A DNA stretch of 64,000 nucleotides from positions 124,001 to 188,000 of the IMG/VR virus record IMGVR_UViG_3300025030_000041. One strand, given 5' to 3'. Both the position numbers and the translations under genes were made by a program. The notes beneath the pieces are model-generated. The model saw only the letters and a list, made by a program, of their open reading frames with translations. It did not search any database and was not told where the DNA came from. Below are positions 1 through 64,000 of the stretch, piece after piece. How positions within the stretch are numbered: position 1 is the first letter of the stretch; each line of letters starts with the position of its first letter.

Positions 1-72
1 GATTTAGCAAAAAGCTATATTCTTGAAACAATTTCTTTTAATTATAATAAAAATACTCATAAATTATTTATA

Positions 73-345
73 ATGGGGCATACCCCAAAATTAGACGTAG
101 TAGCCTTAGTATTTAAAGAAATAGAAAGAGAAGCACTATACTCAGACGACTATTTTCAAAGATGGGTAAGAGCTGACGCTAAAATTAGATTAGGCAATAT
201 GCTTGGTACATACGAGTATTCTCTCGCGGGCGGGATAAAACTTAACGTGGATAGATTTATTGCAATAGGAGAAAAAGAATTACAAGAAGTAAAAGAAGCT
301 ATAAAAACTGAAAATAGTCCATCTTTTATGTTTTTTAGTTATTAA
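73..345 (+). CDS. hypothetical protein
   Basis: 90-aa ORF with ATG in A-rich context; no recognisable motif. Confidence 0.5.
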   Translation: MGHTPKLDVVALVFKEIEREALYSDDYFQRWVRADAKIRLGNMLGTYEYSLAGGIKLNVDRFIAIGEKELQEVKEAIKTENSPSFMFFSY

Positions 346-346
346 A

Positions 347-796
347 ATGAAAATGAAATATTTTTTAGTCATACTTGTTTTTTTATTTTTAAATTTAGTA
401 TCGTATTCTCAAATTAAACAATATAGTAATACATACCGAGCTTTATTTCCAAATAATTCGAGTGGGTATAACTGGCAGTTAATTGGAAATGTATGTCAAG
501 GGTGTGGAGCAGGTTATATTGGTATTGAAAGGAGTCAATTTACAAATAGCTTTGGAAATTATCAATATATAGTATATTTGTACACTTCGTCGTTTAATAA
601 TAATAACCAATTATCATATACTTATTTTAATAAAGTTAAAGTTTATGCATTATTTAATAATCAATGGATAGCCTTAGATAATAATTTACCGTTTGATATG
701 ATAGTTGGAAGTCAACCAACTATAGCATATACATTATTTAGTCCGTCGTCTTTACAATATATTTTGGTTACAATTGAAACAATAACACCTTATTAA
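347..796 (+). CDS. putative exported/membrane protein
   Basis: N-terminal K-rich then hydrophobic signal-like segment (MKYFLVILVFLFLNLVSYSQ). Confidence 0.55.
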   Translation: MKMKYFLVILVFLFLNLVSYSQIKQYSNTYRALFPNNSSGYNWQLIGNVCQGCGAGYIGIERSQFTNSFGNYQYIVYLYTSSFNNNNQLSYTYFNKVKVYALFNNQWIALDNNLPFDMIVGSQPTIAYTLFSPSSLQYILVTIETITPY

Positions 797-1048
797 ATGG
801 CAAAGAAATTATCTGAAAATAGTACAATAGTAATTCATTTAAACATAAAGACTATGCTATATATATTAGGTGTATTAATTTCAGTATATAGTGTTGGATT
901 TTATTTTTTAAATAATAAATTAATTGATGTAAATAAGTCAGTTGACCAACTTAAAAAGGAAGACATAGAAATTTTAAAAACTTCTATGAATAGAACAGAA
1001 GGCCAATTACAAATTTTAATTAAGTACGTAGATAAAAAAACAAAATAA
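797..1048 (+). CDS. single-TM plus coiled-coil protein (lysis accessory-like)
   Basis: hydrophobic MLYILGVLISVYSVGFYFL followed by heptad-like C-terminus. Confidence 0.45.
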   Translation: MAKKLSENSTIVIHLNIKTMLYILGVLISVYSVGFYFLNNKLIDVNKSVDQLKKEDIEILKTSMNRTEGQLQILIKYVDKKTK

Positions 1049-1060
1049 TATTTTATAAAA

Positions 1061-1783
1061 ATGGATAAAATAAAAGGCGGAAAATCTGATAATATGAATC
1101 AAGATGATATTGCAAAAATGCATAAAGTTGAGGTAAACCATATTTTAAATCAGCTTGAACTAGGTATTCAAGTTGAGTTTGAGCATACTAATGATTATTA
1201 TCTTGCAAAAGAAATAGCATTAGACCATCTTTATGAAAATCCAAACTATTATACTGAAAGTAGGCCAAACAAGTGGGCAGAACAAGAATTAAAAAAAGAA
1301 AAAGTTTATGAATATGTAAAAACTTTCTCCCAATTTGTTAAAGAAAATGAAAATTCTTATATAAATATTCCAAATAATTTTAAATCAAGATTAGATATTG
1401 AGAAGAAAAAGTCAGAAGGCTATTTAAAAAGTCCTATTGAATATAAATTAAAAATAAAAATACTATCTGATTTTAATTATGCTTATAATAGATTTTTAGA
1501 AACTTTAGAATATAAACAAATATATGATGAAAATTCTAATGAAGCTGAAACTATTTTTAATAGTGACTTTAAAAATATTATATTAGATAGTTTAAAATCT
1601 ACATATTATTATTTTAGTCAAGGTAAATTTACAGATTTAAATAAAATCACGTTTGACGAATTTATAAGCATTTTTAATAGCGAATTAGATAAATTTAAGT
1701 ATACGGATTTTATAGAAAATACTAAAAACAGAATTAAATTAGCTGAAGATGTATCTAATTTAGTAAGTAATAAATTAAAATAA
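1061..1783 (+). CDS. DUF5661-like domain protein with internal capsid-targeting-like motif
   Basis: LGIQVEFEHTND...AKEIALDHLYENPNYYT motif; internal YVKTFSQFVKE. Confidence 0.6.
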   Translation: MDKIKGGKSDNMNQDDIAKMHKVEVNHILNQLELGIQVEFEHTNDYYLAKEIALDHLYENPNYYTESRPNKWAEQELKKEKVYEYVKTFSQFVKENENSYINIPNNFKSRLDIEKKKSEGYLKSPIEYKLKIKILSDFNYAYNRFLETLEYKQIYDENSNEAETIFNSDFKNIILDSLKSTYYYFSQGKFTDLNKITFDEFISIFNSELDKFKYTDFIENTKNRIKLAEDVSNLVSNKLK

Positions 1784-1791
1784 ATAATTAC

Positions 1792-2154
1792 ATGTTAAGA
1801 GAACTCCCATTTAGAGATGAATTAGACCCCAATTATTTAGTAGATCATGTTGAAATAAATGACGACGTTGAAGCTCTTATATATCAACTGCAAAGCATTA
1901 TGCTAACTAGCAAAGGAGAAGTCTTAGGAGCGTCAGACTTTGGAGCAAACTTAGAAGACTTATTATTTACGTTTAATGCTAATGAATTTACAATTAATAC
2001 TACTCTAAATAGCCAAACTTATTTATTTTGCAATTTAGCAGATAAATATAAAGTTAAATTTAGTACTAAATTTATTAAAGAAGGATTCCACGATGTTGGA
2101 TTAATAGACGCTAGTATAGAAGATAAGACCGTATTTGGCGTATTATTCAAATAA
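1792..2154 (+). CDS. baseplate wedge protein, T4 gp25/GPW-like
   Basis: IMLTSKGEVLGASDFGANLEDLLF matches the gp25 T.kGE....dFG..L..lLF signature. Confidence 0.75.
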   Translation: MLRELPFRDELDPNYLVDHVEINDDVEALIYQLQSIMLTSKGEVLGASDFGANLEDLLFTFNANEFTINTTLNSQTYLFCNLADKYKVKFSTKFIKEGFHDVGLIDASIEDKTVFGVLFK

Positions 2155-2231
2155 ATGAAAATGTATTATTTTTGTAAAATGGATAAACTGTATAAGATAC
2201 TATATGTAGGTGATACCCCCTATTTAAATTA

Positions 2232-2357
2232 ATGAAAAATTTTACTGAATTTTTAACTGAAATTTTTAATTCTACTACACAGATCAAGTGGGATAATTCA
2301 AAATACCCAGATTTAACTGGATATTTTATAAGTAAGGTTTTATATAAAAAAATATAA
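2232..2357 (+). pseudogene. 5' fragment of a capsid-targeted protein gene interrupted by the tnpB element
   Basis: MKNFTEFLTEIFNSTTQIKWDNSKYPDLTGYF aligns by eye with the N-terminus of 43799-44296 (MFKNFQKFIIEGLKNPLLINWNKSQSEWIGVF). Confidence 0.6.
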
Positions 2358-2433
2358 AAATATTTAAATAAAAAGAAAAAAATAATAGTTTTTTAGATTT
2401 TTTTTTAAATTTCTAAATAAAATAAATAATATT

Positions 2434-2502
2434 ATGAAGTCTTACTCAAATAGAAGAAAACTAAATAAAATAAAAAAAGACTTAGAAACTACTACCGTCT
2501 AA
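2434..2502 (+). pseudogene. C-terminal remnant of IS607-type serine recombinase TnpA
   Basis: MKSYSNRRKLNKIKKDLE resembles the recalled YS.RR....K.L C-terminus of IS607 TnpA; directly upstream of tnpB. Confidence 0.45.
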
Positions 2503-2510
2503 CCTAACTC

Positions 2511-3872
2511 ATGCAAACTATTAAACTACCATACTATACGTCCTCTAACTCTGATAAATCTACTATTTTGTCATACCTTAAACAATACTCAAACTGCCTA
2601 CACTTTATGTTCAACCGTACAAATGATAACCTTTCTGAAACTACTATCAAACACCTACCAATCAATAATATACAACTGTTAGACAGCTGGTTTAAACAGT
2701 CTTGTGTGAAAGAGGCTACTCAAATTGCTACTACAAATAAAAATACTAAAGTAATATTTGGTGGAAAAAAGAATTTTTTCAACAGACTAAATAACAAAAT
2801 AACAAAAGACGAATACAAAATACTAAAACTTAGCCCTCTCTACTCTATAGGAGAAAAATCTAACCCTAGTGTAAAAGCTAACCGTAAATTTCATATAGAG
2901 CAAGACCTACTAAACATAACTTTCAAACCAAACAAACTTACCAAAATACCACTCAAACTTCCAATACTAAAACAAAACTACCTTAAAATACTCAAAACAC
3001 TATACCTTAGACAAGAACAAAAAAATATTTCTATAACCTATAAAATAGACACTAAATACATATACATATCTTTCGACGAAAAAGAACTATCAGTAAATCC
3101 TAATAGACCCTATACTGAAAACAGAGTACTATCTATAGACTTAAATCCTAACTATATAGGTTGGTCAATAGTTGATTGGTTGTCTGAGAGTGAGTTTAGG
3201 GTAGTAAAGAGTGGGGTATATTCGTTAAAATATTTAAATGATATAGAGAGGAAATTAAAGTTAAGTTCTAGTGATAGTAAGAGGAAGTATATTAGTGATA
3301 AGAGGAAGTGCGAGGTATTGGAGATATGTAAGAATTTGGTAGGTAAAGGTTTGTATTATGGAGTAGAAATAATTGGTATAGAGGATTTGAGTATTAGGGG
3401 GTCTGATAAGGGAAAGGGTAGGATGTTTAATAGGTTATGTAATAATAATTGGTTGAGGAATGATATTGTTAATAATATTGGTAAGAGGTGTAATATTTAT
3501 GGTATAAGGATGCAGAAAGTTAGGGCTGAGTATAGTAGTTTTGTAGGAAATATGGTATTTAGGGGGCTGAAACTACCTGATATGGTATTGAGTGCAATAG
3601 AGATAGGTAGAAGAGCTTATGAATATGTGAATCAATATATTAAGAAAATAAAAGATAAAAAAAAGAATATAATAATACCAAATGATAAATTCTATAAAGA
3701 TTTAGTAGTCAAGTCATTGGAAGAATTTGATATTAAATTTGAGTTTAGTAATTTGGTAGAGTTATATTACTTAGTAAAAAAGTCTAAAATTAGATATAGA
3801 CTTTCTTTAGAGGAGTTAGGTTTAAAGTTTTTGAGGCAAAGACATAAAAAATATGAGGCTATTATAATATAG
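2511..3872 (+). CDS. tnpB: TnpB/Cas12f-like RNA-guided RuvC endonuclease lacking the Zn finger
   Basis: RuvC-I VLSIDLNPNYIGWSI, RuvC-II IGIEDLSI, RuvC-III LPDMVLSAIEIGRR; no CxxC pairs between II and III. Confidence 0.85.
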   Translation: MQTIKLPYYTSSNSDKSTILSYLKQYSNCLHFMFNRTNDNLSETTIKHLPINNIQLLDSWFKQSCVKEATQIATTNKNTKVIFGGKKNFFNRLNNKITKDEYKILKLSPLYSIGEKSNPSVKANRKFHIEQDLLNITFKPNKLTKIPLKLPILKQNYLKILKTLYLRQEQKNISITYKIDTKYIYISFDEKELSVNPNRPYTENRVLSIDLNPNYIGWSIVDWLSESEFRVVKSGVYSLKYLNDIERKLKLSSSDSKRKYISDKRKCEVLEICKNLVGKGLYYGVEIIGIEDLSIRGSDKGKGRMFNRLCNNNWLRNDIVNNIGKRCNIYGIRMQKVRAEYSSFVGNMVFRGLKLPDMVLSAIEIGRRAYEYVNQYIKKIKDKKKNIIIPNDKFYKDLVVKSLEEFDIKFEFSNLVELYYLVKKSKIRYRLSLEELGLKFLRQRHKKYEAIII

Positions 3873-3896
3873 TATTATATTTTTTAATATTTTTGA

Positions 3897-4142
3897 TATT
3901 TAAATAAATCTAATCCTGACATTTTATTTTATACAACACACGAAGAAAAAAGACAAAACCGTTATGAAAATTTAACAGATTTTCTTTTACAAACTTAGAT
4001 TGGAAATACTTATAGCTACACTATATTTGATATTGGAAATAACGGTAAAATTTATGTATTGACTAAAAATGGAATTGATAAAAACTTAATTAATCAATTA
4101 GAAATTAATGATACCTTTATGAATTGGATAAATGAATTATAA
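3897..4142 (+). pseudogene. 3' fragment of the interrupted gene, with internal TAG at 3996
   Basis: YLNKSNPDILFYTTHEEKRQNRYENL resembles FIEEIQPESFIFCALDESKTRRLFYDRF of 43799-44296; no start codon, in-frame stop. Confidence 0.5.
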
Positions 4143-4167
4143 AAAATAATAGGGCTTTTTATTTTGT

Positions 4168-4194
4168 AAAGGACTCAAAAATGAGTCCTTTTTT
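4168..4194 (+). terminator. intrinsic terminator
   Basis: AAAGGACTCA-AAAA-TGAGTCCTTT hairpin followed by T-run. Confidence 0.7.
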
Positions 4195-4215
4195 GTTTGA
4201 ATAAATAATAATATA

Positions 4216-5967
4216 ATGGCAGATTTAATAGTTTCAATTACTCCAAGTGAAGATACTAATTATTTAACATATAATGGTAATTATAGAATTTATACTACAT
4301 GTGAACTAATTGCAAGTGTAGTATCTATTACTGGTTATATGGAAAATATTAATTTTCAAACGTATGACCAACTTGGTATGAAGAGGTCATTTAGATATTC
4401 AACAGACAAACTAAATTGGTCATTATGGATAGACTTCGATTCATCTGATTTAAGCCCACTAACAACTTTACAATTAGATAAACCAATTTATATAAGTATA
4501 AAATATTTTTATAATTCGTCTATACAATTAGAAGGAGAACATTTAATACCTAATATTAAGATTGAGCAGTTTCAGTTATCATTTAAACCAAGTGTAGAAA
4601 CTTTGCCAGATTATATATATATGCCTCCAGTGGAATGTAGTGATGAATTTAGTCCAAATATTGTAGTATGTAGGAATCTGAAATTTGATCCATATAAATT
4701 AGCACCGATTGTTAATATAATTAAACAATTAAATAATAGTGTAAATCAACAATTTGGACATGAAGTTCTATATTTTAGAACTGGAAGTACTGCACCAGAT
4801 TATACATTTAAAGAATATACTTTACAAAAAGTAATAGATAAAAAGTGTATTAAAGTATTAGTATTAAATAATCAATTTCCAGATAATAAACCCGTATTTG
4901 CAGAATTTGGAGTAGACTTTGAAACTCCTTTTGAAATACATATAGTTAATGAATACTTTGAAGAACAATTTGGTAAAAACTCAAGACCTAGAAAAAGAGA
5001 TTTTATGTATTTTCAAAAATTAAATAGGGTATATGAAATACAAGGAAGTTATTCTTATAGAGATATTAATATGGAAGAAATGTATCATAGAGTACAATTA
5101 GTTAAGTATAACCCAAATATTGATATGCAAATGAATGCTGAAAATCAACAGGCAATAGATGATTTAATAGTATCAACAGATGAGTTATTTAAAGATGAAT
5201 TGAAAAAAGAAAAAGATGATGCTATATTACCTCAGCAATTTAATACTACAAATAGAATAAAAGGAGATTCTAGAAAATCTATTGATAAAGGACTATTAAT
5301 ATCTGATTATAACCAATTAATGAATTGGGGACCTATTATTAATAATTATTATGATCTTTCAAAAATGACAAATAATGTTGCAGTAAATTATAAATATGAA
5401 TCTAATCTTTTAGAAAATGATAATTTAACATTTAGTACTTATTTTAAATTAATAGGTAAAACATCAGGAAATGTAATTTTCCTAGATGGAAGTTTAGGTA
5501 GTCCTATTGATGGATTAAAAATTAGCGGGCAATATAATAGAACAAATAATATATTAGTTTTAAATATAAATTTAAATACATTATTAAAAACATATACACT
5601 CACTGATATAATTTTTGATAATTGGTATAATTTAATAATAGAAATATCAAATGAATTTCAACAAATTGGAGTATACTTATATGAACCTATAATAGATTCA
5701 TCAATGACAAATAACTGGAATGATTTTACTCAAATATTTAAGAAAATAGAAACATTAACTAGAACTATAATTAATACTACTGAAAATTATAAATTATTAA
5801 AGGGTGACTTATATTTATCTAATATAAGATTATTTAATTATTTAGTAAAAGAAGAAAATCATAAATTAGTAATGAGTATGCTAACTATAAAAGATGAAGG
5901 AAATTCTCCCATTGTAGATAATTGCAAAAGAGAACTAAAGATACCATATATTGCATTAAACAAATAA
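4216..5967 (+). CDS. neck/head-completion protein (T4 gp14-like core) with extra N- and C-terminal domains
   Basis: FGHEVLYFR...FGVDFETPFEIHI...FG...PRKRDFMYF...NRVYEI gp14-like motif series; adjacent to terL. Confidence 0.6.
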   Translation: MADLIVSITPSEDTNYLTYNGNYRIYTTCELIASVVSITGYMENINFQTYDQLGMKRSFRYSTDKLNWSLWIDFDSSDLSPLTTLQLDKPIYISIKYFYNSSIQLEGEHLIPNIKIEQFQLSFKPSVETLPDYIYMPPVECSDEFSPNIVVCRNLKFDPYKLAPIVNIIKQLNNSVNQQFGHEVLYFRTGSTAPDYTFKEYTLQKVIDKKCIKVLVLNNQFPDNKPVFAEFGVDFETPFEIHIVNEYFEEQFGKNSRPRKRDFMYFQKLNRVYEIQGSYSYRDINMEEMYHRVQLVKYNPNIDMQMNAENQQAIDDLIVSTDELFKDELKKEKDDAILPQQFNTTNRIKGDSRKSIDKGLLISDYNQLMNWGPIINNYYDLSKMTNNVAVNYKYESNLLENDNLTFSTYFKLIGKTSGNVIFLDGSLGSPIDGLKISGQYNRTNNILVLNINLNTLLKTYTLTDIIFDNWYNLIIEISNEFQQIGVYLYEPIIDSSMTNNWNDFTQIFKKIETLTRTIINTTENYKLLKGDLYLSNIRLFNYLVKEENHKLVMSMLTIKDEGNSPIVDNCKRELKIPYIALNK

Positions 5968-5978
5968 TAAAAAATAAA

Positions 5979-6608
5979 ATGAAACATATAAAACTTTTTG
6001 AACAGTTTATATCTGAAGAAGACATACCTAAACTTAGTCGTAAAGATATATTTATACCTAGGAGGCTTAAAGAAAGATGGGATGACTTACTTATCCATTA
6101 CCTTAATAAAGGGTATACCAAAGAACAAATATTCGTTGCTAAACCTTTTAATGAACTTATTTTTATAACTAAAAATAATATAGAAGATTTTAAGAATATT
6201 AAAGTTATAATTGGTAATGTTAGAATAAGCGAAATACATGATTTAAGAGAGCTAAGTATAGAAGAAGTAAATGGATATTTTAGTTGCTCTTATAATAACT
6301 TAACTAGTCTAGATGGCGTCCCTAAAAAAGTTGACGAATTTTATTGTTCTAATAATAAACTAACTAATCTCAAAGGATCTCCTAGTATAGTTAACGGTGG
6401 TTTTTATTGTTCTAATAATAAACTAACTAGTTTAGAGGGAGCTCCTAATAATGTTAATGAATTTGATTGTTCTTATAATTATTTAACTAGTCTAGAAGAT
6501 GCTCCTAAAATAGTTAATGGAAATTTTTTTATTACTTATAATTATAAAGATTTTACAGAAAAAGAAGTAAGAGAAGTAATCGATGTTAAAGGAATAGCTT
6601 ATGTTTAA
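5979..6608 (+). CDS. capsid-targeted 21-aa LRR protein, paralogue 1 (4 repeats)
   Basis: MKHIKLFEQFISEE, IFIPRRLKERWDD core, FxCSxNxLTSLEGAP repeats; start moved from 5922 to the conserved ATG. Confidence 0.85.
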   Translation: MKHIKLFEQFISEEDIPKLSRKDIFIPRRLKERWDDLLIHYLNKGYTKEQIFVAKPFNELIFITKNNIEDFKNIKVIIGNVRISEIHDLRELSIEEVNGYFSCSYNNLTSLDGVPKKVDEFYCSNNKLTNLKGSPSIVNGGFYCSNNKLTSLEGAPNNVNEFDCSYNYLTSLEDAPKIVNGNFFITYNYKDFTEKEVREVIDVKGIAYV

Positions 6609-6623
6609 AATAATTATTATTAT

Positions 6624-8585
6624 TTGCGTGATTTTTTAAAAGATGGAAATTTTACATCTATCAAGTTATCAGATAGTGAGAGTAAAATTAAAACTGATCC
6701 AAAAACAGGAGAGGTTATATCTCAGTCTTCCTCTTTTATTTGGACATCTGATAAAATAAATGATATTCTTCAAAAATATAATGACGGTTTAGTTGAAATT
6801 AAAGGGATGTCAAATAGTCCTTTTTTTACTGGAGATATAGAATTGCGCCGAGGAAATATATTGTTTGAGTATACTCCATATGAATTAAATGAAATTAGAA
6901 AATGTAGAGAAGATATATTATATTTTGCAGATACATACTGTAAACTAATGACTGACAATGGGTATGAATTAATAAAAACTGCACCACATCAAAGAGAAGT
7001 ATTACTAAATTATGTAAATAATAAATTTACAATTAGTATGCAATCTAGACAATCATTTAAGTCTACTACTGCTAGTATATTTATAGCATGGGTTACATGT
7101 TTTTCTTATGATAAGAATGTATTAATGATTGCTGATGTTAGTGAAACCACTAAAGAAATAATAGATAAGTTCTGGAATATTTATCGTACTTTGCCATTTT
7201 TTATAAAACCTGGTGTAATAAATGATTCAGTTATGTCAAAGAAATTTGATAATTTATGTAGAATATTTGGCAGAAATACTAGTACTAAAAGTGCTATTGG
7301 AGTAACTGCATCTATTGTTTATATTGATGAGTTTGCTCATATTGAGCCGTCGTTTATAGAAAAATTCTATAAATCTGTTTACCCAACTATTAGTTCTAAG
7401 CCTGATGGAAAAGTTATAATAACATCTACTCCAAATGGTCCAAATAAATTTTATGAATTATACTTAGGAGCATTAGATAAACAAAATGAATATGTTCCAA
7501 TTAGAGTAGACTGGTGGCAAATACCAGGAAGAGACGAAAAATGGAAAAATCAAGAAATTGCTAACTTAGGTAATATAGAGTCATTTAATCAAGAATATGG
7601 TTTACAGTTTTTTTCGAGCGACTCATTATTATTAACTTCAGATAATATAAAGAAAATAAACAACTTAAAAACTTCATTTATACATAAATCAATATTTAAT
7701 TTTGAAGATGAAGAGATAACATATACTGAATTAAAATGGCATCCTAATTTTAAATTAGATAATTTAAAAAATGATAAACATTGTTATGTATTTACTGTAG
7801 ATACTGCTGACGGTATAGAAAACGATTATTCTGTTATTAATATATGGAAATTAACAACTATTCCTTTTAAATCATTATTTAAAAATAGAGATCTATTTAG
7901 AAATGAAATAGATTGCTTTGGATTAGTACAAGTTGGAGTATTTAGAAGTAATACAACTGATATTAATCAATTTAGCCGTATATTAGAAATATTATCATTT
8001 AAAGTATTTAATACTGATCATGTAAGAATAATACTTGAAATGAATCATAAGGGTGACCTATTAGTTAATAAATTGGAAAATAATAATTCTTATTGGCCAG
8101 GATTATTATTATACAGCAAGCACTCTAATGAATCTAAAATATTAAAACCTGGTATAAAAACTACATCATCTAATAAAGTCAGGTTTTGTGAAAGATTAAA
8201 TTATTTTATAACGTTAGATAAAATAATGCCGACTGACTCTGAAACTATTAAAGAATTAAATGCATTTGGTAAAACTAAAAACGGGTCATATAGAGGACAA
8301 AATGGTCATGACGATTTAAGTATGAGCTGTGTATTTTTAAGTGCATTTTATGAAAGTTCATTATTTATAGAATTAGCAAGTGAAAGCTACGATTTAATAC
8401 AAAATGTTGAATATAAGAAAAAATTTGAAAATGAAATATTAAAATATAATACTGAACGCGAATATAGTACTAATTCTGTAAATTTCAATTCATTAAACCA
8501 AATAAATAATCTTTTTAATAATGTTAATAATGGAAATTACTTACCACATTCATTGATAAATAGTGAAGACCCTTATAAAATTTAA
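6624..8585 (+). CDS. terL: terminase large subunit (T4 gp17-like)
   Basis: SRQxxKST Walker A region, YIDEFAH Walker B, ITSTPNG coupling motif, TVDTADG and GHDDL RNase H-like nuclease motifs. Confidence 0.92.
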   Translation: MRDFLKDGNFTSIKLSDSESKIKTDPKTGEVISQSSSFIWTSDKINDILQKYNDGLVEIKGMSNSPFFTGDIELRRGNILFEYTPYELNEIRKCREDILYFADTYCKLMTDNGYELIKTAPHQREVLLNYVNNKFTISMQSRQSFKSTTASIFIAWVTCFSYDKNVLMIADVSETTKEIIDKFWNIYRTLPFFIKPGVINDSVMSKKFDNLCRIFGRNTSTKSAIGVTASIVYIDEFAHIEPSFIEKFYKSVYPTISSKPDGKVIITSTPNGPNKFYELYLGALDKQNEYVPIRVDWWQIPGRDEKWKNQEIANLGNIESFNQEYGLQFFSSDSLLLTSDNIKKINNLKTSFIHKSIFNFEDEEITYTELKWHPNFKLDNLKNDKHCYVFTVDTADGIENDYSVINIWKLTTIPFKSLFKNRDLFRNEIDCFGLVQVGVFRSNTTDINQFSRILEILSFKVFNTDHVRIILEMNHKGDLLVNKLENNNSYWPGLLLYSKHSNESKILKPGIKTTSSNKVRFCERLNYFITLDKIMPTDSETIKELNAFGKTKNGSYRGQNGHDDLSMSCVFLSAFYESSLFIELASESYDLIQNVEYKKKFENEILKYNTEREYSTNSVNFNSLNQINNLFNNVNNGNYLPHSLINSEDPYKI

Positions 8586-8592
8586 TTTAAAT

Positions 8593-9228
8593 ATGAAACA
8601 TATAAAACTATTTGAACAATTCATATCTGAAGAAGACACTCCTAAGCTTAGTGCTAAAGATATATTTATACCTAGAAGACTTAAAGAAAGATGGGATGAC
8701 CTGTTACTTCCTTACCTAAATAAAGGTTATACCAAAGAACAAATATTTGTAGCTAAACCCTTTGATGAACCTATTGTTATAACTAAAAATAATATAGGAG
8801 ACTTTAAAAGTATTAAAGTTATAATTGGTAATGTTAGAATACGTGGAATAACTGATTTGAGGAAGTTAGGTATAGAGGAAGTAACTGGTTTTTTTGATTG
8901 TTCTAATAATAGCTTAACTAGTCTAGAAGGAAGTCCTATTATAGTTGGAGGATTTTTCTATTGTTATAATAATAATTTAACTAGTCTTGAAGGAGCTCCT
9001 GCTACATTTAATGGATGGTTTAATTGTTCATTTAATAGCTTAACTAGTCTTGAAGGAGCTCCTGCTACATTTAATGGATGGTTTAATTGTTCATTTAATA
9101 GCTTAACTAGTCTAGAAGGAGCTCCTAAAGTAGTTAATGGCAAATTTGCTATTAATGATAATATAAAGAACTTTACAGAAAAAGAAGTAAGAGAAGTAGT
9201 TGATGTAAAAGGAAAAGTTATTGTTTAA
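8593..9228 (+). CDS. capsid-targeted LRR protein, paralogue 2 (4 repeats)
   Basis: same architecture; near-perfect 63-bp tandem duplication around 8990-9120. Confidence 0.85.
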   Translation: MKHIKLFEQFISEEDTPKLSAKDIFIPRRLKERWDDLLLPYLNKGYTKEQIFVAKPFDEPIVITKNNIGDFKSIKVIIGNVRIRGITDLRKLGIEEVTGFFDCSNNSLTSLEGSPIIVGGFFYCYNNNLTSLEGAPATFNGWFNCSFNSLTSLEGAPATFNGWFNCSFNSLTSLEGAPKVVNGKFAINDNIKNFTEKEVREVVDVKGKVIV

Positions 9229-9229
9229 A

Positions 9230-9856
9230 ATGAAACATATTAAATTATTTGAAGAATATATTAATAGTATAGAACTAATTACTGAATTAGCGATTAGCCT
9301 TGAAACACTACTTGATATTAATAATAAGTCTATTGCATTAGTTATGCAAGAACTTAAACATAAAAAGTATAAATACTCTATTTATGATTTTGAAAATTCT
9401 AAAGTTCTTGGATTTATGGAAATTGCTGAAGACGACGGCATAATGCAAGTATCTAAGGTTGCTTCTGAAAAAGGTTATGGCCCGCTATTATACGATATAT
9501 CCATGATGAATATTTATCCAAACGGACTTTCACCAGATAGAAGCTCAATAACTAGTGGAGCTCTAAATTTATGGAAATACTATTATGAAAATAGGCGAGA
9601 TATTATAAAAAAAGAAATTAAACCAGGAGATCCTGCCTATATGGAATCATATAAAATGGGAGAAGACCTTACTATACATACTAACCCTGAAATTTTAAAA
9701 CTATTAAACACTATTTATTATTTAAAACCAACTACTACATATTATAAATATACATCATTAAGCAATCAAATAATTAATGATAAAAATGCTTCGCCTAACT
9801 ATATTTTAAATAAAGGCCAAACTTACTTTTGGAAAAAATACCTTAATAAAGTATAA
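9230..9856 (+). CDS. capsid-targeted protein with GNAT-like fold
   Basis: MKHIKLFEEYI N-terminus; QVSKVASEKGYGPLLYD resembles the GNAT acetyl-CoA motif A; SPDRSSITSGALNLWKYY. Confidence 0.55.
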   Translation: MKHIKLFEEYINSIELITELAISLETLLDINNKSIALVMQELKHKKYKYSIYDFENSKVLGFMEIAEDDGIMQVSKVASEKGYGPLLYDISMMNIYPNGLSPDRSSITSGALNLWKYYYENRRDIIKKEIKPGDPAYMESYKMGEDLTIHTNPEILKLLNTIYYLKPTTTYYKYTSLSNQIINDKNASPNYILNKGQTYFWKKYLNKV

Positions 9857-10097
9857 AAAACTCTAAATTTAAATACTTATTTACCAATCTATTATAAAAA
9901 CAGTTAATATAGATAGGGACAAGTATTTGTCTAATTATTTTAAGTTTATTTAAAACTTTTTTTGGTTTTAATAATATATCTTAAATAAATTCTCTTTGAA
10001 AAATACAGACTAGAGTTTGCCTAGCAATAACTAGAGTCTTTCTGGTAGTTGAATAAACTTAACTTCAATCATTGAGAATTATCTTATTTAATTAAAT

Positions 10098-10170
10098 TCC
10101 TCTGTAGCTCAGTTGGTAGAGCACATAACTGTTAATTATGTGGTCGGTGGATCATGCCCATCCAGAGGAG
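10098..10170 (+). tRNA. tRNA-Asn(GTT)
   Basis: acceptor TCCTCTG/CAGAGGA, D arm GCTC/GAGC, anticodon arm CATAA-CTGTTAA-TTATG, discriminator G; atypical T loop, no encoded CCA. Confidence 0.88.
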
Positions 10171-10188
10171 CATAAAAACTTTTATTTT

Positions 10189-10455
10189 ATGAATGATACT
10201 ACTAAATTTAAAGAAAACATTGAAAGTATATTAAATGAAATTGGATCTCTTTTAATAGAAAAAAATAGAAAATACGGTAATTCTGCCCTTAATCCAATTA
10301 GAATTATGAGTAAAGTAGGGCCTACTGAACAGATTCTAATTAGAATAGATGATAAACTAAATCGTATTAAAAATCAGCAATTAGATGAAGACGAGGATGT
10401 TATTAATGATTTAATTGGATATTTAATTTTATTAAAAATTGCAAGAAAAAAATAG
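10189..10455 (+). CDS. DUF1599-like (nucleotide-modification-associated) protein
   Basis: LLIEKNRKYGNS...IRIDDKLNRI...DLIGYLIL; start moved to 10189 because 10138 lies inside the tRNA. Confidence 0.7.
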   Translation: MNDTTKFKENIESILNEIGSLLIEKNRKYGNSALNPIRIMSKVGPTEQILIRIDDKLNRIKNQQLDEDEDVINDLIGYLILLKIARKK

Positions 10456-10492
10456 ATGCTGTAAAATAAATAGTTAAAAAAAACTATTTAAT

Positions 10493-10618
10493 ATGGCAAA
10501 GGGTAAAAACTCCGGAAATTTCAAAATAAGTTTAAATAAAAAGAAAACAAATAGAAAACCAAAAAGTAAAAAAAGAGGAGGTAACTTTAAGCACTCTTTA
10601 TTAGGCCATTCTAAATAG
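10493..10618 (+). CDS. 41-aa highly basic peptide
   Basis: own translation MAKGKNSGNFKISLNKKKTNRKPKSKKRGGNFKHSLLGHSK fills the gap before the topoisomerase gene. Confidence 0.55.
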   Translation: MAKGKNSGNFKISLNKKKTNRKPKSKKRGGNFKHSLLGHSK

Positions 10619-10625
10619 CATATAT

Positions 10626-12467
10626 ATGTCAAAGGAATCTATAGACGGAAAATATAAAAAATTAACAGATATTGAGCATATTTTAATTAGACCTGGAATG
10701 TATATAGGGTCTATTAAACCTCATAAAGAAGTTAAATATATTTTAAATGAGAATAATAAGTTTGAATTAAAAGAGATAGAGTATATTCCAGCATTTATTA
10801 AAATATTTGATGAAATTTTAATAAATTCAGTAGATGAGTCAAAGAGAAAAGGAAGTAAACTTACTACCATAAAAGTTAATATTGATAATAATAAAATTAT
10901 TATTATTGATAACGGAGGAATACCTGTTATTAAGCACACTGAGTACAAGGAGTGGATACCAGAAATGATATTTTCTAATATGAAGTCTGGTAGTAATTTT
11001 AATGATAACGAGCAAAGAGAATCAGCTGGAACTAATGGGGTAGGATCAACTATTACTAATGTATTTTCAACAGAATTCTATATATCAACGTGTGATGGTA
11101 AAAAACGATTTGAACAAACCTTTTCTAATAATATGAGAAGCCGGTCAACCCCTAAAATAACTACCTCAAATAAAAATCACACTATTATATCATATATACC
11201 AGATTTAGAAAAATTTGGTTTGACTGCAATAGATGAAACTCATTTTAATTTAATTAAAAAACGAGTTTACGATATTGCTGGGTGTAACCCAAAATTAAAA
11301 GTTTATTTTAATAATGAAGAAATAAAAATAAAATCATTCCAAGACTATACTAAATATTATATTGATTCCTGTTTTTATGAAGAAGATAAAAGATGGAATA
11401 TTGGAATTGCTTTAAGTACAGACGGATTTCAACAAGTAAGTTTTGCTAATAGTACAGAAACTTATGCTGGTGGAACTCATACTGACTATATAACATCACA
11501 AATTATAAATCAATTACGAGAATATTTTAATAAAAAACATAAAGTTGATATTAAGCCGTCTGATCTTAAAAGTCATTTATTTTTATTCATTAATAGTACT
11601 ATCATAAACCCAGCATTTAATAGTCAAACTAAAGAAAAACTAATAACTGAAACAAAAGATTTTGGGTCAGAATATATTATTACTAATAAAACAATTCAAT
11701 TAATATTAAAATCAGAAATAGTAGAGCACATCTTAGACTGGATACAACGTAAAAAAGATGCAGAAGAAAATAAATTAGCAAGAGAACTTAATAAAAATCT
11801 TAATAAAATTAAAGTTGATAATTTAATTGATGCAAAGGGCAAAGAACGAATGAAATGCTCTATATTTTTATTCGAAGGATTATCAGCAGGAGCAGCTTTT
11901 AGAAAATATAGAGTTCCAGAGTATCAGGGTAGTTTTTCATTAAGAGGTAAATTCATTAATGCAATGGAAATACCAAATTCTAAATTAGTTGAAAATACTG
12001 AAGTTGTTAATATAATGGCGGCAGTTGGTCTTAAATTAGGGCATAAACCTGACTTAAAACAAATTAGATATGGCAAAATAATAATTGCCGTTGATATGGA
12101 TGTAGATGGTAACTCGATTTGTGGGTTACTAATTAATTTCTTTTATAAATATTGGCCCGAATTGTTTGATTATGGTATAATATCGAAATTAGAGTCACCG
12201 TTAGTAGTAGTAAAAAATATAAAAACTAAAAAGAAAATATCTTTCTATTCTCAAACTGATTATGATACCTGGGCAATCTCTAATAATCTTAAAGAATATG
12301 AAGTATCTTATAAAAAAGGATTAGCTGCACTTGTTGAAGAAGAATATAAAGATATAATACAAACTCCTAAATTATTAACATTAAAAAATAATGAGGATAG
12401 TAAAAAATATTTAAATATTTGGTTTGGCAAAGACTCTAATTTACGAAAAATAGAAATTTTGAAATAG
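10626..12467 (+). CDS. type IIA DNA topoisomerase ATPase/TOPRIM subunit (T4 gp39+gp60-like)
   Basis: EHILIRPGMYIGS, EILINSVDE, GTNGVGS (GHKL), FEGLSA and DMDVDG (TOPRIM), YKKGLA. Confidence 0.95.
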   Translation: MSKESIDGKYKKLTDIEHILIRPGMYIGSIKPHKEVKYILNENNKFELKEIEYIPAFIKIFDEILINSVDESKRKGSKLTTIKVNIDNNKIIIIDNGGIPVIKHTEYKEWIPEMIFSNMKSGSNFNDNEQRESAGTNGVGSTITNVFSTEFYISTCDGKKRFEQTFSNNMRSRSTPKITTSNKNHTIISYIPDLEKFGLTAIDETHFNLIKKRVYDIAGCNPKLKVYFNNEEIKIKSFQDYTKYYIDSCFYEEDKRWNIGIALSTDGFQQVSFANSTETYAGGTHTDYITSQIINQLREYFNKKHKVDIKPSDLKSHLFLFINSTIINPAFNSQTKEKLITETKDFGSEYIITNKTIQLILKSEIVEHILDWIQRKKDAEENKLARELNKNLNKIKVDNLIDAKGKERMKCSIFLFEGLSAGAAFRKYRVPEYQGSFSLRGKFINAMEIPNSKLVENTEVVNIMAAVGLKLGHKPDLKQIRYGKIIIAVDMDVDGNSICGLLINFFYKYWPELFDYGIISKLESPLVVVKNIKTKKKISFYSQTDYDTWAISNNLKEYEVSYKKGLAALVEEEYKDIIQTPKLLTLKNNEDSKKYLNIWFGKDSNLRKIEILK

Positions 12468-12471
12468 TTAT

Positions 12472-13809
12472 ATGGAAAAAACTATAAAAGACTTTTTAAA
12501 TGAAGAATATAAAGATTTCTCATTATATACAATAGAACAACGAGCTATTCCATCAGTAATAGATGGGTTTAAGCCAACTGCTCGTAAAATAGTTGCATGT
12601 AGTATTTCAATATGGAAAAACGGAACTGAAAAACCTCTTAAAGTATTTCAATTAGTAGGACAAGTTGCAAGTACAATGCATTATCACCATGGTAACTCTA
12701 GTGCTGAATCTGCTGTTATTACACTAGCCCAAAAATTTAAAAATAATTTACCTCTACTAGATGAAGTTGGCCAATTTGGCTCAATAAGATCTCCTGACCC
12801 AGGCGCAGCTCGATATATTGGAACTAAACTTACTAAAGTATTCAATTTAATTTATAAAGATAATGACTTAGTATCATATAAATATGATGAAGGAGATAAA
12901 ATAGAGCCTAATTACTATTTACCAATTATACCTATGGTTTTAATAAATGGCAGCTCTGGCATAGCAGTTGGATTTAGTAGTAATATCTTAAATAGAAATC
13001 CGTCTGACATTACTAACGCCTGTCTAAATATCCTAAATGATAAAAAATTTTATAAAATAAAACCATTTAATAACTATTTTTCTGGAGAATATAAAAATGA
13101 CCCTGAAAATAATAAAAGATGGATTATTAGAGGTAAATATACTGTAGAAAATACATCAACTATTAAAATAGTAGAACTACCTCCTAGCATGACATATGAA
13201 AAATATGAAAAAGTTTTAGATAAACTAGTTGAAAATAGACATATAGCGTCATATACAGATAATTGTAAAGATAATATCGACTACACTATTAAATTTAATA
13301 GAGAAAAATTAGCAAGTCTAACTGAAGACGAAATATTTAATTTATTAAAACTAGAAGAATCTGAAACTGAAATGTTTTCAACTTTAGACGAATATGGTAA
13401 ACTTAAAATATTTGAAAGTGCAGAAGATATTATTTACTATTTTGTCAATTTCAGACTAAACTTTTATATAAAAAGAAAAAATAGTTTAATAGATAAATTA
13501 AATCATGAACTAAAAATAATAGCAAATAAAGCTAAATTTATTAAAACTATTATTGATAATAAATTATCAATTAATAATCGTAAAAAAGACGATATATGCA
13601 ATGATATAGAAAAACTTAGCCTGGATAAAATAGAAGGGTCCTGGGACTATCTTTTACGATTACCAATATATTCCCTTACTAAGGAGTTATATGATAAATT
13701 AAAGGACGATTTTAAGTTTAAAATAGAAGAGTTGGATAAGCTTAAGAAGAAGGATCCAAAGTCTATGTATATAGAAGATTTAGAAGAACTAAAACGAAAC
13801 TTAAGATAA
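12472..13809 (+). CDS. type IIA DNA topoisomerase breakage-reunion subunit (T4 gp52-like)
   Basis: RAIPSVIDGFKPTARK, YHHGNSS, AARY catalytic tyrosine, LINGSSGIAVGF. Confidence 0.95.
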   Translation: MEKTIKDFLNEEYKDFSLYTIEQRAIPSVIDGFKPTARKIVACSISIWKNGTEKPLKVFQLVGQVASTMHYHHGNSSAESAVITLAQKFKNNLPLLDEVGQFGSIRSPDPGAARYIGTKLTKVFNLIYKDNDLVSYKYDEGDKIEPNYYLPIIPMVLINGSSGIAVGFSSNILNRNPSDITNACLNILNDKKFYKIKPFNNYFSGEYKNDPENNKRWIIRGKYTVENTSTIKIVELPPSMTYEKYEKVLDKLVENRHIASYTDNCKDNIDYTIKFNREKLASLTEDEIFNLLKLEESETEMFSTLDEYGKLKIFESAEDIIYYFVNFRLNFYIKRKNSLIDKLNHELKIIANKAKFIKTIIDNKLSINNRKKDDICNDIEKLSLDKIEGSWDYLLRLPIYSLTKELYDKLKDDFKFKIEELDKLKKKDPKSMYIEDLEELKRNLR

Positions 13810-16623
13810 TCCGAGTTTAAATTCTGCAATTTGTATAGTACTACTCGGGCTTCCTAATGTTCCAGTGATAGAGTATTTAAGTTGAGTACCTGCTGGTAAA
13901 AATATAGTTGGAAGTGATATATAGTAGTGAGTCGGACTAACGTTATCCCTAGTAATTATTTGATTGCTAGTTCCATTCCAAATTTTAAATATAATTTCAA
14001 ATGTTCCAGTCGTACCGCCTAAGTACAAATATATTACTCTATCATATGTTGCTGAGCCAACTAGTATATCGTCTAGCGTTAAGGTAAGCTGGGCCTGCCC
14101 ATATGTTAAAGTCTTATTCAATACTTTAACTCCACTCGTATTCCATTCTAGGTGTGTTGTCTTAGTAGAGGTACCATTATTCGTAGATAACTCACCTCCG
14201 CTATAACCGTTTAAATAAGTTTTACCCTGGGGTGCTGCTAATAAAGTTGGAGTCCACAGGGAACCTACCCCTGCCCCTATAACGGTGGTACCTCCAACTC
14301 CACTCCAAATCGCGCCGCCGCCTGATGTAGTATCAATACCTAATGTTAATATAAAGTCTGAAGAAGATGAATTAAGTGTACTTATTGCTAAGTGCTTAAA
14401 TATATTATTAGCAAAGGCAGAATGAAGATGTAAATTATAGTCTGGACTAGTCGTGCCAATACCAACTTTGCCCAATACTCCAGTTGATGTTGTATTTAAT
14501 ATTAAATTAGTTAATGTAGAATCGGTAATTGAAGTTGCAGTTCGTAAATGGGCTTTACCAGATTCAGTTTTAATAACTAATTCTGGATATAAATTATCAT
14601 AATTTGTAGCAAATCTAAATTCTTTTGAAGTAGATCCTGTATTAAATCTACTTATGTCCGTGGTTACTTGTAAATAGGTAGACTGTGTGATGTCATCTCC
14701 TACGGCGAATTGTCCAGTTGCAGTTTGATTATAAAAATAGAAGTAGTTACTTTGGGAGTCGTCAGCTGGTTTAATCCTAAGCATTGGCATATTAATCTTA
14801 GTCGTTCCAACGTCTCCTGCTAGATTAATCCAAAATTCTGTGTTTTTATTATTATAATCTGCGAAATATAGTCCACCCCATGATTTTTTAGTTATATATC
14901 TTCCACTTGAAGCAATTCCACCAAAAGTTAATCCATAAATATTTGCAGAGTATTCTCCTCCACCTCCTGTTGCTACTGTAGTAGAACTTGGCATTAAATG
15001 AATAGTTCCAATATCTTTATTTAATCCAGCAATATCAATGAGTGGGTGTTGATTAGCATAAGCTGATACATATGAACTTTGTATTAATACTTTTGTAGTA
15101 GAACTAGATCTATTAGTAGAATCTTGTGTTAAACTTAATAAATCAGAATAGTATGTTCCTAGATTATCATATGCATTAGTTAAAACAAATTGTCCATTTC
15201 TTGTATTAATTGCAGCAGTTATTCTATCATTAATACTATTATAATTAATATCAGGAGTTCCACTAGTTTTATTATTTCTAAGAGTAAATCCTATTATTGG
15301 TACATTAGAATCTGAGGTGCTTCTATATCCTGGATTTAATACAATTCCATAGTCGGTTGTATCAGTCGAGTTTCGGGTGTCGTCATTACGTATATATAAT
15401 CCTGTTGATTTAAAGTTATCAGTTACTAGTGTAACAGTAAAAGTTCTATGATATTCTATAGCAAAATTACTTACATTATTTTCCGCAAGTCTACTATATC
15501 TTAGTAAATTTAAAGTAGTATTTTTAGTATATCCAAAAATTTGATTATTTGTATTAACATCTATTAAAGCGTTAACAGTTTCTCCACCTTTAAATATTCC
15601 TATTTTTTCATTATCAAATCTAGTATATTCAGTTGTTCCATTTGTTCCACCAAAAAAATTAATACTAGATACATTTCTTTTAAATAAAATATTATTAGTT
15701 CCTTGCTCCCAACCTATTCCAAATTTATTAGTTCCTAGTTCTAGAGTTGTGCCATTCAGCCAACTAGATTTACCAATTCTAAATACATGTTCTTTATCAG
15801 AAGGATTAGTTTTATCTCTAGTGATAATATTCATACTTGTATTAAAATCTGTTCCAGGTTCAGCTGATCCAATAGTAGATAATAATAAATTTAATTGAAA
15901 TTCGCCATTAGTTGGAGTTCCAGTATAATCATAACTAAGTTTTGCTGTTTCGTTTTTATCAGTTAGTCTAGTAATAGGAGTTCCTGACGTATAATCATCT
16001 GTAAAAAATGATCCTATTGCTATATGGTATCTTGCACTATTATTTTTTCTAAAAATTGATAATAATGAATTATATAGTCCAGTATTTGAAAAATTTTTAT
16101 TAGTAATCGTAGAAGATAATGGGTCAAAATTTGTTAATAATAAGGAGTCGTTAAATATATCTGGACCATCATTATTATTTTTAAATACAATAAATTGATT
16201 TTCATTACCAGGTATAGCAATATCGGATATTAGTCTTTTAAATTCATTTCCAGTTTGAGCAAAAATTGGATTAGAAAATGAAAAAGAAGTTGGAACGAAT
16301 ACGTTTGAACTTTCTATCCAACTGTATACGTCACCTGTACTTGTATTTACCCAAAGATCACCGTCTAATATTTCAGGAATAGGACTAGTTAATGATGGGT
16401 CAGTTGATGAAATTAGCCATTGTGTTCCTCTATCTCCAGTATCTCCTGTTATTCCTTTAGGTCCAGGAGGCCCGGGAATACCTTGGTCTCCTTGCTCTCC
16501 AGCTTCTCCGATTGTTCCTATTCCAAGTTCTAATAATTTGCGTAAATTATAATTTATTTTCTCAGTATAAATTGATTGAGAGTCTGAACTAAATAATTCT
16601 TTTATATTAATTTTAATTGCCAA
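13801..16623 (-). CDS. tail fibre-like structural protein with collagen-like segment
   Basis: Gly-X-Y run GEAGEQGDQGIPGPPGPKGITGDTGDRG followed by RGTQW..DGDLWVNTSTGDVY; VGIGTTSP motif; Thr/Gly/Asn-rich. Confidence 0.65.
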   Translation of the reverse strand: MAIKINIKELFSSDSQSIYTEKINYNLRKLLELGIGTIGEAGEQGDQGIPGPPGPKGITGDTGDRGTQWLISSTDPSLTSPIPEILDGDLWVNTSTGDVYSWIESSNVFVPTSFSFSNPIFAQTGNEFKRLISDIAIPGNENQFIVFKNNNDGPDIFNDSLLLTNFDPLSSTITNKNFSNTGLYNSLLSIFRKNNSARYHIAIGSFFTDDYTSGTPITRLTDKNETAKLSYDYTGTPTNGEFQLNLLLSTIGSAEPGTDFNTSMNIITRDKTNPSDKEHVFRIGKSSWLNGTTLELGTNKFGIGWEQGTNNILFKRNVSSINFFGGTNGTTEYTRFDNEKIGIFKGGETVNALIDVNTNNQIFGYTKNTTLNLLRYSRLAENNVSNFAIEYHRTFTVTLVTDNFKSTGLYIRNDDTRNSTDTTDYGIVLNPGYRSTSDSNVPIIGFTLRNNKTSGTPDINYNSINDRITAAINTRNGQFVLTNAYDNLGTYYSDLLSLTQDSTNRSSSTTKVLIQSSYVSAYANQHPLIDIAGLNKDIGTIHLMPSSTTVATGGGGEYSANIYGLTFGGIASSGRYITKKSWGGLYFADYNNKNTEFWINLAGDVGTTKINMPMLRIKPADDSQSNYFYFYNQTATGQFAVGDDITQSTYLQVTTDISRFNTGSTSKEFRFATNYDNLYPELVIKTESGKAHLRTATSITDSTLTNLILNTTSTGVLGKVGIGTTSPDYNLHLHSAFANNIFKHLAISTLNSSSSDFILTLGIDTTSGGGAIWSGVGGTTVIGAGVGSLWTPTLLAAPQGKTYLNGYSGGELSTNNGTSTKTTHLEWNTSGVKVLNKTLTYGQAQLTLTLDDILVGSATYDRVIYLYLGGTTGTFEIIFKIWNGTSNQIITRDNVSPTHYYISLPTIFLPAGTQLKYSITGTLGSPSSTIQIAEFKLGLS

Positions 16624-16664
16624 AATGTATAAATTCTTTTTGTATAAATTTATTTATTTAAAGT

Positions 16665-17495
16665 TTAAAGTATTTCATTAATATCAGAAGATGTAATATT
16701 ATTTTGAGTAGTATCATCTGTATTATTTGTTCTAATCATATCATCTGAAATATTTAATGTTTTCATTAGTTCAGATTTCATATTTGGATTAGTTAAAGCA
16801 TATGACTCTTTATCTTTATTTAGTTCTTTTATTTTTTCAATTGGAATTTCTTCATTAATTTGTTTTATTAAATTACGTGTTCCTACTCCAACATAATATT
16901 CATTTTTTAATATTTCAGTCGGAGTAGACATAGAGTCAATATTATGAGTATTTGTAGTATATTCTTCTTGATTATTTTTTTCCTGATAGTCTAATTTTAA
17001 TTTTTTATATGAATCTTCTAAGAATAATAAATAATTTGCCTTTGTTTTAATTACATTAGTTAGTTGTCCTTGCATTGCTGACATAACTTCTAGTAGTCTA
17101 GGGTGAGTATTTCCGCTTGTTATTTCTTCCATTGCCTTCTTAATGCATATCTTTATAGTTTCTAATTGAAACTCAATATCATTCATACTCTCCTCATCTA
17201 GACGTTTCTTATATTTAAAGTAATCGTCATTATTTATTACACCGAGGTCTATGTAAAAATTAAAAAGACTAGTTAAAAGTTCGTTGCTTTTTATTTTAAA
17301 TTTAGATTCCATTTCATCAAAATTTATTAATGATACTGTATCATTTGCTAAATCTGATATTGTACTTTTTAATTCATCTTGATTATTATTTAATTCGTCT
17401 GAAATTTTAGTATTAGAATCTAAATTTAATAAAGACTCAATTTCTTCTTTTAATGCAATCTTTTTATCTTTATTTAAAATATTTTTATTTGACAT
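16665..17495 (-). CDS. probable terminase small subunit (T4 gp16-like)
   Basis: HPRLLEVMSAMQ resembles the HPRxYEV motif of T4-like gp16; helical. Confidence 0.5.
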   Translation of the reverse strand: MSNKNILNKDKKIALKEEIESLLNLDSNTKISDELNNNQDELKSTISDLANDTVSLINFDEMESKFKIKSNELLTSLFNFYIDLGVINNDDYFKYKKRLDEESMNDIEFQLETIKICIKKAMEEITSGNTHPRLLEVMSAMQGQLTNVIKTKANYLLFLEDSYKKLKLDYQEKNNQEEYTTNTHNIDSMSTPTEILKNEYYVGVGTRNLIKQINEEIPIEKIKELNKDKESYALTNPNMKSELMKTLNISDDMIRTNNTDDTTQNNITSSDINEIL

Positions 17496-17499
17496 ATCG

Positions 17500-18393
17500 T
17501 TAACTATAAACTTTTCCTTTTACATCAATTAATTCTCTTACTTCTTTTTGTGTAAATTTCTTTATATTATTATCAATCCAAACATTTCCTTTAACTATTT
17601 CAGGGGCTCCGTCAAGACTAGTTAGCATATTGTTATTACACATAAAACTTTCATTAATTATTCGTGGAGTTCCAATTAAATTAGTTAATATATTATAAGC
17701 ACACTTAAAGTATCTACTGACTATATTAGGGCCGCCTTCAAGACTAGTTAAGTTATTATTAGAACAATCAAAATATCCATTAACTGCAGTAGGACATCCT
17801 TCTAGACTAGTTAGTTTATTAGTATTACAATCAACATATCCATTAATCAATTTAGGCAAGTTGACTAGACTAGTTAAGTTATTATAAGAACAACTAAACG
17901 CACCACTTACTGTTTTTGGACCTCCTTCAAGACTAGTTAAGTTATTATTAGAACAATCAAAATATCCATTAACTGTAACAGGAGCTCCTTCAAGACTAGT
18001 TAAATTATTAGCATAACAATAAAAATTTCCATTCACTATAGTAGGAGATCCGTCTAAACTAGTTAAGGCATTATCAGAACAATCAAAAAAACCATCTATT
18101 TCATCTATACTTAATACTCTTAAATCATTTATACCTTTCACTCTAACATTACCTATTATTACTTTAATATTTTTAAAGTCTTCTATATTAGTATGCCCTA
18201 TACTAATAGCTTCATTAATAGGTTTCACTACAAATATTTGGTCTTTGGTATAACCTTTATTAAGGTAAGGAATAAGTAAGTCATCCCATCTTTCTTTTAG
18301 CCTTCTAGGTATAAATATATCTTTAGCGCTAAGCTTAGGAGTAGGGCTTTCTTCTTCAGATATAAATTGTTCAAATAGTTTTATATGTTTCAT
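17500..18393 (-). CDS. capsid-targeted LRR protein, paralogue 3 (8 repeats)
   Basis: conserved N-terminal core plus eight 21-aa repeats. Confidence 0.85.
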   Translation of the reverse strand: MKHIKLFEQFISEEESPTPKLSAKDIFIPRRLKERWDDLLIPYLNKGYTKDQIFVVKPINEAISIGHTNIEDFKNIKVIIGNVRVKGINDLRVLSIDEIDGFFDCSDNALTSLDGSPTIVNGNFYCYANNLTSLEGAPVTVNGYFDCSNNNLTSLEGGPKTVSGAFSCSYNNLTSLVNLPKLINGYVDCNTNKLTSLEGCPTAVNGYFDCSNNNLTSLEGGPNIVSRYFKCAYNILTNLIGTPRIINESFMCNNNMLTSLDGAPEIVKGNVWIDNNIKKFTQKEVRELIDVKGKVYS

Positions 18394-19676
18394 TATGCTC
18401 CAAAACCTATAATATTAAGAAAATTATTTAAATCATGACTACTAAAAATATTATCTGCGGCGTCATACGCTTCTAATTTACCATTTGGAAAGCTAACTAC
18501 TGCAACTTTAAATAAATCTTCTATTTTTGAGGGTTTTAACTCTCTTTTTAGTTTTTCAACTCTATTAATAAACGATTTTTCAGTTTTTAGTTTTGATTTT
18601 ATTATATTAGACCTAATATCTACATAATAAAATGTTACGTTATCACTATACTGATACTTTATCCAATGAGTATTAGTATTAGCCGTAGTACACCATTTTG
18701 TTCCTGCCCCGTATATACAAGACGCTTCATGAGTATGAGGCACTATAATAAACATATCAGAGTTATCTACAATAATGTCAGCTTGCTTTTTAATACCTCT
18801 TTCAAATTCACTTTTTGTTTTTATTTTATTTAATTCTTCTACTAAATCATATAATTCTTTAAAAGTTTTAAAACGATTTATATCTTTTTTTTCTACTGGA
18901 ACAACTCTTTTATTTAAGAGAGCGTCATATTCTTCTATTTTATTTCTAATATCATTAATACCAATTCCTTCTAAATAAGATTTACCCATAAATGGTAAAT
19001 ACTTTTTAGTTTTACTAGGATCTATAGATACTAATTGATTAAAAATATCCTCAGGTATAAGATTAGTTTCTAAATATTTTTGTTTAGCTATTTTAACTGA
19101 CTCGTCAGTTCTTTCTCCTTTACTTGCAGCAAACCATTTTGAACTAAAATACTCTAAATCTTTATAATCTAGCTTCTTGAGACTTTCTTTAACATTATCA
19201 TCAATATATCCAAGTTCGTTTAACCTTGCATATAAGTCATTAAACAAATTTATGTTGCTGTGATAAAAGTCTGTATCTTCATGCATACTAATTAAAAAGT
19301 CTATCATATCTTCTTTAGTTTTGAAGTATGTACTTTCTTTTACTGCAAATTTACCGTTATTCCAACTTTGCATTCCAGGCAATTTTCTTTTATCTTCTTC
19401 TGGTTTAAATGTACCTTCTACTTTAGAATCAAATTCAGTATACTTAGGAGTATCGGCCTTATGCCTTCCTTTAGAAGAACCAATTATAGATCTATATGTA
19501 TAATCATAATGAGGATGTTTAAAATTTTCGCCTCTATCTATCTCATGTTGATACCCTTTTAAAATTTTAGGGTAATCCTTAAATTCTATACGTTTAGACG
19601 CTCCGCCTTCTTTTACCCATTTAAGATAACCTTCATAATCTAAAAGATCTCTTCTTTTTACATTAAATGTATCCAT
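18393..19676 (-). CDS. multi-domain phage protein with C-terminal ASCxYGxGTKWC module
   Basis: 427-aa ORF; PHTHEASCIYGAGTKWCT motif; several VKE/LxE sites. Confidence 0.55.
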   Translation of the reverse strand: MDTFNVKRRDLLDYEGYLKWVKEGGASKRIEFKDYPKILKGYQHEIDRGENFKHPHYDYTYRSIIGSSKGRHKADTPKYTEFDSKVEGTFKPEEDKRKLPGMQSWNNGKFAVKESTYFKTKEDMIDFLISMHEDTDFYHSNINLFNDLYARLNELGYIDDNVKESLKKLDYKDLEYFSSKWFAASKGERTDESVKIAKQKYLETNLIPEDIFNQLVSIDPSKTKKYLPFMGKSYLEGIGINDIRNKIEEYDALLNKRVVPVEKKDINRFKTFKELYDLVEELNKIKTKSEFERGIKKQADIIVDNSDMFIIVPHTHEASCIYGAGTKWCTTANTNTHWIKYQYSDNVTFYYVDIRSNIIKSKLKTEKSFINRVEKLKRELKPSKIEDLFKVAVVSFPNGKLEAYDAADNIFSSHDLNNFLNIIGFGA

Positions 19677-19699
19677 TATACTAACTTTATTTTTTATTT

Positions 19700-20275
19700 T
19701 TAAACATAAACTTTTCCTTTAACATCAACTACTCCTTTTACCTCTTCTTCGGTAAAGTTCTTTGTATTATCATTAATAGCAAAGTCGTCATTAACTACTT
19801 TAGGAGCTCCTTTAAGGTTAGTTAGTTTGTTATGACTGCAATAAAATCCAGCGTTAACTATAATAGGAGCTCCTTCTAGACTAGTTAACGTATTATTACT
19901 ACAAAAATAATCTTTAGTTACTAATAATTTAGGTCCTCCTTTTAAGCTAGTTAATCTATTAAATGAACAATTGAAATCTCCAGACACTTCATCTAAATTT
20001 AATTCTTTTAAAATATCTCCATTTATTATAACATCACCTATTATTACTTTAATATCCTTAAATTCTTTTACATTATTTTTAGTTATCTCTAGCTCTTCAT
20101 CAAGGGGTTTAGCAACGAATATTTGTTCTTTAGTATAACCTTTATTAAGGTAAGGAAGTACTAAGTCATCCCACCTTTCTTTTAGTCTCCTAGGTATAAA
20201 GATGTCTTTAGCACTAAGTTTAGGTTTCTTAGAGTCTTCAAGTATAAATTGTTCAAATAGTTTTATAGGTTTCAC
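19700..20275 (-). CDS. capsid-targeted LRR protein, paralogue 4 (3 repeats, GTG start)
   Basis: MKPIKLFEQFILED plus family core and repeats. Confidence 0.85.
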   Translation of the reverse strand: MKPIKLFEQFILEDSKKPKLSAKDIFIPRRLKERWDDLVLPYLNKGYTKEQIFVAKPLDEELEITKNNVKEFKDIKVIIGDVIINGDILKELNLDEVSGDFNCSFNRLTSLKGGPKLLVTKDYFCSNNTLTSLEGAPIIVNAGFYCSHNKLTNLKGAPKVVNDDFAINDNTKNFTEEEVKGVVDVKGKVYV

Positions 20276-20281
20276 GTTATA

Positions 20282-21685
20282 TTACTTTTGATTTTTATCT
20301 AATCCATCTTTACTTTCTCCACTCTTTTCAATTTTTAATTTATCAGTTTTTGCATCTGTATAAGACGGATTTTGTCCAAACACAGGCTTAACTTTAGATT
20401 TTTTAAATTCTTCGAAATTCATAACATAGTTTGAATTAGAAGATTTAGAATTAAGTAAAGGATGTTTAAATGATATTTTTTCATCTAAACTTTCCACTTC
20501 ATCTAGCTTTTCTTTAGATTTAACTAAAACTCCATCATCTCCATAATGATATACTATAGTATCTCCAATATGATGATCAAAACTTTCAAAATCATCAACT
20601 AGTACTACAGCAACATAATTATCATCGTCAGAATCATAAAACTCCAAATAATCGGAATAACTAGCTTGACTTCCTATCATATCGTTTTTTAAAGATTCAA
20701 GCGTACCTTTTTTAATAATTTTAACTAATTCATCATTATAGTCTGAACCTACCATTCCAGGTTTAACCTCATCAAATTCCAAGTATATATTTTTAGAATT
20801 TTCATCTATTTTTTCTTCAGTTTCTTCTTCATCTTCTGTATCTAATAGATTTAATAGTGCTTTGGGTTTAGGAGTTTCTTCAGGAGATTTTTTACCTGGT
20901 CTAAATGGATTAACATGAGGTTTACCTTTTTCTTTTTCCTTCTCTTTTTCTTTTGGCTTAACTTCGGGTAATACTTCTACTTCTTCAGTATTAGTTTCAT
21001 CAATAGATTCGGAATTACATTTACATTTTCCTTTTACTATTGTACATTCACATTTTTCACATAATTTATCAATTTTTTCTTCAATTTTTTTCATTTCATC
21101 TAAATAAAAAGTTGTTAAAACTTTATCATCTTTAATTATTTCTAAGTAACCCCCTAAACTTGAATAATATAAATCATAATCACTACCCTTTACAGTCTCA
21201 TCTTCTTCAGGATAATCATATTGTTCTAAAGCTTGCTCTCCATCATTAAGCTCAATATAATTATCTGCAAAATATATTTGATATTCGTCAAATTCATCAT
21301 AATAAGTATTTCCAATATATAAATTAAAATCTTTTATATTTTCAGTAATATTATTTTCATTTAAAAACTTTTCTCTTTTTAAGATACTATATACTCGTTC
21401 AATTGCCTCTAAAACAAATTGTGGCTCTGTACCAAACCTATTTTGATTTCTTAATGCGAACTCAACAATATCGTCAATTGATATATATAGACTTGCATTA
21501 AAAATAAATTCCTCAACATTTTTATCATACTGTGATAATGCTCTCTCTATTTTAGAATATAATTCATCAGATATATCAGAAGACCTACTTGCTATTTCGG
21601 ATAATTGCAATTTAGCAGATTTTAATTCACTTGAATATTGAATTAAAAAGTCAGAATATGATTTCTCATTAATTATAGTTTCCAT
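20282..21685 (-). CDS. acidic putative head-core/internal protein
   Basis: very D/E-rich; Pro/Lys linker EVKPKEKEKEKEKGKPHVNPFRP; many I/LxE sites (IINE, FLNE, IDE, LDE). Confidence 0.5.
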   Translation of the reverse strand: METIINEKSYSDFLIQYSSELKSAKLQLSEIASRSSDISDELYSKIERALSQYDKNVEEFIFNASLYISIDDIVEFALRNQNRFGTEPQFVLEAIERVYSILKREKFLNENNITENIKDFNLYIGNTYYDEFDEYQIYFADNYIELNDGEQALEQYDYPEEDETVKGSDYDLYYSSLGGYLEIIKDDKVLTTFYLDEMKKIEEKIDKLCEKCECTIVKGKCKCNSESIDETNTEEVEVLPEVKPKEKEKEKEKGKPHVNPFRPGKKSPEETPKPKALLNLLDTEDEEETEEKIDENSKNIYLEFDEVKPGMVGSDYNDELVKIIKKGTLESLKNDMIGSQASYSDYLEFYDSDDDNYVAVVLVDDFESFDHHIGDTIVYHYGDDGVLVKSKEKLDEVESLDEKISFKHPLLNSKSSNSNYVMNFEEFKKSKVKPVFGQNPSYTDAKTDKLKIEKSGESKDGLDKNQK

Positions 21686-21708
21686 TTAATAATATTATTT
21701 TTTTTTAT

Positions 21709-23685
21709 TTATTCAATTTTTTTTAGATTATTCCATTCAAATTTATAATTCCCACAATCATACACTCTATAAATATTCCTACTTATCATTATATCATGTT
21801 CAGTCATATTACTGTCATAACCCTCTGCTATCAATTTATCCTTTCTAAAATTAAACCTATGCCTCCTTACTCCATCTACTACATACCAATAATTAGGTCT
21901 GCTGGTACTCACATACTCAAATCCTAATTTAATATACAAGTTATTATCCTTGGCGTTTGTCCAACATCTATTAGCATAACTTATAATTTTAATAGGAGTA
22001 TACTCTTCCACAAAATATTTAAATAGTTTAGACGCTGCACCTATTACACTAGTATTTAACTTATTACAAAACCTTAATAACTCATACTCTCCATTTTTAG
22101 ATACTTGGCCTAAACTTTTTCTTTTATTACCAAATGTCATCAAACTAACTAACTCCTCTCCATAATACAAACCTATATTATATTTACTTACACACTTGCC
22201 CTGCAAATGATTATCTTCTAAAAACTGATTAGACTCTTTAAACGAGACTTCTTTAATTCTACACTTCCTAGAATATATTCTATTAAGAGTCTTATTTAAA
22301 AGGTTAAGTATACGTGATTTAATAATATCTTGCATATAAGTCCAGTCATCTTCCCATATATGAATTAAAGTTATATCATTTTTAATAGCAAGTTCAGTTT
22401 TTGTTAAATGATAGTTTTTATCTCTATATAATTCATTATGCCAATATACTCCATTAAATTCAAATGCTAATTTATAATCAGGTAAATATACGTCAAGTTC
22501 CTTTGGAGAAATAACACTTCTGTCATTAACTGTAATACTTATTAGAGTGTCTATTGATAAAATAAAATCATAAATACTTTTTTGAGAATCAGAGTAACTA
22601 TATACTGGATTACAATGAATACACGGAGTAACTTTATATCTTATTACTCTTAAATATAAAAAATTTAAAAGTATTGAGTACTCATTATTACATTTATCAC
22701 ATAAAATTTTAATATTTCTATTTAAATCTATACTTAGAATATTTAAATTATCATATTTTTCTTTTATTCTAATGATAGATTTTTTTAAATTATTATCTTT
22801 TATTTTATCAGTAATATATTTAGATTTAGTTGGATTATCTACCCCATACTTTTCTATTAAAGACTTTTTTATTTTATCTTTAACTAAACCAAATTGAACA
22901 TTATAGTCAACTTGGTATTTATCATTACATGTATTTTTTCTTTTAATATTTGAAGTTTGTATTTCTTCTTTATCTCTATTTAAATGAGAATTTTTAATTT
23001 TATTTCTTATTTTTTCTGATTGATTCGGATGGCTAACACCATACTTTTTAATAGAAGTATTTTTAATTTTATCTCTAATTTCTTTAGATTGAGAAATATA
23101 TTCTACTCCGCGTCTTTCTAAATTAGTTTTTTTAATTTTTTCTTTAACTTTTTCTAATTGAAAGACATTATCTATTCCATATTTTTGTTTTATTTTTAGT
23201 CTAATTTCGTCTTTGCTCTTATTAAATGGATGGTCAGTTTTTGTTTTACCATTCTTATAAGCAACTTCCCATGGAGAGTTACCTCCATTTTTTTTCATAG
23301 TTTCTTTTTTAAGTAGAATCGTTTCTTCATTAATTACGCATTGTGAACAACAATACTTTCTATACCCAATTGAAATATTTCTATAATCAACAATATTATT
23401 ACATTCTTTATTATTACATTTAATTATAGAAGTTATATCATTTATATAATGATATAATAATTGATTAAAATATTTATCATTTCTTAATAAACTTTCCAAA
23501 CTATTTTTAATACTGTAATTTAAAACTTCTAAATATAAATTAAAATAATTTTTCTTTATATATTTTTCAGTACATCTGGACGCTGGCCTATCTAATATAA
23601 AATCTATTATACCATTATACGAATCTTTAGGTTTTTCTGTAAAAACATTTTCTTCTAAAAGACTAATAACTTTATTTTTATCCAT
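21709..23685 (-). CDS. Hef-like homing endonuclease
   Basis: Cys clusters, KYGVxN repeats, ELDVYLPDYKLAFEFNGVYWH nuclease motif, C-terminal FLEDNHLQG...YELLRFC domain; free-standing downstream of tail tube. Confidence 0.75.
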   Translation of the reverse strand: MDKNKVISLLEENVFTEKPKDSYNGIIDFILDRPASRCTEKYIKKNYFNLYLEVLNYSIKNSLESLLRNDKYFNQLLYHYINDITSIIKCNNKECNNIVDYRNISIGYRKYCCSQCVINEETILLKKETMKKNGGNSPWEVAYKNGKTKTDHPFNKSKDEIRLKIKQKYGIDNVFQLEKVKEKIKKTNLERRGVEYISQSKEIRDKIKNTSIKKYGVSHPNQSEKIRNKIKNSHLNRDKEEIQTSNIKRKNTCNDKYQVDYNVQFGLVKDKIKKSLIEKYGVDNPTKSKYITDKIKDNNLKKSIIRIKEKYDNLNILSIDLNRNIKILCDKCNNEYSILLNFLYLRVIRYKVTPCIHCNPVYSYSDSQKSIYDFILSIDTLISITVNDRSVISPKELDVYLPDYKLAFEFNGVYWHNELYRDKNYHLTKTELAIKNDITLIHIWEDDWTYMQDIIKSRILNLLNKTLNRIYSRKCRIKEVSFKESNQFLEDNHLQGKCVSKYNIGLYYGEELVSLMTFGNKRKSLGQVSKNGEYELLRFCNKLNTSVIGAASKLFKYFVEEYTPIKIISYANRCWTNAKDNNLYIKLGFEYVSTSRPNYWYVVDGVRRHRFNFRKDKLIAEGYDSNMTEHDIMISRNIYRVYDCGNYKFEWNNLKKIE

Positions 23686-23703
23686 TTCTGTATTTGCTAA
23701 ACT

Positions 23704-23731
23704 AAAAGAGCTGCATTATGCAGCTCTTTTT
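23704..23731 (-). terminator. intrinsic terminator after tail tube gene
   Basis: AAAAGAGCTGCA-TTA-TGCAGCTCTTTT perfect 12-bp stem. Confidence 0.8.
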
Positions 23732-23758
23732 ATATTAAAAAGAATTAGTTTTGTTTTT

Positions 23759-24319
23759 TTATGGTTTTCTTATTTCTGTCCAAGAGTCTGCTCTTAATGA
23801 TAAGTCTAATGCATAAAGTTCTTCTGAATTATAATCTAAAGCCATAGGATTAAATTTTTCATTTAATATAACGGGACTAAATTTAAATTCTCTAAAAATA
23901 TCTCCGTTTTTGTTGTGTATAGCAATATAACATTCTCCGGCATAATCTTTTTTAAGTCCTTGTGATCCTGTCTCAGGGTCAAATTGAATATCTGCCCATT
24001 TACGTAGTATATTATATACGTACATACTATTATTATCGTTTAAGTTAACGGTGAAGTTAATTTTAAGATCTGCTGTAGTATTTTCAGGTTTAGACTTAGC
24101 ATATGACCTAGTCGAGAATTTATATTTTTGTTCAACGACTCCAACTGGCGTAATTTCAGGTAGTCCTTCTATTTTTAGAACGTGTTCAACTAAAATTTCA
24201 GATCCTGCTGAAACTGTAGCCGGAGGAGTTATAATAACTTGAAATTGATTTAAAAATACAGGTTCGTAGTTTTTTACACTAGCTGTTGAATTTTTAAAAT
24301 GTGGTAAGCCTGATGCCAT
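23759..24319 (-). CDS. tail tube protein (T4 gp19-like)
   Basis: 186 aa; YEPVFLNQFQV, INFTVNLND, LRKWADIQFDPETG..G.KKDY tube signature. Confidence 0.8.
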   Translation of the reverse strand: MASGLPHFKNSTASVKNYEPVFLNQFQVIITPPATVSAGSEILVEHVLKIEGLPEITPVGVVEQKYKFSTRSYAKSKPENTTADLKINFTVNLNDNNSMYVYNILRKWADIQFDPETGSQGLKKDYAGECYIAIHNKNGDIFREFKFSPVILNEKFNPMALDYNSEELYALDLSLRADSWTEIRKP

Positions 24320-24375
24320 CTATATAGTATTATTTTTAGTTATTTATTTTATTTATTTATTCAAAAAAAAAACTT

Positions 24376-25011
24376 TTAAACATAAACGTCTTCTTTTACA
24401 TCAATTACTTCTATTACTTCTTTTTTTGTAAATTTCTTTGTATTATTAGAACAATCAAACCATCCATTAATTGTAGTAGGAGCTCCTTCAAGACTAGTTA
24501 AATAATTATAAGAACAATCAAAACCTCCATTAACTGTAACAGGGGCTCCTTCAAGACTAGTTAACTTATTATTAGAACAATAAAAATATCCATTAACTGT
24601 AACAGGAGCTCCTTCAAGACTAGTTAACTTATTATAAAAACATGAAAAATATCCATTAACCGTCATAGGAGCTCCTTCTAGACTAGTTAAGTTAGTATTA
24701 GAACAATCAAAATTTCCAACTACTTCTTCTATATTTAGCTCTCTTAAATCGTTTATTTCCTTTATTCTAACATTACTAATTATGACTTTAATATTCTTAA
24801 AGTCTTCTATATTATTTTTAGTTATAAGCATATCTTTATTAAAAGGTTTAGCAATAAATATTTGTTCTTTGGTATAGCCTTTATTTAGGTAAGGAAGTAA
24901 CAGGTCATCCCAACGTTCTTTAAGTCTTCTAGGTATAAATATATCTTTAGCACTAAGTTTAGGAGTTTCTTCTTCAGATATAAATTGTTCAAACAGCTTC
25001 ATATGTTTCAT
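24376..25011 (-). CDS. capsid-targeted LRR protein, paralogue 5 (4 repeats)
   Basis: family core and repeats. Confidence 0.85.
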   Translation of the reverse strand: MKHMKLFEQFISEEETPKLSAKDIFIPRRLKERWDDLLLPYLNKGYTKEQIFIAKPFNKDMLITKNNIEDFKNIKVIISNVRIKEINDLRELNIEEVVGNFDCSNTNLTSLEGAPMTVNGYFSCFYNKLTSLEGAPVTVNGYFYCSNNKLTSLEGAPVTVNGGFDCSYNYLTSLEGAPTTINGWFDCSNNTKKFTKKEVIEVIDVKEDVYV

Positions 25012-25016
25012 TATTT

Positions 25017-25343
25017 TTATGAATTTATTTGAGTAGAAGTATCTATTGTTTGCGATGTATCTGACAATTTTACAACTTCGTCTGATACAGATGGTCCAGT
25101 TGATAATTTGCGTACACCTAATAATGATGCTCCTAATGTTATTATACCAGATGAGTAAAAAATTATGTCGTTTTTATTACTTATATATGAAAAATCTATG
25201 CATCCATATATAAAGCATAATAGTCCTATTAAGATTGTAATAACTCCACATACTCCAGTAGAACTAGTTTTTCCATCGGAATTAGACAGCATTTGTTGCC
25301 AGCTAAATTTATTAATATTTTCTTTTAAATCTTCAATTGTCAT
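25017..25343 (-). CDS. two-TM membrane protein (holin-like)
   Basis: SNSDGKTSS followed by two hydrophobic helices. Confidence 0.5.
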   Translation of the reverse strand: MTIEDLKENINKFSWQQMLSNSDGKTSSTGVCGVITILIGLLCFIYGCIDFSYISNKNDIIFYSSGIITLGASLLGVRKLSTGPSVSDEVVKLSDTSQTIDTSTQINS

Positions 25344-25350
25344 TTTTTAT

Positions 25351-25533
25351 TTATATTTTTATTTCTCCTCTATATATAATTTGATTAAAATCGCTCATAT
25401 GGTCTATTACGAATCGTTTAGCAGAATCTTCAGATTTAAAATATAAAAAATCATATTTATCTATTACTCCAATAAGATAATTAATTTTTACTTCATATCT
25501 ATAGTTATCATCAGACTTATATGTATAATCCAT
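25351..25533 (-). CDS. hypothetical protein
   Basis: 60-aa ORF filling an operon gap. Confidence 0.5.
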   Translation of the reverse strand: MDYTYKSDDNYRYEVKINYLIGVIDKYDFLYFKSEDSAKRFVIDHMSDFNQIIYRGEIKI

Positions 25534-25545
25534 ATTATTTAATTT

Positions 25546-26175
25546 TTATTTAGGAGGGGTAGTCGCTGCTTCTTTTTTTCTATCTATTACTCCATAAATT
25601 ATTTTACTTCCTTTTTTAAAGTCTTGAATACTCCTAAATCTAAAAAATGTGGATCCTTCTACTACTATTGCAGTATAAGAAATTTTTGAATTTCCTAATT
25701 CAGTTTTAGCTTTAGATATATTTTGTGGATTTATTAATTCAATTTGTAATTGATTTGTTGTATCATCTGCTTCATTTAATGGAAATGTAAAGTATATAAT
25801 ATACACGTCACCAGATCTCCAATTATCAGAGTATAGTATGCCATCTAATTCGTCTTTATCAGAATCATCTAAGTTTCTCCATTTTTCTATTTTATAATTT
25901 CCTTTTTTAAATCCAATTGGTGAATCCCTTTCCATATTTCCAACTGAATATCCTTCGTCTTTTAAGTATTTTCTTGCATCATAAAATGCTTGAAAATCAG
26001 TTTCTCCTTTATCTACTTTTTCGGCTAATGCTACGTTTCTATTTTCGATTCCAAAATCATTTTTAATTAAATCAATATCAGATACTTTTTTATTAATGAA
26101 ATCATATAAGGTTTCATTTTTAATACTTACTAAATTTTCTTGTATAAATTCTTCAAATAATTTTATAAATTTCAT
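25546..26175 (-). CDS. capsid-targeted hypothetical protein
   Basis: MKFIKLFEEFIQE; alternative upstream ATG (26205) overlaps the LRR-6 stop. Confidence 0.7.
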   Translation of the reverse strand: MKFIKLFEEFIQENLVSIKNETLYDFINKKVSDIDLIKNDFGIENRNVALAEKVDKGETDFQAFYDARKYLKDEGYSVGNMERDSPIGFKKGNYKIEKWRNLDDSDKDELDGILYSDNWRSGDVYIIYFTFPLNEADDTTNQLQIELINPQNISKAKTELGNSKISYTAIVVEGSTFFRFRSIQDFKKGSKIIYGVIDRKKEAATTPPK

Positions 26176-26197
26176 ATTTTTATTTTTATTTTTATTT

Positions 26198-26833
26198 TTA
26201 AACATAAACCTTTCCTTTTACATCAATTACTTCTCTTACTTCTTTTTCTGTAAATTTCTTTGTATTATTAGAACAATCAAACCATCCATTAATTGTAGTA
26301 GGAGCTCCTTCAAGACTAGTTAGTTTATTCGTATTACAATCAAAATATCCATTAAATGTAGCAGGAGCTCCTTCAAGACTAGTTATATTATTAATAAAAC
26401 AATAATAACTTCCCTTAGCTATAGTAGGACCCCCTTCAAGACTATTTAACTTATTATTAGAACAATAAAAACCTCCATTAACTGTAGTAGGAGATCCTTC
26501 AAGACTAGTTAAACTATTATTAGAACAATAAAAAAAACCAGTTACTTCGTCTATATCTAGCCCACTCAAATAAGTTATTTCATGTATTCTAACGTTACCT
26601 ATTATAACTTTAATATTCTTAAAGTCTTCTATATTATTTTTAGTTATAAGCATATCTTTATTAAAAGGTTTAGCGACAAATATTTGTTCTTTAGTATAAC
26701 CTTTATTTAGGTAAGGAAGTAACAGGTCATCCCAACGTTCTTTAAGTCTTCTAGGTATAAATATATCTTTAGCACTAAGTTTAGGAGTTTCTTCTTCAGA
26801 TATAAACTGCTCAAAAAGTTTTATATGTTTCAT
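26198..26833 (-). CDS. capsid-targeted LRR protein, paralogue 6 (4 repeats)
   Basis: family core; N- and C-terminal blocks nearly identical to paralogue 5. Confidence 0.85.
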   Translation of the reverse strand: MKHIKLFEQFISEEETPKLSAKDIFIPRRLKERWDDLLLPYLNKGYTKEQIFVAKPFNKDMLITKNNIEDFKNIKVIIGNVRIHEITYLSGLDIDEVTGFFYCSNNSLTSLEGSPTTVNGGFYCSNNKLNSLEGGPTIAKGSYYCFINNITSLEGAPATFNGYFDCNTNKLTSLEGAPTTINGWFDCSNNTKKFTEKEVREVIDVKGKVYV

Positions 26834-27525
26834 TTTAATTCGTCTTGATTTAAATCTAGTACTTTATTAAAATTGTCATTTGATATTAACACAACTTTCA
26901 TAGGCTGGTTATTAGTATATTCTAAGTAATTTAATTTTGGGAATGCTATAAATTTAATATCATTATATTCAAACAAAAATGGGGATTCAATTTGTTCTTT
27001 AAATATATCAGATCCTGATGGTAATGTAATACTAGTTTTTTTAGATTTTACCCCTATATTTTTAGCAAAAAACTCTACAATATTTTTATTTGAAGTTTCA
27101 GTAAATATTAATAGACTATTAATATTCGTTTCTAAAGTTTTTAAAAGACTTGGGAATAATGTATTGTTTAAATAAGTAAAATATTGTTGTTCTTTAAGTA
27201 TATTTTCAGCTTGCTTAATTGATTCATCATCTTTAGTGTCATTCGCAGGCTCAGCTTCATTAATGAATGATAAAAAATCTTTAGTATATTGTTCATCTAT
27301 TTTATAAGTAAACCAGTTTGATTTTTCATTTAATTTAATACCAAATAATGATTTATTATTATAATTTATAGTTGAAATATAAAATTTTTTATTATTTGTT
27401 AGTTCTATTAATCTTATAGATTCTTTATTATTTTCTTTTATTAAAGAAATATTTTTTATTCTATTAGGTAAAATATTATTAGAATATAAAAAATTAGAGA
27501 TTATAGTATTTAATTGTCTTTCCAT
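26830..27525 (-). CDS. hypothetical protein
   Basis: 231-aa ORF coupled by ATGA overlap. Confidence 0.6.
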   Translation of the reverse strand: MERQLNTIISNFLYSNNILPNRIKNISLIKENNKESIRLIELTNNKKFYISTINYNNKSLFGIKLNEKSNWFTYKIDEQYTKDFLSFINEAEPANDTKDDESIKQAENILKEQQYFTYLNNTLFPSLLKTLETNINSLLIFTETSNKNIVEFFAKNIGVKSKKTSITLPSGSDIFKEQIESPFLFEYNDIKFIAFPKLNYLEYTNNQPMKVVLISNDNFNKVLDLNQDELK

Positions 27526-27825
27526 TTAATTTAATTTATTTTGAATAAAATATGTTATTTTAATACTACCATCAGCTTGAGTATCTATATCAAATAATTC
27601 AGTATCCCATAGATCTCCTAGGACATCATTCATTAGTTCTATGGTTAAAGTATCTTCTGGAATAACATTATACACATAATTTCCATCTGTAGTTACTCCA
27701 TCATATTCTATATCTCTAGCATGTTCTTTAAAGGTATTCCATAATATTTTTTTAATTTCATCTGGGTGATACTCTTCAAATTCATTAATAAATTCCTCAA
27801 ATATTTTAATGTGTTTCATTTTCAT
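27526..27825 (-). CDS. capsid-targeted small acidic protein
   Basis: MKHIKIFEEFINE. Confidence 0.7.
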   Translation of the reverse strand: MKMKHIKIFEEFINEFEEYHPDEIKKILWNTFKEHARDIEYDGVTTDGNYVYNVIPEDTLTIELMNDVLGDLWDTELFDIDTQADGSIKITYFIQNKLN

Positions 27826-28520
27826 GTATAAACTCCACCTTTTACTTTAACAGCGTTTCTCACTTCTTTTTCTGTAAATACTTTACTATTATAAGTAATA
27901 GTAAAATTTCCACCAACAATAGTAGGAGCTCCTTCTAGACTAATTAACATATTATCAGAACAATGAAAATTTCCAGTAACTGTAGTAGGAGCTCCTTCTA
28001 GACTAATTAACATATTATCAGAACAATGAAAATTTTCATTAACTGTAGTAGGAGCTCCTTCTAGACTAGTTAATTTATTATTAAAACAATAAAAATCTCC
28101 ATTAACTATAATAGGGCTTCCTTCAAGACTAGTTAATTTATTATTAAAACAATAAAAATCTCCATTAACTATAATAGGGCTTCCTTCAAGACTAGTTAGC
28201 TTATTATTAGAACAATTAAAATATCCAGTTACTTCTTCTATACCTAGTGCTCTCAGATCAGTTATTTCTTTTATTCTAACACCACCTATTATTACTTTAA
28301 TATTTTTAAAGTCTTCTATATTATCTTTAGTTATAATAATAGGTTCATTAAATGGTTTAGCAACAAGTATTTGTTCTTTGGTATAACCTTTATTTAGGTA
28401 AGGAATGAGCAAATCATCCCATCTTTCTTTAAGCCTCCTAGGTATAAATATATCTTTAGCGCTAGGCTTAGGAGTTTCTTCTTCAGATATGAATTGTTCA
28501 AAAAGTTTTATATATTTCAT
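27822..28520 (-). CDS. capsid-targeted LRR protein, paralogue 7 (5 repeats)
   Basis: family core; two pairs of near-identical 63-bp repeats. Confidence 0.85.
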   Translation of the reverse strand: MKYIKLFEQFISEEETPKPSAKDIFIPRRLKERWDDLLIPYLNKGYTKEQILVAKPFNEPIIITKDNIEDFKNIKVIIGGVRIKEITDLRALGIEEVTGYFNCSNNKLTSLEGSPIIVNGDFYCFNNKLTSLEGSPIIVNGDFYCFNNKLTSLEGAPTTVNENFHCSDNMLISLEGAPTTVTGNFHCSDNMLISLEGAPTIVGGNFTITYNSKVFTEKEVRNAVKVKGGVYT

Positions 28521-28981
28521 TTTCCTCCAATGTGATCTCCTATTATTGCTCCAACTGAGGCATTAAATAATCTACTTGTTAATAGGTCATATAAAATACC
28601 TTTTTCAATTCCTAGAGCTTTTGATATAGCTTTACCAATCCATGGTCCAGCAATAAACCCTGTTACGCCTCCTACTAATTTAGATATTATGCCTTCGTCT
28701 AATTTAGAAATTTCAGGATCCTTTTTTAGTTCTTCTAGTAGTTTAGTTTCTATTTCTTTATAGATACATAAAATGTCTTCATCATTTAATGATTCTTTAG
28801 TATTTTCATTAATTTTATAAATAATACTAATATTTTCTGCAATTCTAAGTATATTAGAAACAATTAGGTCTTTATTATCAATGAAGATAATTGTATCATC
28901 CAATTCCTCTAAAATATTTGCAGATATTATTTCTTTATCTAAAATAATAGTTTCTACTATACAGTCATTAAATAATTTCAT
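28517..28981 (-). CDS. hypothetical protein with Gly-rich amphipathic C-terminus
   Basis: KLDEGIISKLVGGVTGFIAGPWIGKAISKALGI; start moved to ATG 28981. Confidence 0.55.
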   Translation of the reverse strand: MKLFNDCIVETIILDKEIISANILEELDDTIIFIDNKDLIVSNILRIAENISIIYKINENTKESLNDEDILCIYKEIETKLLEELKKDPEISKLDEGIISKLVGGVTGFIAGPWIGKAISKALGIEKGILYDLLTSRLFNASVGAIIGDHIGGK

Positions 28982-28985
28982 ATTA

Positions 28986-29612
28986 TTATTTATATAAATT
29001 ATGTAGTTTTTCTTTAGCATTTTTTAATTTATGCTTATCCTCACTAGATAGTTTCGTGCCTGCTCTATTAATATAATAATTTAGTCTAGACATTGCTTGT
29101 TTTAGGCTATCCGATTCTTTCTTAAGATATTTAGCTATTTCAATTGCATTTTTTGTAAAAATTCCTTCTTTAGGCTCCCATTTAGTTTTAACTTTTCCAG
29201 ACCATTTCTTTTCAAATACATGTTTTTCATTTAATTTAAGTGATTCGTCATAAGTAACTTCTTCCCAAGATATAATTTCTTTTAATATTCTTTCATAAAT
29301 AAGACCAGTTAATCGATCTTCTATAGTTACTGATTTTGGTCCTTTTTCATTATCAAGTTTAATATCTTTTGCTGCTTTTAATGCATCATCAATTGATGTA
29401 TATTCACCGATAACTGTAATTCCAGAGTTATCTTCATAATACTCTGAGTCAATATCTAAAAATGTATTACTAACACTAACCCAAAACATATTAGGTTCTT
29501 TATCATCCCCTACCATCTCTTTTGCATTTTTAGCAGCTTCTGTATTTTCAGTATAGTTAGCATAGGATTCATTTACAGATTTCCAGTCAGAATATTTTTT
29601 AATATAATTCAT
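28986..29612 (-). CDS. capsid-targeted hypothetical protein
   Basis: MNYIKKYSDWKSVNE variant of the motif; KLNE internal site. Confidence 0.65.
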   Translation of the reverse strand: MNYIKKYSDWKSVNESYANYTENTEAAKNAKEMVGDDKEPNMFWVSVSNTFLDIDSEYYEDNSGITVIGEYTSIDDALKAAKDIKLDNEKGPKSVTIEDRLTGLIYERILKEIISWEEVTYDESLKLNEKHVFEKKWSGKVKTKWEPKEGIFTKNAIEIAKYLKKESDSLKQAMSRLNYYINRAGTKLSSEDKHKLKNAKEKLHNLYK

Positions 29613-29630
29613 TTTAAATTTTTGTTTTTT

Positions 29631-29930
29631 TTATTTATTTTGAAATTCATTTAGTATTTTTAAGTTATTATGTAATTTTTCACATAGAGACATAAAATCG
29701 GGTCTTTCATTTTCTATTAAATAAAACCATTCTCCATTTATTTTGTGGTGTTTCCATATTCTATGAAAAAACCCTTCTAAATTCCTTGCATATTTACTTT
29801 TAAATGTTGAAATTACTTCAATTTTATTTGGACATCCAGTTTGTAAATTTTTTAATCTTGACTCTAAATCTCGAGTAATCCCAATTTTATAATTATCAGT
29901 TTGGTCTTGTCTTAGTAAATAAATTAGCAT
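29631..29930 (-). CDS. GIY-YIG superfamily (T5orf172/MUG113-like) protein
   Basis: IYLL..YKIGITRDLESRLKNLQTG...E..FH...GEWF. Confidence 0.8.
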   Translation of the reverse strand: MLIYLLRQDQTDNYKIGITRDLESRLKNLQTGCPNKIEVISTFKSKYARNLEGFFHRIWKHHKINGEWFYLIENERPDFMSLCEKLHNNLKILNEFQNK

Positions 29931-30211
29931 TACTTTGTTAATTCAAAATATTTTTCACCAGAATCTATTTTATAACCAGATTTTTCTAGAAAATACTTCC
30001 ATTCATTAGGATTATGACTTTTTAAAAAATCTTTTAGCTGAGCAATTTCATCTTCGATGTATATATCATATATTGTAAAATTAATTGATGAATCTAAATT
30101 TGAACCAATAAATAGGAGGTTATTATCCGGAGAATATAAAATACCTATAGTTTCATCCAAAAAATTCTTTTCTTGTTCAACTATGTAATCTTTAAATGAT
30201 TGAATTTTCAT
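29930..30211 (-). CDS. capsid-targeted small protein
   Basis: MKIQSFKDYIVE. Confidence 0.6.
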   Translation of the reverse strand: MKIQSFKDYIVEQEKNFLDETIGILYSPDNNLLFIGSNLDSSINFTIYDIYIEDEIAQLKDFLKSHNPNEWKYFLEKSGYKIDSGEKYFELTK

Positions 30212-30416
30212 ATTAAAATGTTTATTTAACTCTAATTTATTTATTTATTCAAAATGTGTTAATCCATTTGTATTAAATAATAGTAATTGGTTTCTTTACT
30301 TATACTTATAGTAGTGTGTAAATGATAAACAATAGAGTTAAAACAATTTAGCTATAAAAACATACATAAAGTATATATTAACTTAAAAATGGTGAGCCTT
30401 TAATACTTTAAATTTA

Positions 30417-32066
30417 ATGGAAGTCATATCTAAAAAACTCATAATAGATAAATTAAATTCTTATAAATTTAAAGTTAAAGAATTTCAAGTAGATATTATT
30501 TATGAAATACTAGACTCATTTTTAAATGGATATACTAATGTTATATTGAATGCTCCAACTGGTGTAGGAAAAAGTGTAATTGGATTTATTGTAGCGGATA
30601 TACTAGGAGATATTGAGAAAGAAAAATTAAAATCAATAATATTAATACAAAATAATTCATTAGTCGATCAATATAAAGATATGTTTCAATATTTTTCAAA
30701 TACTGAAATTATAAAAGGTGCCGATAATTATGAATGTGAAATTTTAAATAAAAGTGCAAAGTACTGTATTTATAATATATTAAAAGAACAAAAAAGTAAA
30801 GGTAAATTATATAATTGTTATAACTGTAAATTTAAGAAGTCAAGACAAAAAATAAATGAAATACCTCATCTTATAACAAATTATCAATATTTTTTCATAT
30901 CGCGACTATATTCAGACCATTTAGAAAAACGATTAATTACAATATATGATGAGTGCCATGAAATTAATGACGCTTTTTCTAATAGTTATACAATATATAT
31001 TTCTGAGCAATTACTAAATGAATATTTAAAAGAATTACAAAGTGAAGACCCTAATATTCTAAGTAGAGCTTTAAATATATTTAATTTTGTATCAATATTA
31101 GATAAAGATTATCGTAAAACCTTAAATTTTTTATTTGAAGCATATTCGTTATTAGAAAAATATTTTCATGATAAAGCATTAGAAAGAGTTTTGAAAAATG
31201 ATTATAAAGGGTACTATAAATATAAATCTAAAGAAATAAAATATAAAGGGCTAGGTTGTAAAATTGATGATTTATTAAAATATAACTACACTCACACTGT
31301 AGATATTAATAATGTAACTAACGAGCTAACTATAAAACCTGTATTTATAAATGATTTGTTTAGTAGTATTACTTTTTCAAAATTTAATCTATTCATGAGC
31401 GCAACAATTCATCAAGATTTTATAATTAAAACTTTAAATTTAGATAAAAATGCTATAAAATTCATAGGAGCAGACTCTCCATTTAAAAAAGAAAATAAAA
31501 AAGTTATATTTTTAAATTCACATACTTTAAATTATAAGAATACTAAAGACTCGGGTGTTATACAAAAAATATCAGATATATGTAATTTAATAATTGAAAA
31601 AAAACATAAAAACGAAAAAGGTATTATCTTAACACCATCTTTTTATTTAACAAATGAAATATTTAATAATTTTATAAAATTAAATTCAATTAAAGTATTT
31701 AAACATGAAAGTGGACAAATCCTAAATTTAATCATAAATGATTTTAAGTTATATAATGGTCCAGCTTTACTAATATCTCCATCTCTATTTATAGGAATAG
31801 ACTTACCAAACGATTTTTCAAGATTTCAAATAATGATAAAGGCACCATTTCATTCTTTAGGAGATTCGCGTATGTCATATATATTAAAAAATTACCCTGA
31901 TATTTATAATATAATTACAATGTTTAAAATTATACAAGGATTTGGAAGAAGCACTAGAAATGAACATGACTACTCGACTACATACTGCCTAGATACTAAT
32001 ATCAAACGGCTATTTAATATCGCCCCACTGGAAATACAAAATCAATTTGATATAATAAATGTATAA
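30417..32066 (+). CDS. DinG/XPD-family SF2 helicase
   Basis: APTGVGKS Walker A, YDECH Walker B, MSATI motif III, GIDLP and IQGFGRSTR motif VI; Cys residues at the Fe-S position. Confidence 0.85.
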   Translation: MEVISKKLIIDKLNSYKFKVKEFQVDIIYEILDSFLNGYTNVILNAPTGVGKSVIGFIVADILGDIEKEKLKSIILIQNNSLVDQYKDMFQYFSNTEIIKGADNYECEILNKSAKYCIYNILKEQKSKGKLYNCYNCKFKKSRQKINEIPHLITNYQYFFISRLYSDHLEKRLITIYDECHEINDAFSNSYTIYISEQLLNEYLKELQSEDPNILSRALNIFNFVSILDKDYRKTLNFLFEAYSLLEKYFHDKALERVLKNDYKGYYKYKSKEIKYKGLGCKIDDLLKYNYTHTVDINNVTNELTIKPVFINDLFSSITFSKFNLFMSATIHQDFIIKTLNLDKNAIKFIGADSPFKKENKKVIFLNSHTLNYKNTKDSGVIQKISDICNLIIEKKHKNEKGIILTPSFYLTNEIFNNFIKLNSIKVFKHESGQILNLIINDFKLYNGPALLISPSLFIGIDLPNDFSRFQIMIKAPFHSLGDSRMSYILKNYPDIYNIITMFKIIQGFGRSTRNEHDYSTTYCLDTNIKRLFNIAPLEIQNQFDIINV

Positions 32067-32094
32067 AAATAAACGATTGATTATCAATTAATTA

Positions 32095-32169
32095 TATTTA
32101 GTTCAAAAATAAAGTACTTAAAAATTTTAATATATCAAACTTATTTCTTATTTTTGTATTAAATATAAC
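32095..32169 (+). promoter_or_regulatory. gene-less promoter module, copy 1 (upstream GTTA deleted)
   Basis: near-identical to 35873-35950 and 56282-56359; TATTTTTG at 32149 fits the Bacteroidota -7 box TAnnTTTG. Confidence 0.65.
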
Positions 32170-32263
32170 GGTTACAGCCTTATTTAGTGTGGGCAAAATT
32201 TTTGTTTTCTTTTTTCTCCTCACAGTTCGTAGTAATGTTGATACGAAGCACGGTTATTGCATG

Positions 32264-32471
32264 TAACGTTTTCGGGCTTGGAGATAGTTTTTAATGCGAT
32301 TTAAACAACAGAAATATGTTAGAAAAGATACAGAAAAAAGTAGAAGACCTTAGAATAAAGGTATATGCTGGACAGAACAACGAAGACACAGAAAAATACT
32401 TATATGACATTGAGCAAATGATATTCAAAGCGATGGACGAAGCATTAAAGATTTCTTCCAAGCCAGTGTTA
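32264..32471 (+). repeat. attC-like hairpin H1 (208 bp, contains start of ORF 32316)
   Basis: TAAC gttttcg GGCTTGGA ... TCCAAGCC agt GTTA. Confidence 0.75.
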
Positions 32472-32564
32472 GCAGATAGTTGCCAACATAATTGGCTGAA
32501 ATCTCATTCAAGGCATATGCTCTATTGTGGGAGCTGCGGTAAATATAAACCCGAAGGCTCTTAG
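32316..32564 (+). CDS. cassette protein crossing the GTTA junction, CxxxW...CxxC C-terminus
   Basis: junction at KPV|LADS; Zn-ribbon-like CQHNW..CGSCG. Confidence 0.65.
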   Translation: MLEKIQKKVEDLRIKVYAGQNNEDTEKYLYDIEQMIFKAMDEALKISSKPVLADSCQHNWLKSHSRHMLYCGSCGKYKPEGS

Positions 32565-32578
32565 TTGGCAATTTCTGC

Positions 32579-32658
32579 TAACGTTTTGCAGATAAGCGAA
32601 GGCACAAATAGCTTTGGCTTTGTGGGGTGGGATTTGGGCTTTTGCTTATGTGCTGTTA
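32579..32658 (+). repeat. attC-like hairpin H2 (80 bp)
   Basis: TAAC gttttgc AGATAAGCGAAGGC ... GCTTTTGCTTATGT gct GTTA. Confidence 0.85.
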
Positions 32659-32733
32659 TGTGTCTGTAAAATTTTTAATAATTATTTTTTGCGTGGGAAT
32701 TAATCAATTTAATCATTTAATAAAAACAACAAA

Positions 32734-33264
32734 ATGGAAACTTTAAACAAATTATTTACCGAACAAGATGTAGAAAATGTATCAGAAAAAATACTTTCAT
32801 CAACTAAACAAAAAATCAAAGACCAAATTGCTGATACCTTTTACGAAGAAATGTCAGATTGTTTGTTTGAACATTACAACAATTTCAAAGACGGAATGAA
32901 AGCCGATTTGCTAAAGGAAATTACAGACCAATATGTAAGCGACCCTGTAAATTATCAATTTAGAGAATTTAGAAATAAGCTATTTGCAGAGAACAAAGAT
33001 GTAATTCTAAAATCATTGACCGACCAAGCAATTTTTGAAACAGTTGAGAGTATCATTTTAGAATATACTCATAAACAACAAACTTTTGGATGGATGTGGA
33101 ATGAGGCTATCGCAAAAATTGTATTAGCAAATTGGGGTAAATTCAAAGATGATGAAAGAATACAAATGTCATTTGGTAGAGAAATTGATAATTTGAAAGG
33201 ACAAATACAAAGACTGCAAGAACGACTAAATGAAGTTTCATCAATAGTAGACGAAAATCATTAA
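32734..33264 (+). CDS. cassette hypothetical protein (helical, C-terminal coiled coil)
   Basis: 176-aa ORF inside module 32655-33315. Confidence 0.7.
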   Translation: METLNKLFTEQDVENVSEKILSSTKQKIKDQIADTFYEEMSDCLFEHYNNFKDGMKADLLKEITDQYVSDPVNYQFREFRNKLFAENKDVILKSLTDQAIFETVESIILEYTHKQQTFGWMWNEAIAKIVLANWGKFKDDERIQMSFGREIDNLKGQIQRLQERLNEVSSIVDENH

Positions 33265-33311
33265 ATCATTTGTGCGGTGGGAAAAATAATTATTAAAAAT
33301 TTTATTGCACA

Positions 33312-33401
33312 TAACGGTTGGGGGTTTGCGATAGTGCCGCTTACCACAAATTCCAATTTCAGCACTAAACTTCATAGCGGCATTTTGCAAACCCTGTGTT
33401 A
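33312..33401 (+). repeat. attC-like hairpin H3 (90 bp)
   Basis: TAAC ggttgg GGGTTTGCGATAGTGCCGCT ... AGCGGCATTTTGCAAACCC tgt GTTA. Confidence 0.85.
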
Positions 33402-33448
33402 TATGAAGTTTTATTTTTTGAAGGGCGGGCAACAAACAAATTATTAAA

Positions 33449-33718
33449 ATGGAAAAATTAACATCAATCAGATTGCAGCCAATGATTAACATCAATAAAC
33501 CCAATATGGATTTGTGGTGTCCGACATTAAATTTTGGAAGAAAGAAAGCAGGTAAATTCAAATTTCCAATAGTATTTAAAAGTATTAAACCTGCTGAAAA
33601 ACTTTACGATGAACTCCAAAATTTAATTGGCAAATCATTGGACGAAGTGAAAGCTGCATCTGAACCGCTTTATGATAAATACAAGAAGTACGATTATCGG
33701 GTGGGTGGTAAAAAATAA
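33449..33718 (+). CDS. cassette hypothetical protein
   Basis: 89-aa ORF in module 33398-33731. Confidence 0.65.
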   Translation: MEKLTSIRLQPMININKPNMDLWCPTLNFGRKKAGKFKFPIVFKSIKPAEKLYDELQNLIGKSLDEVKAASEPLYDKYKKYDYRVGGKK

Positions 33719-33727
33719 AATTTCCTA

Positions 33728-33841
33728 TAACGGTTTGGTATAAACGCAGTGTTTAACTAAACTTAATTTGAAATACAAAACTTAAAATTATGATAAAGAC
33801 ATTGATTGAAAAACTGGAAACATTACGTTTATACTTTGTTA
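33728..33841 (+). repeat. attC-like hairpin H4 (114 bp, contains start of ORF 33790)
   Basis: TAAC ggtttg GTATAAACGCAGTGTTT ... AAACATTACGTTTATAC ttt GTTA. Confidence 0.85.
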
Positions 33842-33996
33842 GTAAACGCTGTTTTAAAGTAACTTATAAAAGTAAATTGAATGGTAATATAGGAACAATT
33901 GGATATTATGGTAAATCAATTGATGGTGTTAAGAAAAAGTTTCAAAAAGAATTTGAAAATTCAATTATTTTAGACGTTTCTTACAATGTTTACTAA
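33790..33996 (+). CDS. cassette protein crossing the GTTA junction
   Basis: LRLYFV|SKR; stop codon is the TAA of the next TAAC. Confidence 0.65.
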   Translation: MIKTLIEKLETLRLYFVSKRCFKVTYKSKLNGNIGTIGYYGKSIDGVKKKFQKEFENSIILDVSYNVY

Positions 33997-34365
33997 CGTT
34001 ATCGGGCTTGGCGAAGGGCGATTATTAACCGAGAATGTTACTACGAAGAACTAAACAAAAATTTAATAAATAAAAAAAGCGATGGAAATAGATGTAAAAA
34101 AACTGATGCCAGAAGTAACAGATAATCATTTTGAAACGATAGACTTGTTACTTAAAGCAAACCAAGAAATAATTGAAGCATTACATATTATGCAATCCAG
34201 CATTGACAATTGGGATGATGCAGAATGTATGCAAATCAATAAAGACAGAATGATAAAATACTTTAATAGATTTAGTAAGGAGGTGTAGGCTTTTTATTTA
34301 TTAAATTTTTGAACCGAAATGATAATACGAAGCGATAAACTAAGCCTTTTGCCAAGCCTGTGTTA
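33994..34365 (+). repeat. attC-like hairpin H5 (372 bp, encloses ORF 34082-34288)
   Basis: TAAC gttatcg GGCTTGGCGAAGGGC ... GCCTTTTGCCAAGCC tgt GTTA. Confidence 0.8.
34082..34288 (+). CDS. hypothetical protein inside hairpin loop
   Basis: 68-aa ORF with A-rich leader. Confidence 0.6.
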   Translation: MEIDVKKLMPEVTDNHFETIDLLLKANQEIIEALHIMQSSIDNWDDAECMQINKDRMIKYFNRFSKEV

Positions 34366-34404
34366 TAAGGCGAAGCGAACCGTTGGCTTTTCGCCAATGG
34401 CTTA

Positions 34405-34533
34405 TAACGGTTTGCAGGTTTATTCAGTTGCGACTTTAAAAACGAAAAATTATGATAACAGAAAAACAATACTTAAAAGCGAAAAAGTTAATTGCAGACT
34501 ACGAAAGCCAGCAATTGAATAAACATGTTGTTA
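34405..34533 (+). repeat. attC-like hairpin H6 (129 bp, contains start of ORF 34452)
   Basis: TAAC ggtttgc AGGTTTATTCAGTTGC ... GCAATTGAATAAACAT gtt GTTA. Confidence 0.85.
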
Positions 34534-34622
34534 TAAGCAGTAAGCCGACCTCAAAAAAGAAGAAGGTGATTATAGATGCAGATAAATTTTCAAAGATGTG
34601 TGATGTTATTAAACGGATATAG
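34452..34622 (+). CDS. 56-aa cassette protein crossing the GTTA junction (not in ORF track)
   Basis: own translation MITEKQYLKAKKLIADYESQQLNKHVV|ISSKPTSKKKKVIIDADKFSKMCDVIKRI. Confidence 0.6.
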   Translation: MITEKQYLKAKKLIADYESQQLNKHVVISSKPTSKKKKVIIDADKFSKMCDVIKRI

Positions 34623-34634
34623 GCTTATTGCTGC

Positions 34635-34758
34635 TAACGGCTACAAACATGCTTAGTGCCTAATTAAATAGTAATTAACAATCAAAATAGTAGAATTATG
34701 AAAATAGCAAAAATGTTCAAAACTGCACTACAACAGGCATTAAGTATGTTTGTTGTTA
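34635..34758 (+). repeat. attC-like hairpin H7 (124 bp, contains start of ORF 34698)
   Basis: TAAC ggctac AAACATGCTTAGTGCCT ... AGGCATTAAGTATGTTT gtt GTTA. Confidence 0.85.
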
Positions 34759-34958
34759 GCAACCATGTTTACTGGGTTTTCCGTAAATTCAAACGACTTG
34801 AAACAATGGAAACTGCACCTGAAACATGGTTAATTGATGTGGATTTTGCAATCCATTTTGTAGAGCCATTTAAAAGTTATAAAGAGGCAAAGAAAGCAGT
34901 TGACTTTGCAAAACATTTACAACCTTGGCAAGAGTTTGTCATCTTACATGGTTGCTAA
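34698..34958 (+). CDS. cassette protein crossing the GTTA junction
   Basis: ALSMFVV|SNH; stop codon is the TAA of the next TAAT core. Confidence 0.65.
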   Translation: MKIAKMFKTALQQALSMFVVSNHVYWVFRKFKRLETMETAPETWLIDVDFAIHFVEPFKSYKEAKKAVDFAKHLQPWQEFVILHGC

Positions 34959-35045
34959 TGGTTGAGTGTATGAGTAGTGTGGCTTTGCACATACTTTCAA
35001 CTTACAGATAAACTTATTTAGCCACATTACTTATACACTTTGTTA
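34956..35045 (+). repeat. attC-like hairpin H8 (90 bp, TAAT core)
   Basis: TAAT ggttga GTGTATGAGTAGTGTGGCT ... AGCCACATTACTTATACAC ttt GTTA. Confidence 0.85.
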
Positions 35046-35067
35046 TAGGTATGTAAAATTTACGGAT

Positions 35068-35292
35068 ATGAAATTTATAAAAAAACAATTACTTAGAAGT
35101 ATAAACTTTGTTAAACGCTATTGGGAATTTATCGTTGTAGAATTTGCCGAAGATTTGGATTTAACTTGGTTTGGTAAATGGTTTTTAAGAACAATGATGT
35201 TTGGTTTATTTATGTGTTATATTCCAATAGTAATTGTTTTTATGCCACTATGGTTAATTATATTCAAATACGATGAAAGTTTAGGAATGTAG
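35068..35292 (+). CDS. cassette membrane protein (one TM)
   Basis: hydrophobic MMFGLFMCYIPIVIVFMPLWLIIF. Confidence 0.6.
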   Translation: MKFIKKQLLRSINFVKRYWEFIVVEFAEDLDLTWFGKWFLRTMMFGLFMCYIPIVIVFMPLWLIIFKYDESLGM

Positions 35293-35312
35293 GTAGTAAA
35301 TTTTATTACCTA

Positions 35313-35400
35313 TAACATTTAGGTGTATGAGAAGGTTTGCTTAGATGAACTTTCAAATTACCGACAATACTTATAGCAAACTTTCTTATACACCTTGTTA
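35313..35400 (+). repeat. attC-like hairpin H9 (88 bp; second copy at 55317)
   Basis: TAAC atttag GTGTATGAGAAGGTTTGCT ... AGCAAACTTTCTTATACAC ctt GTTA. Confidence 0.85.
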
Positions 35401-35460
35401 TAACCAGTACGATAAAATTAGTAGAAACTTAAATTGAAACATAAATAAAATTTTTTAAAT

Positions 35461-35781
35461 ATGAACGAATACAAATTAAAATTATTGGATTACATCTCAA
35501 AAAATTATGAGAATGTGGTAAAATCAGCACAAGGTGGTGAATATATTGAAATAGATTTAATACCAAACAGCCACGATGGATTACACGATTTACCCGAAAT
35601 TTTGGAATGTTGTGAAAAAAACGGAATTGATGTATATATGTTTTTACGTAGTTATCCAATGGATATTGGTGATGGTATTAGAATGGGAAGATATATGTAT
35701 TATATGCAAAAAACCACCAAGGCAATACTGGATGATTTAAAAAATTTTAACACAGAAACTCAAAACGAAGAACAAAAGTAA
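35461..35781 (+). CDS. cassette hypothetical protein
   Basis: 106-aa ORF in module 35397-35794. Confidence 0.65.
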   Translation: MNEYKLKLLDYISKNYENVVKSAQGGEYIEIDLIPNSHDGLHDLPEILECCEKNGIDVYMFLRSYPMDIGDGIRMGRYMYYMQKTTKAILDDLKNFNTETQNEEQK

Positions 35782-35790
35782 TATTGGTTA

Positions 35791-35876
35791 TAACGTTCTG
35801 TAAATATGATTAGTTGAAGAGTACTGTCATTTATAATTTAGTAGATTGATTATCAATTAATTATATTTACTTGTTA
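35791..35876 (+). repeat. attC-like hairpin H10 (86 bp; copies at 56199 and partial at 32075)
   Basis: TAAC gttct GTAAATATGATTAGTTGA ... TCAATTAATTATATTTAC tt GTTA. Confidence 0.85.
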
Positions 35877-35950
35877 TATTTAGTTCAAAAATAAAGTACT
35901 AAACGTGTTAATATATCAAAAATATTTCTTATTTTTGTATTAAATATAAC
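35873..35950 (+). promoter_or_regulatory. gene-less promoter module, copy 2
   Basis: GTTATATTTAGTTCAAAAATAA...TTATTTTTGTATTAAATATAAC; TAnnTTTG at 35930. Confidence 0.7.
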
Positions 35951-36070
35951 GGTTGAGAATATAAGTAGTAACCGATTTGAAACAAAAATGTTAAATTAAC
36001 GTATAATGATATTAAAAGGTAGTAACTTAAATAAACCACATAACTCGGTTATTACTTATATTCTTTGTTA
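35947..36070 (+). repeat. attC-like hairpin H11 (124 bp)
   Basis: TAAC ggttga GAATATAAGTAGTAACCGA ... TCGGTTATTACTTATATTC ttt GTTA. Confidence 0.85.
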
Positions 36071-36097
36071 TGTGTATGTAAAAATAAATTTATACCA

Positions 36098-36373
36098 ATG
36101 AAAAAAGAAATTAAAATAGGTGACAAGACGTTTGAATTTGAGAGTCCAAACATCTTAGATAAATCAACAACAGATATGATGAATGACTGGTGTAGATTAG
36201 TAGAACAACAAAAGAGTGATGAAGATGTTTGGACGGTGATACCTGAACTACCAGAATACAAATTCAAAAATCTTAAAATAGAGAGTAGTCCGTTTGAAAC
36301 AACAGAAGAAACTACTGAAATGACAGTAACTTTTAAGTATGATGATTTTGAATTTGATGATAAAAACTCATAA
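36098..36373 (+). CDS. cassette acidic hypothetical protein
   Basis: ATG at 36098 in module 36067-36395. Confidence 0.65.
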   Translation: MKKEIKIGDKTFEFESPNILDKSTTDMMNDWCRLVEQQKSDEDVWTVIPELPEYKFKNLKIESSPFETTEETTEMTVTFKYDDFEFDDKNS

Positions 36374-36391
36374 ATTTATTTTTATTACACA

Positions 36392-36474
36392 TAACGGTTG
36401 AGGGTTTATGCAGTTAAATTTTTACCAATAAAAAATAGAAATGAAAAAATTTTATTGCATTAAACCCTGTGTTA
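36392..36474 (+). repeat. attC-like hairpin H12 (83 bp)
   Basis: TAAC ggttga GGGTTTATGCAGTTAAATTTTT ... AAAAATTTTATTGCATTAAACCC tgt GTTA. Confidence 0.85.
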
Positions 36475-36552
36475 GCCGTCTGTATTTTTTAAACATTATT
36501 TTTTTAGGGAGGCATTTAATTAATCAATTTAATCATTAATAAAAACAAAAAA

Positions 36553-37110
36553 ATGGAACAAGTAAAAAAAGCATACGAAGAAATATTCAAAGCGTTAAAG
36601 AAACACAAGGACATTTGCGTTTTTGATGTAGAAGATTTGGAAAGAAAATCAAAAGTTCATCTTTTCGGGCTTACATTAAAAGAGGAATATGGCTTAAACA
36701 TAGACCCGAAGCAAGTTCAGGCGGTAAACTATTTTAAACCATCAGACCATACTTGGATTGGATGGTATGGCGAAAAGCATAATCGAACAATAAGCTGGAG
36801 CGTTGATGGCAGACAGCCCGAAGATGAACTTTTATTGCAAATCGGATTTCCAACAGGGGCTTATATTTTTGGCGAAGATTATGCAACCGATTTCTTTCAA
36901 AAGTTTTGGTTGGAATTGAAAACATACAAGCCCGATTATATTGATGAAGCGAACTGTTGCTTGTATTGGAACATCAAAAACGCAAAAGAGATTTTCAATT
37001 CATATAACGCTTTGCTAAAAAAATATTACGAACTAAATAAAGAGGATGCGAAACAAAGACTAATTGATAAAATGAAAAAGGAATTGGAGCAGTTAGAAAA
37101 ATCATCTTAA
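36553..37110 (+). CDS. cassette hypothetical protein
   Basis: 185-aa ORF in module 36471-37159; ISWSVDGRQP, FPTGAYIFG motifs. Confidence 0.7.
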   Translation: MEQVKKAYEEIFKALKKHKDICVFDVEDLERKSKVHLFGLTLKEEYGLNIDPKQVQAVNYFKPSDHTWIGWYGEKHNRTISWSVDGRQPEDELLLQIGFPTGAYIFGEDYATDFFQKFWLELKTYKPDYIDEANCCLYWNIKNAKEIFNSYNALLKKYYELNKEDAKQRLIDKMKKELEQLEKSS

Positions 37111-37283
37111 TCATTGGAGCGTTGGCAAAAAATAATGTTTAAAAAATATTGCGGCTAACTATTATATATATACAAGTATGCTTAATATATTGAATATGAA
37201 TACTAAATTCGATTGCATTATCAGACAATTTAAAAAAACTCAGATAACCCCTTAATACACATCAAATAAAACAATTTAAACTT

Positions 37284-37484
37284 ATGAAAATTGAAAAAAT
37301 AAAATGTGAAAGATGTGGTGAAATACTAAATCCTAAAACTACTAAATGGCTTGAACTTTCACAAACTGATGGCAATTATTATGACGCCATACCTATTGGT
37401 CATATATCACAAGGAGGATTTAGTTTCGGAACTACATGTGCAATTATACAACTTAAAGAAACTATAAAATGTTTAAAAAATTAA
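37284..37484 (+). CDS. small Zn-binding-like protein
   Basis: CERCGE...W.EL...C. Confidence 0.55.
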   Translation: MKIEKIKCERCGEILNPKTTKWLELSQTDGNYYDAIPIGHISQGGFSFGTTCAIIQLKETIKCLKN

Positions 37485-37693
37485 GTCAAGACCAAATTAA
37501 TGAAGTCTTAAATCATGCAAAAGATATGATAAGACAACACCCAGAATACAGATGGGGCCAATCTGTATTTAATTCACTATGCCAGTTTTACCCAGACACA
37601 GCTAATGCAATCCGCACAACTGAAAATGATCCGTATTATAATGATGGTATAGTTGACCAGTGTATTAATTTTATAAAAGAAAAAGAGGATTAA
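37469..37693 (+). CDS. small phage protein
   Basis: YRWGQSVFN...DPYY motif. Confidence 0.6.
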   Translation: MFKKLSQDQINEVLNHAKDMIRQHPEYRWGQSVFNSLCQFYPDTANAIRTTENDPYYNDGIVDQCINFIKEKED

Positions 37694-37716
37694 AAATTTA
37701 ATTTTAATCCTCTTTT
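37681..37716. terminator. bidirectional intrinsic terminator between convergent genes
   Basis: AAAAGAGGATTAAAA-ATTTAA-TTTTAATCCTCTTTT. Confidence 0.75.
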
Positions 37717-37735
37717 CTTATTTTAAATTATTAAT

Positions 37736-40564
37736 TTAAAAGCTTGGAATAAACCCTGTTGACGAACTTGATAGTTGGCCATTAGCTCTAGTAATAGTGA
37801 TTCTATTAACTATTTTATGTAGAGCTCTAGTAAAGTTTACACTAATATCTATTATACCAGTATTAGTTTCAATTACTTCAGACGTATTATTTGAAGCATC
37901 CATTATTACTTCAAATGAAGTTAATCCTCCTGCAGCTTTAACCGCTTCTAAATAGTTTTCTACAATTGTTCTTATTCTTAATCTTGTAATTTCATCATTA
38001 AAATCAAATAAGAAGTTGAATAATATTCTTTCAATATCATTTTCAATTGTAATTAAGCTATCTCTAACATGTAGGTTATTTAATGCAGATTGGATTTTTT
38101 GGTATCCTGTGTTATTACTCATTAACATAATACCAAATCCTCTTTTTCTTGTAATTAGATTAAATCCTATAGGTTCAAGATAGTCTCTATCAGTTTTAGT
38201 TAATTCATATTCTATACCAATTACTTCCGAATCGCTTATTATACCTCTTTTTGCGGCTGTTGCAGTAAATGGATTTCCTCCAGTAAATTTACGCATAAAC
38301 AAATTCGCTACATACATAGCTGGAGGTATTAACTTATTTTGTCCAGCCTCTCTTATGATTAACCACGGCATACAATATGCGGCAAACGTAGACATATTAA
38401 TACCACCAATTTGCTCATCTACTAAGTTAAAAGTAAACGAAGGGTTTAATGATAAATCTCCGCCTTGTGATATATATTGTGAACTTACTAATCCCGTTGT
38501 TGAATCAATAAAAGATGGGTCATTTGATTTTTCAAATTGTTCAAATGATGGAGCATTCACAAATGCAATCATTCGTTGATGCATTGCTGCAAGTTTAATT
38601 AAAGGATTTTTACTTGCTCCACTTATATCGCCTGACCAACAATCAATTAAATATCTAACATTAACGATTTCTCGTTCCGCAAGAGTAGATGGAATATTAG
38701 TACTATCAAATAAGTAATTTAGAATAGTATTTTGATTAATTCCATTAGCCAAATGCCTATTAATATCTAATTTAAATTCTTTAAGAGTTTGTCCTTTAAT
38801 TTCAGTAATAAATGTATCAACTCCTTTAATTGAAGTAACTGATACTGGACTTCCATTTACTAAAATTTCATCTTTACATTTTACAGTTAAATATGTAGTA
38901 GTAACTAAAGGAGATCCACTATCAACTTTAGTTTCTTTAACTGATAAAATTCTAGTAAGTCGAGGTCTTCCTTCAGATACTGACGCTCTTAAAAATTGTC
39001 CAGGTTTTAAAAATTCTGAAGTATTAGTTGAGTTATCATATGTTGTAGTATTACCTTGTACTATTTTTTTAACAATAACAACTTCAGTTGGACTAACTTG
39101 AGAATCAACATTAAAATCTAAAGAAAATTCAGTTTGAGATGTATTAAATTCTATAACTGTATCTGGCCCGGATGTATATGTTAATATATCGCTTTGATTT
39201 AATAAAGTTATATCGTCATATGCTTTAATTGTAATATATTTTAAATTACCATTTCCAGTATCTACAAATGATCCTTCAACTTTAATATATTTAACAGTTG
39301 GTGAAGGAAGATTATCAGTATTTATATCACCCGTTTTAATAAATCCATCAAAATATGATTTATAAAGGGGAGTTCCTTCATATGCTCGTACTACTTTAGT
39401 AGTTCCACTTACATATGCGGTGTTACTAGTAATAGTACCAGGAACTGTATTTGTTCCATCAGCATCATCTTGATATAATAAAATACTAGATACTGGCTTT
39501 TTATAAGAAATAACATCTATTAATTTAGTACCGTAATCATCAGCATCTTTAGTTAATTCAGAATATCCATGACCAATTAAATCTAACCTATGTGACTCAA
39601 TACTTAAATCTGTAAAAGTATCATTAGTTAAATCAATTAGCTCAGTTTTTTCTGTATCTATTGCACAAAGCACTTCAGTTATAGGAAATAAATTATTAAC
39701 TAATCTTGAAATATCAATTATTCTACCTCCTCTATCTTTAAAATCAGGAATCATACACCCTTGAGTTCTTCCAAGAACTTTTATTTCTTTAAGTTGTAAA
39801 AACTCATTAATTAAAGACTTTTTAAGTCCTTCTGCTGTAAAATATTTACCAAATACTGCGTCTTTAGATAAAGATATATAGTCATTATAAGTACCTTCTA
39901 TTATAAGAACATCAACAAAATAATCACTTATATAATCTTTAGGATGTATAAAAGATGGAACTGGAATTTGGTCAGCTAATGAGCCATACCACTCTTGAAC
40001 AGTTATGTCATACCCTAAAATTTCAGCTTTTTTAGTAAAAATAGTAACAGGTTTTTTACCTAAATTAGAGAATGATAATATTTTGTTTACCTCAGATGTT
40101 CCAGTTAAGCCAGACGCATTATTTTTAACCTTAGTAAGTTGTTTATCACTTGCAAACCAAAGTTTTTGTGTATTGAAAAATTTAGAGTATCCATCTTGAG
40201 CTGGTAAACTTATAGTATTTCCAGTAGATACTTCAGTATTAAATGTAGTAAAATACGCCTTATCTAGTGTATCATCAATAGGGCCAACGTTCATTACATA
40301 TACTGGGCCTTCTTTAAGAGCTATCTCAATTGCTCTATGAAAAAAACATCCTCTATTTTCTAAATAAGGATCTTTATCACCAAAAACTGAATTTCTAGTT
40401 CTTAAATCTGGTATAAATACTATACTATTAATTGGGCCTTTGCGGCTATTTCCAATTATTAATCTGCCAGTAGTAATAGGCAAAGAAATATTAGAACTTT
40501 GGTCTATTTCGATTTGGTATACACCAGATGATTTAAATTGTTGTAAATTTAATGTTTCAGCCAT
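37736..40564 (-). CDS. contractile tail sheath protein (T4 gp18-like)
   Basis: FKSSGVYQIEIDQS, GNSRKGP, PPAMYVANLF, AAKRGII, SALNNLHVRD.L, LFNFLFDFNDEITR, DASNNT.EVI sheath motifs. Confidence 0.92.
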   Translation of the reverse strand: MAETLNLQQFKSSGVYQIEIDQSSNISLPITTGRLIIGNSRKGPINSIVFIPDLRTRNSVFGDKDPYLENRGCFFHRAIEIALKEGPVYVMNVGPIDDTLDKAYFTTFNTEVSTGNTISLPAQDGYSKFFNTQKLWFASDKQLTKVKNNASGLTGTSEVNKILSFSNLGKKPVTIFTKKAEILGYDITVQEWYGSLADQIPVPSFIHPKDYISDYFVDVLIIEGTYNDYISLSKDAVFGKYFTAEGLKKSLINEFLQLKEIKVLGRTQGCMIPDFKDRGGRIIDISRLVNNLFPITEVLCAIDTEKTELIDLTNDTFTDLSIESHRLDLIGHGYSELTKDADDYGTKLIDVISYKKPVSSILLYQDDADGTNTVPGTITSNTAYVSGTTKVVRAYEGTPLYKSYFDGFIKTGDINTDNLPSPTVKYIKVEGSFVDTGNGNLKYITIKAYDDITLLNQSDILTYTSGPDTVIEFNTSQTEFSLDFNVDSQVSPTEVVIVKKIVQGNTTTYDNSTNTSEFLKPGQFLRASVSEGRPRLTRILSVKETKVDSGSPLVTTTYLTVKCKDEILVNGSPVSVTSIKGVDTFITEIKGQTLKEFKLDINRHLANGINQNTILNYLFDSTNIPSTLAEREIVNVRYLIDCWSGDISGASKNPLIKLAAMHQRMIAFVNAPSFEQFEKSNDPSFIDSTTGLVSSQYISQGGDLSLNPSFTFNLVDEQIGGINMSTFAAYCMPWLIIREAGQNKLIPPAMYVANLFMRKFTGGNPFTATAAKRGIISDSEVIGIEYELTKTDRDYLEPIGFNLITRKRGFGIMLMSNNTGYQKIQSALNNLHVRDSLITIENDIERILFNFLFDFNDEITRLRIRTIVENYLEAVKAAGGLTSFEVIMDASNNTSEVIETNTGIIDISVNFTRALHKIVNRITITRANGQLSSSSTGFIPSF

Positions 40565-40647
40565 TTCTTAAAATTTATTTTTATATTTTTATTTATTTAA
40601 AAAATAATGCAAAAAAAAATAAAATGACAGAAAAATAAATTATTATT

Positions 40648-41094
40648 TTAAGTATAGACATCACCTTTTACATCAATTAATTTTCGTACTTCTTCTTCTG
40701 TAAATTTCTTCTTATTATTATTACTAAAAAAATTTCCATTAACTATTTTAGGAGCGCCTTCTAGACTAATTAAGTTATTATAAGAACAACTAAAATATCC
40801 AACTACTTCTTCTATATTTAGCTCTCTTAAATCGTTTATTTCCTTTATTTTAGCATTACCTATTAAAACCGTAATATTCTTAAAATCTTTCATATTATCT
40901 TTAGTTATAATAAAAGTGTCATTAATGGGTTTCACTACAAATATTTGTTCTTTGGTATAACCTTTATTAAGGTAAGGAAGTAATAAGTCATCCCATCTTT
41001 CTTTAAGCCTCCTAGGTATAAATATATCTTTAGCGCTAAGCTTAGGAGTTTCTTCTTCGGATATAAATTGTTCAAATAGTTTTATGTGTTTCAT
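40648..41094 (-). CDS. capsid-targeted LRR protein, paralogue 8 (1 repeat)
   Basis: minimal member with intact N- and C-caps. Confidence 0.85.
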   Translation of the reverse strand: MKHIKLFEQFISEEETPKLSAKDIFIPRRLKERWDDLLLPYLNKGYTKEQIFVVKPINDTFIITKDNMKDFKNITVLIGNAKIKEINDLRELNIEEVVGYFSCSYNNLISLEGAPKIVNGNFFSNNNKKKFTEEEVRKLIDVKGDVYT

Positions 41095-43191
41095 TTATCT
41101 AATCCTGTCAGTTCTAAAAGTTAAATTTTGTATAGTACTATCTATACAAATTATATCAAAAATTGGTTTATATAAAAATAAGGTAGAACCTGCGAAGTCT
41201 GCATCACTAAATATGTCTATTACGTCTATGTAGTTATTTGTAGAATTTGTTAATAATTTAATACTAAACGTGTTTGGAACAATTTCATCATTAAAAATTA
41301 GTCTAAATACTTGGCCGTTTTTCCATTTATTTTTAGAATCGTCTATTATAATTTCAACATCTCCATTTAATACTATTCTAGTACCAGAGTTAACATGTCT
41401 TAAGTAGTTAGTAAATTGTTTTAATTCTATTGTTGTTACATTTATAATATTTACTTCTGGAGAATTTGATAAATTATAATTTTGTACAGTATTAGTTATT
41501 CCAATTTTATTCGGAACATTTTTATCAATTGAAATTCCATCACCGTTTTTTATTGCGTCTATATTATACGAAACTTGGATAGACGTTTTATTATTATAAA
41601 TATTACTAATTTCATCATAATTTTTATTAATTAAACTCATTATAGTTTCGGTATTATCAAATAATGCTTGGTTTGAATTTAATGAATCCTCTATTGTTTT
41701 AAGTCTAGTATCTATTGAAGTAGTCACAGCAGAATCTATTATTAATGATTTTAAATCTGTAATTTCATTTTTTATATTAACAATTTCACTAATATTATCT
41801 CCATAAATTCTAGTTAAATCTTTAAATTGAGTAAGAACATCAGTGTAAAGGTCTAATGAAAATGTAGAATAATCATTAATACTTTTTTCTATAAATACAG
41901 TATCAATAGATGTATCAAATTTAAAATTAGCTTTAAATGCATATGATGTTCCATTAGTATTATTAATAGGGTCTGGCCGATATTTCATTAAAGTTGGAAT
42001 TTTAAAATTAATTCCAGATTGTTCAGGTTTATTTAAAAATAAAATACCATATAAATTAGTAGAAGTATCAGCTGGATTATTTTGATCAAATACATCATAA
42101 TATATTAATACAGCATTAAATTCAAAAGATTTACTTCCAGCGTCATCAGCTAATTGGCTTAAAGATTTAATTGATAAATTTTGTGAAGCTAATGTATAAT
42201 CATTTAATGTAAAATCCAAAGATATACCGTCTAAAGTAGACCTCTTATATTCTACCGTAGTAGATCCTTTTATTTTTCTTATTTTTTCAGTTAATGCACT
42301 ATGAAAATTAGTTATGGAATCAGTAAAATATGAATTATTAGTTTGATTTGGTGAATGCCAATATCTTTCTTCCCATTGAGATAACTGGTAATTATATATT
42401 TCTTGTGTTACACTTCTATCATCAATATCAAAAAATGATTTAATAGATAATCCGTATGGATGAGTATCAAAATAATTTCTTCCAACTAAATATTCAGTAT
42501 TTAATGGATTATCAGGAATATTAGTTAAATTCATTCCAGGTGCATAATTCTCGTCTTCTACTGAATCAAATAATACATAAGGCGTATTACCAACGGAGGT
42601 AGGAGTATGAATATATACCTCAGTATACGCATTTTTAGAATGTTTAACACTATTAACAACATCTATATCTGCAATATATCGTACAACTTTTTTATAATTT
42701 GATGGAGTATTAGTATTACTTAATAGGTGTTCATCTTCTTCAACAAATAAATCTTTAACATTTGTAATTGAATTTTCAAATGGAGTAGCTTTTCTAAATC
42801 GCATAACCCCTAATTCTTTAAGCCATTTCCAAAATACTCTTTCACTTACATTTCTTTTTAATTCTCTATTATAAGCACTCCTACTTGTAATTAAACTTTC
42901 TAAGTTTAAACAATAATTTTGAAATGACTCACTTAAATTAATAGATTGGTCAGTATTTACTCCTTCTATTAATGGGGTTTCTCCTAATACATTAAATTGT
43001 AAAAAATTTTGGTTAGTTTCAGCGTCATTTATTTTACCTATTTCTGGGATACGTAATAATGCAAATTTGCTAAATACAAACTTATTTCCTGTATTATTTG
43101 CAGTAGTCGTTAAGTCTTCAATTGAAGACGGAAATGAATAAAAAATACCCTCGCTGCTTTTTATTGGTTTTATAAATGGAGTTGTTGCCAT
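41095..43191 (-). CDS. large putative virion structural protein
   Basis: 698 aa beside sheath gene; FVFSKFALLRIP, ERVFWKWLKE, AYTEVYIH motifs; coiled-coil segment. Confidence 0.55.
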   Translation of the reverse strand: MATTPFIKPIKSSEGIFYSFPSSIEDLTTTANNTGNKFVFSKFALLRIPEIGKINDAETNQNFLQFNVLGETPLIEGVNTDQSINLSESFQNYCLNLESLITSRSAYNRELKRNVSERVFWKWLKELGVMRFRKATPFENSITNVKDLFVEEDEHLLSNTNTPSNYKKVVRYIADIDVVNSVKHSKNAYTEVYIHTPTSVGNTPYVLFDSVEDENYAPGMNLTNIPDNPLNTEYLVGRNYFDTHPYGLSIKSFFDIDDRSVTQEIYNYQLSQWEERYWHSPNQTNNSYFTDSITNFHSALTEKIRKIKGSTTVEYKRSTLDGISLDFTLNDYTLASQNLSIKSLSQLADDAGSKSFEFNAVLIYYDVFDQNNPADTSTNLYGILFLNKPEQSGINFKIPTLMKYRPDPINNTNGTSYAFKANFKFDTSIDTVFIEKSINDYSTFSLDLYTDVLTQFKDLTRIYGDNISEIVNIKNEITDLKSLIIDSAVTTSIDTRLKTIEDSLNSNQALFDNTETIMSLINKNYDEISNIYNNKTSIQVSYNIDAIKNGDGISIDKNVPNKIGITNTVQNYNLSNSPEVNIINVTTIELKQFTNYLRHVNSGTRIVLNGDVEIIIDDSKNKWKNGQVFRLIFNDEIVPNTFSIKLLTNSTNNYIDVIDIFSDADFAGSTLFLYKPIFDIICIDSTIQNLTFRTDRIR

Positions 43192-43233
43192 TATTTAATA
43201 TTTTTTTAAGATAATTAGAGCTATATGTAGGTA

Positions 43234-43749
43234 TTAATAATTAATAATTCCAGCTTTAGTATCAATTGCATGTTTTATTTCTTTTTGTAAAAACTTTTTG
43301 CCTCTATTTTGGGATATGATAACATCATCTGTAACTAATTTAGGAGCTCCTTCTAGACTAGTTAATGCATTAAAAGTACTAATGAATCTGCCATTTACTA
43401 TTTTAGGACTACCTTTACGATTAGTTAAATTATTGCTAGAACAATTAAAATCTCCAAGCACCTCATCTATATCTATATCCCATTTATTCATATCGCCGTT
43501 TATATAAACTAAACCAACTATAATTTTAATATCTTTAAAATCTTTTACATTATTATCATTTATAATAACTTCATCTCTAAGAGATTTAGCAACTACTATT
43601 TGTTCTTTTGTATAACCTTTATTAAGGTAAGGGATAAGAAGGTCATCCCATCTTTCTTTAAGTCTTCTAGGTATAAATATATTTTTACGACTAAGTTTAG
43701 GTATGTCTTCTTCAGATATAAACTGTTCAAATAATTTAATACGTCTCAT
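43234..43749 (-). CDS. capsid-targeted LRR protein, paralogue 9 (2 repeats, divergent)
   Basis: MRRIKLFEQFISEE plus family core. Confidence 0.8.
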   Translation of the reverse strand: MRRIKLFEQFISEEDIPKLSRKNIFIPRRLKERWDDLLIPYLNKGYTKEQIVVAKSLRDEVIINDNNVKDFKDIKIIVGLVYINGDMNKWDIDIDEVLGDFNCSSNNLTNRKGSPKIVNGRFISTFNALTSLEGAPKLVTDDVIISQNRGKKFLQKEIKHAIDTKAGIINY

Positions 43750-43798
43750 TATTTTTATTTATATAAAAATTAAAAAAAAATATGATTTGCTCCTTGAA

Positions 43799-44296
43799 TT
43801 AAAAATTAAAATCTTTTGCAATTTTAGTTATATTGTTATCTAATTCAGTTAGGTCACACTCTTTAGATTTTAATATATAAAAATCCAAATTAAAAAATTG
43901 TAATGGCTTATGTGTATACTTTAAAGATGACCTGTATTTTTTAACAATTTTATAACAAAACCTATCATAAAAAAGTCTTCTAGTTTTAGATTCGTCTAAT
44001 GCACAAAAAATAAAAGACTCTGGCTGTATTTCTTCTATAAATTGAATGGCTGCTGAATCGATAGTAGGAATAGATAAAAAAGCTTTTTTAGGATCATTTA
44101 ACAACTTAAATTCTCCATTTGCTTTAAACTTAAATAACCAGTGGTTTTGTAAAGTTGAATAGTTTGTGATAGCTATATCATATTTAATATCATCTATTTT
44201 AAATACTCCTATCCATTCGCTTTGCGATTTATTCCAATTTATTAATAACGGATTTTTTAATCCTTCTATAATAAATTTTTGAAAATTTTTAAACAT
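43799..44296 (-). CDS. capsid-targeted protein (intact relative of pseudogene at 2232/3897)
   Basis: MFKNFQKFIIE; RRLFYDRF motif. Confidence 0.65.
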   Translation of the reverse strand: MFKNFQKFIIEGLKNPLLINWNKSQSEWIGVFKIDDIKYDIAITNYSTLQNHWLFKFKANGEFKLLNDPKKAFLSIPTIDSAAIQFIEEIQPESFIFCALDESKTRRLFYDRFCYKIVKKYRSSLKYTHKPLQFFNLDFYILKSKECDLTELDNNITKIAKDFNF

Positions 44297-44993
44297 AAAC
44301 TTCTCCTTTTATATCAATAACATGTCTTACTTCTTTTTCTGTAAATTTCTTTAAATTATTGCTTATATTAAAATCTCCTCTTATTATAGAGGGTGTCCCT
44401 TCAAGGCTAGTTAATCTATTATAAGAACAATCAAAAAAGCCATTAACTATAACGGGACCACCATCTAAACTAGTTAAGATATTATTAGAACAATTAAAGT
44501 TACCTCCTATTGTGGAAAGGCATCCTTCAAGACTAGTTAACTTATTATTAGAGCATGAGAAATTTCCATTAACTGATACAGGACTTCCTTCTAAACTAGT
44601 TAAGTTATTATTAGAACAACTAAAATACCCATTAACTATAGTAGGACCGCCTTCTAAACTAGTTAGTTTATTTAACTTATTTAAGTAACAATCAAAATTT
44701 CCTGATATTTCATCTACCCTTAATACTCTCAAATCATTTATTCCTCGTATTATAGCATTACCTATTATAACTTTAATATTCTTAAAGTCTTTTATATTAT
44801 TTTTAGTTATACTAATAACTTCATTAAAGGGTTTAGTTACAAATATTTGGTCTTTTGTATAACCTTTATTTAGATATGGAATACACAAAGAATCTCGTCT
44901 TTCTTTAAGTGGTATAAATATATCTTTGACACTATAATTATGATTCTTAAATTTATTAGATGCATTACAGTCTAATAGACTATGATATTTCAT
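44289..44993 (-). CDS. LRR protein, paralogue 10 (5 repeats; targeting peptide replaced)
   Basis: family core from KDIFIP onward, unrelated first ~20 aa. Confidence 0.8.
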   Translation of the reverse strand: MKYHSLLDCNASNKFKNHNYSVKDIFIPLKERRDSLCIPYLNKGYTKDQIFVTKPFNEVISITKNNIKDFKNIKVIIGNAIIRGINDLRVLRVDEISGNFDCYLNKLNKLTSLEGGPTIVNGYFSCSNNNLTSLEGSPVSVNGNFSCSNNKLTSLEGCLSTIGGNFNCSNNILTSLDGGPVIVNGFFDCSYNRLTSLEGTPSIIRGDFNISNNLKKFTEKEVRHVIDIKGEVYV

Positions 44994-44995
44994 TT

Positions 44996-46429
44996 TTATA
45001 AAGTATCTACTGTTAATTTAATTAAGTCAGCCATAGATTTAAATGGTTGTTTACTATTTATTACTTTCTTTAGTGCATCTTCTACTAATTTTTCGTCGAA
45101 CCCAGCTTTAATTAATTTAGTTTTAGCTTTACTTAAAATCTCCGAGTCTTTTATATTTTTTGCTTTATTTACTTCAGGTTTATTTACAGCGTCTTTAATT
45201 GTAAAAGTTACAAAATTTTCTACAGTTTCTTCTGCTTGTTTAGTAACTTTCTCTAATTCTTTCTTTTTAGTTTCATCTTCTTTTTGTTTTAGTTGAGTTT
45301 CTAATTTAAAAATAAGTTCTTTTTGTTTTTTTAATTCTTCTACATATTTAGAAGTATCAGTTGGTTTAACAACAGTATTTAATTTATTAATATCAGTATT
45401 TAAATTTTGTTCTTCCTCTTTTAATCTCTTATTTAAACCGGATATTTCGACTTGAATTTTTTCTTTTTCTTTTTTAGTAATATTGGCACTATTAATAATA
45501 TTTTCTTTTTGCCTAATAGATTTTTTAATAATTATAATATTTTTATTAGTTATATCAATCTGTTCTTTTAAATCATTAATACTAGCCCGAGGAGCTTCTT
45601 CTTTTTTTTCGGTAGGCACTTCTTTTTTTTCAGTAGGCCCTTCTTTTTTCTCAATAGGTATTTCTAATTTCGAAATACTTTCTGTAGCTTGCTTATTACT
45701 TTCAATAAATTCATTTTTAAATTTTTCTAAGTCTTTAAATAATGGGTCTTTACTAATATCTTCTGATGGAATTAAAGCCTGCCTAACATCTGCTTCTAAA
45801 TTAGTCAAAGCAACTTTAATAAGATTAAACCGGTTCAATAATATATCTTTGATTGCCACTAACTCTTTAACTCTTTTCGGTTTATCATGGTATTTTTCTG
45901 CTAACTTTTTTAAATCATTTACGAAATTATCAAATTTATTTTCTATAAATTCTATATTAGATGTTTTAGCTTTTCGCAAAGCTTCCTTTGCATTTTTAGT
46001 TCTTTCATATAATATTTCAGTTCTTGTTTTCAATTCGTCATACTCAGGCAATCCTCGCTGCTGAGATTTTTTCAATTGCTTTAATGCAATTGTTCCTTTG
46101 TAATATTCCTCTTCTAACATTAATTCTCTAAATAATAAAGTTAAATACGTTTTTAATAATTTACTAGAACTAATAGTAGAATCACCTAACACAGCGTCAG
46201 CTATATCTCTTACAGATTGACCTTTAAATTTTCTAAATTTCTTAAATCTTAAATCTTTAGCATCTATACTTTCTTCTAAAGAATCTAACCCTACTATATC
46301 TTCACCTTCTTTTTTTATTTTTAAAGACTCTTTATCAAATTTAGCCTTAGTAAATAACCCATGTATAAAACTAAATAACCCCTCGTTAATACTATTTTCT
46401 TGCATTTTATTTTTTTTATTTTTAAGCAA
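44996..46429 (-). CDS. Lys/Glu-rich coiled-coil protein, putative internal head protein
   Basis: SINE|GLFSFI possible processing site; long heptad stretches. Confidence 0.5.
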   Translation of the reverse strand: MLKNKKNKMQENSINEGLFSFIHGLFTKAKFDKESLKIKKEGEDIVGLDSLEESIDAKDLRFKKFRKFKGQSVRDIADAVLGDSTISSSKLLKTYLTLLFRELMLEEEYYKGTIALKQLKKSQQRGLPEYDELKTRTEILYERTKNAKEALRKAKTSNIEFIENKFDNFVNDLKKLAEKYHDKPKRVKELVAIKDILLNRFNLIKVALTNLEADVRQALIPSEDISKDPLFKDLEKFKNEFIESNKQATESISKLEIPIEKKEGPTEKKEVPTEKKEEAPRASINDLKEQIDITNKNIIIIKKSIRQKENIINSANITKKEKEKIQVEISGLNKRLKEEEQNLNTDINKLNTVVKPTDTSKYVEELKKQKELIFKLETQLKQKEDETKKKELEKVTKQAEETVENFVTFTIKDAVNKPEVNKAKNIKDSEILSKAKTKLIKAGFDEKLVEDALKKVINSKQPFKSMADLIKLTVDTL

Positions 46430-49400
46430 CTTTTAATAAAGTTAAAATTCTATTTCCCATTGTTGCAGTTGCTCCAGACGTTAACCATCTTCCTTCTATT
46501 GCTTGCCCAGCTGAAACTGTTACAATAGCAGTTGTAGTAGCTATAAATCTATCATTATTACCATTATTTAATAATACAGTTTTATCTGAATTAGTTACTA
46601 AAGATCCATTTGCATATACTGATATAGTTATTGATCTAGAATTTGTAGTATGCGTTAAATCTGTATTAAACCATACAATATATGTTCCAGCTCCAGGAGT
46701 AATTGTCATATCAGTAGCAAGAACTGCAGTAGCAGAAGCCGTTGTAATATTTCCAGCAGCATTTACACTATTATATGGCAAGTTAGGAGCTCCCCATTCT
46801 ATTCCATTAGCTGCCCCTGAATTTGCAATTATAGCTTGCCCATTAGTTCCTACCCCTAGCCTAACATTATTAGTTCCACTATGAGTTATAATATCTCCTT
46901 TAGTAGTTAAAGGAGATAAATTATTAAATCCAGTAGTTTGAGTAGAAGCATTAGTTCCTCCATTTGCTATAGGCAATACTCCAGTAACTCCTGTAGTTAA
47001 TGAAATATTAGTTATTGTATTTAAACTACCATTTATTGTTTTATTTGTTAATGACTGAATAAAATCTTGAAATACAAACGTATCATTTCCAGTTAATAAT
47101 GGTAAAGATATAGTTCTATCTGCTAAAACGGCTGATCCACTAAAAATATAATTAAATGTATTACCAGGATTTCTTAATTTTAAATATGTATCTCTAAATA
47201 TTTGTTCAAATAATCCAAATGTATTAGATTGGTCATTATATATAATACCTGAATTTAATTGTACTTTATTAGTAATTGTTATTTTAGTAGACGTATGTGT
47301 ATTAATATTAATGTCTGATACTGCATTTGTTCCAATTGAATGTTGATGGTCAGACTTAGCAAAGCTATTTGCAATTCCTATACTATTAGATGTACTAACT
47401 GAAATAGGGATTCCACTAGTTAATGGGTCACTTCCATTAGGTAAGTGTCTAGATGCATGAGATGTTACATCTATTCCATCTACTAGATTTATATTAATAA
47501 TATTATTATTATTTAAATCTAAATTGCCAGTTAACAAACGAGTTCCATTAGTTAATAAATATTGTGGATGGTCATCATCACTTAATCCTAATAAATTACC
47601 ATGGTTAGCTCCGGCACTAATTGCACTTGAACTTCCAGCAAAAGTTGGTCTCTCGTCTCTAATTTGTATTATATTAAAGGTTCCTTCTTTAACTACAATT
47701 GATGCAATAGGAGTAACTGAATCTATAAAAAATGGAGGAGGAAGAGGTAATGCCGCAGACTCAACTTCAATTAGTGTTGCATATTCGGCTTGTGCGTATA
47801 TTAGCATATACCGTTCAGTATTGCCTTCTCCTGATAAATATAATGAATGTTTAGCATAATATCCTGATGTTATTGGAGTTAATGTTCCAGTGTTAGTATC
47901 ATAATATGTATTACTTGCAGTATTTTGAGAATATTTATACCAACTGTTACTACCATCTCTATAAAAGGCTTCCCATGTTATAGAGGTTCCCCCCGTTGGA
48001 AGATACTCTTTAGTTCCAAAATGATAATGACCTCCTGTTACATCTAGTTGTCTGTCTATAGCAGATTCAGAAACAGTAGATCCTGAATTAAATATTGTTC
48101 CAATTACTTCTCTTATATAATCTTCTAATTCATTTGCATGATTATTAATATTAATTGAACTTGTATCTATAAAATTTAAAGATCCATCTCTAACTGCAGC
48201 TCGACCTAATATAACATTATATTTTAAATCAGGGTCTGATGCAGAAACAGCTACAGTAGAACTAGAGTTTACATAAACATAATTATGTGAATTATTAGTT
48301 AAATTTAAAACGGTAGTATTCCAACTAACTTCTTTTTTATAATTTAGAAGTTGATCTGTTAAAAATCCAGTTCCAGCTTCAACTAATACTTGTAATGCAG
48401 GCGAGCCATATTCTGATAAATTTCCACCAGTTAATACTCCAGTTACTATACTAGATTTAAGTAATTTAGTTATATTAGTAAGTCTATCAGTTCTAAGCCC
48501 TTGATAAATATCTCCAGTTACAACATTTCCACCAACTACTCCTGATTCATTAAATGATATACTAAACGAGGCATTATCTGGATTTATAAAAATTCTACTT
48601 CTACTTCCTATTCCAGTATAACCCCCAATTGTTAATGGATGTAAAACTGATAAATCCTCTTCATTTTCAGCTAAAATACTACCAGCTACTATAATAGTAC
48701 ATCCACTTCCTACATTTCCATTTTCAATTCCAATATTCCAGTGTTTAATTTCAGTACTTAAAATATCACAAGATGCTCCATTTTGTAAATATATTCCAAC
48801 TCCTACTAAAGGCGAACCTCCTGGACCATATAACTCTCCTCCTATTATTCCTAATTCGGCCTCAACTCCAGTTGCATAAATTCCATACGAATCCCCTATA
48901 GCGTGAAGATGAATCGTATCGATATGAGTAGATGCCTCATATCCGTTATTTGAATCTATACATATTCCTTTCGAAAAATTTCCAGTTATACTAATTCCGT
49001 TTATAAAAGACTCTGTATCTTGATTTTCAGATTTAATTAATACTCCTATATCACAATCATTAATACTTATATTATAAATAGAATCGTGTGTAACTTCAGC
49101 GTCATTAATATAAATTGCAGAGTAGTCAGATCCTGCATTTTTTAGCGCTAGATTAGATATTTGGGTATATTCGCCAAGACTTATGATATGATGTAAACTT
49201 GAGTCAGGCTCTATTATTATATTCGTATTAGAGTGTCCTATTATAGAAACATAAGGCTTATTTTTTAAATCTATTAAGGGTTCAGTATATGTACCTGGGC
49301 CAACTCGTAGTTCATACCTATTATTTATAGTATTATTTGTAATACTATTTAATGCAGTAACAATAGATGAATAATCTCCTCCAAGTTTAGCTACATTTAT

Positions 49401-50540
49401 TACATTTTTATCTTGACCTTGAATATAAATAGCACTTCCATTTAATTCAGATTTAGTTCTATCTATTAAACCATTAAATACTCCAACTGCATTAGAATTT
49501 TCAACAACTAAGTCTTGGGTACAGTCTTCAAAACTAACAGCATTTGCAAATAAAGTTTGGCCTGCTCCAGTATTAGGAAGCCAAATACCTTTAGCAAATC
49601 CTCTTAAATTTAGTCCAATTAATCTTAGTTTACCTCCATTTATAGCTTTAATTCCAGTATTTCCTGCTCCTGGACATCTAATTTGTACAGAATTTGTAAT
49701 AAATTCACAATTTAATCCATCAACGATAGCGACTTCAGTAGGATATGGAGTAGACATTCCAGTAGTTATACTATTCTGTAATGCGATTTTACCAATTCCT
49801 GAACCATTATTTGTTGCAATAAATCCTTTATTAAATTGGTAATTGCTACCAATCATGCCTTTGTTTATAAAAACAGTAGAGTCATTTCCAGGAGCTTCAC
49901 ATTTTACTAAAATGTCGTTATTACCAAATCTTACAAATTCTACATGAAATGCGTCATTAGTTGTTCCAGTTAGACTAGAATGATATACTGCGGCATATCC
50001 TGTTCCAGTTGCTCCTGTTAAAGTACAACAACTAACTTCAGAATTAATTGATCCAATGATTACATGTTTATTAGGAGAATCAACCTGTATTATAGTGACA
50101 TCTTCATTAGTTCCACTAAGATAAACGTATGGTTTTAATGTAATAGTATCTTCAGTAAATATTCCAGGCCCAGTTTTTACATAATATCTATTAGATGAAG
50201 TATTATCAGTTATAGAATCTATTGCGGTTTTTATTGAAGAGAATTCTCCAATTCCAGGATTTAGTTTTACATTTATTACATTTTCTGTAAAAAGTCTATT
50301 ATCATTAATAAATATAGTATTATTTAAATCAGATAATGAAGTTATATCAATACCATTAAATTTTGCAGTGATATAGCCTAAGTCTAGTGCATTTCCTAAA
50401 TCTGTTGAATTTCTAAGTTCATCAGAACTATATTCTTGTTCTAAATCATAGTTTGTAGTAGGATGTGTAAATGTTCTTTTTCCTAAATCATTGAATATTA
50501 TAGTTCCTAATGTTCCAGTCGTTGTTATTAAAAAAGCCAT
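46422..50540 (-). CDS. tail fibre/tailspike with two beta-helix-like modules
   Basis: duplicated GxFSSIxxAxxSITxN...Y...GPG.Y.E pectinesterase-like openers; Gly/Thr/Asn-rich fibre C-terminus. Confidence 0.7.
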   Translation of the reverse strand: MAFLITTTGTLGTIIFNDLGKRTFTHPTTNYDLEQEYSSDELRNSTDLGNALDLGYITAKFNGIDITSLSDLNNTIFINDNRLFTENVINVKLNPGIGEFSSIKTAIDSITDNTSSNRYYVKTGPGIFTEDTITLKPYVYLSGTNEDVTIIQVDSPNKHVIIGSINSEVSCCTLTGATGTGYAAVYHSSLTGTTNDAFHVEFVRFGNNDILVKCEAPGNDSTVFINKGMIGSNYQFNKGFIATNNGSGIGKIALQNSITTGMSTPYPTEVAIVDGLNCEFITNSVQIRCPGAGNTGIKAINGGKLRLIGLNLRGFAKGIWLPNTGAGQTLFANAVSFEDCTQDLVVENSNAVGVFNGLIDRTKSELNGSAIYIQGQDKNVINVAKLGGDYSSIVTALNSITNNTINNRYELRVGPGTYTEPLIDLKNKPYVSIIGHSNTNIIIEPDSSLHHIISLGEYTQISNLALKNAGSDYSAIYINDAEVTHDSIYNISINDCDIGVLIKSENQDTESFINGISITGNFSKGICIDSNNGYEASTHIDTIHLHAIGDSYGIYATGVEAELGIIGGELYGPGGSPLVGVGIYLQNGASCDILSTEIKHWNIGIENGNVGSGCTIIVAGSILAENEEDLSVLHPLTIGGYTGIGSRSRIFINPDNASFSISFNESGVVGGNVVTGDIYQGLRTDRLTNITKLLKSSIVTGVLTGGNLSEYGSPALQVLVEAGTGFLTDQLLNYKKEVSWNTTVLNLTNNSHNYVYVNSSSTVAVSASDPDLKYNVILGRAAVRDGSLNFIDTSSININNHANELEDYIREVIGTIFNSGSTVSESAIDRQLDVTGGHYHFGTKEYLPTGGTSITWEAFYRDGSNSWYKYSQNTASNTYYDTNTGTLTPITSGYYAKHSLYLSGEGNTERYMLIYAQAEYATLIEVESAALPLPPPFFIDSVTPIASIVVKEGTFNIIQIRDERPTFAGSSSAISAGANHGNLLGLSDDDHPQYLLTNGTRLLTGNLDLNNNNIININLVDGIDVTSHASRHLPNGSDPLTSGIPISVSTSNSIGIANSFAKSDHQHSIGTNAVSDININTHTSTKITITNKVQLNSGIIYNDQSNTFGLFEQIFRDTYLKLRNPGNTFNYIFSGSAVLADRTISLPLLTGNDTFVFQDFIQSLTNKTINGSLNTITNISLTTGVTGVLPIANGGTNASTQTTGFNNLSPLTTKGDIITHSGTNNVRLGVGTNGQAIIANSGAANGIEWGAPNLPYNSVNAAGNITTASATAVLATDMTITPGAGTYIVWFNTDLTHTTNSRSITISVYANGSLVTNSDKTVLLNNGNNDRFIATTTAIVTVSAGQAIEGRWLTSGATATMGNRILTLLKVA

Positions 50541-50548
50541 TTATTATC

Positions 50549-51004
50549 TTATCTTATTTTAAATACTGCTTCAATTGTTGGGTGGTCAATTAAAGTCCCA
50601 TTACAATATAATTGAACCTTATCTCCTGCATTAAAATTTATATTATATGATGAATATCCAGAATTGGTTGCACTTATATTTAAAAATGCTCCTGTTACTA
50701 AAACTTCATTAACATGAACTTCAGCTGACCATGTGAAATTACCATCTGTTGCAGCACTTATGTATAATAGAGTCGCATTAAACGGTAAAATAAAAGGGCT
50801 TTGATTCATATAGATTGAGTCTAATCCTTTTAAATACGAATTAGTGGTATTTCCATTTTTACCACCAAGAACTTGTATAGTTTTAGTTAATGAATCTATA
50901 TTTACATAATTCATATTAACACCATCAGTTCCAACATCAGGAGAACCAACATTAATTAATTTGTTATTATCTAGGTCTATATCAGTAAGAAAGGTCTTTG
51001 CCAT
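50549..51004 (-). CDS. tail fibre-associated protein
   Basis: IDLDNNKLINVGSP...DGVNMNYV fibre motif; upstream of the large fibre gene. Confidence 0.55.
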   Translation of the reverse strand: MAKTFLTDIDLDNNKLINVGSPDVGTDGVNMNYVNIDSLTKTIQVLGGKNGNTTNSYLKGLDSIYMNQSPFILPFNATLLYISAATDGNFTWSAEVHVNEVLVTGAFLNISATNSGYSSYNINFNAGDKVQLYCNGTLIDHPTIEAVFKIR

Positions 51005-51101
51005 TTAGTTTATTTATTTTCTTTTTAAAATTATCTTTTAAAAATTTATTTATTTTAAAATCTATTTTCAAATAAATAATAAGAAAATATTGTATATAAA
51101 A

Positions 51102-51614
51102 ATGGGATATGCTAAATTATATGAAGAGTTTCTTTTTGAAGTATCAGTAGAAGCTGAAGATGTAAAAACAGAAGATTTAATATCAGAAGATAAGTTTAAA
51201 TCTCTAATTACTAAATTAGTTAAACATGAATTAAAAGAAGAACTTGATCCAGAAGAAGAAACTAAAGAAGTTTCTATGGAAGGTTTAACTAAAGAAGAAC
51301 TTGAGAAAGTAAATAAGTTTATTGAAACTTTATGGGTTAATGAAGAACCTAGTAAAAATGAAGTAAATGAAGCTGATTGGTTTGGATTAAAAAGAAAAAA
51401 ATTAGAAGAAAATTTAAATAGTAAAGTAAAAGTATGGGTTCCTAACGCTATGAATAAGCCTACTCAAGAAATTCTTAATAAATTCTGGGAAGATGCTAAA
51501 AACGATAGTTATGACGGACTTCCTAGTATAGGCGAAGATAAAAACTTAATATATAGACCATCCAGTTCAATAAAATGGGGTACAAAACGACATGCTTTTG
51601 GCGGCGGTAAATAA
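51102..51614 (+). CDS. capsid-targeted acidic protein
   Basis: MGYAKLYEEFLFE; VNE|AD site; ATG at 51102. Confidence 0.6.
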   Translation: MGYAKLYEEFLFEVSVEAEDVKTEDLISEDKFKSLITKLVKHELKEELDPEEETKEVSMEGLTKEELEKVNKFIETLWVNEEPSKNEVNEADWFGLKRKKLEENLNSKVKVWVPNAMNKPTQEILNKFWEDAKNDSYDGLPSIGEDKNLIYRPSSSIKWGTKRHAFGGGK

Positions 51615-51743
51615 TTTTATTTAATTAGACACCAATAAGTTATATAATATATGATATATTTATTTTTATATATCGCATATTTTTATTAATTTTACAGTAC
51701 AATTAGTTCTTTATTATTGTTTAACAATTAAAACTTAGAACTC

Positions 51744-52088
51744 ATGGAAGCATTACTTATAACATTTAATAATGGAGTATTTTCACCATTATTATACGAT
51801 TCTAAAACTAATAAAATGTTAGTTATTATTAATAGAATGTGTTTAGAAAATGATTGTGAATTAATTCTTAATATAGAAGATTTTGAGTTATTAAAGCTTA
51901 CATATAATAAAGAAAATAAATTATACAATGGGCCTGGCATTTATAATAATAAATGCGAAAAAACTAATTATATAAAAGCCAATGATGTAATAGCGTATTT
52001 TACTAGAAAATATAGCGAGATTGGTGAAATGTCTGATGCTAAGTCTACTCAAATTAATATAAATAAGTCTTTACAATTCTTTAATTAA
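51744..52088 (+). CDS. hypothetical protein
   Basis: 114-aa ORF. Confidence 0.55.
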   Translation: MEALLITFNNGVFSPLLYDSKTNKMLVIINRMCLENDCELILNIEDFELLKLTYNKENKLYNGPGIYNNKCEKTNYIKANDVIAYFTRKYSEIGEMSDAKSTQININKSLQFFN

Positions 52089-52234
52089 TAATACACGAAA
52101 CATTTCTTTCTAAAGTATGAGGAGAAAATGATAAGTTCAGAATATATACTTTATTAATAATTCAACTAAATTCTATTTTTACACAGAGAGTATTACTAAT
52201 TTTTATATTTAAATTAAACTAAAAACTATAAATC

Positions 52235-54364
52235 ATGAAAAAAATTCTTTTATTTTTAAGTATTGGATATTTATCAATTCAATTTTCAAGTGCTCAGTTT
52301 GCAATAATAAAAACACAAACTAATGCAACATGTGTAGGAGATAGTAATGGTACAGCAAAAGTTTCAGTAAGTAGACGAACCCCTCCATATACTTACTCTT
52401 GGTCTAAAGACGGATCAACCGATGTTATTGGAATATCTGATAGTCTAAGTGGGTTAACTGCAGGGTCTTATAATTGCAATATTACAGACGTTGAGGGATT
52501 CCAAACTACCATCTCATTTACTATTACTTATAAAAGTCGTATTATTAGTACAACTGGGGGGTTTGGGTGTGAGACCATACTTCCATCATGTAGTTCTAGT
52601 AATACCGGGTCAGCATGTATACAAGTTTGGCAAGGAATTCCTCCATATACCTATTCTTGGAATACTACTCCTATACAGACAACTGAGACGGCCATTAATC
52701 TTTCCGAAGGATATTACACATATAGTATTACAGATTCACTTGGATGTTCAGATACTAATTCTTTTTATTTACCCTCAGCTATTCCTAACTTCAATCTTTC
52801 ATTCGCGGCAAGCCCACAAACTGGAGTATCACCTCTTGCTGTAGCTTTTAATAATAATACACCAAATATTGATAATTATACTTTTAAATGGTTTTTTGGT
52901 GATGGAAACTCTATTGATGATAGCAGTAGTACAGTATTTCATACATATCAATACTCAGGTAGCTATGATATAGCGCTAATTGCAATTGATAAAAATACTG
53001 GGTGTAGCGACACTCTTTTAAAAAATGGATTTATTTATACAACTGGAGCAGGATGTACACATAGCGCAACAATTACTACACTAAGTTCTACTACAGCGTG
53101 CCAAGGAGATACTATAATTCTTTCTGCAAATATAGACACATCTTTTACTTATAAATGGAATATAAACGGCACGGCTATTGATGGAGAAACTAATAATATA
53201 TTAAAAGCTACTCAAACTGGATATTATTCCGTAACTGTTTTAAAAGATAATTGTCCAGTTACCTCAAATGCTACACCAGTAACATTTAAAAATGGGCCAC
53301 CTATTCCTACTATTACTTCGGTAGGAACAATTGAGCCATGTATAGGTGGAGCAGTTACATTATCAGTTATGCCTATATATGGAATAAACTATTTATGGAA
53401 TACTGGAGATACTACTAATTCTATAACTACACATAATACTGGAATTTATTCAGTATCATTAGTAGATACTATATCAGGGTGTAGTAAAATGTCTGATATA
53501 TATAGACTTAGCACAACTCTATCTATACAAGATATTTGTATGGTAACATCAAATGATTCTTCAACTCATAATATTATTATTTGGGAAAAACCCATATCTA
53601 CTAATATAGATAGCTTTATAATTTATAGAGAAGTTGTAACGAATGTATATAATAAAATTGCAAGTATTAATTACAATTCATTAAGTGAATATCATGATTA
53701 TGACGCTAATCCAAATGTAACATCGTATAAGTATAAAATTGAAGTCATTGATACATGTGGCTCAGTGAGCCAATTAAGTAATTTTCATAACAGTATTCAT
53801 TTACAAAATTTAGGTAATGGTAATTTTCAGTGGACTCTATATAATATAGAAAATTCTATTAATCCTATCCAGTATTATATAATGTATCGTGACAATTATA
53901 GAAATGGCAGTTTTTTGCCAATAAGTAGTACTATTCCATCTGGAAATTCAACGTATACAGACTTAGAGTATTCAATGTATCCAGATGCTAAGTATAGAGT
54001 CGCAGCTTTATGGAATATTTCATGTATTCCTACTAAAAAAACTAATGAAATACCTCCAAATACTACGTATTCTAATATAAAAAATCAGGAAAGTATACCC
54101 ACTGGAATTTCATTTAATAATATAGATTTAAGTATCTCAGCTTACCCTAACCCTACAAATAATATAGTAAATATAGAAGGATTAGGACAGATTAAAAAAG
54201 GATCAATACAAATTATTAATATTACTGGACAAATCCTTTACACTGAGCATATTTCAAGCACTCCTAATATAAAACAAATAGATATTAGTAGTTACTATAA
54301 TGGATTTTATACTATAGTTATAGAAAATCATGGAATTAAAACCTATAAAAAAATAAAAAAATAA
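52235..54364 (+). CDS. T9SS-cargo-like surface protein: signal peptide, SprB-like repeats, PKD and Ig-like domains, type A C-terminal sorting domain
   Basis: MKKILLFLSIGYL signal; C..S.G.A....G.PPYTYSW repeats; WFFGDG...HTY...G.Y PKD; AYPNPTNNIVNI...IDISSYYNGFYTIVI...YKKIKK CTD. Confidence 0.85.
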   Translation: MKKILLFLSIGYLSIQFSSAQFAIIKTQTNATCVGDSNGTAKVSVSRRTPPYTYSWSKDGSTDVIGISDSLSGLTAGSYNCNITDVEGFQTTISFTITYKSRIISTTGGFGCETILPSCSSSNTGSACIQVWQGIPPYTYSWNTTPIQTTETAINLSEGYYTYSITDSLGCSDTNSFYLPSAIPNFNLSFAASPQTGVSPLAVAFNNNTPNIDNYTFKWFFGDGNSIDDSSSTVFHTYQYSGSYDIALIAIDKNTGCSDTLLKNGFIYTTGAGCTHSATITTLSSTTACQGDTIILSANIDTSFTYKWNINGTAIDGETNNILKATQTGYYSVTVLKDNCPVTSNATPVTFKNGPPIPTITSVGTIEPCIGGAVTLSVMPIYGINYLWNTGDTTNSITTHNTGIYSVSLVDTISGCSKMSDIYRLSTTLSIQDICMVTSNDSSTHNIIIWEKPISTNIDSFIIYREVVTNVYNKIASINYNSLSEYHDYDANPNVTSYKYKIEVIDTCGSVSQLSNFHNSIHLQNLGNGNFQWTLYNIENSINPIQYYIMYRDNYRNGSFLPISSTIPSGNSTYTDLEYSMYPDAKYRVAALWNISCIPTKKTNEIPPNTTYSNIKNQESIPTGISFNNIDLSISAYPNPTNNIVNIEGLGQIKKGSIQIINITGQILYTEHISSTPNIKQIDISSYYNGFYTIVIENHGIKTYKKIKK

Positions 54365-54423
54365 TTAAATATTAAATACTGCTAAATTACAATATACTTT
54401 TGTATTATTTTAATACAAGTATG

Positions 54424-54460
54424 TATATCAAAAACTTTTCTTATATTTGTATTAAATACT
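54424..54460 (+). promoter_or_regulatory. Bacteroidota-type promoter related to the promoter module
   Basis: TATATCAAAAACTTTTCTTATATTTGTATTAAATA; TATATTTG at 54442. Confidence 0.6.
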
Positions 54461-54492
54461 AAGTTTTATTTTTAACCTAAAACCTATATATC

Positions 54493-54906
54493 ATGACATT
54501 AGATGAATCTATAAAAGTACTTGAATTATTTAACAAGTGGAGAAGAGGTGAAGAGATACCTCAAGAAAACCCGACTAAAATTGGAATAGCAATTGATATT
54601 GTTTTAGATGAATTAAAAAAGTTAAGCCACTTTACGCATAATACAGTAGAATGTGATAAAAATAGGATAGGCCCTACTGATTTAATAGACTTAGAAAAAA
54701 ATGATTTAGTTAAATTATTAACAGTTACATTGCCATATTATTCAAAACTAAGTGAATCTGAAAAAGACCTAGTTGCTAAAGGTGGATTATTACCAAATGG
54801 TAGTACTACAGGAGAGCTATATTGGAATTATTGTAAGTTAGTTAGTATGGACCGGCTAGATTTATTTAAATTATATGTTATATGCAAAGACAGTTGGAAG
54901 AGATAA
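54493..54906 (+). CDS. hypothetical phage protein (possibly fused modules)
   Basis: N-terminal FNKWRRG...KIGIAID motif. Confidence 0.65.
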   Translation: MTLDESIKVLELFNKWRRGEEIPQENPTKIGIAIDIVLDELKKLSHFTHNTVECDKNRIGPTDLIDLEKNDLVKLLTVTLPYYSKLSESEKDLVAKGGLLPNGSTTGELYWNYCKLVSMDRLDLFKLYVICKDSWKR

Positions 54907-55046
54907 CCCCAAACTATTGATTATAAAAGAGCAATGACTCATTTTTTAAAAATTAATATTTGCATAGCTTTCATAGATTTTTAAAGTGCAGTCTAAACAT
55001 ATATACATAATAGCCAAAAATTAAATAGACCTAACAAACTTAGAAA

Positions 55047-55309
55047 ATGCAAACGAAAATTTGGATAACATATAAGCCTGATATTGACAAATTTCGGGAA
55101 TGGGATATTATGATGCCAACTCATTGGATAAAACTTCCTGATAATCCGAAAGAGTATTATTTTTTAGTTTATTAATAGAAACAAAAGAAGGAACAATGAA
55201 AGTATGTCGGGATGATTGGATTATCAAAGAACCATTTCAAACAGGCAATATATATATTTATCCTTGTAAAGACGATATTTTTCAAAGTACCTACTACGTC
55301 GTCTTATAA
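55047..55309 (+). pseudogene. two overlapping truncated gene remnants
   Basis: PTHWIKLPDNP (DUF551-like C-terminus) and TKEGTM...DWIIKE...YPCKDDIF.STY, in different frames, both lacking N-termini. Confidence 0.55.
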
Positions 55310-55316
55310 TTGGTAG

Positions 55317-55393
55317 TAATGATTTAGTGTATGAGAAGGATTGCTTAGATGAACTACCAAATTAACTACAGTTGTTGATAGCAAACTTTCTTG
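55317..55393 (+). repeat. truncated copy of hairpin H9
   Basis: GTGTATGAGAAGGATTGCTTAGATGAACT...AGCAAACTTTCTT, with terminal ATACAC..GTTA missing. Confidence 0.75.
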
Positions 55394-55414
55394 TAAAATT
55401 TAACTTTTTGAGCT

Positions 55415-55585
55415 ATGGATAGAATAAGAATTGAAATATTAGAATACAATTATTGGGAGCATTTTAAAGCACTAAAAGATATTGCATTGATTTTACCAAT
55501 TGAACACCCAAAAAGAAAGAAACTTGAAAAAGCTACAAACGAAATATTGAAAGAATTACACGAACTAAAGAGTGGTGGCAGTTAA
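55415..55585 (+). CDS. 56-aa cassette protein (not in ORF track)
   Basis: own translation MDRIRIEILEYNYWEHFKALKDIALILPIEHPKRKKLEKATNEILKELHELKSGGS. Confidence 0.6.
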   Translation: MDRIRIEILEYNYWEHFKALKDIALILPIEHPKRKKLEKATNEILKELHELKSGGS

Positions 55586-55598
55586 ATTTTATTTCTGC

Positions 55599-55722
55599 TA
55601 ACAGTTGGGGGTATATGTAGTGCGAGATTTTAAACACTAAACTTGACTTAACCCCAGAACTTAATTAGAAGTAGAAATGTTGAATAAATCGCTGAACCTC
55701 ACATTACATATACACCTTGTTA
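55599..55722 (+). repeat. attC-like hairpin H13 (124 bp)
   Basis: TAAC agttg GGGGTATATGTAGTGCGAG ... CTCACATTACATATACACC tt GTTA. Confidence 0.85.
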
Positions 55723-55772
55723 TACCCCGTATTTCGTGGGTTGGAAATTATAAACTTAATAAATAAATAAAA

Positions 55773-56003
55773 ATGAAAAATCTAATAGTAGAAAAACCAG
55801 AAGTAAAATTGAATGAAGAAGAAAAAGTAAATTCCTTCATTGAAAACTCAAAAAGTAATGATGGTGTTATCATTAAAATTCAAAATAATGTATATAGACA
55901 TTTAATAGATAAAGATGGTAAATGTTTTATTAAAAATATAACACCTATTTTTGAGTTTGATAGTTACGATGAATTGGAAACGATTTTAAAAACACAAATA
56001 TGA
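55773..56003 (+). CDS. cassette hypothetical protein
   Basis: 76-aa ORF in module 55719-56202. Confidence 0.6.
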   Translation: MKNLIVEKPEVKLNEEEKVNSFIENSKSNDGVIIKIQNNVYRHLIDKDGKCFIKNITPIFEFDSYDELETILKTQI

Positions 56004-56185
56004 TAACATTAATTTATTTAGGTATAGGGTGGTTAATTGGATTTTTAATAATTCAAACTTATCAAAAATTAGGTACTATAATAGTAGATACTAACGTAGA
56101 TAGTTATAGATTGAGAGTTAAATGTTTACTTTCATTTTTAGGTATTATAAATTTAATAGTAGTTCCTATTTTGAGGGTAAGGTAA
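56000..56185 (+). CDS. cassette two-TM membrane protein
   Basis: two hydrophobic segments; ATGA overlap with previous ORF. Confidence 0.55.
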   Translation: MITLIYLGIGWLIGFLIIQTYQKLGTIIVDTNVDSYRLRVKCLLSFLGIINLIVVPILRVR

Positions 56186-56198
56186 AAAATATTGTGTA

Positions 56199-56285
56199 TA
56201 ATGCCCCGTAAATATAATTTAGTTAAAGAGTACTGTCATTTATAATTTAGTAGATTGATTATCAATTAATTATATTTACCTGTTA
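56199..56285 (+). repeat. attC-like hairpin H14 (copy of H10)
   Basis: TAAT gcccc GTAAATATAATTTAGTT ... ATCAATTAATTATATTTAC ct GTTA; loop nearly identical to H10. Confidence 0.85.
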
Positions 56286-56359
56286 TATTTAGTTCAAAAA
56301 TAAAGTACTAAAAATGTTAATATATCAAAAACATTTCTTATTTTTGTATTAAATATAAT
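56282..56359 (+). promoter_or_regulatory. gene-less promoter module, copy 3 (no downstream + strand gene)
   Basis: near-identical to copy 2; TAnnTTTG at 56339. Confidence 0.7.
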
Positions 56360-56469
56360 ATATATATATTCAATTAACGTTATCATATTGATTATTAATA
56401 TATTTAGTTAAAAATATTTAAAGATTCATTTTAAAACTTTAAAAATAGAGACTGTCTTATTTAACCTAC

Positions 56470-57270
56470 TTACTTACTTACTTTTACAGTATCAGATAGT
56501 GCCATTATTTTATATAATTCAGTTAAATTAACACATAATCCGGGTGTACTATTCATTTTAGTATCAATAATTTCGGCCAGGGTTCTTAGTAAAATAAATA
56601 AAGGTTCTCCTAATACAGCTTTATACTGAGGAATATGCCCAATTTTAACAGTTGCTCCATCAGTCCAAATTTCATTTGATATATCATGAATACTACTTCC
56701 TGCTGTAGTATTAACTTGAGAACTACTATTAATTGTTATAATTCCTCCTTTTAATTCTATCATAGACTGAGTTCCTTTATGTTCTAATACTATAGAATTA
56801 TCTGGCAGAATATTAACTTTAGATTCATCTAATTCAAAAGTTAATCCTTTAGTCGTAGTATAATACATTTTTAGTTTTACATCGCCATCAAAACAAAATA
56901 TATGAGTTCCATCATACTCACTTTGTAATTGGTCTTTAACGTCTTTTGCTAATTCTTGGTGAAAATGATATTCTGGACAGTAAATATCTTGGTTATCAAA
57001 AGTAACTTTAAGAATAGCCCCATTTTTAGGTATTGAGATTTGTCCAGATAATCCGTCTTGCCCAAAAATATTACCTAAACGAGGATACGCCCATGGTAAA
57101 TCTTCAGTTGCTAAATTATCAAAAACGCCAAATACATTAATTTTACATCTTCCTTTTTTTTCAGGATCTTGATTATCTACAACCTTACCTAAAAAATCTC
57201 TACCTAAAAATTCATCTCTACCTAAATTATAAATATCTCTATTTTGGCCTATTTGCCTTGATAAACTCAT
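56470..57270 (-). CDS. baseplate central spike/hub, gp5/VgrG N-terminal OB-fold type, no lysozyme domain
   Basis: FLGKVVDNQDPEKKGRCKINVFG...DLPWAYP...SIPK.G..L.V.F. Confidence 0.8.
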   Translation of the reverse strand: MSLSRQIGQNRDIYNLGRDEFLGRDFLGKVVDNQDPEKKGRCKINVFGVFDNLATEDLPWAYPRLGNIFGQDGLSGQISIPKNGAILKVTFDNQDIYCPEYHFHQELAKDVKDQLQSEYDGTHIFCFDGDVKLKMYYTTTKGLTFELDESKVNILPDNSIVLEHKGTQSMIELKGGIITINSSSQVNTTAGSSIHDISNEIWTDGATVKIGHIPQYKAVLGEPLFILLRTLAEIIDTKMNSTPGLCVNLTELYKIMALSDTVKVSK

Positions 57271-57304
57271 AATACTAAACTCTTAATTTATTTGTAAACA
57301 TTTC

Positions 57305-58480
57305 TTATCGTTGAGGTTTCTTATCATATACATTTCCTAACTCAGTTCTTATATTAGGTGGTATAAATTTATTAATATCATCATAAACTTTCTTATTAGT
57401 TAATGGTAAGTTAAGAAGCAAGGGTTTTCCTTTATATACATTACCCATTGGAGTTAATTTAGATTCTAACTTATTTACAACTCCACCTATTAATTCTGCT
57501 GGAGCTCTTCCTATTTTACCTAATACATTATCTTTAATAATGTCAGCTTTTTTAATTGCATTACTAAAAATTCCAAAATTATCTCCAGTATAAGCTGTTT
57601 TTAATTTATTAGTTTCGTCTAATCTAATTTTATCTACATTATACTCATCTTGTGTTTGCGGGGCATGCCCGACTCCTCTTATCATTGTTGTATCAAAATA
57701 TGGAAATTTATTTTTTTCATACCACTTATGTACTTTAATTTTAAATTTGCCATTAGCCATTTTAGGATCTGCATTATCAACAGAATCTCCACCTGGAAAA
57801 CTTTCACTAAAATCAAATTCACATTGAGTAAATACAAATTCTATATAGTTTAATTGATTTACTATACTTTCTAATCGTAAAAGCCGTTCCTCATCAGTTA
57901 AAGCATTCATTTTTACATTATCTAATGCATCCAATGTTGCTCTAATATTTCTAAATTCACAAACTTGAATACTCATCTCAAAATATCTTAAATTTTCTGG
58001 AACTACTTCTCGCATATATACAGTGTCATAAATTGCGCTTCTATATAAATTTGCTAAAAATGCCATCCGCAAATCAACTGATTCTAAACAATTAAAAGTT
58101 AAAACTGCAGTTTGAAGCGGCTTACTTATATCAGTACTCAATTTCCATACTTCATTTAAGCCTTCAATAGACTGAAAATACCAAGGAGTAGTATCCTGTA
58201 TCCAACTTATAATATCTCTAAACTTATCTAAATAATCAGACTCCTTTTTATATCCTAATAAACTTAAATATTCAATTGCGCCATACCCATCACCTGGACG
58301 AGTAAATAACGGTGAATTCATTAATTTGCTATCATATTGTAAAAAAGAATTTAAATTAAATTGAACATTAAATGAAAGAAAGGTTGGATCTTCAATTCCA
58401 TATTTACTTTCAAATAAAAATCCTCTTCTAAAATTTTGAAATTCATTAGTATTTACAAAACTTCTTAGATTAGTAGCCAT
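57305..58480 (-). CDS. putative baseplate/tube-initiator structural protein
   Basis: EDPTFLSF, PWYFQSIEGL, CLESVDLR, REVVPENLRYF; baseplate cluster context. Confidence 0.45.
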   Translation of the reverse strand: MATNLRSFVNTNEFQNFRRGFLFESKYGIEDPTFLSFNVQFNLNSFLQYDSKLMNSPLFTRPGDGYGAIEYLSLLGYKKESDYLDKFRDIISWIQDTTPWYFQSIEGLNEVWKLSTDISKPLQTAVLTFNCLESVDLRMAFLANLYRSAIYDTVYMREVVPENLRYFEMSIQVCEFRNIRATLDALDNVKMNALTDEERLLRLESIVNQLNYIEFVFTQCEFDFSESFPGGDSVDNADPKMANGKFKIKVHKWYEKNKFPYFDTTMIRGVGHAPQTQDEYNVDKIRLDETNKLKTAYTGDNFGIFSNAIKKADIIKDNVLGKIGRAPAELIGGVVNKLESKLTPMGNVYKGKPLLLNLPLTNKKVYDDINKFIPPNIRTELGNVYDKKPQR

Positions 58481-58493
58481 TTAATTTATTTAT

Positions 58494-60008
58494 TTAAACT
58501 GCTGAATTTGGATTAGTACTACCTATTTCAGGTATAGGCTTCCACTCTCGCTTTGTTAAAATCATCTGAGTCCAAAAATTAGTTGTATCACCTGTATATT
58601 GGTTACTTCCCTTACTATAATTTACTATTAAACTATCTACATAATAATAATCAGATAAAAATCTATCAATTTTTATATTTAATTGTTTTTCAGCTTGATA
58701 GATACTTCCATCTAAATCTTTTTCTTCATATTCTTCACTATGTACAGAATCTGACGAGTTTTCATTTACTATTACAATTGGTATTCTCATACCTCTAATT
58801 ACAGATGGATTATACCCAAGAGTAGTTATTTTTAATTGGATTTTATTTAATTCAATATTATTTTGAAAATTATGAAATTTGCTATATATATAATTCATAT
58901 GTCTATTATCGTATTCTATTCCAGCCCATTTATGTACTTCTAAATCTTTTAAAACATCATTTGTCGGTTTCAAACTATTCTTTTTAGATTTCATATTTCG
59001 AGTAACTAATGACTCTACAAATAAATCTTGATATTTATTAGTTTCTAGATTAGCTTCATAATAATTCATTTTACGTCTTACTCCATTCTCAATTAAGTTA
59101 CTTCCTAAATTAGAAACTAAATTATAACTTGTAATAAACATTGGAGACTTTCTATATTTAGAAAAATTACTAAATAATAATCTCATAGTATCGTCTTCTA
59201 TTTCTTTTTTATCATTTAATAAATAATCAGTCATAGTTAATGAATAAAAAATAAAATCATCTATTGTTTGCTCATCACTAAATTGGTTATTGACATTAAT
59301 TAAATTTAAATAATAGTACTTATCAATAAATGTTCTATAAAAAGATTCATCATTTTTCCAAATATGTTTTACTGTATCTTTTATAAAACCTTCATAATTC
59401 CAATTTGGATTAATCCATGTCATTTTATCATCCATGGAGTCTTCATTTGTAGCATATCCAATCTGCATTTCAATAGCTAATTGTTTAAATAAATCAAAAG
59501 ATGTTAAGTCTTTATACGCTTTAATATTATATTTCCATAAAGTCGGAACAAATAAAATACCACTTATTGTAAATGTTTTATTTTTACCATGCATTTCCAT
59601 TTCTCCACTTCCACTTGACATTGGAGTTGCATCAATTATTAAAAAATCAGCGCGTATAGGTTTATATTGCTCTTTTTTAGACCTAATATATATACTTATC
59701 TTTTCATCAGATTTAGGAAAAAAAGCACTATTTAAATTTCCATTTACATCTAATACTGTTACAGTAATACTTGGCAAAAATGAATCTTCTTCTAATCTCA
59801 ATGACCTAATAGTATCATATGCAAACCTATATTTACCAATTTGAATAAATGGAAATAAATCCCCGTATATTCTAGATTCATCTCTTAACGAATCTTTCCT
59901 TTGTTCAGGTTTAACACTTGGATTATCTAAAACAGTATCCATAGTAGACATCTTTTCTAATGGTATCTTAGGATCAACTAGAGTAAGTATTTTATTTGAA
60001 ACTCCCAT
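58494..60008 (-). CDS. putative baseplate hub protein (gp27/GpD-like)
   Basis: position between gp53-like and gp5-like genes; FIDKYYYLNLINVN motif. Confidence 0.5.
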   Translation of the reverse strand: MGVSNKILTLVDPKIPLEKMSTMDTVLDNPSVKPEQRKDSLRDESRIYGDLFPFIQIGKYRFAYDTIRSLRLEEDSFLPSITVTVLDVNGNLNSAFFPKSDEKISIYIRSKKEQYKPIRADFLIIDATPMSSGSGEMEMHGKNKTFTISGILFVPTLWKYNIKAYKDLTSFDLFKQLAIEMQIGYATNEDSMDDKMTWINPNWNYEGFIKDTVKHIWKNDESFYRTFIDKYYYLNLINVNNQFSDEQTIDDFIFYSLTMTDYLLNDKKEIEDDTMRLLFSNFSKYRKSPMFITSYNLVSNLGSNLIENGVRRKMNYYEANLETNKYQDLFVESLVTRNMKSKKNSLKPTNDVLKDLEVHKWAGIEYDNRHMNYIYSKFHNFQNNIELNKIQLKITTLGYNPSVIRGMRIPIVIVNENSSDSVHSEEYEEKDLDGSIYQAEKQLNIKIDRFLSDYYYVDSLIVNYSKGSNQYTGDTTNFWTQMILTKREWKPIPEIGSTNPNSAV

Positions 60009-60019
60009 GTATTAAATAG

Positions 60020-60610
60020 TTAACCAAATATTTTTTTAGTAAGTAATCTTTCTTTTAATCTAGCCTTACTTAATGGTTCAGGACAATTTTGAGTAGTTAT
60101 TTGAGTAACATCTGGGCCGAATACAATTTCTCCATTTTCTATTTTAATATTCTGAGTTCCGGGCTTAGATATATTAGGAGGTAATACTTCTTTTTTTCCT
60201 AACTCTACCTTCTGCTTAATTAAATCTAACCTCTTTTTATCTTTAACTGTTTCAGCCTTTATTGCAATCTCTTCTTTTTTATTTTGATTTTCATTTATAC
60301 CATCAGACGGAGTAACTATCATTGCATCCATCTCGCTTCTCTCTGGGATTAGCAGGATTTGCCCAGGCTCAATTGATAATGGATTTGATATTCCATTATA
60401 AGTTAATATATAATCTAACAGAGACTCATCCCCGTACTTTAATTTAGCTATTAAATCAGGTCGCATTGCAAATTCATCTGTTACTACTACAATGTCTTTA
60501 ATAGCTGGAGCAAATTTATATTTAATAGTATTAACAGCTAAGTCAACTATAACATCGTTATTAGGTTTTTTAAAAAACCTTTTATTAAGAAGAGTCGTTA
60601 AATTTAGCAT
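60020..60610 (-). CDS. baseplate wedge protein, gp53/LysM-like
   Basis: MRPDLIAKLKYGD....DYILTYNGISNPLSIEPGQILLIP. Confidence 0.75.
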   Translation of the reverse strand: MLNLTTLLNKRFFKKPNNDVIVDLAVNTIKYKFAPAIKDIVVVTDEFAMRPDLIAKLKYGDESLLDYILTYNGISNPLSIEPGQILLIPERSEMDAMIVTPSDGINENQNKKEEIAIKAETVKDKKRLDLIKQKVELGKKEVLPPNISKPGTQNIKIENGEIVFGPDVTQITTQNCPEPLSKARLKERLLTKKIFG

Positions 60611-60613
60611 TAA

Positions 60614-62344
60614 TTAGAAATTAGTTTTTGTTCCATCAATAAATGCAGGAAGAGCTGGGTTATTTGCCATATATTCACCCCATCTAACTTTAACTCTATC
60701 TCTTATGACATCTACATCTCGCTTATTTCCTCTAGCTGAATCATTATCTTTTTTAAGAGTTTCTGCTGTATTTTTATTAGTTGGTATTCCATTAACATCT
60801 GCCCCGGGAAATGTATTTCTTTCAGATGGTAATTGGCCAAGAGTAGAATAATACATTCGGCCTGTTCCTAAATTTAACATACTTTCTATATCTCCTTTAT
60901 CTCTAGGTTTTCCATGTTTTAATTTAACAGTAAAAGTTACTTCAGTAGGAAAATCCTCTGCACCTAATTTTTCTGAAAATTCAAGAGTACTGTCATCTAA
61001 TATTAAATTACCAATAACTGCTATAGGATTTAACGGATTTCCAATTGCTAAATGCCATTCTCCAATAGGCTCACCTGTTAATAATGATTTAACAGATAAC
61101 ATCTTAGGTCTAGACTGAGACGCTAAGTTACCCATCGCTAAGTTTAATCCGCCCTTTATTAATTCTTCTAACCCTGCTCCTGAAAATAATTTACTTAAAA
61201 AAGACTCTCCACCTTTAGTTGCAGCGCCGAGCTGGCTTTTTATAGAATCATAATATTTACCACTATAAAATAAGTTTTGATCTCCTAAGAAACCAACTTT
61301 ATTAGATTTTGGAAAATACCGTCTCGCACCACCCCAAAATTTAGCATTAGAAAATGTTAATAATAAAAAATTAGATATAATATCTAGCATTGCAACCTTA
61401 GGACTTATCTTATCATAAGAATTTAATTTATAATGAAATTTAACAGTAATTGGATTATCAAATTTAAGTCCACGAGTTCTCATATGTGTTTTATCAATAA
61501 CATTAACAGGTCCGTATACTCTATTTTGAAATGACCCACTAGACGGATCGTATATGCCTTTGGCCCACTCATTATAGTTTTCCTTTCTTCCATCCCAATC
61601 GCCATTCCCTTGACCTGCTTGTATTAATCCAAGAGCTTTCTGTATTTTATCTGGTGCAAATTGTTCAATTCCGCTACCAAACTGGGTCTCATTACCATCA
61701 ATATTTTGCACTTCAGACTTTAGTTCCTCCCAATTATATCCATATGTAAATTTTAAAATATCTTTAAGTGAATTGCCTGGGTCTTCACCTAACCAACTAA
61801 CCGACTGAGCAATTGGTACTAATATTTGGTCTTCTGTGCCTTTAAGATTATCTAAAACAGGCATTGGATAACGTCTTAAAGTAATCATATAATTATTAGG
61901 TATTTTACCATAATGTTTACAATATAAAAAATCATTCCATGAATACGGAGCTGGACCAAATACTGAATTTTCATCTTTTTGATCTTGAGACCATTTAATA
62001 ATTTTAGCAGCAGTTGGGGTAGATGCCTCTGGGGCGTATTGATCATTTAAATTTGTAAGATAATGTGAAGTCTCATTATACTCGGCTTTATTTAATCCAT
62101 ATCCATTCTTTGCAACTCTAAATACAACATAATTATTAAATAATGAATTAGTACCACTAATAGAAGGTATATCACCAGTTAATACCTTATCAGTATATCC
62201 TCCTGTAATATTTTCAGTGATAGACTTAGTAGTAACACTACTTGCAACATTTTCTTGTTGAGTATCTAGCATATCATCCAATAATTCTGGATTCATACCA
62301 GCAGCAAGCATTTGCTCTCGTCGACTCTTAGGATCAATTGCCAT
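60614..62344 (-). CDS. putative baseplate structural protein
   Basis: FLYCKHYGKIPNNYMITLRRYP; GEWHLAIGNPLNPIAVIGNLI...GAEDFPTE....V.LKHGKPRD; baseplate cluster. Confidence 0.5.
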   Translation of the reverse strand: MAIDPKSRREQMLAAGMNPELLDDMLDTQQENVASSVTTKSITENITGGYTDKVLTGDIPSISGTNSLFNNYVVFRVAKNGYGLNKAEYNETSHYLTNLNDQYAPEASTPTAAKIIKWSQDQKDENSVFGPAPYSWNDFLYCKHYGKIPNNYMITLRRYPMPVLDNLKGTEDQILVPIAQSVSWLGEDPGNSLKDILKFTYGYNWEELKSEVQNIDGNETQFGSGIEQFAPDKIQKALGLIQAGQGNGDWDGRKENYNEWAKGIYDPSSGSFQNRVYGPVNVIDKTHMRTRGLKFDNPITVKFHYKLNSYDKISPKVAMLDIISNFLLLTFSNAKFWGGARRYFPKSNKVGFLGDQNLFYSGKYYDSIKSQLGAATKGGESFLSKLFSGAGLEELIKGGLNLAMGNLASQSRPKMLSVKSLLTGEPIGEWHLAIGNPLNPIAVIGNLILDDSTLEFSEKLGAEDFPTEVTFTVKLKHGKPRDKGDIESMLNLGTGRMYYSTLGQLPSERNTFPGADVNGIPTNKNTAETLKKDNDSARGNKRDVDVIRDRVKVRWGEYMANNPALPAFIDGTKTNF

Positions 62345-62380
62345 ATATTAATACCTCTTTTTTATTATTTATTAAAAATA

Positions 62381-62410
62381 AAAAAAGCCTTAAAAAATTA
62401 AGGCCTTTTT
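62381..62410 (-). terminator. probable intrinsic terminator
   Basis: AAAAAAGCCTTAA-AAAA-TTAAGGCCTTTTT imperfect hairpin downstream of 62431-62832. Confidence 0.55.
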
Positions 62411-62430
62411 AAAATTATGTTAAATATGCA

Positions 62431-62832
62431 TTATTCAGTTGGAAATAACTCCCTAATATCGTCATGATCAATAGATTTATCACCAGATACTGTTTTTAGT
62501 ATGCGACCATCACCATCTTCATCATGCTGACCAAATTTAACTTTAGCAACTGTAGTAAAATGTTCACGAATTTTAGAAAAATAATTTATTTCATCTTCAT
62601 CATAATCATCAATACTAAATGGAATAGCATATACTGGTAAAATACTATACCCTGCATCATTTTTATCATAATGCTCCCAATGGCCTTCATCAACAAAAAT
62701 ATAGTATATATCCTTTTTTAATTTATTTTTTTCATATTTTTGTTTTTGTTTTTCAAAGTCAGGGTCCCCATCATATTTATATTTTGGTCTAGGCGACTTA
62801 AATTCTTCAAATAATTTTACATATTTTTTCAT
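62431..62832 (-). CDS. capsid-targeted acidic protein
   Basis: MKKYVKLFEEF. Confidence 0.65.
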   Translation of the reverse strand: MKKYVKLFEEFKSPRPKYKYDGDPDFEKQKQKYEKNKLKKDIYYIFVDEGHWEHYDKNDAGYSILPVYAIPFSIDDYDEDEINYFSKIREHFTTVAKVKFGQHDEDGDGRILKTVSGDKSIDHDDIRELFPTE

Positions 62833-62892
62833 TTTCTTATTATATTTTTAATTATTTATATTGAAAAATTTCAGAAAACTTATAAAAACTAG

Positions 62893-62918
62893 TATATATA
62901 TATATATATATATATATA
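62893..62918. repeat. (TA)13 microsatellite
   Basis: direct count in intergenic DNA. Confidence 0.9.
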
Positions 62919-62945
62919 ACATTGATACACAATTAAATAAAATTT

Positions 62946-63578
62946 TCAAAAATAAACTTCTCCTTTTATATCAACTATGCCTCTTATTTCTTCTTCTGTA
63001 AATTTCTTCACATTATCGATAATCATAAAATCTCCTTTAACTATCTTAGGAGCTCCTTCTATACTAGTTATAATATTATAAGAACACTTAAAATCTCCAT
63101 TAACTATCGTAGGAGCTCCTACTAGACTAGTTATATCATTAGTAGAACAACTAAAATCTCCATTAGATATAGTAGGGCCGCCTTCTAGACTAGTTAACTT
63201 ATTATGAAAACAACTAAAATCTCCATTAGATATAGTAGGAGATCCTTTTAAACTAGTTAATCCATTAAATGAACAATTAAACTCTCCAGATACTTCTTCT
63301 AAATTTAATTCTTTTAAAATATCACCATTTATTCTAACACCACCTATTATTACTTTAATATCCTTAAATTCTTTTACATTAGTGTTATTTATACTAATAA
63401 ATTCATTAAAATCTTTAGATACATATATTTGGTCTTTAGTATACCCTTTATTTAGGTATGGAATAAGTAAGTCATCCCATCTTTCTTTAAGTCTTCTTGG
63501 TATAAATATATCTTTAGCACTAAGTTTAGGAGCTTCTTCTTTGAGTATAAATTGTTCAAATAGTTTTATATGTTTCAT
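62946..63578 (-). CDS. capsid-targeted LRR protein, paralogue 11 (4 repeats)
   Basis: family core; middle block shared with paralogue 4. Confidence 0.85.
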   Translation of the reverse strand: MKHIKLFEQFILKEEAPKLSAKDIFIPRRLKERWDDLLIPYLNKGYTKDQIYVSKDFNEFISINNTNVKEFKDIKVIIGGVRINGDILKELNLEEVSGEFNCSFNGLTSLKGSPTISNGDFSCFHNKLTSLEGGPTISNGDFSCSTNDITSLVGAPTIVNGDFKCSYNIITSIEGAPKIVKGDFMIIDNVKKFTEEEIRGIVDIKGEVYF

Positions 63579-64000
63579 TTCTTAAATTCTCTTTTAACAA
63601 AACTATAAGTATTAATATTTTCAGGTTTTATAAAAATTTCAGTTTCAGTAGGTCTATTAACTAATGTGAAGCTATTACCTTTATCTTCTATAAATCCATT
63701 AAATTTTGCAGCAGAATACACAATTTCCCCATTTTTAGTCATATCATAAACTTTATATACTGAATCTTTTATTAAATTATCTTCCATATTACGTGATTCT
63801 TTAGAAAACGCTAAGTAATCATTATTATTTTGAAATTTTGAAGAAGACTTTTCATCAATACTTTCATTTTCTTTTTCCGGTACATTATACCCTTTTCTTT
63901 TAGCATATGAATAAGCTATTGCAATAGCTTGTTGTTGAGGGTATCCTTCATGCCTTAATTTAGAAATCTTTTTACTTATATAATCTTGAGCATCTTTACT
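63575..64000 (-). CDS. partial phage protein (5' end outside window)
   Basis: frame is open from 64000 to 63575; contains ISKKISKLRHEGYPQQQAIAIAYS motif. Confidence 0.6.
   Translation of the reverse strand, partial: SKDAQDYISKKISKLRHEGYPQQQAIAIAYSYAKRKGYNVPEKENESIDEKSSSKFQNNNDYLAFSKESRNMEDNLIKDSVYKVYDMTKNGEIVYSAAKFNGFIEDKGNSFTLVNRPTETEIFIKPENINTYSFVKREFKK

Follow-up and report, generated by a model that had tools for sequence, protein, structure and literature searches.

An integron-like cassette array in a giant phage, with recombination-site-like hairpins that appear to supply start codons and N-terminal peptides

The analysed window is a stretch of 64,000 nucleotides from the IMG/VR virus record IMGVR_UViG_3300025030_000041 (positions 124,001 to 188,000 of that record). 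Between positions 32060 and 37260 on the + strand, just after a helicase gene, it contains a chain of 12 hairpins alternating with small gene modules (Table 1). Each hairpin has the form 5'-TAAC, GGTT bulge, stem, loop, stem, T, GTTA-3'. The chain ends in a conserved terminal site and a truncated stub of a tyrosine recombinase gene, and a second, smaller array lies further downstream. Four ORFs, starting at 32316, 33790, 34452 and 34698, have their ATG in a hairpin loop and their first 17-51 codons within the hairpin, and are read through the right arm and the GTTA core into the following module.

Table 1. Features of the hairpin arrays in the window (coordinates are those of the window).
Position	Strand	Feature	Observations
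32060-32173	+	Start of the array: degenerate right half of an H10-type hairpin plus an "empty" GTTA..TAAC module	92-93% identical to 35874-35954; inverted repeat I9
32264-32471	+	Hairpin H1 (208 nt); loop holds the leader, ATG and 51 codons of ORF 32316-32564	Core read as GTG|TTA
32579-32658	+	Short hairpin H2, followed by the gene module with ORF 32734-33264	Module has 34-nt complementary ends; covariance model 45.7 bits
33309-33404	+	Short hairpin H3, followed by ORF 33449-33718	Covariance model 68.5 bits
33728-33841	+	Long hairpin H4; loop holds an A-rich leader, the ATG at 33790 and 17 codons	ORF runs on to 33996
33994-34365	+	Hairpin H5 (372 nt) with the whole ORF 34082-34288 in its loop	Flanked by a perfect 21-nt inner inverted repeat; other metagenomes hold the arms without this ORF
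34362-34408	+	"Empty" GTTA..TAAC module between H5 and H6	
34405-34638	+	Complete cassette unit: hairpin H6 (34405-34533; holds the ATG and 27 codons) plus the rest of ORF 34452-34622	Bounded TAAC to TAAC; present three times in this phage genome at 99% identity with different neighbours
34635-34758	+	Long hairpin H7; loop holds the leader, the ATG at 34698 and 20 codons	ORF runs on to 34958
34956-35045	+	Short hairpin H8, followed by ORF 35068-35292	5' core TAAT; covariance model 75.3 bits; a contig from another metagenome skips exactly 35068-35292
35313-35400	+	Short hairpin H9, followed by ORF 35461-35781	Same family as the recombinase-proximal hairpin of a Crocinitomicaceae MAG; covariance model 88.6 bits
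35791-35950	+	Hairpin H10 (35791-35876) plus an "empty" module (35873-35950)	Multicopy unit; depth 342 against about 21
35947-36070	+	Hairpin H11, followed by the ORF ending at 36373	
36392-36474	+	Hairpin H12, followed by the last gene module (ORF 36553-37110)	Module has about 33-nt complementary ends
37153-37175	+	Conserved terminal site, TAAC followed by TATTATATAT	Candidate attI equivalent; about 95% identical to L022, a locus with an intact recombinase gene
37196-37255	+	Truncated stub of the tyrosine recombinase gene	First ~18 codons match the intact copy, then the match ends; two intact copies in the same genome, at L022/L025 and L024/L099; the 271-aa recombinase is encoded at L022:9748-10563
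55314-56358	+	Second, smaller array: decayed H9-type hairpin (55314-55405), H13 (55599-55722), H10-type hairpin (56199-56285) and an empty module	

The observation in the original prediction, that these four ORFs begin within hairpins and continue through the core, is confirmed, with one detail to be corrected. It had been claimed that the GTT of the core is an in-frame Val codon in all four ORFs. This is true in three of them, while in ORF 32316 the Val is GTG, whose last base is the G of the core, and the TTA of the core is Leu. The pattern is more than chance, since our scan found 13 such hairpins on the + strand of the window, against about 1.3 on both strands of shuffled sequences. A covariance model built from hairpins of other phages hit 12 + strand sites at E from 1e-4 down to 3e-15, including H4, H6 and H7, but gave only two weak echoes on the - strand. 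As DNA, H6 and H7 fold better on the + strand (z -2.8 and -3.5) than on the - strand (z about -1.4), whereas H4 is weak (z -0.6). Stop-codon recoding was considered because an open frame follows the TAG of ORF 32316 through H2, and it was rejected, as long ORFs are intact under the standard code and TAA, TGA and TAG all terminate them.

The hairpins are a conserved folded-strand element. In an alignment of 70 non-redundant hairpins, TAAC and GTTA are invariant, 18 of 25 predicted pairs show compensatory change, and one G·T wobble is present in 70 of 70 sequences. In 43 stems G·T outnumbers A·C 68 to 12, so the coding strand folds, and in the stems formed by gene-module ends the counts are 134 against 14. 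It is possible in principle that the hairpins are miniature transposable elements (MITE- or REPIN-like) with terminal inverted repeats, as they are discrete and multicopy and their similarity ends at both cores. However, this is very unlikely. The arms differ between copies but stay complementary, which indicates selection on pairing rather than on a transposase-binding sequence, the gene modules also have covarying complementary ends, no target-site duplication is seen at the boundaries, and no recombinase, transposase or HUH gene was found among window ORFs of 120 aa or more. A search of Rfam returned only a tRNA, a BLAST search of the array against GenBank phages gave only one hairpin-sized hit, in LR756500.1, and a search for close relatives through the helicase returned only the same phage.

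A recombinase was found only after loci fetched through hairpin matches had been pooled. It is a tyrosine recombinase of 265-271 aa belonging to the Xer/IntI clade, with Pfam PF00589 plus PF13495 and conserved R, K, HxxR, H and Y residues, and its nearest families are XerA/"integron integrase", TIGR02249 and VchIntIA. In 80 viral loci that were fetched through this recombinase alone, there are 302 same-strand hairpins upstream, 5 downstream and 4 on the other strand, and 71 of the 80 loci have at least one. The terminal site lies within 160 nt upstream of the recombinase ATG in 59 of 66 unique loci, against a background of 0.1 per kb, in the form of a TAAC-N(1-5)-WTATAT motif 40-107 nt upstream. 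The recombinase stands at the 3' end of such arrays, although LR756500.1 has such an array and no close homologue of the recombinase (E < 1e-20). Homologous recombinases in Flavobacteriia, including isolates, sit beside the same hairpins (47 covariance-model hits). There the genes are antisense to the folded strand, as in integrons, which argues for a DNA-level role rather than an mRNA one.

The unit seen to be copied intact runs from TAAC to TAAC, with hairpin and gene together, as in the threefold unit 34405-34638. Among 429 pairs of similar hairpins with unrelated flanks, similarity stops 0-2 nt past GTTA in 240 pairs and 0-2 nt before TAAC in 286 pairs. The signal as to which neighbour travels with a hairpin is weak, with 4 pairs sharing only the downstream module and 0 sharing only the upstream one. 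There is no experimental or read-level evidence of excision, circles or inversion, and the joints that skip or lack a module come from contigs of other genomes. The same hairpin family beside different genes could also arise by homologous recombination or gene conversion rather than by site-specific exchange. One such reading is that the hairpins are PeSL-type regulatory cassettes as in T4-like phages, in which intergenic stem-loop and expression-signal modules shuffle neighbouring genes only through general homologous recombination between similar copies, with no dedicated enzyme. The phage has T4-type functions (topoisomerase II, T4-type terminase and a tail sheath), the array is a region of small ORFan genes, and the hairpins are shared among many genomes while the genes are not. 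Furthermore, PeSLs also include the start codon of the downstream gene and sit at indel and replacement sites (PMC4122927). This reading is considered unlikely. Sigma-70-like promoters number 30 against 29.1 expected and terminator-like sites 1 against 1.5, the Bacteroidota -7 motif is in 1 of 78 loop leaders, and TAnnTTTG abuts the core in one hairpin family only (20 of 265). The invariant cores and wobble, the polar linkage to the recombinase and terminal site, and the bacterial arrays in integron orientation also speak against it.

The interpretation in the original prediction, that the hairpin doubles as a translation-start and N-terminal module and that exchange at GTTA would shuffle protein parts in frame, is partly supported. 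The first part is supported for the long hairpins. Three of the four ORFs (33790, 34452 and 32316) have no usable ATG after the core. Among 265 unique hairpins from other loci, an ATG inside the hairpin with an ORF running at least 25 codons past the core occurs 78 times in the GTT frame, 28 times in the TTA frame and 6 times in the third frame, so that a second frame is common. In the 34698 family the stretch between GTTA and the first internal Met changes mostly synonymously, in related loci lipoprotein signal peptides (with a lipobox) are split by the core, and a codon-position bias of 51, 37 and 64 (p = 0.03) was observed. It is therefore unlikely that the read-through ORFs are annotation artefacts with chance ATGs in the loops and genes starting downstream of the core. 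Some observations do agree with that view: ORF 34698 has an internal Met 16 codons after the core, from which one database entry is called, the loop ORF of H13 stops 13 codons after the core, before the next gene, and the N-parts are only weakly constrained as peptides (31 synonymous against 121 non-synonymous changes). No RNA or protein data exist for this phage; no RNA run was listed as containing the region in a search that was not confined to RNA, and none was analysed. Whether folding gates ribosome access, as had also been suggested, was not measured.

Partner switching at the junction had been proposed in advance as the test of modular shuffling, and it is seen. The H4 N-part (17 aa ending LRLYFV) is joined in frame to at least 8 unrelated C-parts, and similarity stops exactly at GTTA. 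C-parts that lack any ATG also speak for translation from the loop. The N-part of H7 has two partners, and two larger N-part families have 8 and 9 members, each with a different C-part. The opposite outcome, homologues that keep the same two halves, had been named as counter-evidence, and it applies to most homologues of ORF 34698. Exchange at GTTA is therefore an evolutionary pattern and not a demonstrated crossover point. The original prediction did not recognise the hairpins as integron-type sites linked to a tyrosine recombinase.

A further possibility is that the hairpins act mainly in mRNA, as processing sites, stabilisers or translational insulators that present the start codon in a loop, and that the recombinase is an unrelated neighbour. 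The sense-strand wobble pairs, the covarying structure, and the ATG and A-rich leader in the loop fit this, and the lower stem, asymmetric loop and upper stem recall phage RNase III sites, a resemblance that was not examined. This is also held to be unlikely as the main role, since in Flavobacteriia the same hairpins fold from the strand antisense to the cassette genes and so would not be in the mRNA, the linkage of 302 against 5, 4 and 0 is too strong for a chance neighbour, and copy units are bounded by the cores. An RNA role may well coexist with a DNA role in the phage.

The region is best explained as a phage-borne, integron-like cassette array, which we read as an undescribed integron variant (probability about 0.75). 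In this view each cassette is an attC-like hairpin followed by a coding module, the hairpin having a 5' core TAAC, an asymmetric GGTT/T internal loop, a stem of about 20 bp with the invariant wobble, a variable loop and a 3' core GTTA. The recombinase, encoded behind the TAAC-TATTATATAT site, would recombine the folded single-stranded hairpins at the 5' core and so move hairpin-plus-gene units. The long hairpin class (110-130 nt, some about 200 nt) carries an A-rich leader without a Shine-Dalgarno sequence, the ATG and the first 15-50 codons in its loop, and the right arm, the core and the first bases of the gene module would be translated as a junction such as ..ISDV-S-x-S.. or ..LL-. Hairpin families are reused by many cassettes, so that unrelated proteins share N-terminal peptides. 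The analysis itself establishes the structure, its covariation, the strand bias, the linkage to the recombinase, the unit boundaries and the reuse of N-parts, while catalysis on these sites, the single-stranded DNA substrate, the cleavage point and translation from the loop ATG are inferences. Searches of an incomplete literature collection for phage integrons or attC-like phage arrays found nothing.

A bolder reading, somewhat less likely than not, is that jumbo phages of Bacteroidota, and Flavobacteriia themselves, carry an active and so far undescribed kind of integron, run by a Xer-type recombinase that lacks the IntI domain. In the phage version the folded recombination sites would be translated, so that every capture or exchange event would build an in-frame chimera of a site-encoded N-terminal peptide and a cassette-encoded body, a natural engine for modular protein assembly and rapid turnover of small phage genes. 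The finding would extend integron-type recombination of folded single-stranded sites to phages and to a recombinase without the IntI-specific domain, which bears on how integron integrases arose from Xer-like enzymes. It offers a concrete mechanism for the hyperplastic ORFan regions of large phages, and it points to cassette arrays in Flavobacteriia, a phylum reported as almost free of integrons (PMC9024848). A recombination site that doubles as a leader, start codon and N-terminal coding segment makes each cassette self-sufficient for translation in hosts that do not use Shine-Dalgarno sequences. It also leaves a fixed peptide "scar", which matters for gene calling and could be used for in-frame DNA assembly.

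The closest known systems are integrons, especially sedentary chromosomal integrons with homogeneous attC repeats such as the Vibrio VCRs. Shared with these are arrays of small, mostly ORFan cassettes separated by imperfect-palindrome sites of variable length with outer boxes ..TAAC and GTTA.., a strong bias towards folding from one strand, complementary cassette ends, homogeneous sites beside differing genes, and a tyrosine recombinase of the same clade at the array end that corresponds to attI and intI in folded-strand coordinates. The sites satisfy the attC description (imperfect inverted repeats with outer boxes RYYYAAC and GTTRRRY and inner paired boxes), and some copies read GCCTAAC and GTTAGGC; the IntegronFinder attC model itself was not applied. 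An attI-like site next to the recombinase gene at the array end is likewise present, its function as attI not having been assayed. In contrast, the integrase criterion of IntegronFinder is not fulfilled, as the recombinase lacks the IntI-specific insertion. TIGR02249, a 315-position model, matches in two stretches, leaving a block of positions after about position 180 unmatched, and scores 135-171 bits against a cutoff of 265, and VchIntIA also matches in two stretches. The definition of a cassette as a promoterless ORF followed by its own attC and expressed from Pc at the integrase end does not fit either, because the hairpin precedes its ORF, the ORFs point towards the recombinase and no Pc equivalent was identified. 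As to the selection of one folded strand, antisense to the genes, through an unpaired central spacer and extrahelical bases, the evidence points both ways: strand bias is strong and the asymmetric internal loop is present, but no extrahelical bases are evident, the invariant wobble is seen in their place, and the folded strand is the coding strand in the phage and the antisense strand in the Flavobacteriia loci. Excision of cassettes as circles and insertion at attI were not followed, only metagenome contigs having been examined. Further differences are the jumbo phage host, the position of both the genes and the recombinase on the folded strand, a basal stem of 11-34 bp rather than 7 bp, and the inferred translation of the sites.

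In class 1 integrons, ORF-11 and ORF-18 in attI1 and short ORFs inside attC sites (PMC8876359) also place a translation start inside a recombination site, which reads across the crossover point into the inserted cassette and helps express cassettes that lack their own initiation region. Those are short coupling peptides that terminate in or just after the core, while here the frame continues as the N-terminus of the cassette protein, in nearly half of the long hairpins. The PeSL and PmSL mobile regulatory cassettes of T4-like phages (PMC2839356, PMC4122927) likewise occur in phage hyperplastic regions, as conserved intergenic stem-loop modules that include the downstream start codon and mark gene replacement points. 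However, PeSLs are a terminator stem-loop followed by a sigma-70 promoter and a Shine-Dalgarno sequence, an arrangement not found here, and they have no conserved core tetranucleotides, no linked recombinase and a start codon outside the stem-loop. In Xer/dif systems and Xer-exploiting elements that use folded single-stranded DNA (CTX phage attP), a folded single strand can mimic a two-arm core site, and the recombinase found here is Xer-like (best structural relatives XerA 4a8e and 5hxy), but its sites are many and lie in tandem arrays with cassettes rather than as a single chromosomal dif-type target. In shufflons (Rci recombinase, pilV), a tyrosine recombinase and several short sites exchange the C-terminal parts of a protein in frame by inverting segments of one gene between duplex repeats, while in the present array all genes point the same way and no inversion variants were seen.

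The window is part of a 246-kb viral contig, IMGVR_UViG_3300025030_000041, with a GC content of about 26%, and it carries a T4-type terminase, type II topoisomerase, a tail sheath and a DinG-like helicase. A protein with a type IX secretion sorting domain points to a Bacteroidota host, and so do the Shine-Dalgarno-less leaders and the bacterial relatives of the system described below. This 709-aa protein, in which the sorting domain is C-terminal, also has an SprB repeat, PKD domains and a weak Hoc-like hit, which is a host-like Bacteroidota surface-protein architecture inside a phage. In addition, at least eleven paralogous segments of about 210 aa (75-89% nucleotide identity) carry internal repeats around the palindrome AGGAGCTCCT; some of them lie next to structural genes, and Pfam gives only weak LRR-like hits. 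A 658-aa protein that matches PHROG 'homing/HNH endonuclease' families and Pfam DUF7487 sits among these paralogous repeat genes, and a single tRNA-Asn (GTT) gene lies between the packaging and topoisomerase genes.

Right after the helicase gene, the strand given is a chain of twelve hairpins (numbered with the prefix H). Each has the form TAAC, a 4-7 nt bulge (usually GGTT), a 17-24 bp stem, a loop of 35-330 nt, the stem again, 1-3 nt and then GTTA. The hairpins alternate with gene modules that run from GTTA to the next TAAC, and the two ends of each module are themselves complementary over 8-34 nt. The coordinates of the features are collected below.

Positions of the hairpin arrays, their ORFs and other features (window coordinates unless another record is named)
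Feature	Position	Strand	Remark
Main hairpin array	32060 to about 37260	+	Twelve hairpins
ORF 32316	32316-32564		Starts in H1; 51 codons up to the core
ORF 33790	from 33790		Starts in H4; 17 codons up to the core
ORF 34452	from 34452		Starts in H6; 27 codons up to the core
ORF 34698	from 34698		Starts in H7; 20 codons up to the core
ORF inside H5	34082-34288		Wholly enclosed by the hairpin
Open frame after ORF 32316	32562-32670		Runs through H2
Repeated unit	34405-34638		234 nt; H6 plus the rest of its ORF
Segments skipped in contigs from other metagenomes	35068-35292 (ORF); ORF inside H5; 32699-33258
Conserved terminal site	37153-37175		Followed by a partial recombinase gene
Smaller array	55.3-56.4 kb
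Paralogous segments	5958-6610, 8587-9230, 17754-18403, 19802-20301, 24374-25012, 26196-26834, 27887-28231, 40712-41096, 43342-43758, 44417-44934, 62935-63580	both	At least eleven
tRNA-Asn (GTT)	10098-10171	+
HNH-type match, DUF7487	21709-23685	-	658 aa
SprB/PKD/sorting-domain protein	52235-54364	+	709 aa
Array in another phage	LR756500.1 3400-7100 (locus L001), and L016		462-kb uncultured phage

The original prediction held that four ORFs start inside a hairpin and read through the GTTA core into the next module, with the GTT of the core as an in-frame Val codon in all four. The observation is confirmed, since the four ORFs start inside H1, H4, H6 and H7 and each reads through the core, but GTT is an in-frame Val in only three of them. 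In ORF 32316 the codons are GTG and TTA, so that 'all four' is wrong by one. After the TAG stop of this ORF, the same frame stays open for 35 codons through the whole of H2, up to a TAA just past its core, and no evidence of TAG recoding was found in the window. Chance does not explain the hairpins, because a pattern scan found 13 on the + strand, against about 1.3 on both strands of shuffled sequence, and a covariance model built only from the hairpins of other phages found 12 + strand sites and only two weak - strand echoes.

The hairpins are a conserved and strand-specific structure. Seventy non-redundant short hairpins from other loci were aligned, with TAAC and GTTA invariant, and 18 of 25 predicted pairs show compensatory change. 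One G·T wobble is present in 70 of 70 sequences and another, next to the core, in 69 of 70. With transitions scored symmetrically, the stems hold 68 G·T against 12 A·C (p = 1e-10), while the long-range stems formed by the ends of gene modules hold 134 against 14. The coding strand is therefore the one that folds. Hairpin lengths are bimodal, at about 80-90 nt and about 110-130 nt, with a few near 200 nt. Hairpins of the class of about 200 nt (loci L034, L063, L073 and L096, and ORF 32316 of the window) enclose a 45-60 aa helical N-terminal domain, and the module after the core encodes a ~30-aa Cys-rich (CxxC...CxxC) zinc-ribbon-like tail.

Pooling of loci that had been fetched through exact matches to hairpin arms revealed one recurrent neighbour, a 265-271 aa tyrosine recombinase with the Pfam domains PF00589 and PF13495. 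All catalytic residues are present, and its nearest relatives are XerA/'integron integrase', TIGR02249 and VchIntIA, but it lacks the IntI-specific insertion. Subsequently, 80 viral loci were fetched through the recombinase alone. They hold 302 same-strand hairpins upstream of the gene, 5 downstream and 4 on the other strand, and 71 of the 80 loci have at least one. A distantly related huge phage, LR756500.1 (terminase about 36% identical), has the same kind of array and shares a 116-nt hairpin at 90% identity with the window; no close recombinase homologue was found in LR756500.1, and a near-identical 429-kb contig comes from the same groundwater sample as the window phage. A conserved site, TAAC followed by TATTATATAT, lies 40-107 nt before the recombinase ATG in 59 of 66 unique loci. 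The window's own array ends with exactly this site, followed by the first ~18 codons of the recombinase gene, about 95% identical to an intact copy, after which the match ends. Two intact copies, each behind an array, lie elsewhere in the same genome (fetched loci L022/L025 and L024/L099).

With respect to what moves, the unit that consists of H6 plus the rest of its ORF occurs three times in this genome at 99% identity. Its neighbours differ on both sides, and identity starts and stops at TAAC. Across loci, 429 pairs of similar hairpins have unrelated flanks, and similarity stops 0-2 nt after GTTA in 240 of them and 0-2 nt before TAAC in 286. Contigs from other metagenomes, which are other genomes and not variants of this one, cover the hairpins at high depth but not the genes, and their joints skip exactly the three segments listed in the table.

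The interpretation that the hairpin doubles as a translation-start and N-terminal module, with exchange of protein parts at the core, is partly supported. In 265 unique hairpins, a loop ATG whose ORF runs at least 25 codons past the core occurs 78 times in the GTT frame, 28 times in the TTA frame and 6 times in the third frame. It is frequent in the long classes, being found in 63 of 137 hairpins of 100-140 nt and in 12 of 18 longer ones. Loop leaders are 46% A and lack a Shine-Dalgarno sequence. A switch of partners at the junction had been proposed in advance as the way to probe the idea, and such switching was seen. The H4 N-part (17 aa ending LRLYFV) is joined in frame to at least 8 unrelated C-parts in different contigs; several of these C-parts have no ATG of their own, and nucleotide similarity ends at GTTA and begins at TAAC. 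The N-part of H7 has two partners, and two larger N-part families have 8 and 9 members, each with a different partner. On the other hand, homologues that always retain the same two halves had been named as evidence against shuffling, and most homologues of ORF 34698 do keep both halves together, while selection on the N-part peptides themselves is weak. In the 34698 family, the codons between the core and the first internal Met change mostly at third positions, and in TTA-frame cases lipoprotein signal peptides are split by the core.

A bacterial counterpart also exists. Recombinase homologues at 38-49% identity are nearly all from Bacteroidota, and the covariance model finds 47 hairpins in those loci. 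Most of them lie downstream of the recombinase gene on the opposite strand, including in isolates of Seonamhaeicola, Salegentibacter, Leeuwenhoekiella and Polaribacter. In two MAG loci the cassette genes are antisense to the folded strand, which is the classical integron arrangement, and one of those hairpins belongs to the family of window H9. This argues that the shared function is at the DNA level. The bacterial enzymes are about 380 aa and also lack the IntI insertion. Flavobacteriia and other Bacteroidota genomes (among the fetched loci L105-L184, e.g., L139 from a Crocinitomicaceae MAG, L141, L112, L113, L120, L133, L152 and L159) carry arrays of the same hairpins beside a ~380-aa Xer-type recombinase in integron-like orientation. 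These appear to be chromosomal cassette arrays in a phylum that the IntegronFinder 2.0 survey reports as almost free of integrons.

The system is organised like an integron, in that it has strand-biased hairpin sites with AAC and GTT cores, a recombinase of the same clade, a terminal site beside that gene and arrays of ORFan cassettes. While these features were read from the sequences, recombination activity, the single-stranded substrate, the cleavage point and translation are all inferred. No description of such phage arrays was found in the literature searched, which was incomplete. The system departs from integrons in two defining characters, the IntI domain and the rule that the ORF comes before its attC, and it is also found in phages. 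The PeSLs are the nearest phage analogue, but their defining promoter and terminator are absent here. In class 1 integrons, ORF-11 and ORF-18 in attI1 are a precedent for translation that starts inside a recombination site.

What the first reader, a model, noticed from the sequence alone, without database searches (positions are those of the whole stretch)
35791..35950. Hairpins appear to travel with the downstream module, placing the crossover at TAAC rather than GTTA
Seen: the H10-type hairpin precedes the same promoter module three times (partial 32075, 35791, 56199). What lies upstream (helicase end, ORF 35461 module, ORF 55773/56000 module) and what follows the module (32166, 35947, 56356) differs each time. 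In canonical arrays attC belongs to the upstream cassette. Inference: the mobile unit is hairpin plus downstream module, i.e. canonical cassettes read on the - strand carrying antisense genes. This agrees independently with the + strand folding bias.
Basis: inference. Interest (0 to 1): 0.72.

Follow-up and report, generated by a model that had tools for sequence, protein, structure and literature searches.

The report
Promoter cassette in phage integron-like array

Summary
The promoter module occurs at least 14-17 times in the 246-kb phage genome, not three times. Only four copies carry the full hairpin: window 35791 and 56199, plus two outside the window. The 32075 copy is a hairpin-less promoter at the start of the array.

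Two units recur at 99% identity or more in different contexts, and identity starts and stops exactly at TAAC. These are the hairpin plus 56-aa ORF at 34405-34638 (three copies) and the hairpin plus promoter at 35791-35950.

Across about 65 related phage contigs, high-identity breakpoints fall on TAAC in 30 of 50 cases and on GTTA alone in 1.

Each array ends at TAAC, then an AT-rich site, then a tyrosine recombinase gene on the same strand. The window holds a truncated copy at 37196-37255. The cassette next to that site has no hairpin on its 3' side.

Covariation supports the hairpins (17 of 24 pairs). They fold better on the recombinase-sense strand (178 against 2), and all 271 sites found in other phages have that polarity.

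The recombinase is Xer/XerA-like and lacks the integron-integrase insert. ORFs sit 3' of their sites and point towards the recombinase. This is therefore an integron-like system, not a canonical integron. I found no prior description.

The parts
32075..32165 (+). Resident copy of the promoter module at the distal start of the array. It has no hairpin left arm and carries a 13-nt internal deletion that removes GTTAT.
32166..37159 (+). Cassette array. It holds 11 small + strand ORFs, ten hairpin sites found by the covariance model, and one promoter cassette. It runs from the first TAAC (32166-32169) to the last TAAC (37156-37159).
   Evidence: Model hits lie at 32568-32669, 33301-33412, 33717-33852, 34394-34544, 34624-34769, 34945-35056, 35302-35411, 35780-35887, 35936-36081 and 36381-36485, all on the + strand. 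The ORFs match no Pfam or PHROG family.
34405..34638 (+). Unit X: a TAAC-to-TAAC cassette made of the hairpin left arm, a leader and a 56-aa ORF. The hairpin right arm lies inside the ORF.
   Evidence: There are three copies at 99% identity or more: this one, genome 75298-75531, and genome 234808-234575 (reverse complement), which sits next to the second recombinase gene. Identity starts at TAAC and stops after the next TAAC in all three contexts.
35461..35781 (+). ORF of the upstream cassette (106 aa). It ends 9 nt before the TAAC of the finding.
   Evidence: A 90%-identical copy in another phage (L076 6783-7193) is flanked by different hairpins.
35791..35794 (+). Left TAAC core of the promoter cassette; inferred crossover point.
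   Evidence: Copies A, B and C share no sequence upstream of this TAAC and are 94-99% identical after it.
35790..35877 (+). H10 hairpin site. It has an outer stem TAACG/TGTTA, an asymmetric internal loop, and an inner stem GTAAATAT.../...ATATTTAC.
   Evidence: Folding gives E(+) = -7.0 and E(-) = -5.4 kcal/mol. Model R1 scores it at 42.3 bits, E = 3e-6.
35846..35856 (+). Palindrome TTGATTATCAA inside the conserved module. It may be a regulator binding site; this is inference only.
   Evidence: Conserved in about 13 module copies.
35880..35946 (+). Promoter payload of the cassette. The -7-like box TATTTTTG lies at 35930-35937.
   Evidence: The module faces a downstream ORF or array in every copy except the one at 56359. 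The motif match to the Bacteroidetes TAnnTTTG consensus rests on established knowledge; transcription was not tested.
35947..35950 (+). Right TAAC core. It marks the end of the promoter cassette and the start of the next one.
   Evidence: The right end of homology falls here in essentially all copies (query positions 167-177). A contig from another study's run matches only 35789-35951.
35947..36070 (+). Hairpin site of the next cassette, which carries ORF 36098-36373.
   Evidence: 56.4 bits
37145..37195 (+). attI-like junction: the arm motif AATATTGCGGC, then TAAC (37156-37159), then an AT-rich TATTATATATATAC.
   Evidence: 91% identical to the region upstream of the intact recombinase gene at genome 77290-77392. 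The same TAAC-TAnnATATAT junction occurs in other phages.
37196..37255 (+). Truncated recombinase gene: 19 codons followed by a stop.
   Evidence: Read directly. Homologous to the first codons of the 271-aa recombinase.
54424..56359 (+). Second, smaller array. It has a resident promoter (54424-54458), sites at 55306-55414 and 55588-55733, and small ORFs. It ends in the degenerate promoter cassette at 56199-56359, whose cores both read TAAT.

Best explanation
The window lies in a 246-kb jumbo myophage from groundwater, probably infecting a Bacteroidota host. The phage carries several integron-like gene-capture arrays.

Each cassette starts with a structured site. The site has an outer stem that includes TAAC...GTTA, an asymmetric internal loop, a long inner stem with conserved G.T wobbles, and a variable loop. 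A payload follows, and the cassette ends at the next TAAC.

A Xer/XerA-like tyrosine recombinase is encoded at the downstream end of each array, on the same strand. It is inferred to recombine the sites with each other and with an AT-rich attI-like site just upstream of its own start codon. By analogy with integron attC sites and with CTX phage attP(+), the reactive form is probably the folded recombinase-sense strand. It would be cleaved in the 5' TAAC, so the hairpin stays attached to what lies 3' of it.

The segment 35791-35950 is one such cassette whose payload is a promoter rather than an ORF. Because the cassette ORFs point towards the recombinase gene, no promoter at the recombinase end can drive them. 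Arrays are instead driven by a resident promoter copy at their distal end and by mobile promoter cassettes such as this one.

Shown: the TAAC-to-TAAC units, the site structure and polarity, the recombinase adjacency, and the ORF orientation.

Inferred: that this recombinase does the cutting, that single-stranded folding is required, the exact cleaved bond within TAAC, and that the module is an active promoter.
For: Units bounded by TAAC.
- Unit X occurs three times at 99% identity or more, with unrelated flanks outside TAAC. One copy abuts the start of the second recombinase gene.
- The promoter cassette at 35791-35952 matches genome 76572-76733 at 99.4% from TAAC to TAAC. A third copy sits on the other strand near the second recombinase.
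- In phages L049 and L066, which are 97-100% identical, the same blocks are permuted. Block B abuts the attI-like site in one phage and is internal in the other, and all junctions lie at TAAC.
- Further independent cases come from L014/L046, L018/L060, L009 (internal duplicate), L049/L078 and L042/L043.
- Breakpoint tally: right ends 13 of 23 at TAAC and 1 at GTTA; left ends 17 (plus 3 ambiguous) of 27 at TAAC and none at GTTA alone. Random expectation is 4-9%.

Recombinase.
- The genome has two intact PF00589 genes, at 77341-78156 (+) and 233720-234523 (-). Each lies just downstream of an array and points the same way. A truncated third copy lies at window 37196-37255.
- The catalytic R, K, HxxR, H and Y residues can be read in the sequences.
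- 217 relatives exist in IMG/VR contigs, and hairpins cluster upstream of them.

Site structure.
- 24 consensus pairs, 17 with compensatory changes.
- 178 of 202 hairpins are more stable on the + strand and 2 on the - strand.
- The model finds 33 sites in this genome and 271 in 64 other loci, always with the polarity of the local recombinase and ORFs.
- ORFs in 26 arrays: 270 on + and 7 on -.

Chemistry. [quoted passage not shown] That corresponds to the 5' TAAC of the folded strand here.
Against: - No experiment or read-level junction shows excision. The only read data available were assembled contigs, whose 'joints' mostly reflect the other genomic copies.
- The recombinase lacks the I2 insert that integron integrases are reported to need for single-stranded attC recombination (abstract of PMC7790495, seen).
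- The + strand bias and the G.T wobbles would also be expected for a purely RNA-level structure, because the + strand is the transcribed sense strand.
- At 85-90% identity, some leader-plus-ORF modules are shared between phages behind different hairpins. Many hairpins are shared without their flanks. Linkage across GTTA is therefore not absolute.
- In this cassette the hairpin is weak (-7 kcal/mol), and its right arm is an intrinsic part of the promoter module even in copies that lack the left arm.
- Promoter activity rests on a motif match and on position only.
Confidence: 0.7

Rival explanations
1. PeSL-type shuffling. The hairpins are terminators and the modules are promoters. Units move by ordinary homologous recombination between these repeated regulatory motifs, as in T4-type phages. 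The neighbouring recombinase would be irrelevant.
For: - Composite stem-loop plus promoter motifs that flank small ORFans in hyperplastic regions of a large myophage are what Arbiol et al. describe (PMC2839356).
- The promoter module is highly repeated.
- Some leaders contain -7-like boxes.
Against: - Copies of unit X share only TAAC with their neighbours on either side. That is 4-6 nt of common sequence, too little for homologous exchange.
- Breakpoints pile up at the 5' TAAC and not at the equally conserved 3' GTTA.
- In the loci kept the arrays end at a recombinase gene or a remnant of one, with a conserved TAAC/AT-rich junction.
Confidence: 0.1
2. Site-specific recombination at TAAC takes place on ordinary duplex DNA, at a short core plus the upstream arm motif. 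The hairpins have another role on the transcript, such as 5' UTR control, processing or termination. The + strand bias would then be an RNA signature.
For: - The recombinase is XerA-like over its full length and lacks the I2 insert.
- An arm motif (ATTGCnnATAAC) is conserved upstream of TAAC, and the attI-like site has no hairpin.
- Three hairpins enclose the start codon of their ORF, which suggests translational control.
- The conserved wobbles are G.U in RNA.
Against: - Nearly every crossover core other than the attI-like ones sits at the base of a hairpin whose stems are kept by covariation, and its polarity is strictly tied to the recombinase.
- XerCD is known to use a folded single-stranded site (CTX phage), so the lack of I2 does not exclude a folded substrate. 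This point rests on my own knowledge.
Confidence: 0.15
3. Canonical polarity: each hairpin belongs to the ORF upstream of it and the crossover is at GTTA.
For: - This is the arrangement in all described integrons.
- Stop codons lie 0-50 nt before each TAAC.
- One high-identity right boundary falls at GTTA. It is explained by the next cassette starting with the same repeated short hairpin.
Against: - 1 of 50 breakpoints is at GTTA alone.
- The cassette next to the attI-like site has no hairpin on its 3' side.
- In unit X the right arm lies inside the downstream ORF.
Confidence: 0.03

Closest known systems
Integrons (IntI, attI, attC cassettes)
   Same: - A tyrosine recombinase gene sits next to an insertion site and an array of small, mostly unknown ORFs.
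- The ORFs are separated by imperfect palindromes with AAC/GTT cores, an unpaired spacer and variable loops.
- One strand folds better, and it is the recombinase-sense strand.
- The crossover maps to the AAC at the 5' end of that strand.
- The cassette nearest attI lacks a site on the attI side.
- ORF-less cassettes exist.
   Different: - The recombinase lacks the IntI insert and scores below both integron-integrase cut-offs.
- ORFs are on the folding strand, 3' of their site, and point towards the recombinase gene.
- Expression must come from distal and cassette-borne promoters rather than a Pc at attI.
- Sites carry conserved G.T wobbles. Extrahelical bases were not assessed.
- The host is a lytic-type jumbo phage that carries several arrays.
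CTX-phage-type Xer recombination of a folded single-stranded attP(+) (IMEX elements)
   Same: A Xer-family recombinase would act on a hairpin whose stem mimics a two-arm core site with an unpaired centre, with single-strand exchange. This comparison rests on my own knowledge.
   Different: That system integrates a whole phage genome at the host dif site using host XerCD. Here a phage-encoded enzyme would shuffle many small cassettes within the phage genome.
PeSLs (promoter-early stem-loops) of T4-type phages, PMC2839356 and PMC4122927
   Same: - Repeated promoter plus stem-loop composites flank ORFans in plastic regions of large myophages.
- They mediate modular shuffling, and mini-circles have been reported.
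   Different: PeSL exchange is homologous recombination within the repeated motif, and no dedicated recombinase or attI is involved. Here the junctions reduce to a 4-nt core on one side of the hairpin.
attC clusters (CALINs) reported in phage genomes, PMC9892861
   Same: attC-type sites occur in virulent phages, including a phage of the Bacteroidota genus Polaribacter.
   Different: Those are a few bacterial-type attC sites detected with integron tools, recombined by IntI1, and interpreted as acquired from hosts. No phage-encoded Xer-like recombinase, attI, inverted ORF polarity or promoter cassettes were described.
Archaeal integrons with XerA-like integrases (bioRxiv 10.1101/2022.02.06.479319)
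   Same: The best NCBIfam model for this recombinase is the 'XerA / integron integrase' family, and the best solved structures are XerA.
   Different: I saw only the title and abstract of that paper. The scores here are below that model's cut-off (169-195 against 220 bits).

Membership tests
Integron | IntI-type integrase that carries the additional domain (I2 helix) between the conserved patches | tested here: not met
   TIGR02249 scores 135-171 bits against a 265-bit cut-off, and the match is split in two. PRK15417 scores 79-109 against 435. In the alignment to VchIntIA (2a3v), IntI residues 180-249 face only query residues 180-203. Alignments to XerA are collinear.
Integron | attC-type sites: imperfect palindromes with AAC/GTT cores, an unpaired spacer and a variable terminal loop | tested here: met
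   Covariation supports 17 of 24 pairs. The outer stem is TAACG/TGTTA, the internal loop is asymmetric, and loops give total site lengths of about 50 to 125 nt. Extrahelical bases were not assessed, and IntegronFinder's attC model was not available.
Integron | attI site adjacent to the integrase gene, where cassettes join | tested here: met
   A TAAC plus AT-rich junction lies directly upstream of the recombinase start codon. Closely related phages have different cassettes there.
Integron | Crossover at AA|C of the folded (bottom) strand, so each attC stays with one neighbouring payload | tested here: met
   Breakpoints map to the 5' TAAC at 4-nt resolution. The cleaved bond itself cannot be resolved with these tools.
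Integron | Cassette made of a promoterless ORF followed by its attC, oriented away from intI and expressed from Pc | tested here: not met
   The site lies 5' of the ORF. 270 of 277 ORFs are co-directional with the recombinase gene and point towards it. Promoter modules lie at the distal array ends and inside cassettes.
Integron | Integrase-dependent recombination of the sites | not testable with these tools
   This needs an in vivo or in vitro assay.
PeSL regulatory cassettes | Exchange by homologous recombination within a repeated promoter/terminator motif, with no site-specific enzyme | tested here: not met
   Junctions share only TAAC. They are strongly one-sided relative to the palindrome, and a recombinase is adjacent.
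PeSL regulatory cassettes | Composite of a host-type promoter and a stem-loop, repeated in plastic regions | tested here: inconclusive
   The architecture is present. Promoter and terminator activity were not tested.
Known RNA families (Rfam 15) | Match to a curated covariance model | tested here: not met
   Only one chance-level hit: a miRNA model at 21 bits against a 100-bit threshold.

The most novel reading that the evidence does not exclude
Large phages, probably of Bacteroidota, carry their own integron-like gene-capture platforms. At least 217 IMG/VR contigs encode relatives of this recombinase, and arrays were seen in the sample of loci examined. The platforms are run by an I2-less Xer/XerA-type recombinase that recombines folded sense-strand hairpins at a 5' TAAC. 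Cassette polarity is inverted relative to bacterial integrons, and mobile promoter cassettes replace Pc. If so, single-stranded cassette recombination either arose independently of IntI or predates its I2 insert, and phages would have a dedicated site-specific engine for shuffling accessory genes.
Probability: 0.5. Interest if true: 0.88.

Novelty: new variant of a known kind. Interest (0 to 1): 0.8.

Why it matters
Where the crossover lies defines the mobile unit, and therefore how the whole array should be read. With TAAC as the junction, these arrays become cassettes of [site + payload] stacked in front of a phage-encoded recombinase gene. The 160-nt element of the finding becomes an ORF-less promoter cassette, which solves the expression problem created by genes pointing towards the recombinase.

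Integron-type capture has been regarded as a bacterial (and recently archaeal) trait that phages only occasionally carry as passengers. A phage-borne, widespread variant with a Xer-like enzyme would change three things:
- It would give a concrete mechanism for the 'ORFan' regions of large phages.
- It would offer a natural test of whether the I2 insert is really required for hairpin recombination.
- It would supply compact, portable recombination sites and promoters for Bacteroidota genetics.

Tried and rejected
- Reads. Only Logan contigs were available, not raw reads. Most reported 'joints' (for example 34638 to 35831 and 34639 to 35791) could not be told apart from mapping of the other genomic copies, so I do not count them as excision evidence. 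The useful result was that contigs in the source runs and in another study's run break at 34638 and at 35789/35951.\n- Other phages. Exact-pattern scans of IMG/VR for the H10/promoter module found only fragments of this same genome. These are 100% identical contigs from the same metagenome, so they give no independent copies. L003 is likewise identical.\n- Phage database. blastn of the neighbouring structural genes gave one weak hit to an unannotated uncultured phage.\n- Cassette ORFs. Pfam and PHROGs gave nothing significant.\n- Bacterial relatives of the recombinase (41-48% identity, mostly Bacteroidota) do not have upstream arrays. Some have hairpins of about 124 nt downstream. I did not follow this up.\n- My first, loose endpoint histogram was dominated by redundant copies and hairpin-only matches. 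I replaced it with the de-duplicated tally.\n- One search was a mistyped reference, and searches failed on a wrong ORF start.\n- I considered Mimivirus-type hairpin termination and an RNase III site model early on. I dropped both once the phage identity, the recombinases and the DNA breakpoints were clear.\n- No complex or structure prediction was run.

Full report
**Context**

The window is bases 124001-188000 of a single 246,115-bp IMG/VR virus record. The record has 22-32% G+C. It encodes a weak match, below the Pfam cut-off, to the tail-sheath C-terminal domain, a GyrB-like protein, many 21-aa-repeat proteins, and a protein with a type IX secretion sorting domain. Public runs that hold the sequence are groundwater metagenomes. 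I read it as a jumbo myophage, probably of a Bacteroidota host. The host assignment is inference. It rests on the sorting domain, on the TAnnTTTG-type promoter boxes, and on the recombinase relatives in Bacteroidota genomes.

**The observation**

At 35790-35877 an imperfect palindrome runs from ATAAC to GTTAT. At 35880-35946 there is a conserved module containing TATTTTTG. At 35946-35950 the next ATAAC starts the next hairpin.

The copy at 56199-56359 is 92% identical, but both its cores have mutated to TAAT. The copy at 32075 starts in what would be the loop and lacks 13 nt including GTTAT. It therefore has no hairpin.

There are at least 14 strong copies genome-wide, on both strands, and contig depth over it is about 18-fold. 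Their right ends coincide at the TAAC. Their left ends vary (query positions 1, 12, 30, 38, 48-56, 65, 99).

Only four copies (A-D) have the left arm and the left TAAC. The others directly precede genes or arrays and look like resident promoters. The right arm of this hairpin is part of the module in all copies.

**What surrounds it**

From 32166 to 37159 there are 11 small + strand ORFs. Ten structured sites found by the model and one promoter cassette separate them. The ORFs match no family.

The array ends with TAAC (37156-37159), an AT-rich stretch, and then 19 codons of a tyrosine recombinase gene followed by a stop (37196-37255). This end is 91% identical to the region in front of an intact 271-aa recombinase gene at genome 77341-78156.

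A second intact gene (267 aa) lies at 233720-234523 on the other strand. Both intact genes sit immediately downstream of arrays of the same kind and point the same way.

A covariance model built from hairpins of other phages finds 33 sites in this genome. Their polarity always matches the strand of the local genes and, where a recombinase gene lies nearby, its strand too. The H10 hairpin scores 42.3 bits.

**Is the hairpin a real structure?**

In 58 sites of the roughly 86-nt class, RNAalifold predicts 24 pairs, and 17 of them show compensatory double changes. The outer stem is TAACG/TGTTA with a conserved G.T. There are 3-4 unpaired bases on the 5' side and one on the 3' side. The 19-bp inner stem has two further conserved G.T wobbles, one of them present in 57 of 58 sequences.

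Of 202 distinct hairpins, 178 fold more stably on the recombinase-sense strand and 2 on the other (p about 1e-33). No Rfam family matches.

**Where is the crossover?**

Five lines of evidence agree.

1. Unit X (34405-34638) is a hairpin left arm, a leader and a 56-aa ORF that contains the right arm. It occurs three times at 99% identity or more. The three upstream flanks are unrelated up to TAAC. The three downstream flanks diverge right after the next TAAC. The third copy abuts the start of the second recombinase gene.

2. The promoter cassette itself is 99.4% identical to genome 76572-76733 from TAAC to TAAC, with different flanks. It recurs on the other strand at 235184-235008. In a run from another study, a 360-nt contig matches only 35789-35951.

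3. The recombinase has 217 relatives in IMG/VR (50-64% identity among the 80 kept loci, beside one 100% identical fragment of this same genome). In most of the loci whose upstream sequence is held, hairpins cluster upstream of the gene. In the near-identical phages L049 and L066 the same blocks are permuted. Block B is internal in one phage and joined to the AT-rich site before the recombinase gene in the other. Every junction lies at TAAC.

4. Further independent pairs show the same pattern. In a de-duplicated tally of breakpoints of shared segments (at least 93% identical, at least 150 nt), 13 of 23 right ends and 17 (plus 3 ambiguous) of 27 left ends fall at TAAC. One falls at GTTA alone. 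The random expectation is 4-9%.

5. The cassette next to the attI-like site never has a hairpin on its 3' side. This is what a [site + payload] unit predicts, and it is the opposite of what [payload + site] predicts.

One caveat applies. Where the hairpin family is repeated within an array, a left boundary at TAAC can be only apparent. The cases with unique hairpins (unit X, the promoter cassette) and the attI junctions do not have this problem.

**Geometry compared with integrons**

[quoted passage not shown] That strand is the sense strand of intI, and the array lies 5' of intI on it (my own knowledge).

Here the folding strand, the array position and the crossover all correspond. The ORFs, however, are on the folding strand (270 against 7 in 26 arrays). 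They lie 3' of their sites and point towards the recombinase gene.

The enzyme, though, is not an IntI:
- It is 267-271 aa long.
- It aligns collinearly with archaeal XerA structures.
- It falls below both integron-integrase cut-offs.
- It has about 24 residues where VchIntIA has the 70 that include the extra domain.

**Mechanism proposed**

The recombinase binds the folded sense-strand site, with the outer stem and the inner stem as two arms around an unpaired centre. It exchanges one strand at the 5' TAAC, either with another site or with the attI-like site.

Because the genes face the recombinase, transcription must enter from the far end. Each array indeed begins with a resident promoter copy that ends in ...AAATATAAC. 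Promoter cassettes such as 35791-35950 can re-prime transcription inside an array.

Steps shown and steps inferred are listed under the best explanation. The main rival I cannot exclude is duplex recombination at TAAC, with the hairpins serving the transcript. Three of them enclose start codons.

**Evidence that cuts the other way**

- At 85-90% identity a leader-plus-ORF family is shared by six phages behind different hairpins.
- The ORF 35461 cassette has different hairpins on both sides in L076.
- Many hairpins are shared between phages without their flanks.
- In about 5 of 58 sites the 3' end reads GTTATAAC. This embeds a second TAAC that could separate a hairpin from its payload.

**Novelty**

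Searches of the held literature found the following:
- attC clusters reported in a few phages and attributed to bacterial integrons (PMC9892861);
- PeSLs in T4-type phages;
- archaeal integrons.

They found no description of phage arrays headed by an I2-less Xer-like recombinase with inverted cassette polarity or promoter cassettes. The absence of a hit in this library is not proof of novelty.

Noticed in passing
window 33717-33852, 34394-34544, 34624-34769: Three hairpin sites enclose the start codon of their own ORF (ATG at 33790, 34452 and 34698), and the right arm is coding sequence. This suggests the structure could also gate translation.
   Followed up: partly
alignment A2 (58 sites), columns 26-114, 40-105 and 45-100: G.T (G.U) wobbles are conserved at fixed stem positions, one of them in 57 of 58 sites. 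They account for the strand bias and may act as strand-choice or recognition marks.
   Followed up: partly
window 37196-37255: A truncated recombinase gene (19 codons, then a stop) lies behind an intact-looking attI-like junction. The window's array has lost its own enzyme, but two intact copies exist elsewhere in the genome.
   Followed up: yes
window 56199-56380: The promoter cassette copy here has TAAT at both cores. It is followed by an AT-rich stretch resembling the attI-like site, and then by the 3' end of a convergent gene. It looks like a fossil array end with the recombinase gene deleted.
   Followed up: partly
window 32096-32110 compared with 35865-35890: The 32075 promoter copy lacks 13 nt that lie between two direct repeats of TTATATTTA in the other copies. 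This looks like a slippage deletion that removed GTTAT.
   Followed up: no
window 5922-9856, 17500-20275, 24376-28520, 40648-44993, 62946-63578: There are at least ten paralogous genes made of 63-nt (21-aa) leucine-rich-type repeats (motif ...NxLTSLEGAP...). They share a conserved N-terminus, MKHIKLFEQF.
   Followed up: no
window 52235-54364: A phage-encoded protein carries SprB and PKD repeats and a type IX secretion C-terminal sorting domain. This hints at a Bacteroidota host.
   Followed up: no
L162 10529-13848; L110 11004-16393 (bacterial genomes): Bacterial relatives of the recombinase have TAAC...GTTA hairpins of about 124 nt DOWNSTREAM of the gene. Their larger unpaired spacer is on the 3' side. 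In Flavobacterium saccharophilum each hairpin directly follows a duplicated 311-aa ORF. This may be a bacterial counterpart with the opposite polarity.
   Followed up: partly
genome 13502-13970 (minus strand), outside the window: Two strong sites (94 and 56 bits) lie far from any recombinase gene, so the genome holds more small arrays than the ones described.
   Followed up: no
window 36706-37248: Logan contigs of the two source runs show zero depth here. Short contigs in four runs join 36587 to 37285 with AAATG between. This could be a filter artefact or an alternative form lacking the array end; I could not tell which.
   Followed up: no
window 10098-10171: tRNA-Asn (GTT) gene.
   Followed up: no
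L030 6445-6640 and its counterparts in L032, L039, L047, L059 and L072: A conserved leader of about 180 nt, with its own TATTTTTG box and the first ~25 codons of an ORF (MELRKFIATTIREYLNE), follows different hairpins in six phages. The rest of the ORF diverges.
   Followed up: partly

Follow-up and report, generated by a model that had tools for sequence, protein, structure and literature searches.

Complete copies of a repeated gene-less DNA unit, most likely a promoter, are built like the small-gene cassettes of recombinase-linked hairpin arrays in a giant phage

The DNA stretch analyzed here (the window) comprises 64,000 nucleotides, positions 124,001 to 188,000 of IMG/VR record IMGVR_UViG_3300025030_000041, a groundwater phage of 246,115 bp and 26% GC. 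The window holds runs of small genes of unknown function separated by hairpins, among which a short module without an open reading frame (ORF) recurs. Its features are as follows, in window coordinates unless a genome position is given.

32075..32169 (+), copy 1 of the module, short form, starting at a palindrome right after the stop codon of the helicase gene; -7 box at 32149-32156, predicted transcription start 32161
32577..36476 (+), hairpin array, with hairpins at 32577-32660, 33310-33403, 33731-33838, 34954-35047, 35311-35402, 35789-35878, 35945-36072 and 36390-36476; a second small group lies at 55315-55404 and 55597-55724
34405..34639 (+), 235-bp gene unit (57-aa ORF at 34452-34625) bounded TAACG...TAACG and present three times in the genome at 99% identity
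35789..35878 (+), array-type hairpin (TAACG...TTGTTAT) forming the left part of the complete promoter unit (copy 2)
35791..35951 (+), complete putative promoter unit, copy 2, bounded by TAACG at 35791 and 35947
35845..35857 (no strand), perfect 6+1+6 palindrome ATTGATTATCAAT, a possible regulator binding site, also at 32076 and 56254 and kept in 12 of 17 copies
35873..35950 (+), 78-bp module, two 22-nt inverted arms around a 34-nt center
35886..35893 (-), mirror TATTTTTG box in the left arm
35912..35946 (+), conserved putative promoter core, TATATCAAAA, 3 variable nt, then TTTCTTATTTTTGTATTAAATA, the only part kept in the truncated copies
35930..35937 (+), -7 box TATTTTTG, with the transcription start predicted at A35942, 3 nt before the TAAC of the next hairpin
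35945..36072 (+), next array hairpin (genome 159945-160072), sharing TATAAC with the right end of the module
36098..36373 (+), first downstream small ORF, 91 aa, without a family match
37151..37255 (+), conserved segment that precedes the recombinase gene elsewhere, followed by a 19-codon 5' remnant of a recombinase gene (37196-37255) at the end of this array; 91% identical to genome 77290-77392, which leads into the intact recombinase (genome 77341-78156)
54412..54461 (+), copy 4, core only and diverged; box TATATTTG at 54442-54449, predicted start 54454, ATG at 54493
56197..56359 (+), copy 3, long form, 96% identical to copy 2, with a degraded left hairpin (TATAAT in place of TATAAC); box at 56339-56346; no + strand ORF lies in it or between it and the convergent gene at 56470-57270

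A preliminary description of the window, made from the sequence alone, had reported a 78-bp ORF-less module at 32095-32169, 35873-35950 and 56282-56359 and a related motif at 54424-54460, and this observation is confirmed and proves larger than first described. A 35-nt core pattern allowing up to 3 mismatches matched at 32131, 35912, 54424 and 56321, all on the + strand, whereas 100 dinucleotide-preserving shuffles gave no match. The arms at 35873-35894 and 35929-35950 are 91% complementary, and they place CAAAAATA, which reads TATTTTTG on the - strand, at 32104, 35886 and 56295. Conservation runs further upstream than the 78 bp, to 35791 in copy 2, to about 56208 in copy 3 and to 32075 in copy 1, and the whole genome holds 17 copies of the core, on both strands. 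Depth in the source metagenome is about 360x over the module and about 20x over unique sequence, in agreement with roughly 17 real copies rather than an assembly artifact. Contigs from four DNA runs aligned to the window were informative for copy depth only: the joints they showed are the genome's own paralogous arrangements, and the low-share runs contain the same phage at 2-5x rather than relatives.

All 17 copies are intergenic, in a genome that is 11.6% intergenic (p about 1e-16). Fifteen are co-oriented with the next called gene (p = 0.002), and a 16th, at genome 238409, is followed by a 29-aa ORF. The copies are concentrated in six clusters of small ORFs; downstream genes have a median length of 79 aa, against 167 aa genome-wide (p = 4e-5), and none has a known function. 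The ATG lies 10-159 nt after the core. Three truncated copies keep only the right-hand core, without the left arm, 11-159 nt before an ATG.

The right arm carries an exact match to the -7 box (TAnnTTTG) of the Bacteroidota primary sigma factor, sigma-A, which occupies -12 to -5 in Flavobacterium psychrophilum (PMC9723704); by that rule transcription would start at the A five bases beyond the box (32161, 35942, 54454 and 56351). The box is exact in 15 of 17 copies (TATTTTTG, and TATATTTG once, the latter differing only at a free "nn" position), and two copies have TATTTTTA instead of the full box. The most conserved stretch runs from about -30 to +8 of the predicted start rather than symmetrically over the two arms. 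No TTTG is found near -33, where positions -36 to -33 read TGTT, TTTT or ATTT, but this is a weak criterion, since the motif was also not found in F. johnsoniae promoters (PMC7366714) and its absence is not disqualifying in Flavobacteria. Outside the modules TAnnTTTG is neither enriched nor oriented in this genome (23 of 44 intergenic boxes are co-oriented with the next gene), and TATTTTTG itself occurs at 100 sites. The phage also encodes two to three ECF-type sigma factors that could read other signals. An ECF-type pattern, TGAAAC-N16-CGT, in the hairpin loops occurs only once in the right orientation, and a sigma-70 scan found 33 sites against 33.1 expected. A search for RNA runs containing the phage returned none, so that promoter activity and the start positions are inferred from sequence alone.

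A Bacteroidota host is credible on indirect evidence. The protein encoded at 52235-54364 has a T9SS sorting domain and an SprB repeat, the tail sheath is nearest to proteins of Mahaphage, Lak and Flavobacterium phages, and the nearest cultured-phage relatives of the recombinase infect Polaribacter and Cellulophaga.

The 78-bp inverted repeat is not a free-standing element; it lies between two members of a family of strand-specific hairpins (5'-TAAC...GTTA-3') that separate the small genes. A first scan by MFE closure was too permissive, picking up LRR genes, and hairpins were therefore identified with a stacked-pair detector with shuffle controls and with covariance models; an initial model that included window sequences was rebuilt from the hairpins of other phages only (model R2). 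The family shows strong covariation, with 25 pairs, 16 of them with compensatory changes, and two invariant G.U pairs among 44 hairpins from other phages. R2 scores the left hairpin of copy 2 at 40.8 bits on the + strand and 14.8 on the -, the next hairpin at 50.9 bits (E 3e-7), and the degraded left hairpin of copy 3 at 21.4 bits; it also finds the hairpins that follow six modules, and all its hits in the window arrays are far stronger on + than on -. The left hairpin of copy 2 folds at -21 kcal/mol (z -3.3) and the next at -34 kcal/mol (z -4.6); the -7 box lies within, and is flanked by, stable hairpins with z-scores of -3.1 to -4.6. The hairpins are 20-30% GC and lack a U-tract, a terminator scan found none at the modules, and no Rfam family matched in the array.

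In this phage and in over 200 other viral contigs the hairpins form arrays directly upstream of a XerA-like tyrosine recombinase. In 39 loci, 198 hairpins lie upstream and 4 downstream of the recombinase, and 262 fold better on the recombinase-sense strand against 8 on the other; shuffled sequence gave 4 hairpins against 275 observed. In five genomes of 256-362 kb, each with a single recombinase, about 33 of 41 hits lie within 17 kb upstream of it. The phage studied here has three separate pairings of an array with a recombinase gene or its remnant, and the three complete promoter units each sit two units upstream of one. The recombinase aligns continuously, end to end, with archaeal XerA (4a8e, 5hxy), whereas its alignment to VchIntIA (2a3v) splits, 24 query residues facing 70 IntI residues, so that the IntI-specific insertion is lacking; all NCBIfam scores fall below their cut-offs. 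A dif-like 11-6-11 Xer site could not be recognized, by direct reading, in the module or at the hairpin bases.

The complete unit, a hairpin followed by a 70-nt payload, shares its TAAC|G boundaries with the gene units. Copy 2 is 99.4% identical over 162 bp to genome 76572-76733 and 94% identical to 235000-235173, in unrelated flanks, each starting and ending at TAACG. The 235-bp gene unit has the same boundaries, and a 315-bp unit, bounded ATAACG...TAACG, is 100% identical in two other phages, again in unrelated flanks. Five complete units are bounded TAACG...TAACG, but homology blocks between phages break at both hairpin ends, about 2:1 at TAAC over the 3' GTTA once hairpin-only matches are set aside, and a single fixed crossover point is not established. 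Only three to four of the 17 copies are complete units (35791-35951, genome 76572 and 235173, and the degraded one at 56197). The other 13 have nested left ends, or only the 45-nt core, as ordinary promoters do, and seven copies lack the TAAC end and the following hairpin. The near-identical units in unrelated flanks would fit recombination between copies, but the metagenome contigs showed no circle junctions and no presence/absence variants. Exact and degenerate core patterns searched in IMG/VR and JGI metagenomes returned only this phage; no relative carries the module, and none has a -7 box placed before a hairpin, so the promoter payload has no comparative support.

Payload ends are inverted repeats in 54% of units, against 7% of cross-paired controls. 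In the 78-bp module 94% of cells are paired across 14 copies, against about 50% for slid controls; covariation is not significant, the copies being too similar for the test. The mirror box is exact in 11 of the 14 copies that have both arms.

We favor, with a probability of roughly 0.55, the hypothesis that the module is the core of an ORF-less regulatory unit of a myovirus infecting a member of the Bacteroidota. In this view the right arm is a promoter of the host primary-sigma type, and each copy would restart transcription of the following one or more small genes. The 78-bp inverted repeat would be the terminal inverted repeat that payloads in these arrays often have, and the mirror box most likely a by-product of that rule. 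Units would spread and swap by recombination at the hairpin bases, either through site-specific recombination by the recombinase on folded single strands, as in integrons, or between the short conserved sequences, as with the promoter-early stem-loops (PeSLs) of T4-type phages. The sequence, copy number, orientation, boundaries, hairpin covariation and linkage to the recombinase are established directly by the analysis, whereas promoter activity, the start site, mobility and the recombination mechanism are inferences.

The interpretation offered in the preliminary description, that promoters are themselves mobile cassettes re-priming expression inside the array, is partly supported. The element is indeed gene-less, repeated, oriented with the downstream genes and equipped with an exact -7 box, and because its complete copies have the build and boundaries of the small-gene units, a promoter cassette in an integron-like array is a fair structural description. 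The contrast drawn with the single Pc of classical integrons is wrong, since gene-less cassettes with promoter activity are documented in Vibrio superintegrons and oral integrons (PMC11014356, PMC6557892) and mobile promoter/stem-loop cassettes in T4-type phages (PMC2839356). The mirror box, which that description placed on the - strand through the inverted repeat, has no evidence of use apart from the copy at genome 110528 discussed below, and its reading of copy 3, with no gene downstream, as the expected outcome of shuffling remains conjecture.

Among the alternatives, an ordinary family of PeSL-like early promoters is the strongest, although we consider it unlikely. In that case a strong promoter with flanking stem-loops would be duplicated and homogenized by homologous recombination inside regions of small accessory genes, the hairpins would act only in RNA (processing, stability or attenuation of polycistronic early transcripts), and the recombinase would be adjacent only because gene order is conserved in this phage clade. 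The build and location match PeSLs (PMC2839356), the hairpins fold better on the sense strand (11 of 14, p = 0.005, in addition to the 262 against 8 above) and have invariant G.U pairs, which fits a role in RNA just as well, and invariant G.U pairs with a partly conserved loop are usual for functional RNA. Payload ORFs are on the same strand as the hairpins in 146 of 150 cases, so that everything is co-transcribed, and the nested left ends and the homology breaks at both hairpin ends also agree. Against this reading stand the confinement of hairpins to the few kilobases upstream of the single recombinase in genomes of 256-362 kb, the three array-recombinase pairings in this phage, the 99-100% identical units ending exactly at TAACG in unrelated flanks, and the A+T-rich hairpins without U-tracts, unlike the G/C-rich terminators of PeSLs. 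It is less likely still that the module is no promoter at all but a structural or recombination element or protein-binding site (a payload-level hairpin, a secondary recombination site or an operator cluster), with TATTTTTG a coincidence in 26% GC DNA. The well-kept inverted repeat, the perfect palindrome, four copies of TTATATTTA or its complement within the module, the abundance of TATTTTTG without orientation bias outside the modules, and the existence of ORF-less units without any -7 box in relatives favor that view, but the core-only copies directly before start codons, the restriction of variation inside the box to a free position, the orientation and distance to the ATG, and the asymmetric conservation speak for a promoter.

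A truly bidirectional promoter, in which both -7 boxes would fire and the left one would produce antisense or divergent transcripts, is comparably unlikely. In the one full copy between divergent genes (genome 110528) the mirror arm is perfected to the sequence of the forward arm, 92 nt before a gene on the other strand, and an antisense promoter cassette is known in Vibrio (PMC11014356). However, in most copies the mirror box faces the 3' end of a co-directional gene, in another copy between divergent genes (genome 239364) it is broken and the divergent gene has its own box, and terminal inverted repeats are general in these arrays whatever the payload. An invertible promoter switch, in which the 34-nt center would flip between the two arms through the phage recombinases and redirect transcription, is suggested by the inverted repeats and tyrosine recombinases, which recall the invertible promoters of Bacteroides, but it is very improbable: all 14 two-armed copies have the center in the same orientation, no strand-changing joint appears in the metagenome contigs, and 34 bp between the arms is too short for synapsis. 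The module is also not a MITE of fixed length with target-site duplications, since its left ends are nested at five or more different points and the TAACG repeats flank the 162-bp unit, not the 78-bp inverted repeat.

A bolder possibility, which we hold only tentatively, is that large uncultivated phages of Bacteroidota carry an integron analogue, in which a XerA-like recombinase without the IntI domain recombines folded, sense-strand hairpins near TAA|C and thereby captures and shuffles small accessory-gene cassettes within and between phages. One cassette type in this phage, carrying no gene but a host-type promoter, would have multiplied to 17 sites and would re-prime expression along the arrays, including that of the recombinase itself. 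If the core is a promoter, it is a ready-made, compact and probably strong Bacteroidota phage promoter with a predictable start site, and it shows how a giant phage keeps long runs of tiny accessory genes expressed. The setting matters more: hairpin-delimited gene units recurring in over 200 viral contigs, with identical units in different phages, make testable the question of how phages acquire and reshuffle their many small genes of unknown function, and would extend integron-style gene capture, including promoter cassettes, to viruses and to a recombinase outside the IntI family. If the hairpins instead work only in RNA, they are still a new, strongly covarying structured element of phage early operons.

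Compared with Bacteroidota sigma-A promoters (-7 TAnnTTTG, -33 TTTG), the module has the exact -7 box, A+T-rich surroundings and an expected distance to the start codon giving 5' leaders of about 17-160 nt, but it lacks the -33 TTTG, and about 40 nt are conserved around the box, far more than sigma recognition needs, suggesting added regulator sites or recent copying. With the PeSLs of T4-type phages (Arbiol et al. 2010, PMC2839356; Comeau et al. 2014, PMC4122927) it shares the plan of short repeated intergenic cassettes, dozens per genome, that combine a host-type early promoter (here predicted) with stem-loops, are concentrated in variable regions upstream of small genes without known relatives, and are implicated in shuffling of the flanking genes; the phage is likewise a large myovirus, whose tail sheath also matches T4-like phages distantly. 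It differs in its Bacteroidota -7 rather than -35/-10 type of promoter, in its long (80-130 nt), A+T-rich, strand-specific stem-loops with conserved TAAC/GTTA bases in place of G/C-rich terminators, and in the tie to a tyrosine recombinase. Exchange in PeSLs is by homologous recombination, with mini-circles shown experimentally, whereas here exchange is inferred from sequence.

Integrons, and attC clusters without an integrase (CALINs), including those reported in virulent phages (Cury et al. 2016, PMC4889954; Qi et al. 2023, PMC9892861), likewise present arrays of small, mostly promoter-less genes separated by strand-specific imperfect hairpins of 50-140 nt that begin ...AAC and end GTT..., and here the arrays lie 5' of the recombinase gene on the strand that folds, which is the geometry of intI relative to attC bottom strands. 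Judged by form alone, the hairpins fit attC sites (57-141 nt) in shape, size (80-90 and 120-129 nt), TAAC/GTTA ends, an asymmetric internal loop and strand bias. The recombinase, however, is XerA-like, the cassette ORFs lie on the folding strand, the loop is conserved in length and partly in sequence, two invariant G.T/G.U pairs replace extrahelical bases, and the phage CALINs reported so far have two to three predicted sites and no linked recombinase. The promoter-carrying gene-less cassettes of sedentary chromosomal integrons (Blanco et al. 2024, PMC11014356; Tansirichaiya et al. 2019, PMC6557892) sit in bacteria, with a true IntI, canonical attC sites and a Pc promoter, whereas here the platform is a phage, the hairpin precedes its payload on the coding strand, and promoter activity is predicted. 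Like the complete units described here, they are ORF-less units with the same boundaries as the gene cassettes around them, and they carry promoters, mostly on the sense strand, that restart expression of downstream cassettes far from the end of the array.

The four sites in the preliminary description read as described, and the observation was confirmed. A 35-nt core pattern, allowing up to 3 mismatches, hits the window four times, all on the + strand, and was not found in any of 100 dinucleotide-preserving shuffles. The features on which the following analysis rests, with transcription starts predicted from the promoter box, are:

32131 (+), core of copy 1, with TATTTTTG at 32149, the mirror CAAAAATA at 32104 and a predicted start at A32161
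35912 (+), core of copy 2, with TATTTTTG at 35930, the mirror CAAAAATA at 35886 and a predicted start at A35942
54424 (+), core of copy 4, with TATATTTG at 54442 and a predicted start at A54454
56321 (+), core of copy 3, with TATTTTTG at 56339, the mirror CAAAAATA at 56295 and a predicted start at A56351
35873-35894 and 35929-35950, the two arms of the inverted repeat, 91% complementary

The window (positions 124001-188000) is part of a 246,115-bp virus record with 26% GC, in which the core occurs 17 times, 10 on the + strand and 7 on the - strand. In the source groundwater metagenome, depth is about 360x over the module and about 20x over unique sequence, which fits that copy number.

The phage is a myovirus whose tail sheath is nearest to the huge "Mahaphage" and Lak phages and to a Flavobacterium phage, and matches T4-like sheaths more distantly. 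A 709-aa protein (window 52235-54364) carries an SprB repeat, PKD domains and a T9SS C-terminal sorting domain, and would be exported by the type IX secretion system of the host; both the sorting domain and the SprB repeat are hallmarks of Bacteroidota. The genome encodes two XerA-like tyrosine recombinases (77341-78156 and 233720-234523) and two to three ECF-type sigma factors, comprising two clear ECF-type sigma-70 family genes and one weak one (71756-72205, 212480-212950 and 52008-52145), whose promoters were not identified. No T7-type RNA polymerase was found, but the search also found nothing in its control genomes and is uninformative. The gene for the ribonucleotide reductase large subunit (genome 194383-197334) is interrupted by an intein. 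The window also contains a tRNA-Asn (GTT) gene (10098-10171) and, at 6279-9260, 17498-28522, 40711-45000 and 62944-63603, a large paralogous family of genes built from 63-nt (21-aa) leucine-rich-type repeats with shared 5' ends, more copies of which lie elsewhere in the genome.

When aligned and oriented, the copies of the module share a fixed right end, TTTCTTATTTTTGTATTAAATATAAC, with the boundary immediately before GG, whereas their left ends are nested. Four copies (window copies 2 and 3 and genome 76572 and 235173) extend about 160 bp, to a boundary between TAAC and GTTCTGTAAATATGA; about eight start near a perfect palindrome, ATTGATTATCAAT; one starts at the 78-bp form; and three (genome 46601 and 118978, and window 54423) keep only about 45 nt of the right arm. 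The most conserved stretch is TATATCAAAA, followed by 3 variable nt and then TTTCTTATTTTTGTATTAAATA. A further family of intergenic repeats, consisting of a (TA)n tract followed by ATGTTTAAACTATAATAAAATCAAT...AAAGATTTGTAAACAAAAACTTATATA, was found at genome 50987-51059, 68587-68687 and 108901-109003; one copy ends at a TAACG, and the family may represent another promoter class or a tiny ORF.

Several lines of sequence evidence suggest that the module is a promoter. All 17 copies are intergenic; 15 point at the next called gene (p = 0.002), and a 16th (genome 238409) is followed by a 29-aa ORF, leaving window copy 3 as the only true orphan. A symmetric hairpin with runs of A and T on both sides, resembling a bidirectional terminator, lies at the convergent junction between the small-gene cluster and the tail sheath gene (window 37681-37716), but the cluster that ends with orphan copy 3 has no such site. 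The downstream genes are small, with a median of 79 aa against 167 aa genome-wide (p = 4e-5), and none has a known function. The sigma-A box of Flavobacteria occupies -12 to -5 (PMC9723704), which places the predicted starts at the A residues listed above. There is no TTTG at -33, although this motif is also not recoverable in F. johnsoniae (PMC7366714). The copies that keep only the core sit 11-159 nt before an ATG, which argues that the right arm works on its own, as a promoter would and a hairpin would not. Against this reading, two copies carry TATTTTTA, and generic TAnnTTTG boxes outside the modules show neither enrichment nor orientation bias. No RNA run contains the phage, so promoter activity is inferred from sequence alone; we estimate the probability of promoter function at about 0.65-0.7.

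The intergenic regions of the small-gene clusters hold a second family of elements, long hairpins that start right after the stop codon and have the form 5'-(TA)TAAC-GKTTK-arm...loop...arm-YTT-GTTA(TA)-3'. Their arms differ between copies but stay complementary (own-arm score 13.9, against 5.4 for cross-pairing), and they fold better on the sense strand in 11 of 14 cases (p = 0.005). The long form of the module can be resolved into consecutive parts:

35789-35878, a hairpin of this family
a 70-nt payload holding the putative promoter
the TATAAC that opens the next hairpin (35945-36072)

The 78-bp inverted repeat of the preliminary description therefore runs from the GTTATA that closes one hairpin to the TATAAC that opens the next.

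Complete units recur in unrelated flanks. The 162-bp putative promoter unit is 99.4% identical between genome 76572-76733 and window 35791-35952, and 94% identical to a third copy, and it starts and ends at TAACG. A 235-bp unit encoding a 57-aa lysine-rich protein occurs three times at 99% identity with the same boundaries (window 34405-34639; genome 75298-75532 and 234575-234808); its start codon lies in the loop of the unit's own hairpin, the right arm of which lies in the coding sequence. Single hairpins also recur alone at 85-86% identity. In two different viral contigs, a 315-bp hairpin-plus-payload unit bounded ATAACG...TAACG is 100% identical, at different positions in their arrays and in unrelated flanks (1242-1556 of locus L074 and 4607-4921 of locus L106, both from IMG/VR).

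The recombinase at genome 77341-78156 has 217 relatives, 50-59% identical, in IMG/VR contigs, many of them 50-360 kb long. In the 79 loci retrieved (L064-L142), a stacked-pair detector finds 275 TAAC...GTTA hairpins, against 4 in shuffled sequence. In the 39 loci with full flanks, 198 hairpins lie upstream of the recombinase and 4 downstream; 262 fold better on the coding strand of the recombinase and 8 on the other, and lengths fall into two classes, 80-89 and 120-129 nt. An alignment of 44 hairpins from other phages gives 25 pairs, 16 with compensatory changes, plus two invariant G.U pairs. A covariance model built only from those 44 hairpins finds 18 hairpins in this genome, including the ones that follow six modules and, with filters off, the left hairpin of the promoter unit (40.8 bits on the + strand against 14.8 on the - strand). 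In five near-complete relatives of 256-362 kb, each with a single recombinase, about 33 of 41 hits lie within 17 kb upstream of that gene on its strand. In this recombinase family, an array of covarying, strand-specific hairpins and small ORFs (median 82 aa) lies directly upstream in each, and this looks like an undescribed integron-like platform of large phages.

In the phage itself, the three complete promoter units each sit two units upstream of a recombinase gene or, in the window, of its remnant. The array at 32.5-37.1 kb ends with the conserved segment that precedes the recombinase gene elsewhere (window 37151-37255), followed by only the first 19 codons of a recombinase gene (37196-37255; MNTKFDCIIRQFKKTQITP, then a stop), broken at ...GATAAC.

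The geometry matches that of integrons viewed from the attC bottom strand, with folding-strand hairpins stacked 5' of a recombinase gene on the same strand, and on our reading of the integron mechanism, unit boundaries at the 5' AAC of the folding strand are where such a mechanism would cut. There are, however, clear differences and reservations. The recombinase lacks the IntI insertion: 24 of its residues face 70 residues of VchIntIA, whereas its alignment to XerA is continuous. Homology blocks between phages also end at the 3' GTTA. Sense-strand folding, invariant G.U pairs and a partly conserved loop would suit a role in RNA equally well, and because payload ORFs are on the hairpin strand in 146 of 150 cases, strand cannot separate the two readings. 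The cassette build is what we take the sequence data to show, although we rate it, for the complete copies, as only more likely than not; promoter activity, the transcription starts and any recombination by the recombinase are inferred, and site-specific mobility remains a tentative suggestion.

The mirror box does not require a promoter explanation. In the arrays of other phages, 54% of payloads have complementary ends, against 7% of cross-paired controls; the inverted repeat is therefore a general rule of these arrays. The mirror box usually faces the end of a co-directional gene. One copy between divergent genes (genome 110528) has a perfected mirror arm 92 nt before a gene on the other strand, but another (genome 239364) has a broken mirror box. 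Use of the mirror box is thus possible in single cases but unsupported as a rule. Overall, the evidence bears out only part of the preliminary interpretation of the module as a mobile promoter cassette.

What appears to be new is the platform, namely recombinase-linked hairpin arrays in large Bacteroidota phages with a non-IntI recombinase, together with a putative promoter payload that has multiplied to 17 sites in one phage. Literature searches found no description of such arrays, no relative carries this payload, and none has a -7 box before a hairpin. The idea of a promoter cassette is nevertheless not without precedent: PeSLs of T4-type phages are mobile promoter/stem-loop cassettes in variable regions (PMC2839356, PMC4122927), gene-less cassettes of Vibrio superintegrons and of oral integrons have promoter activity (PMC11014356, PMC6557892), and attC clusters have been reported in virulent phages (PMC9892861).
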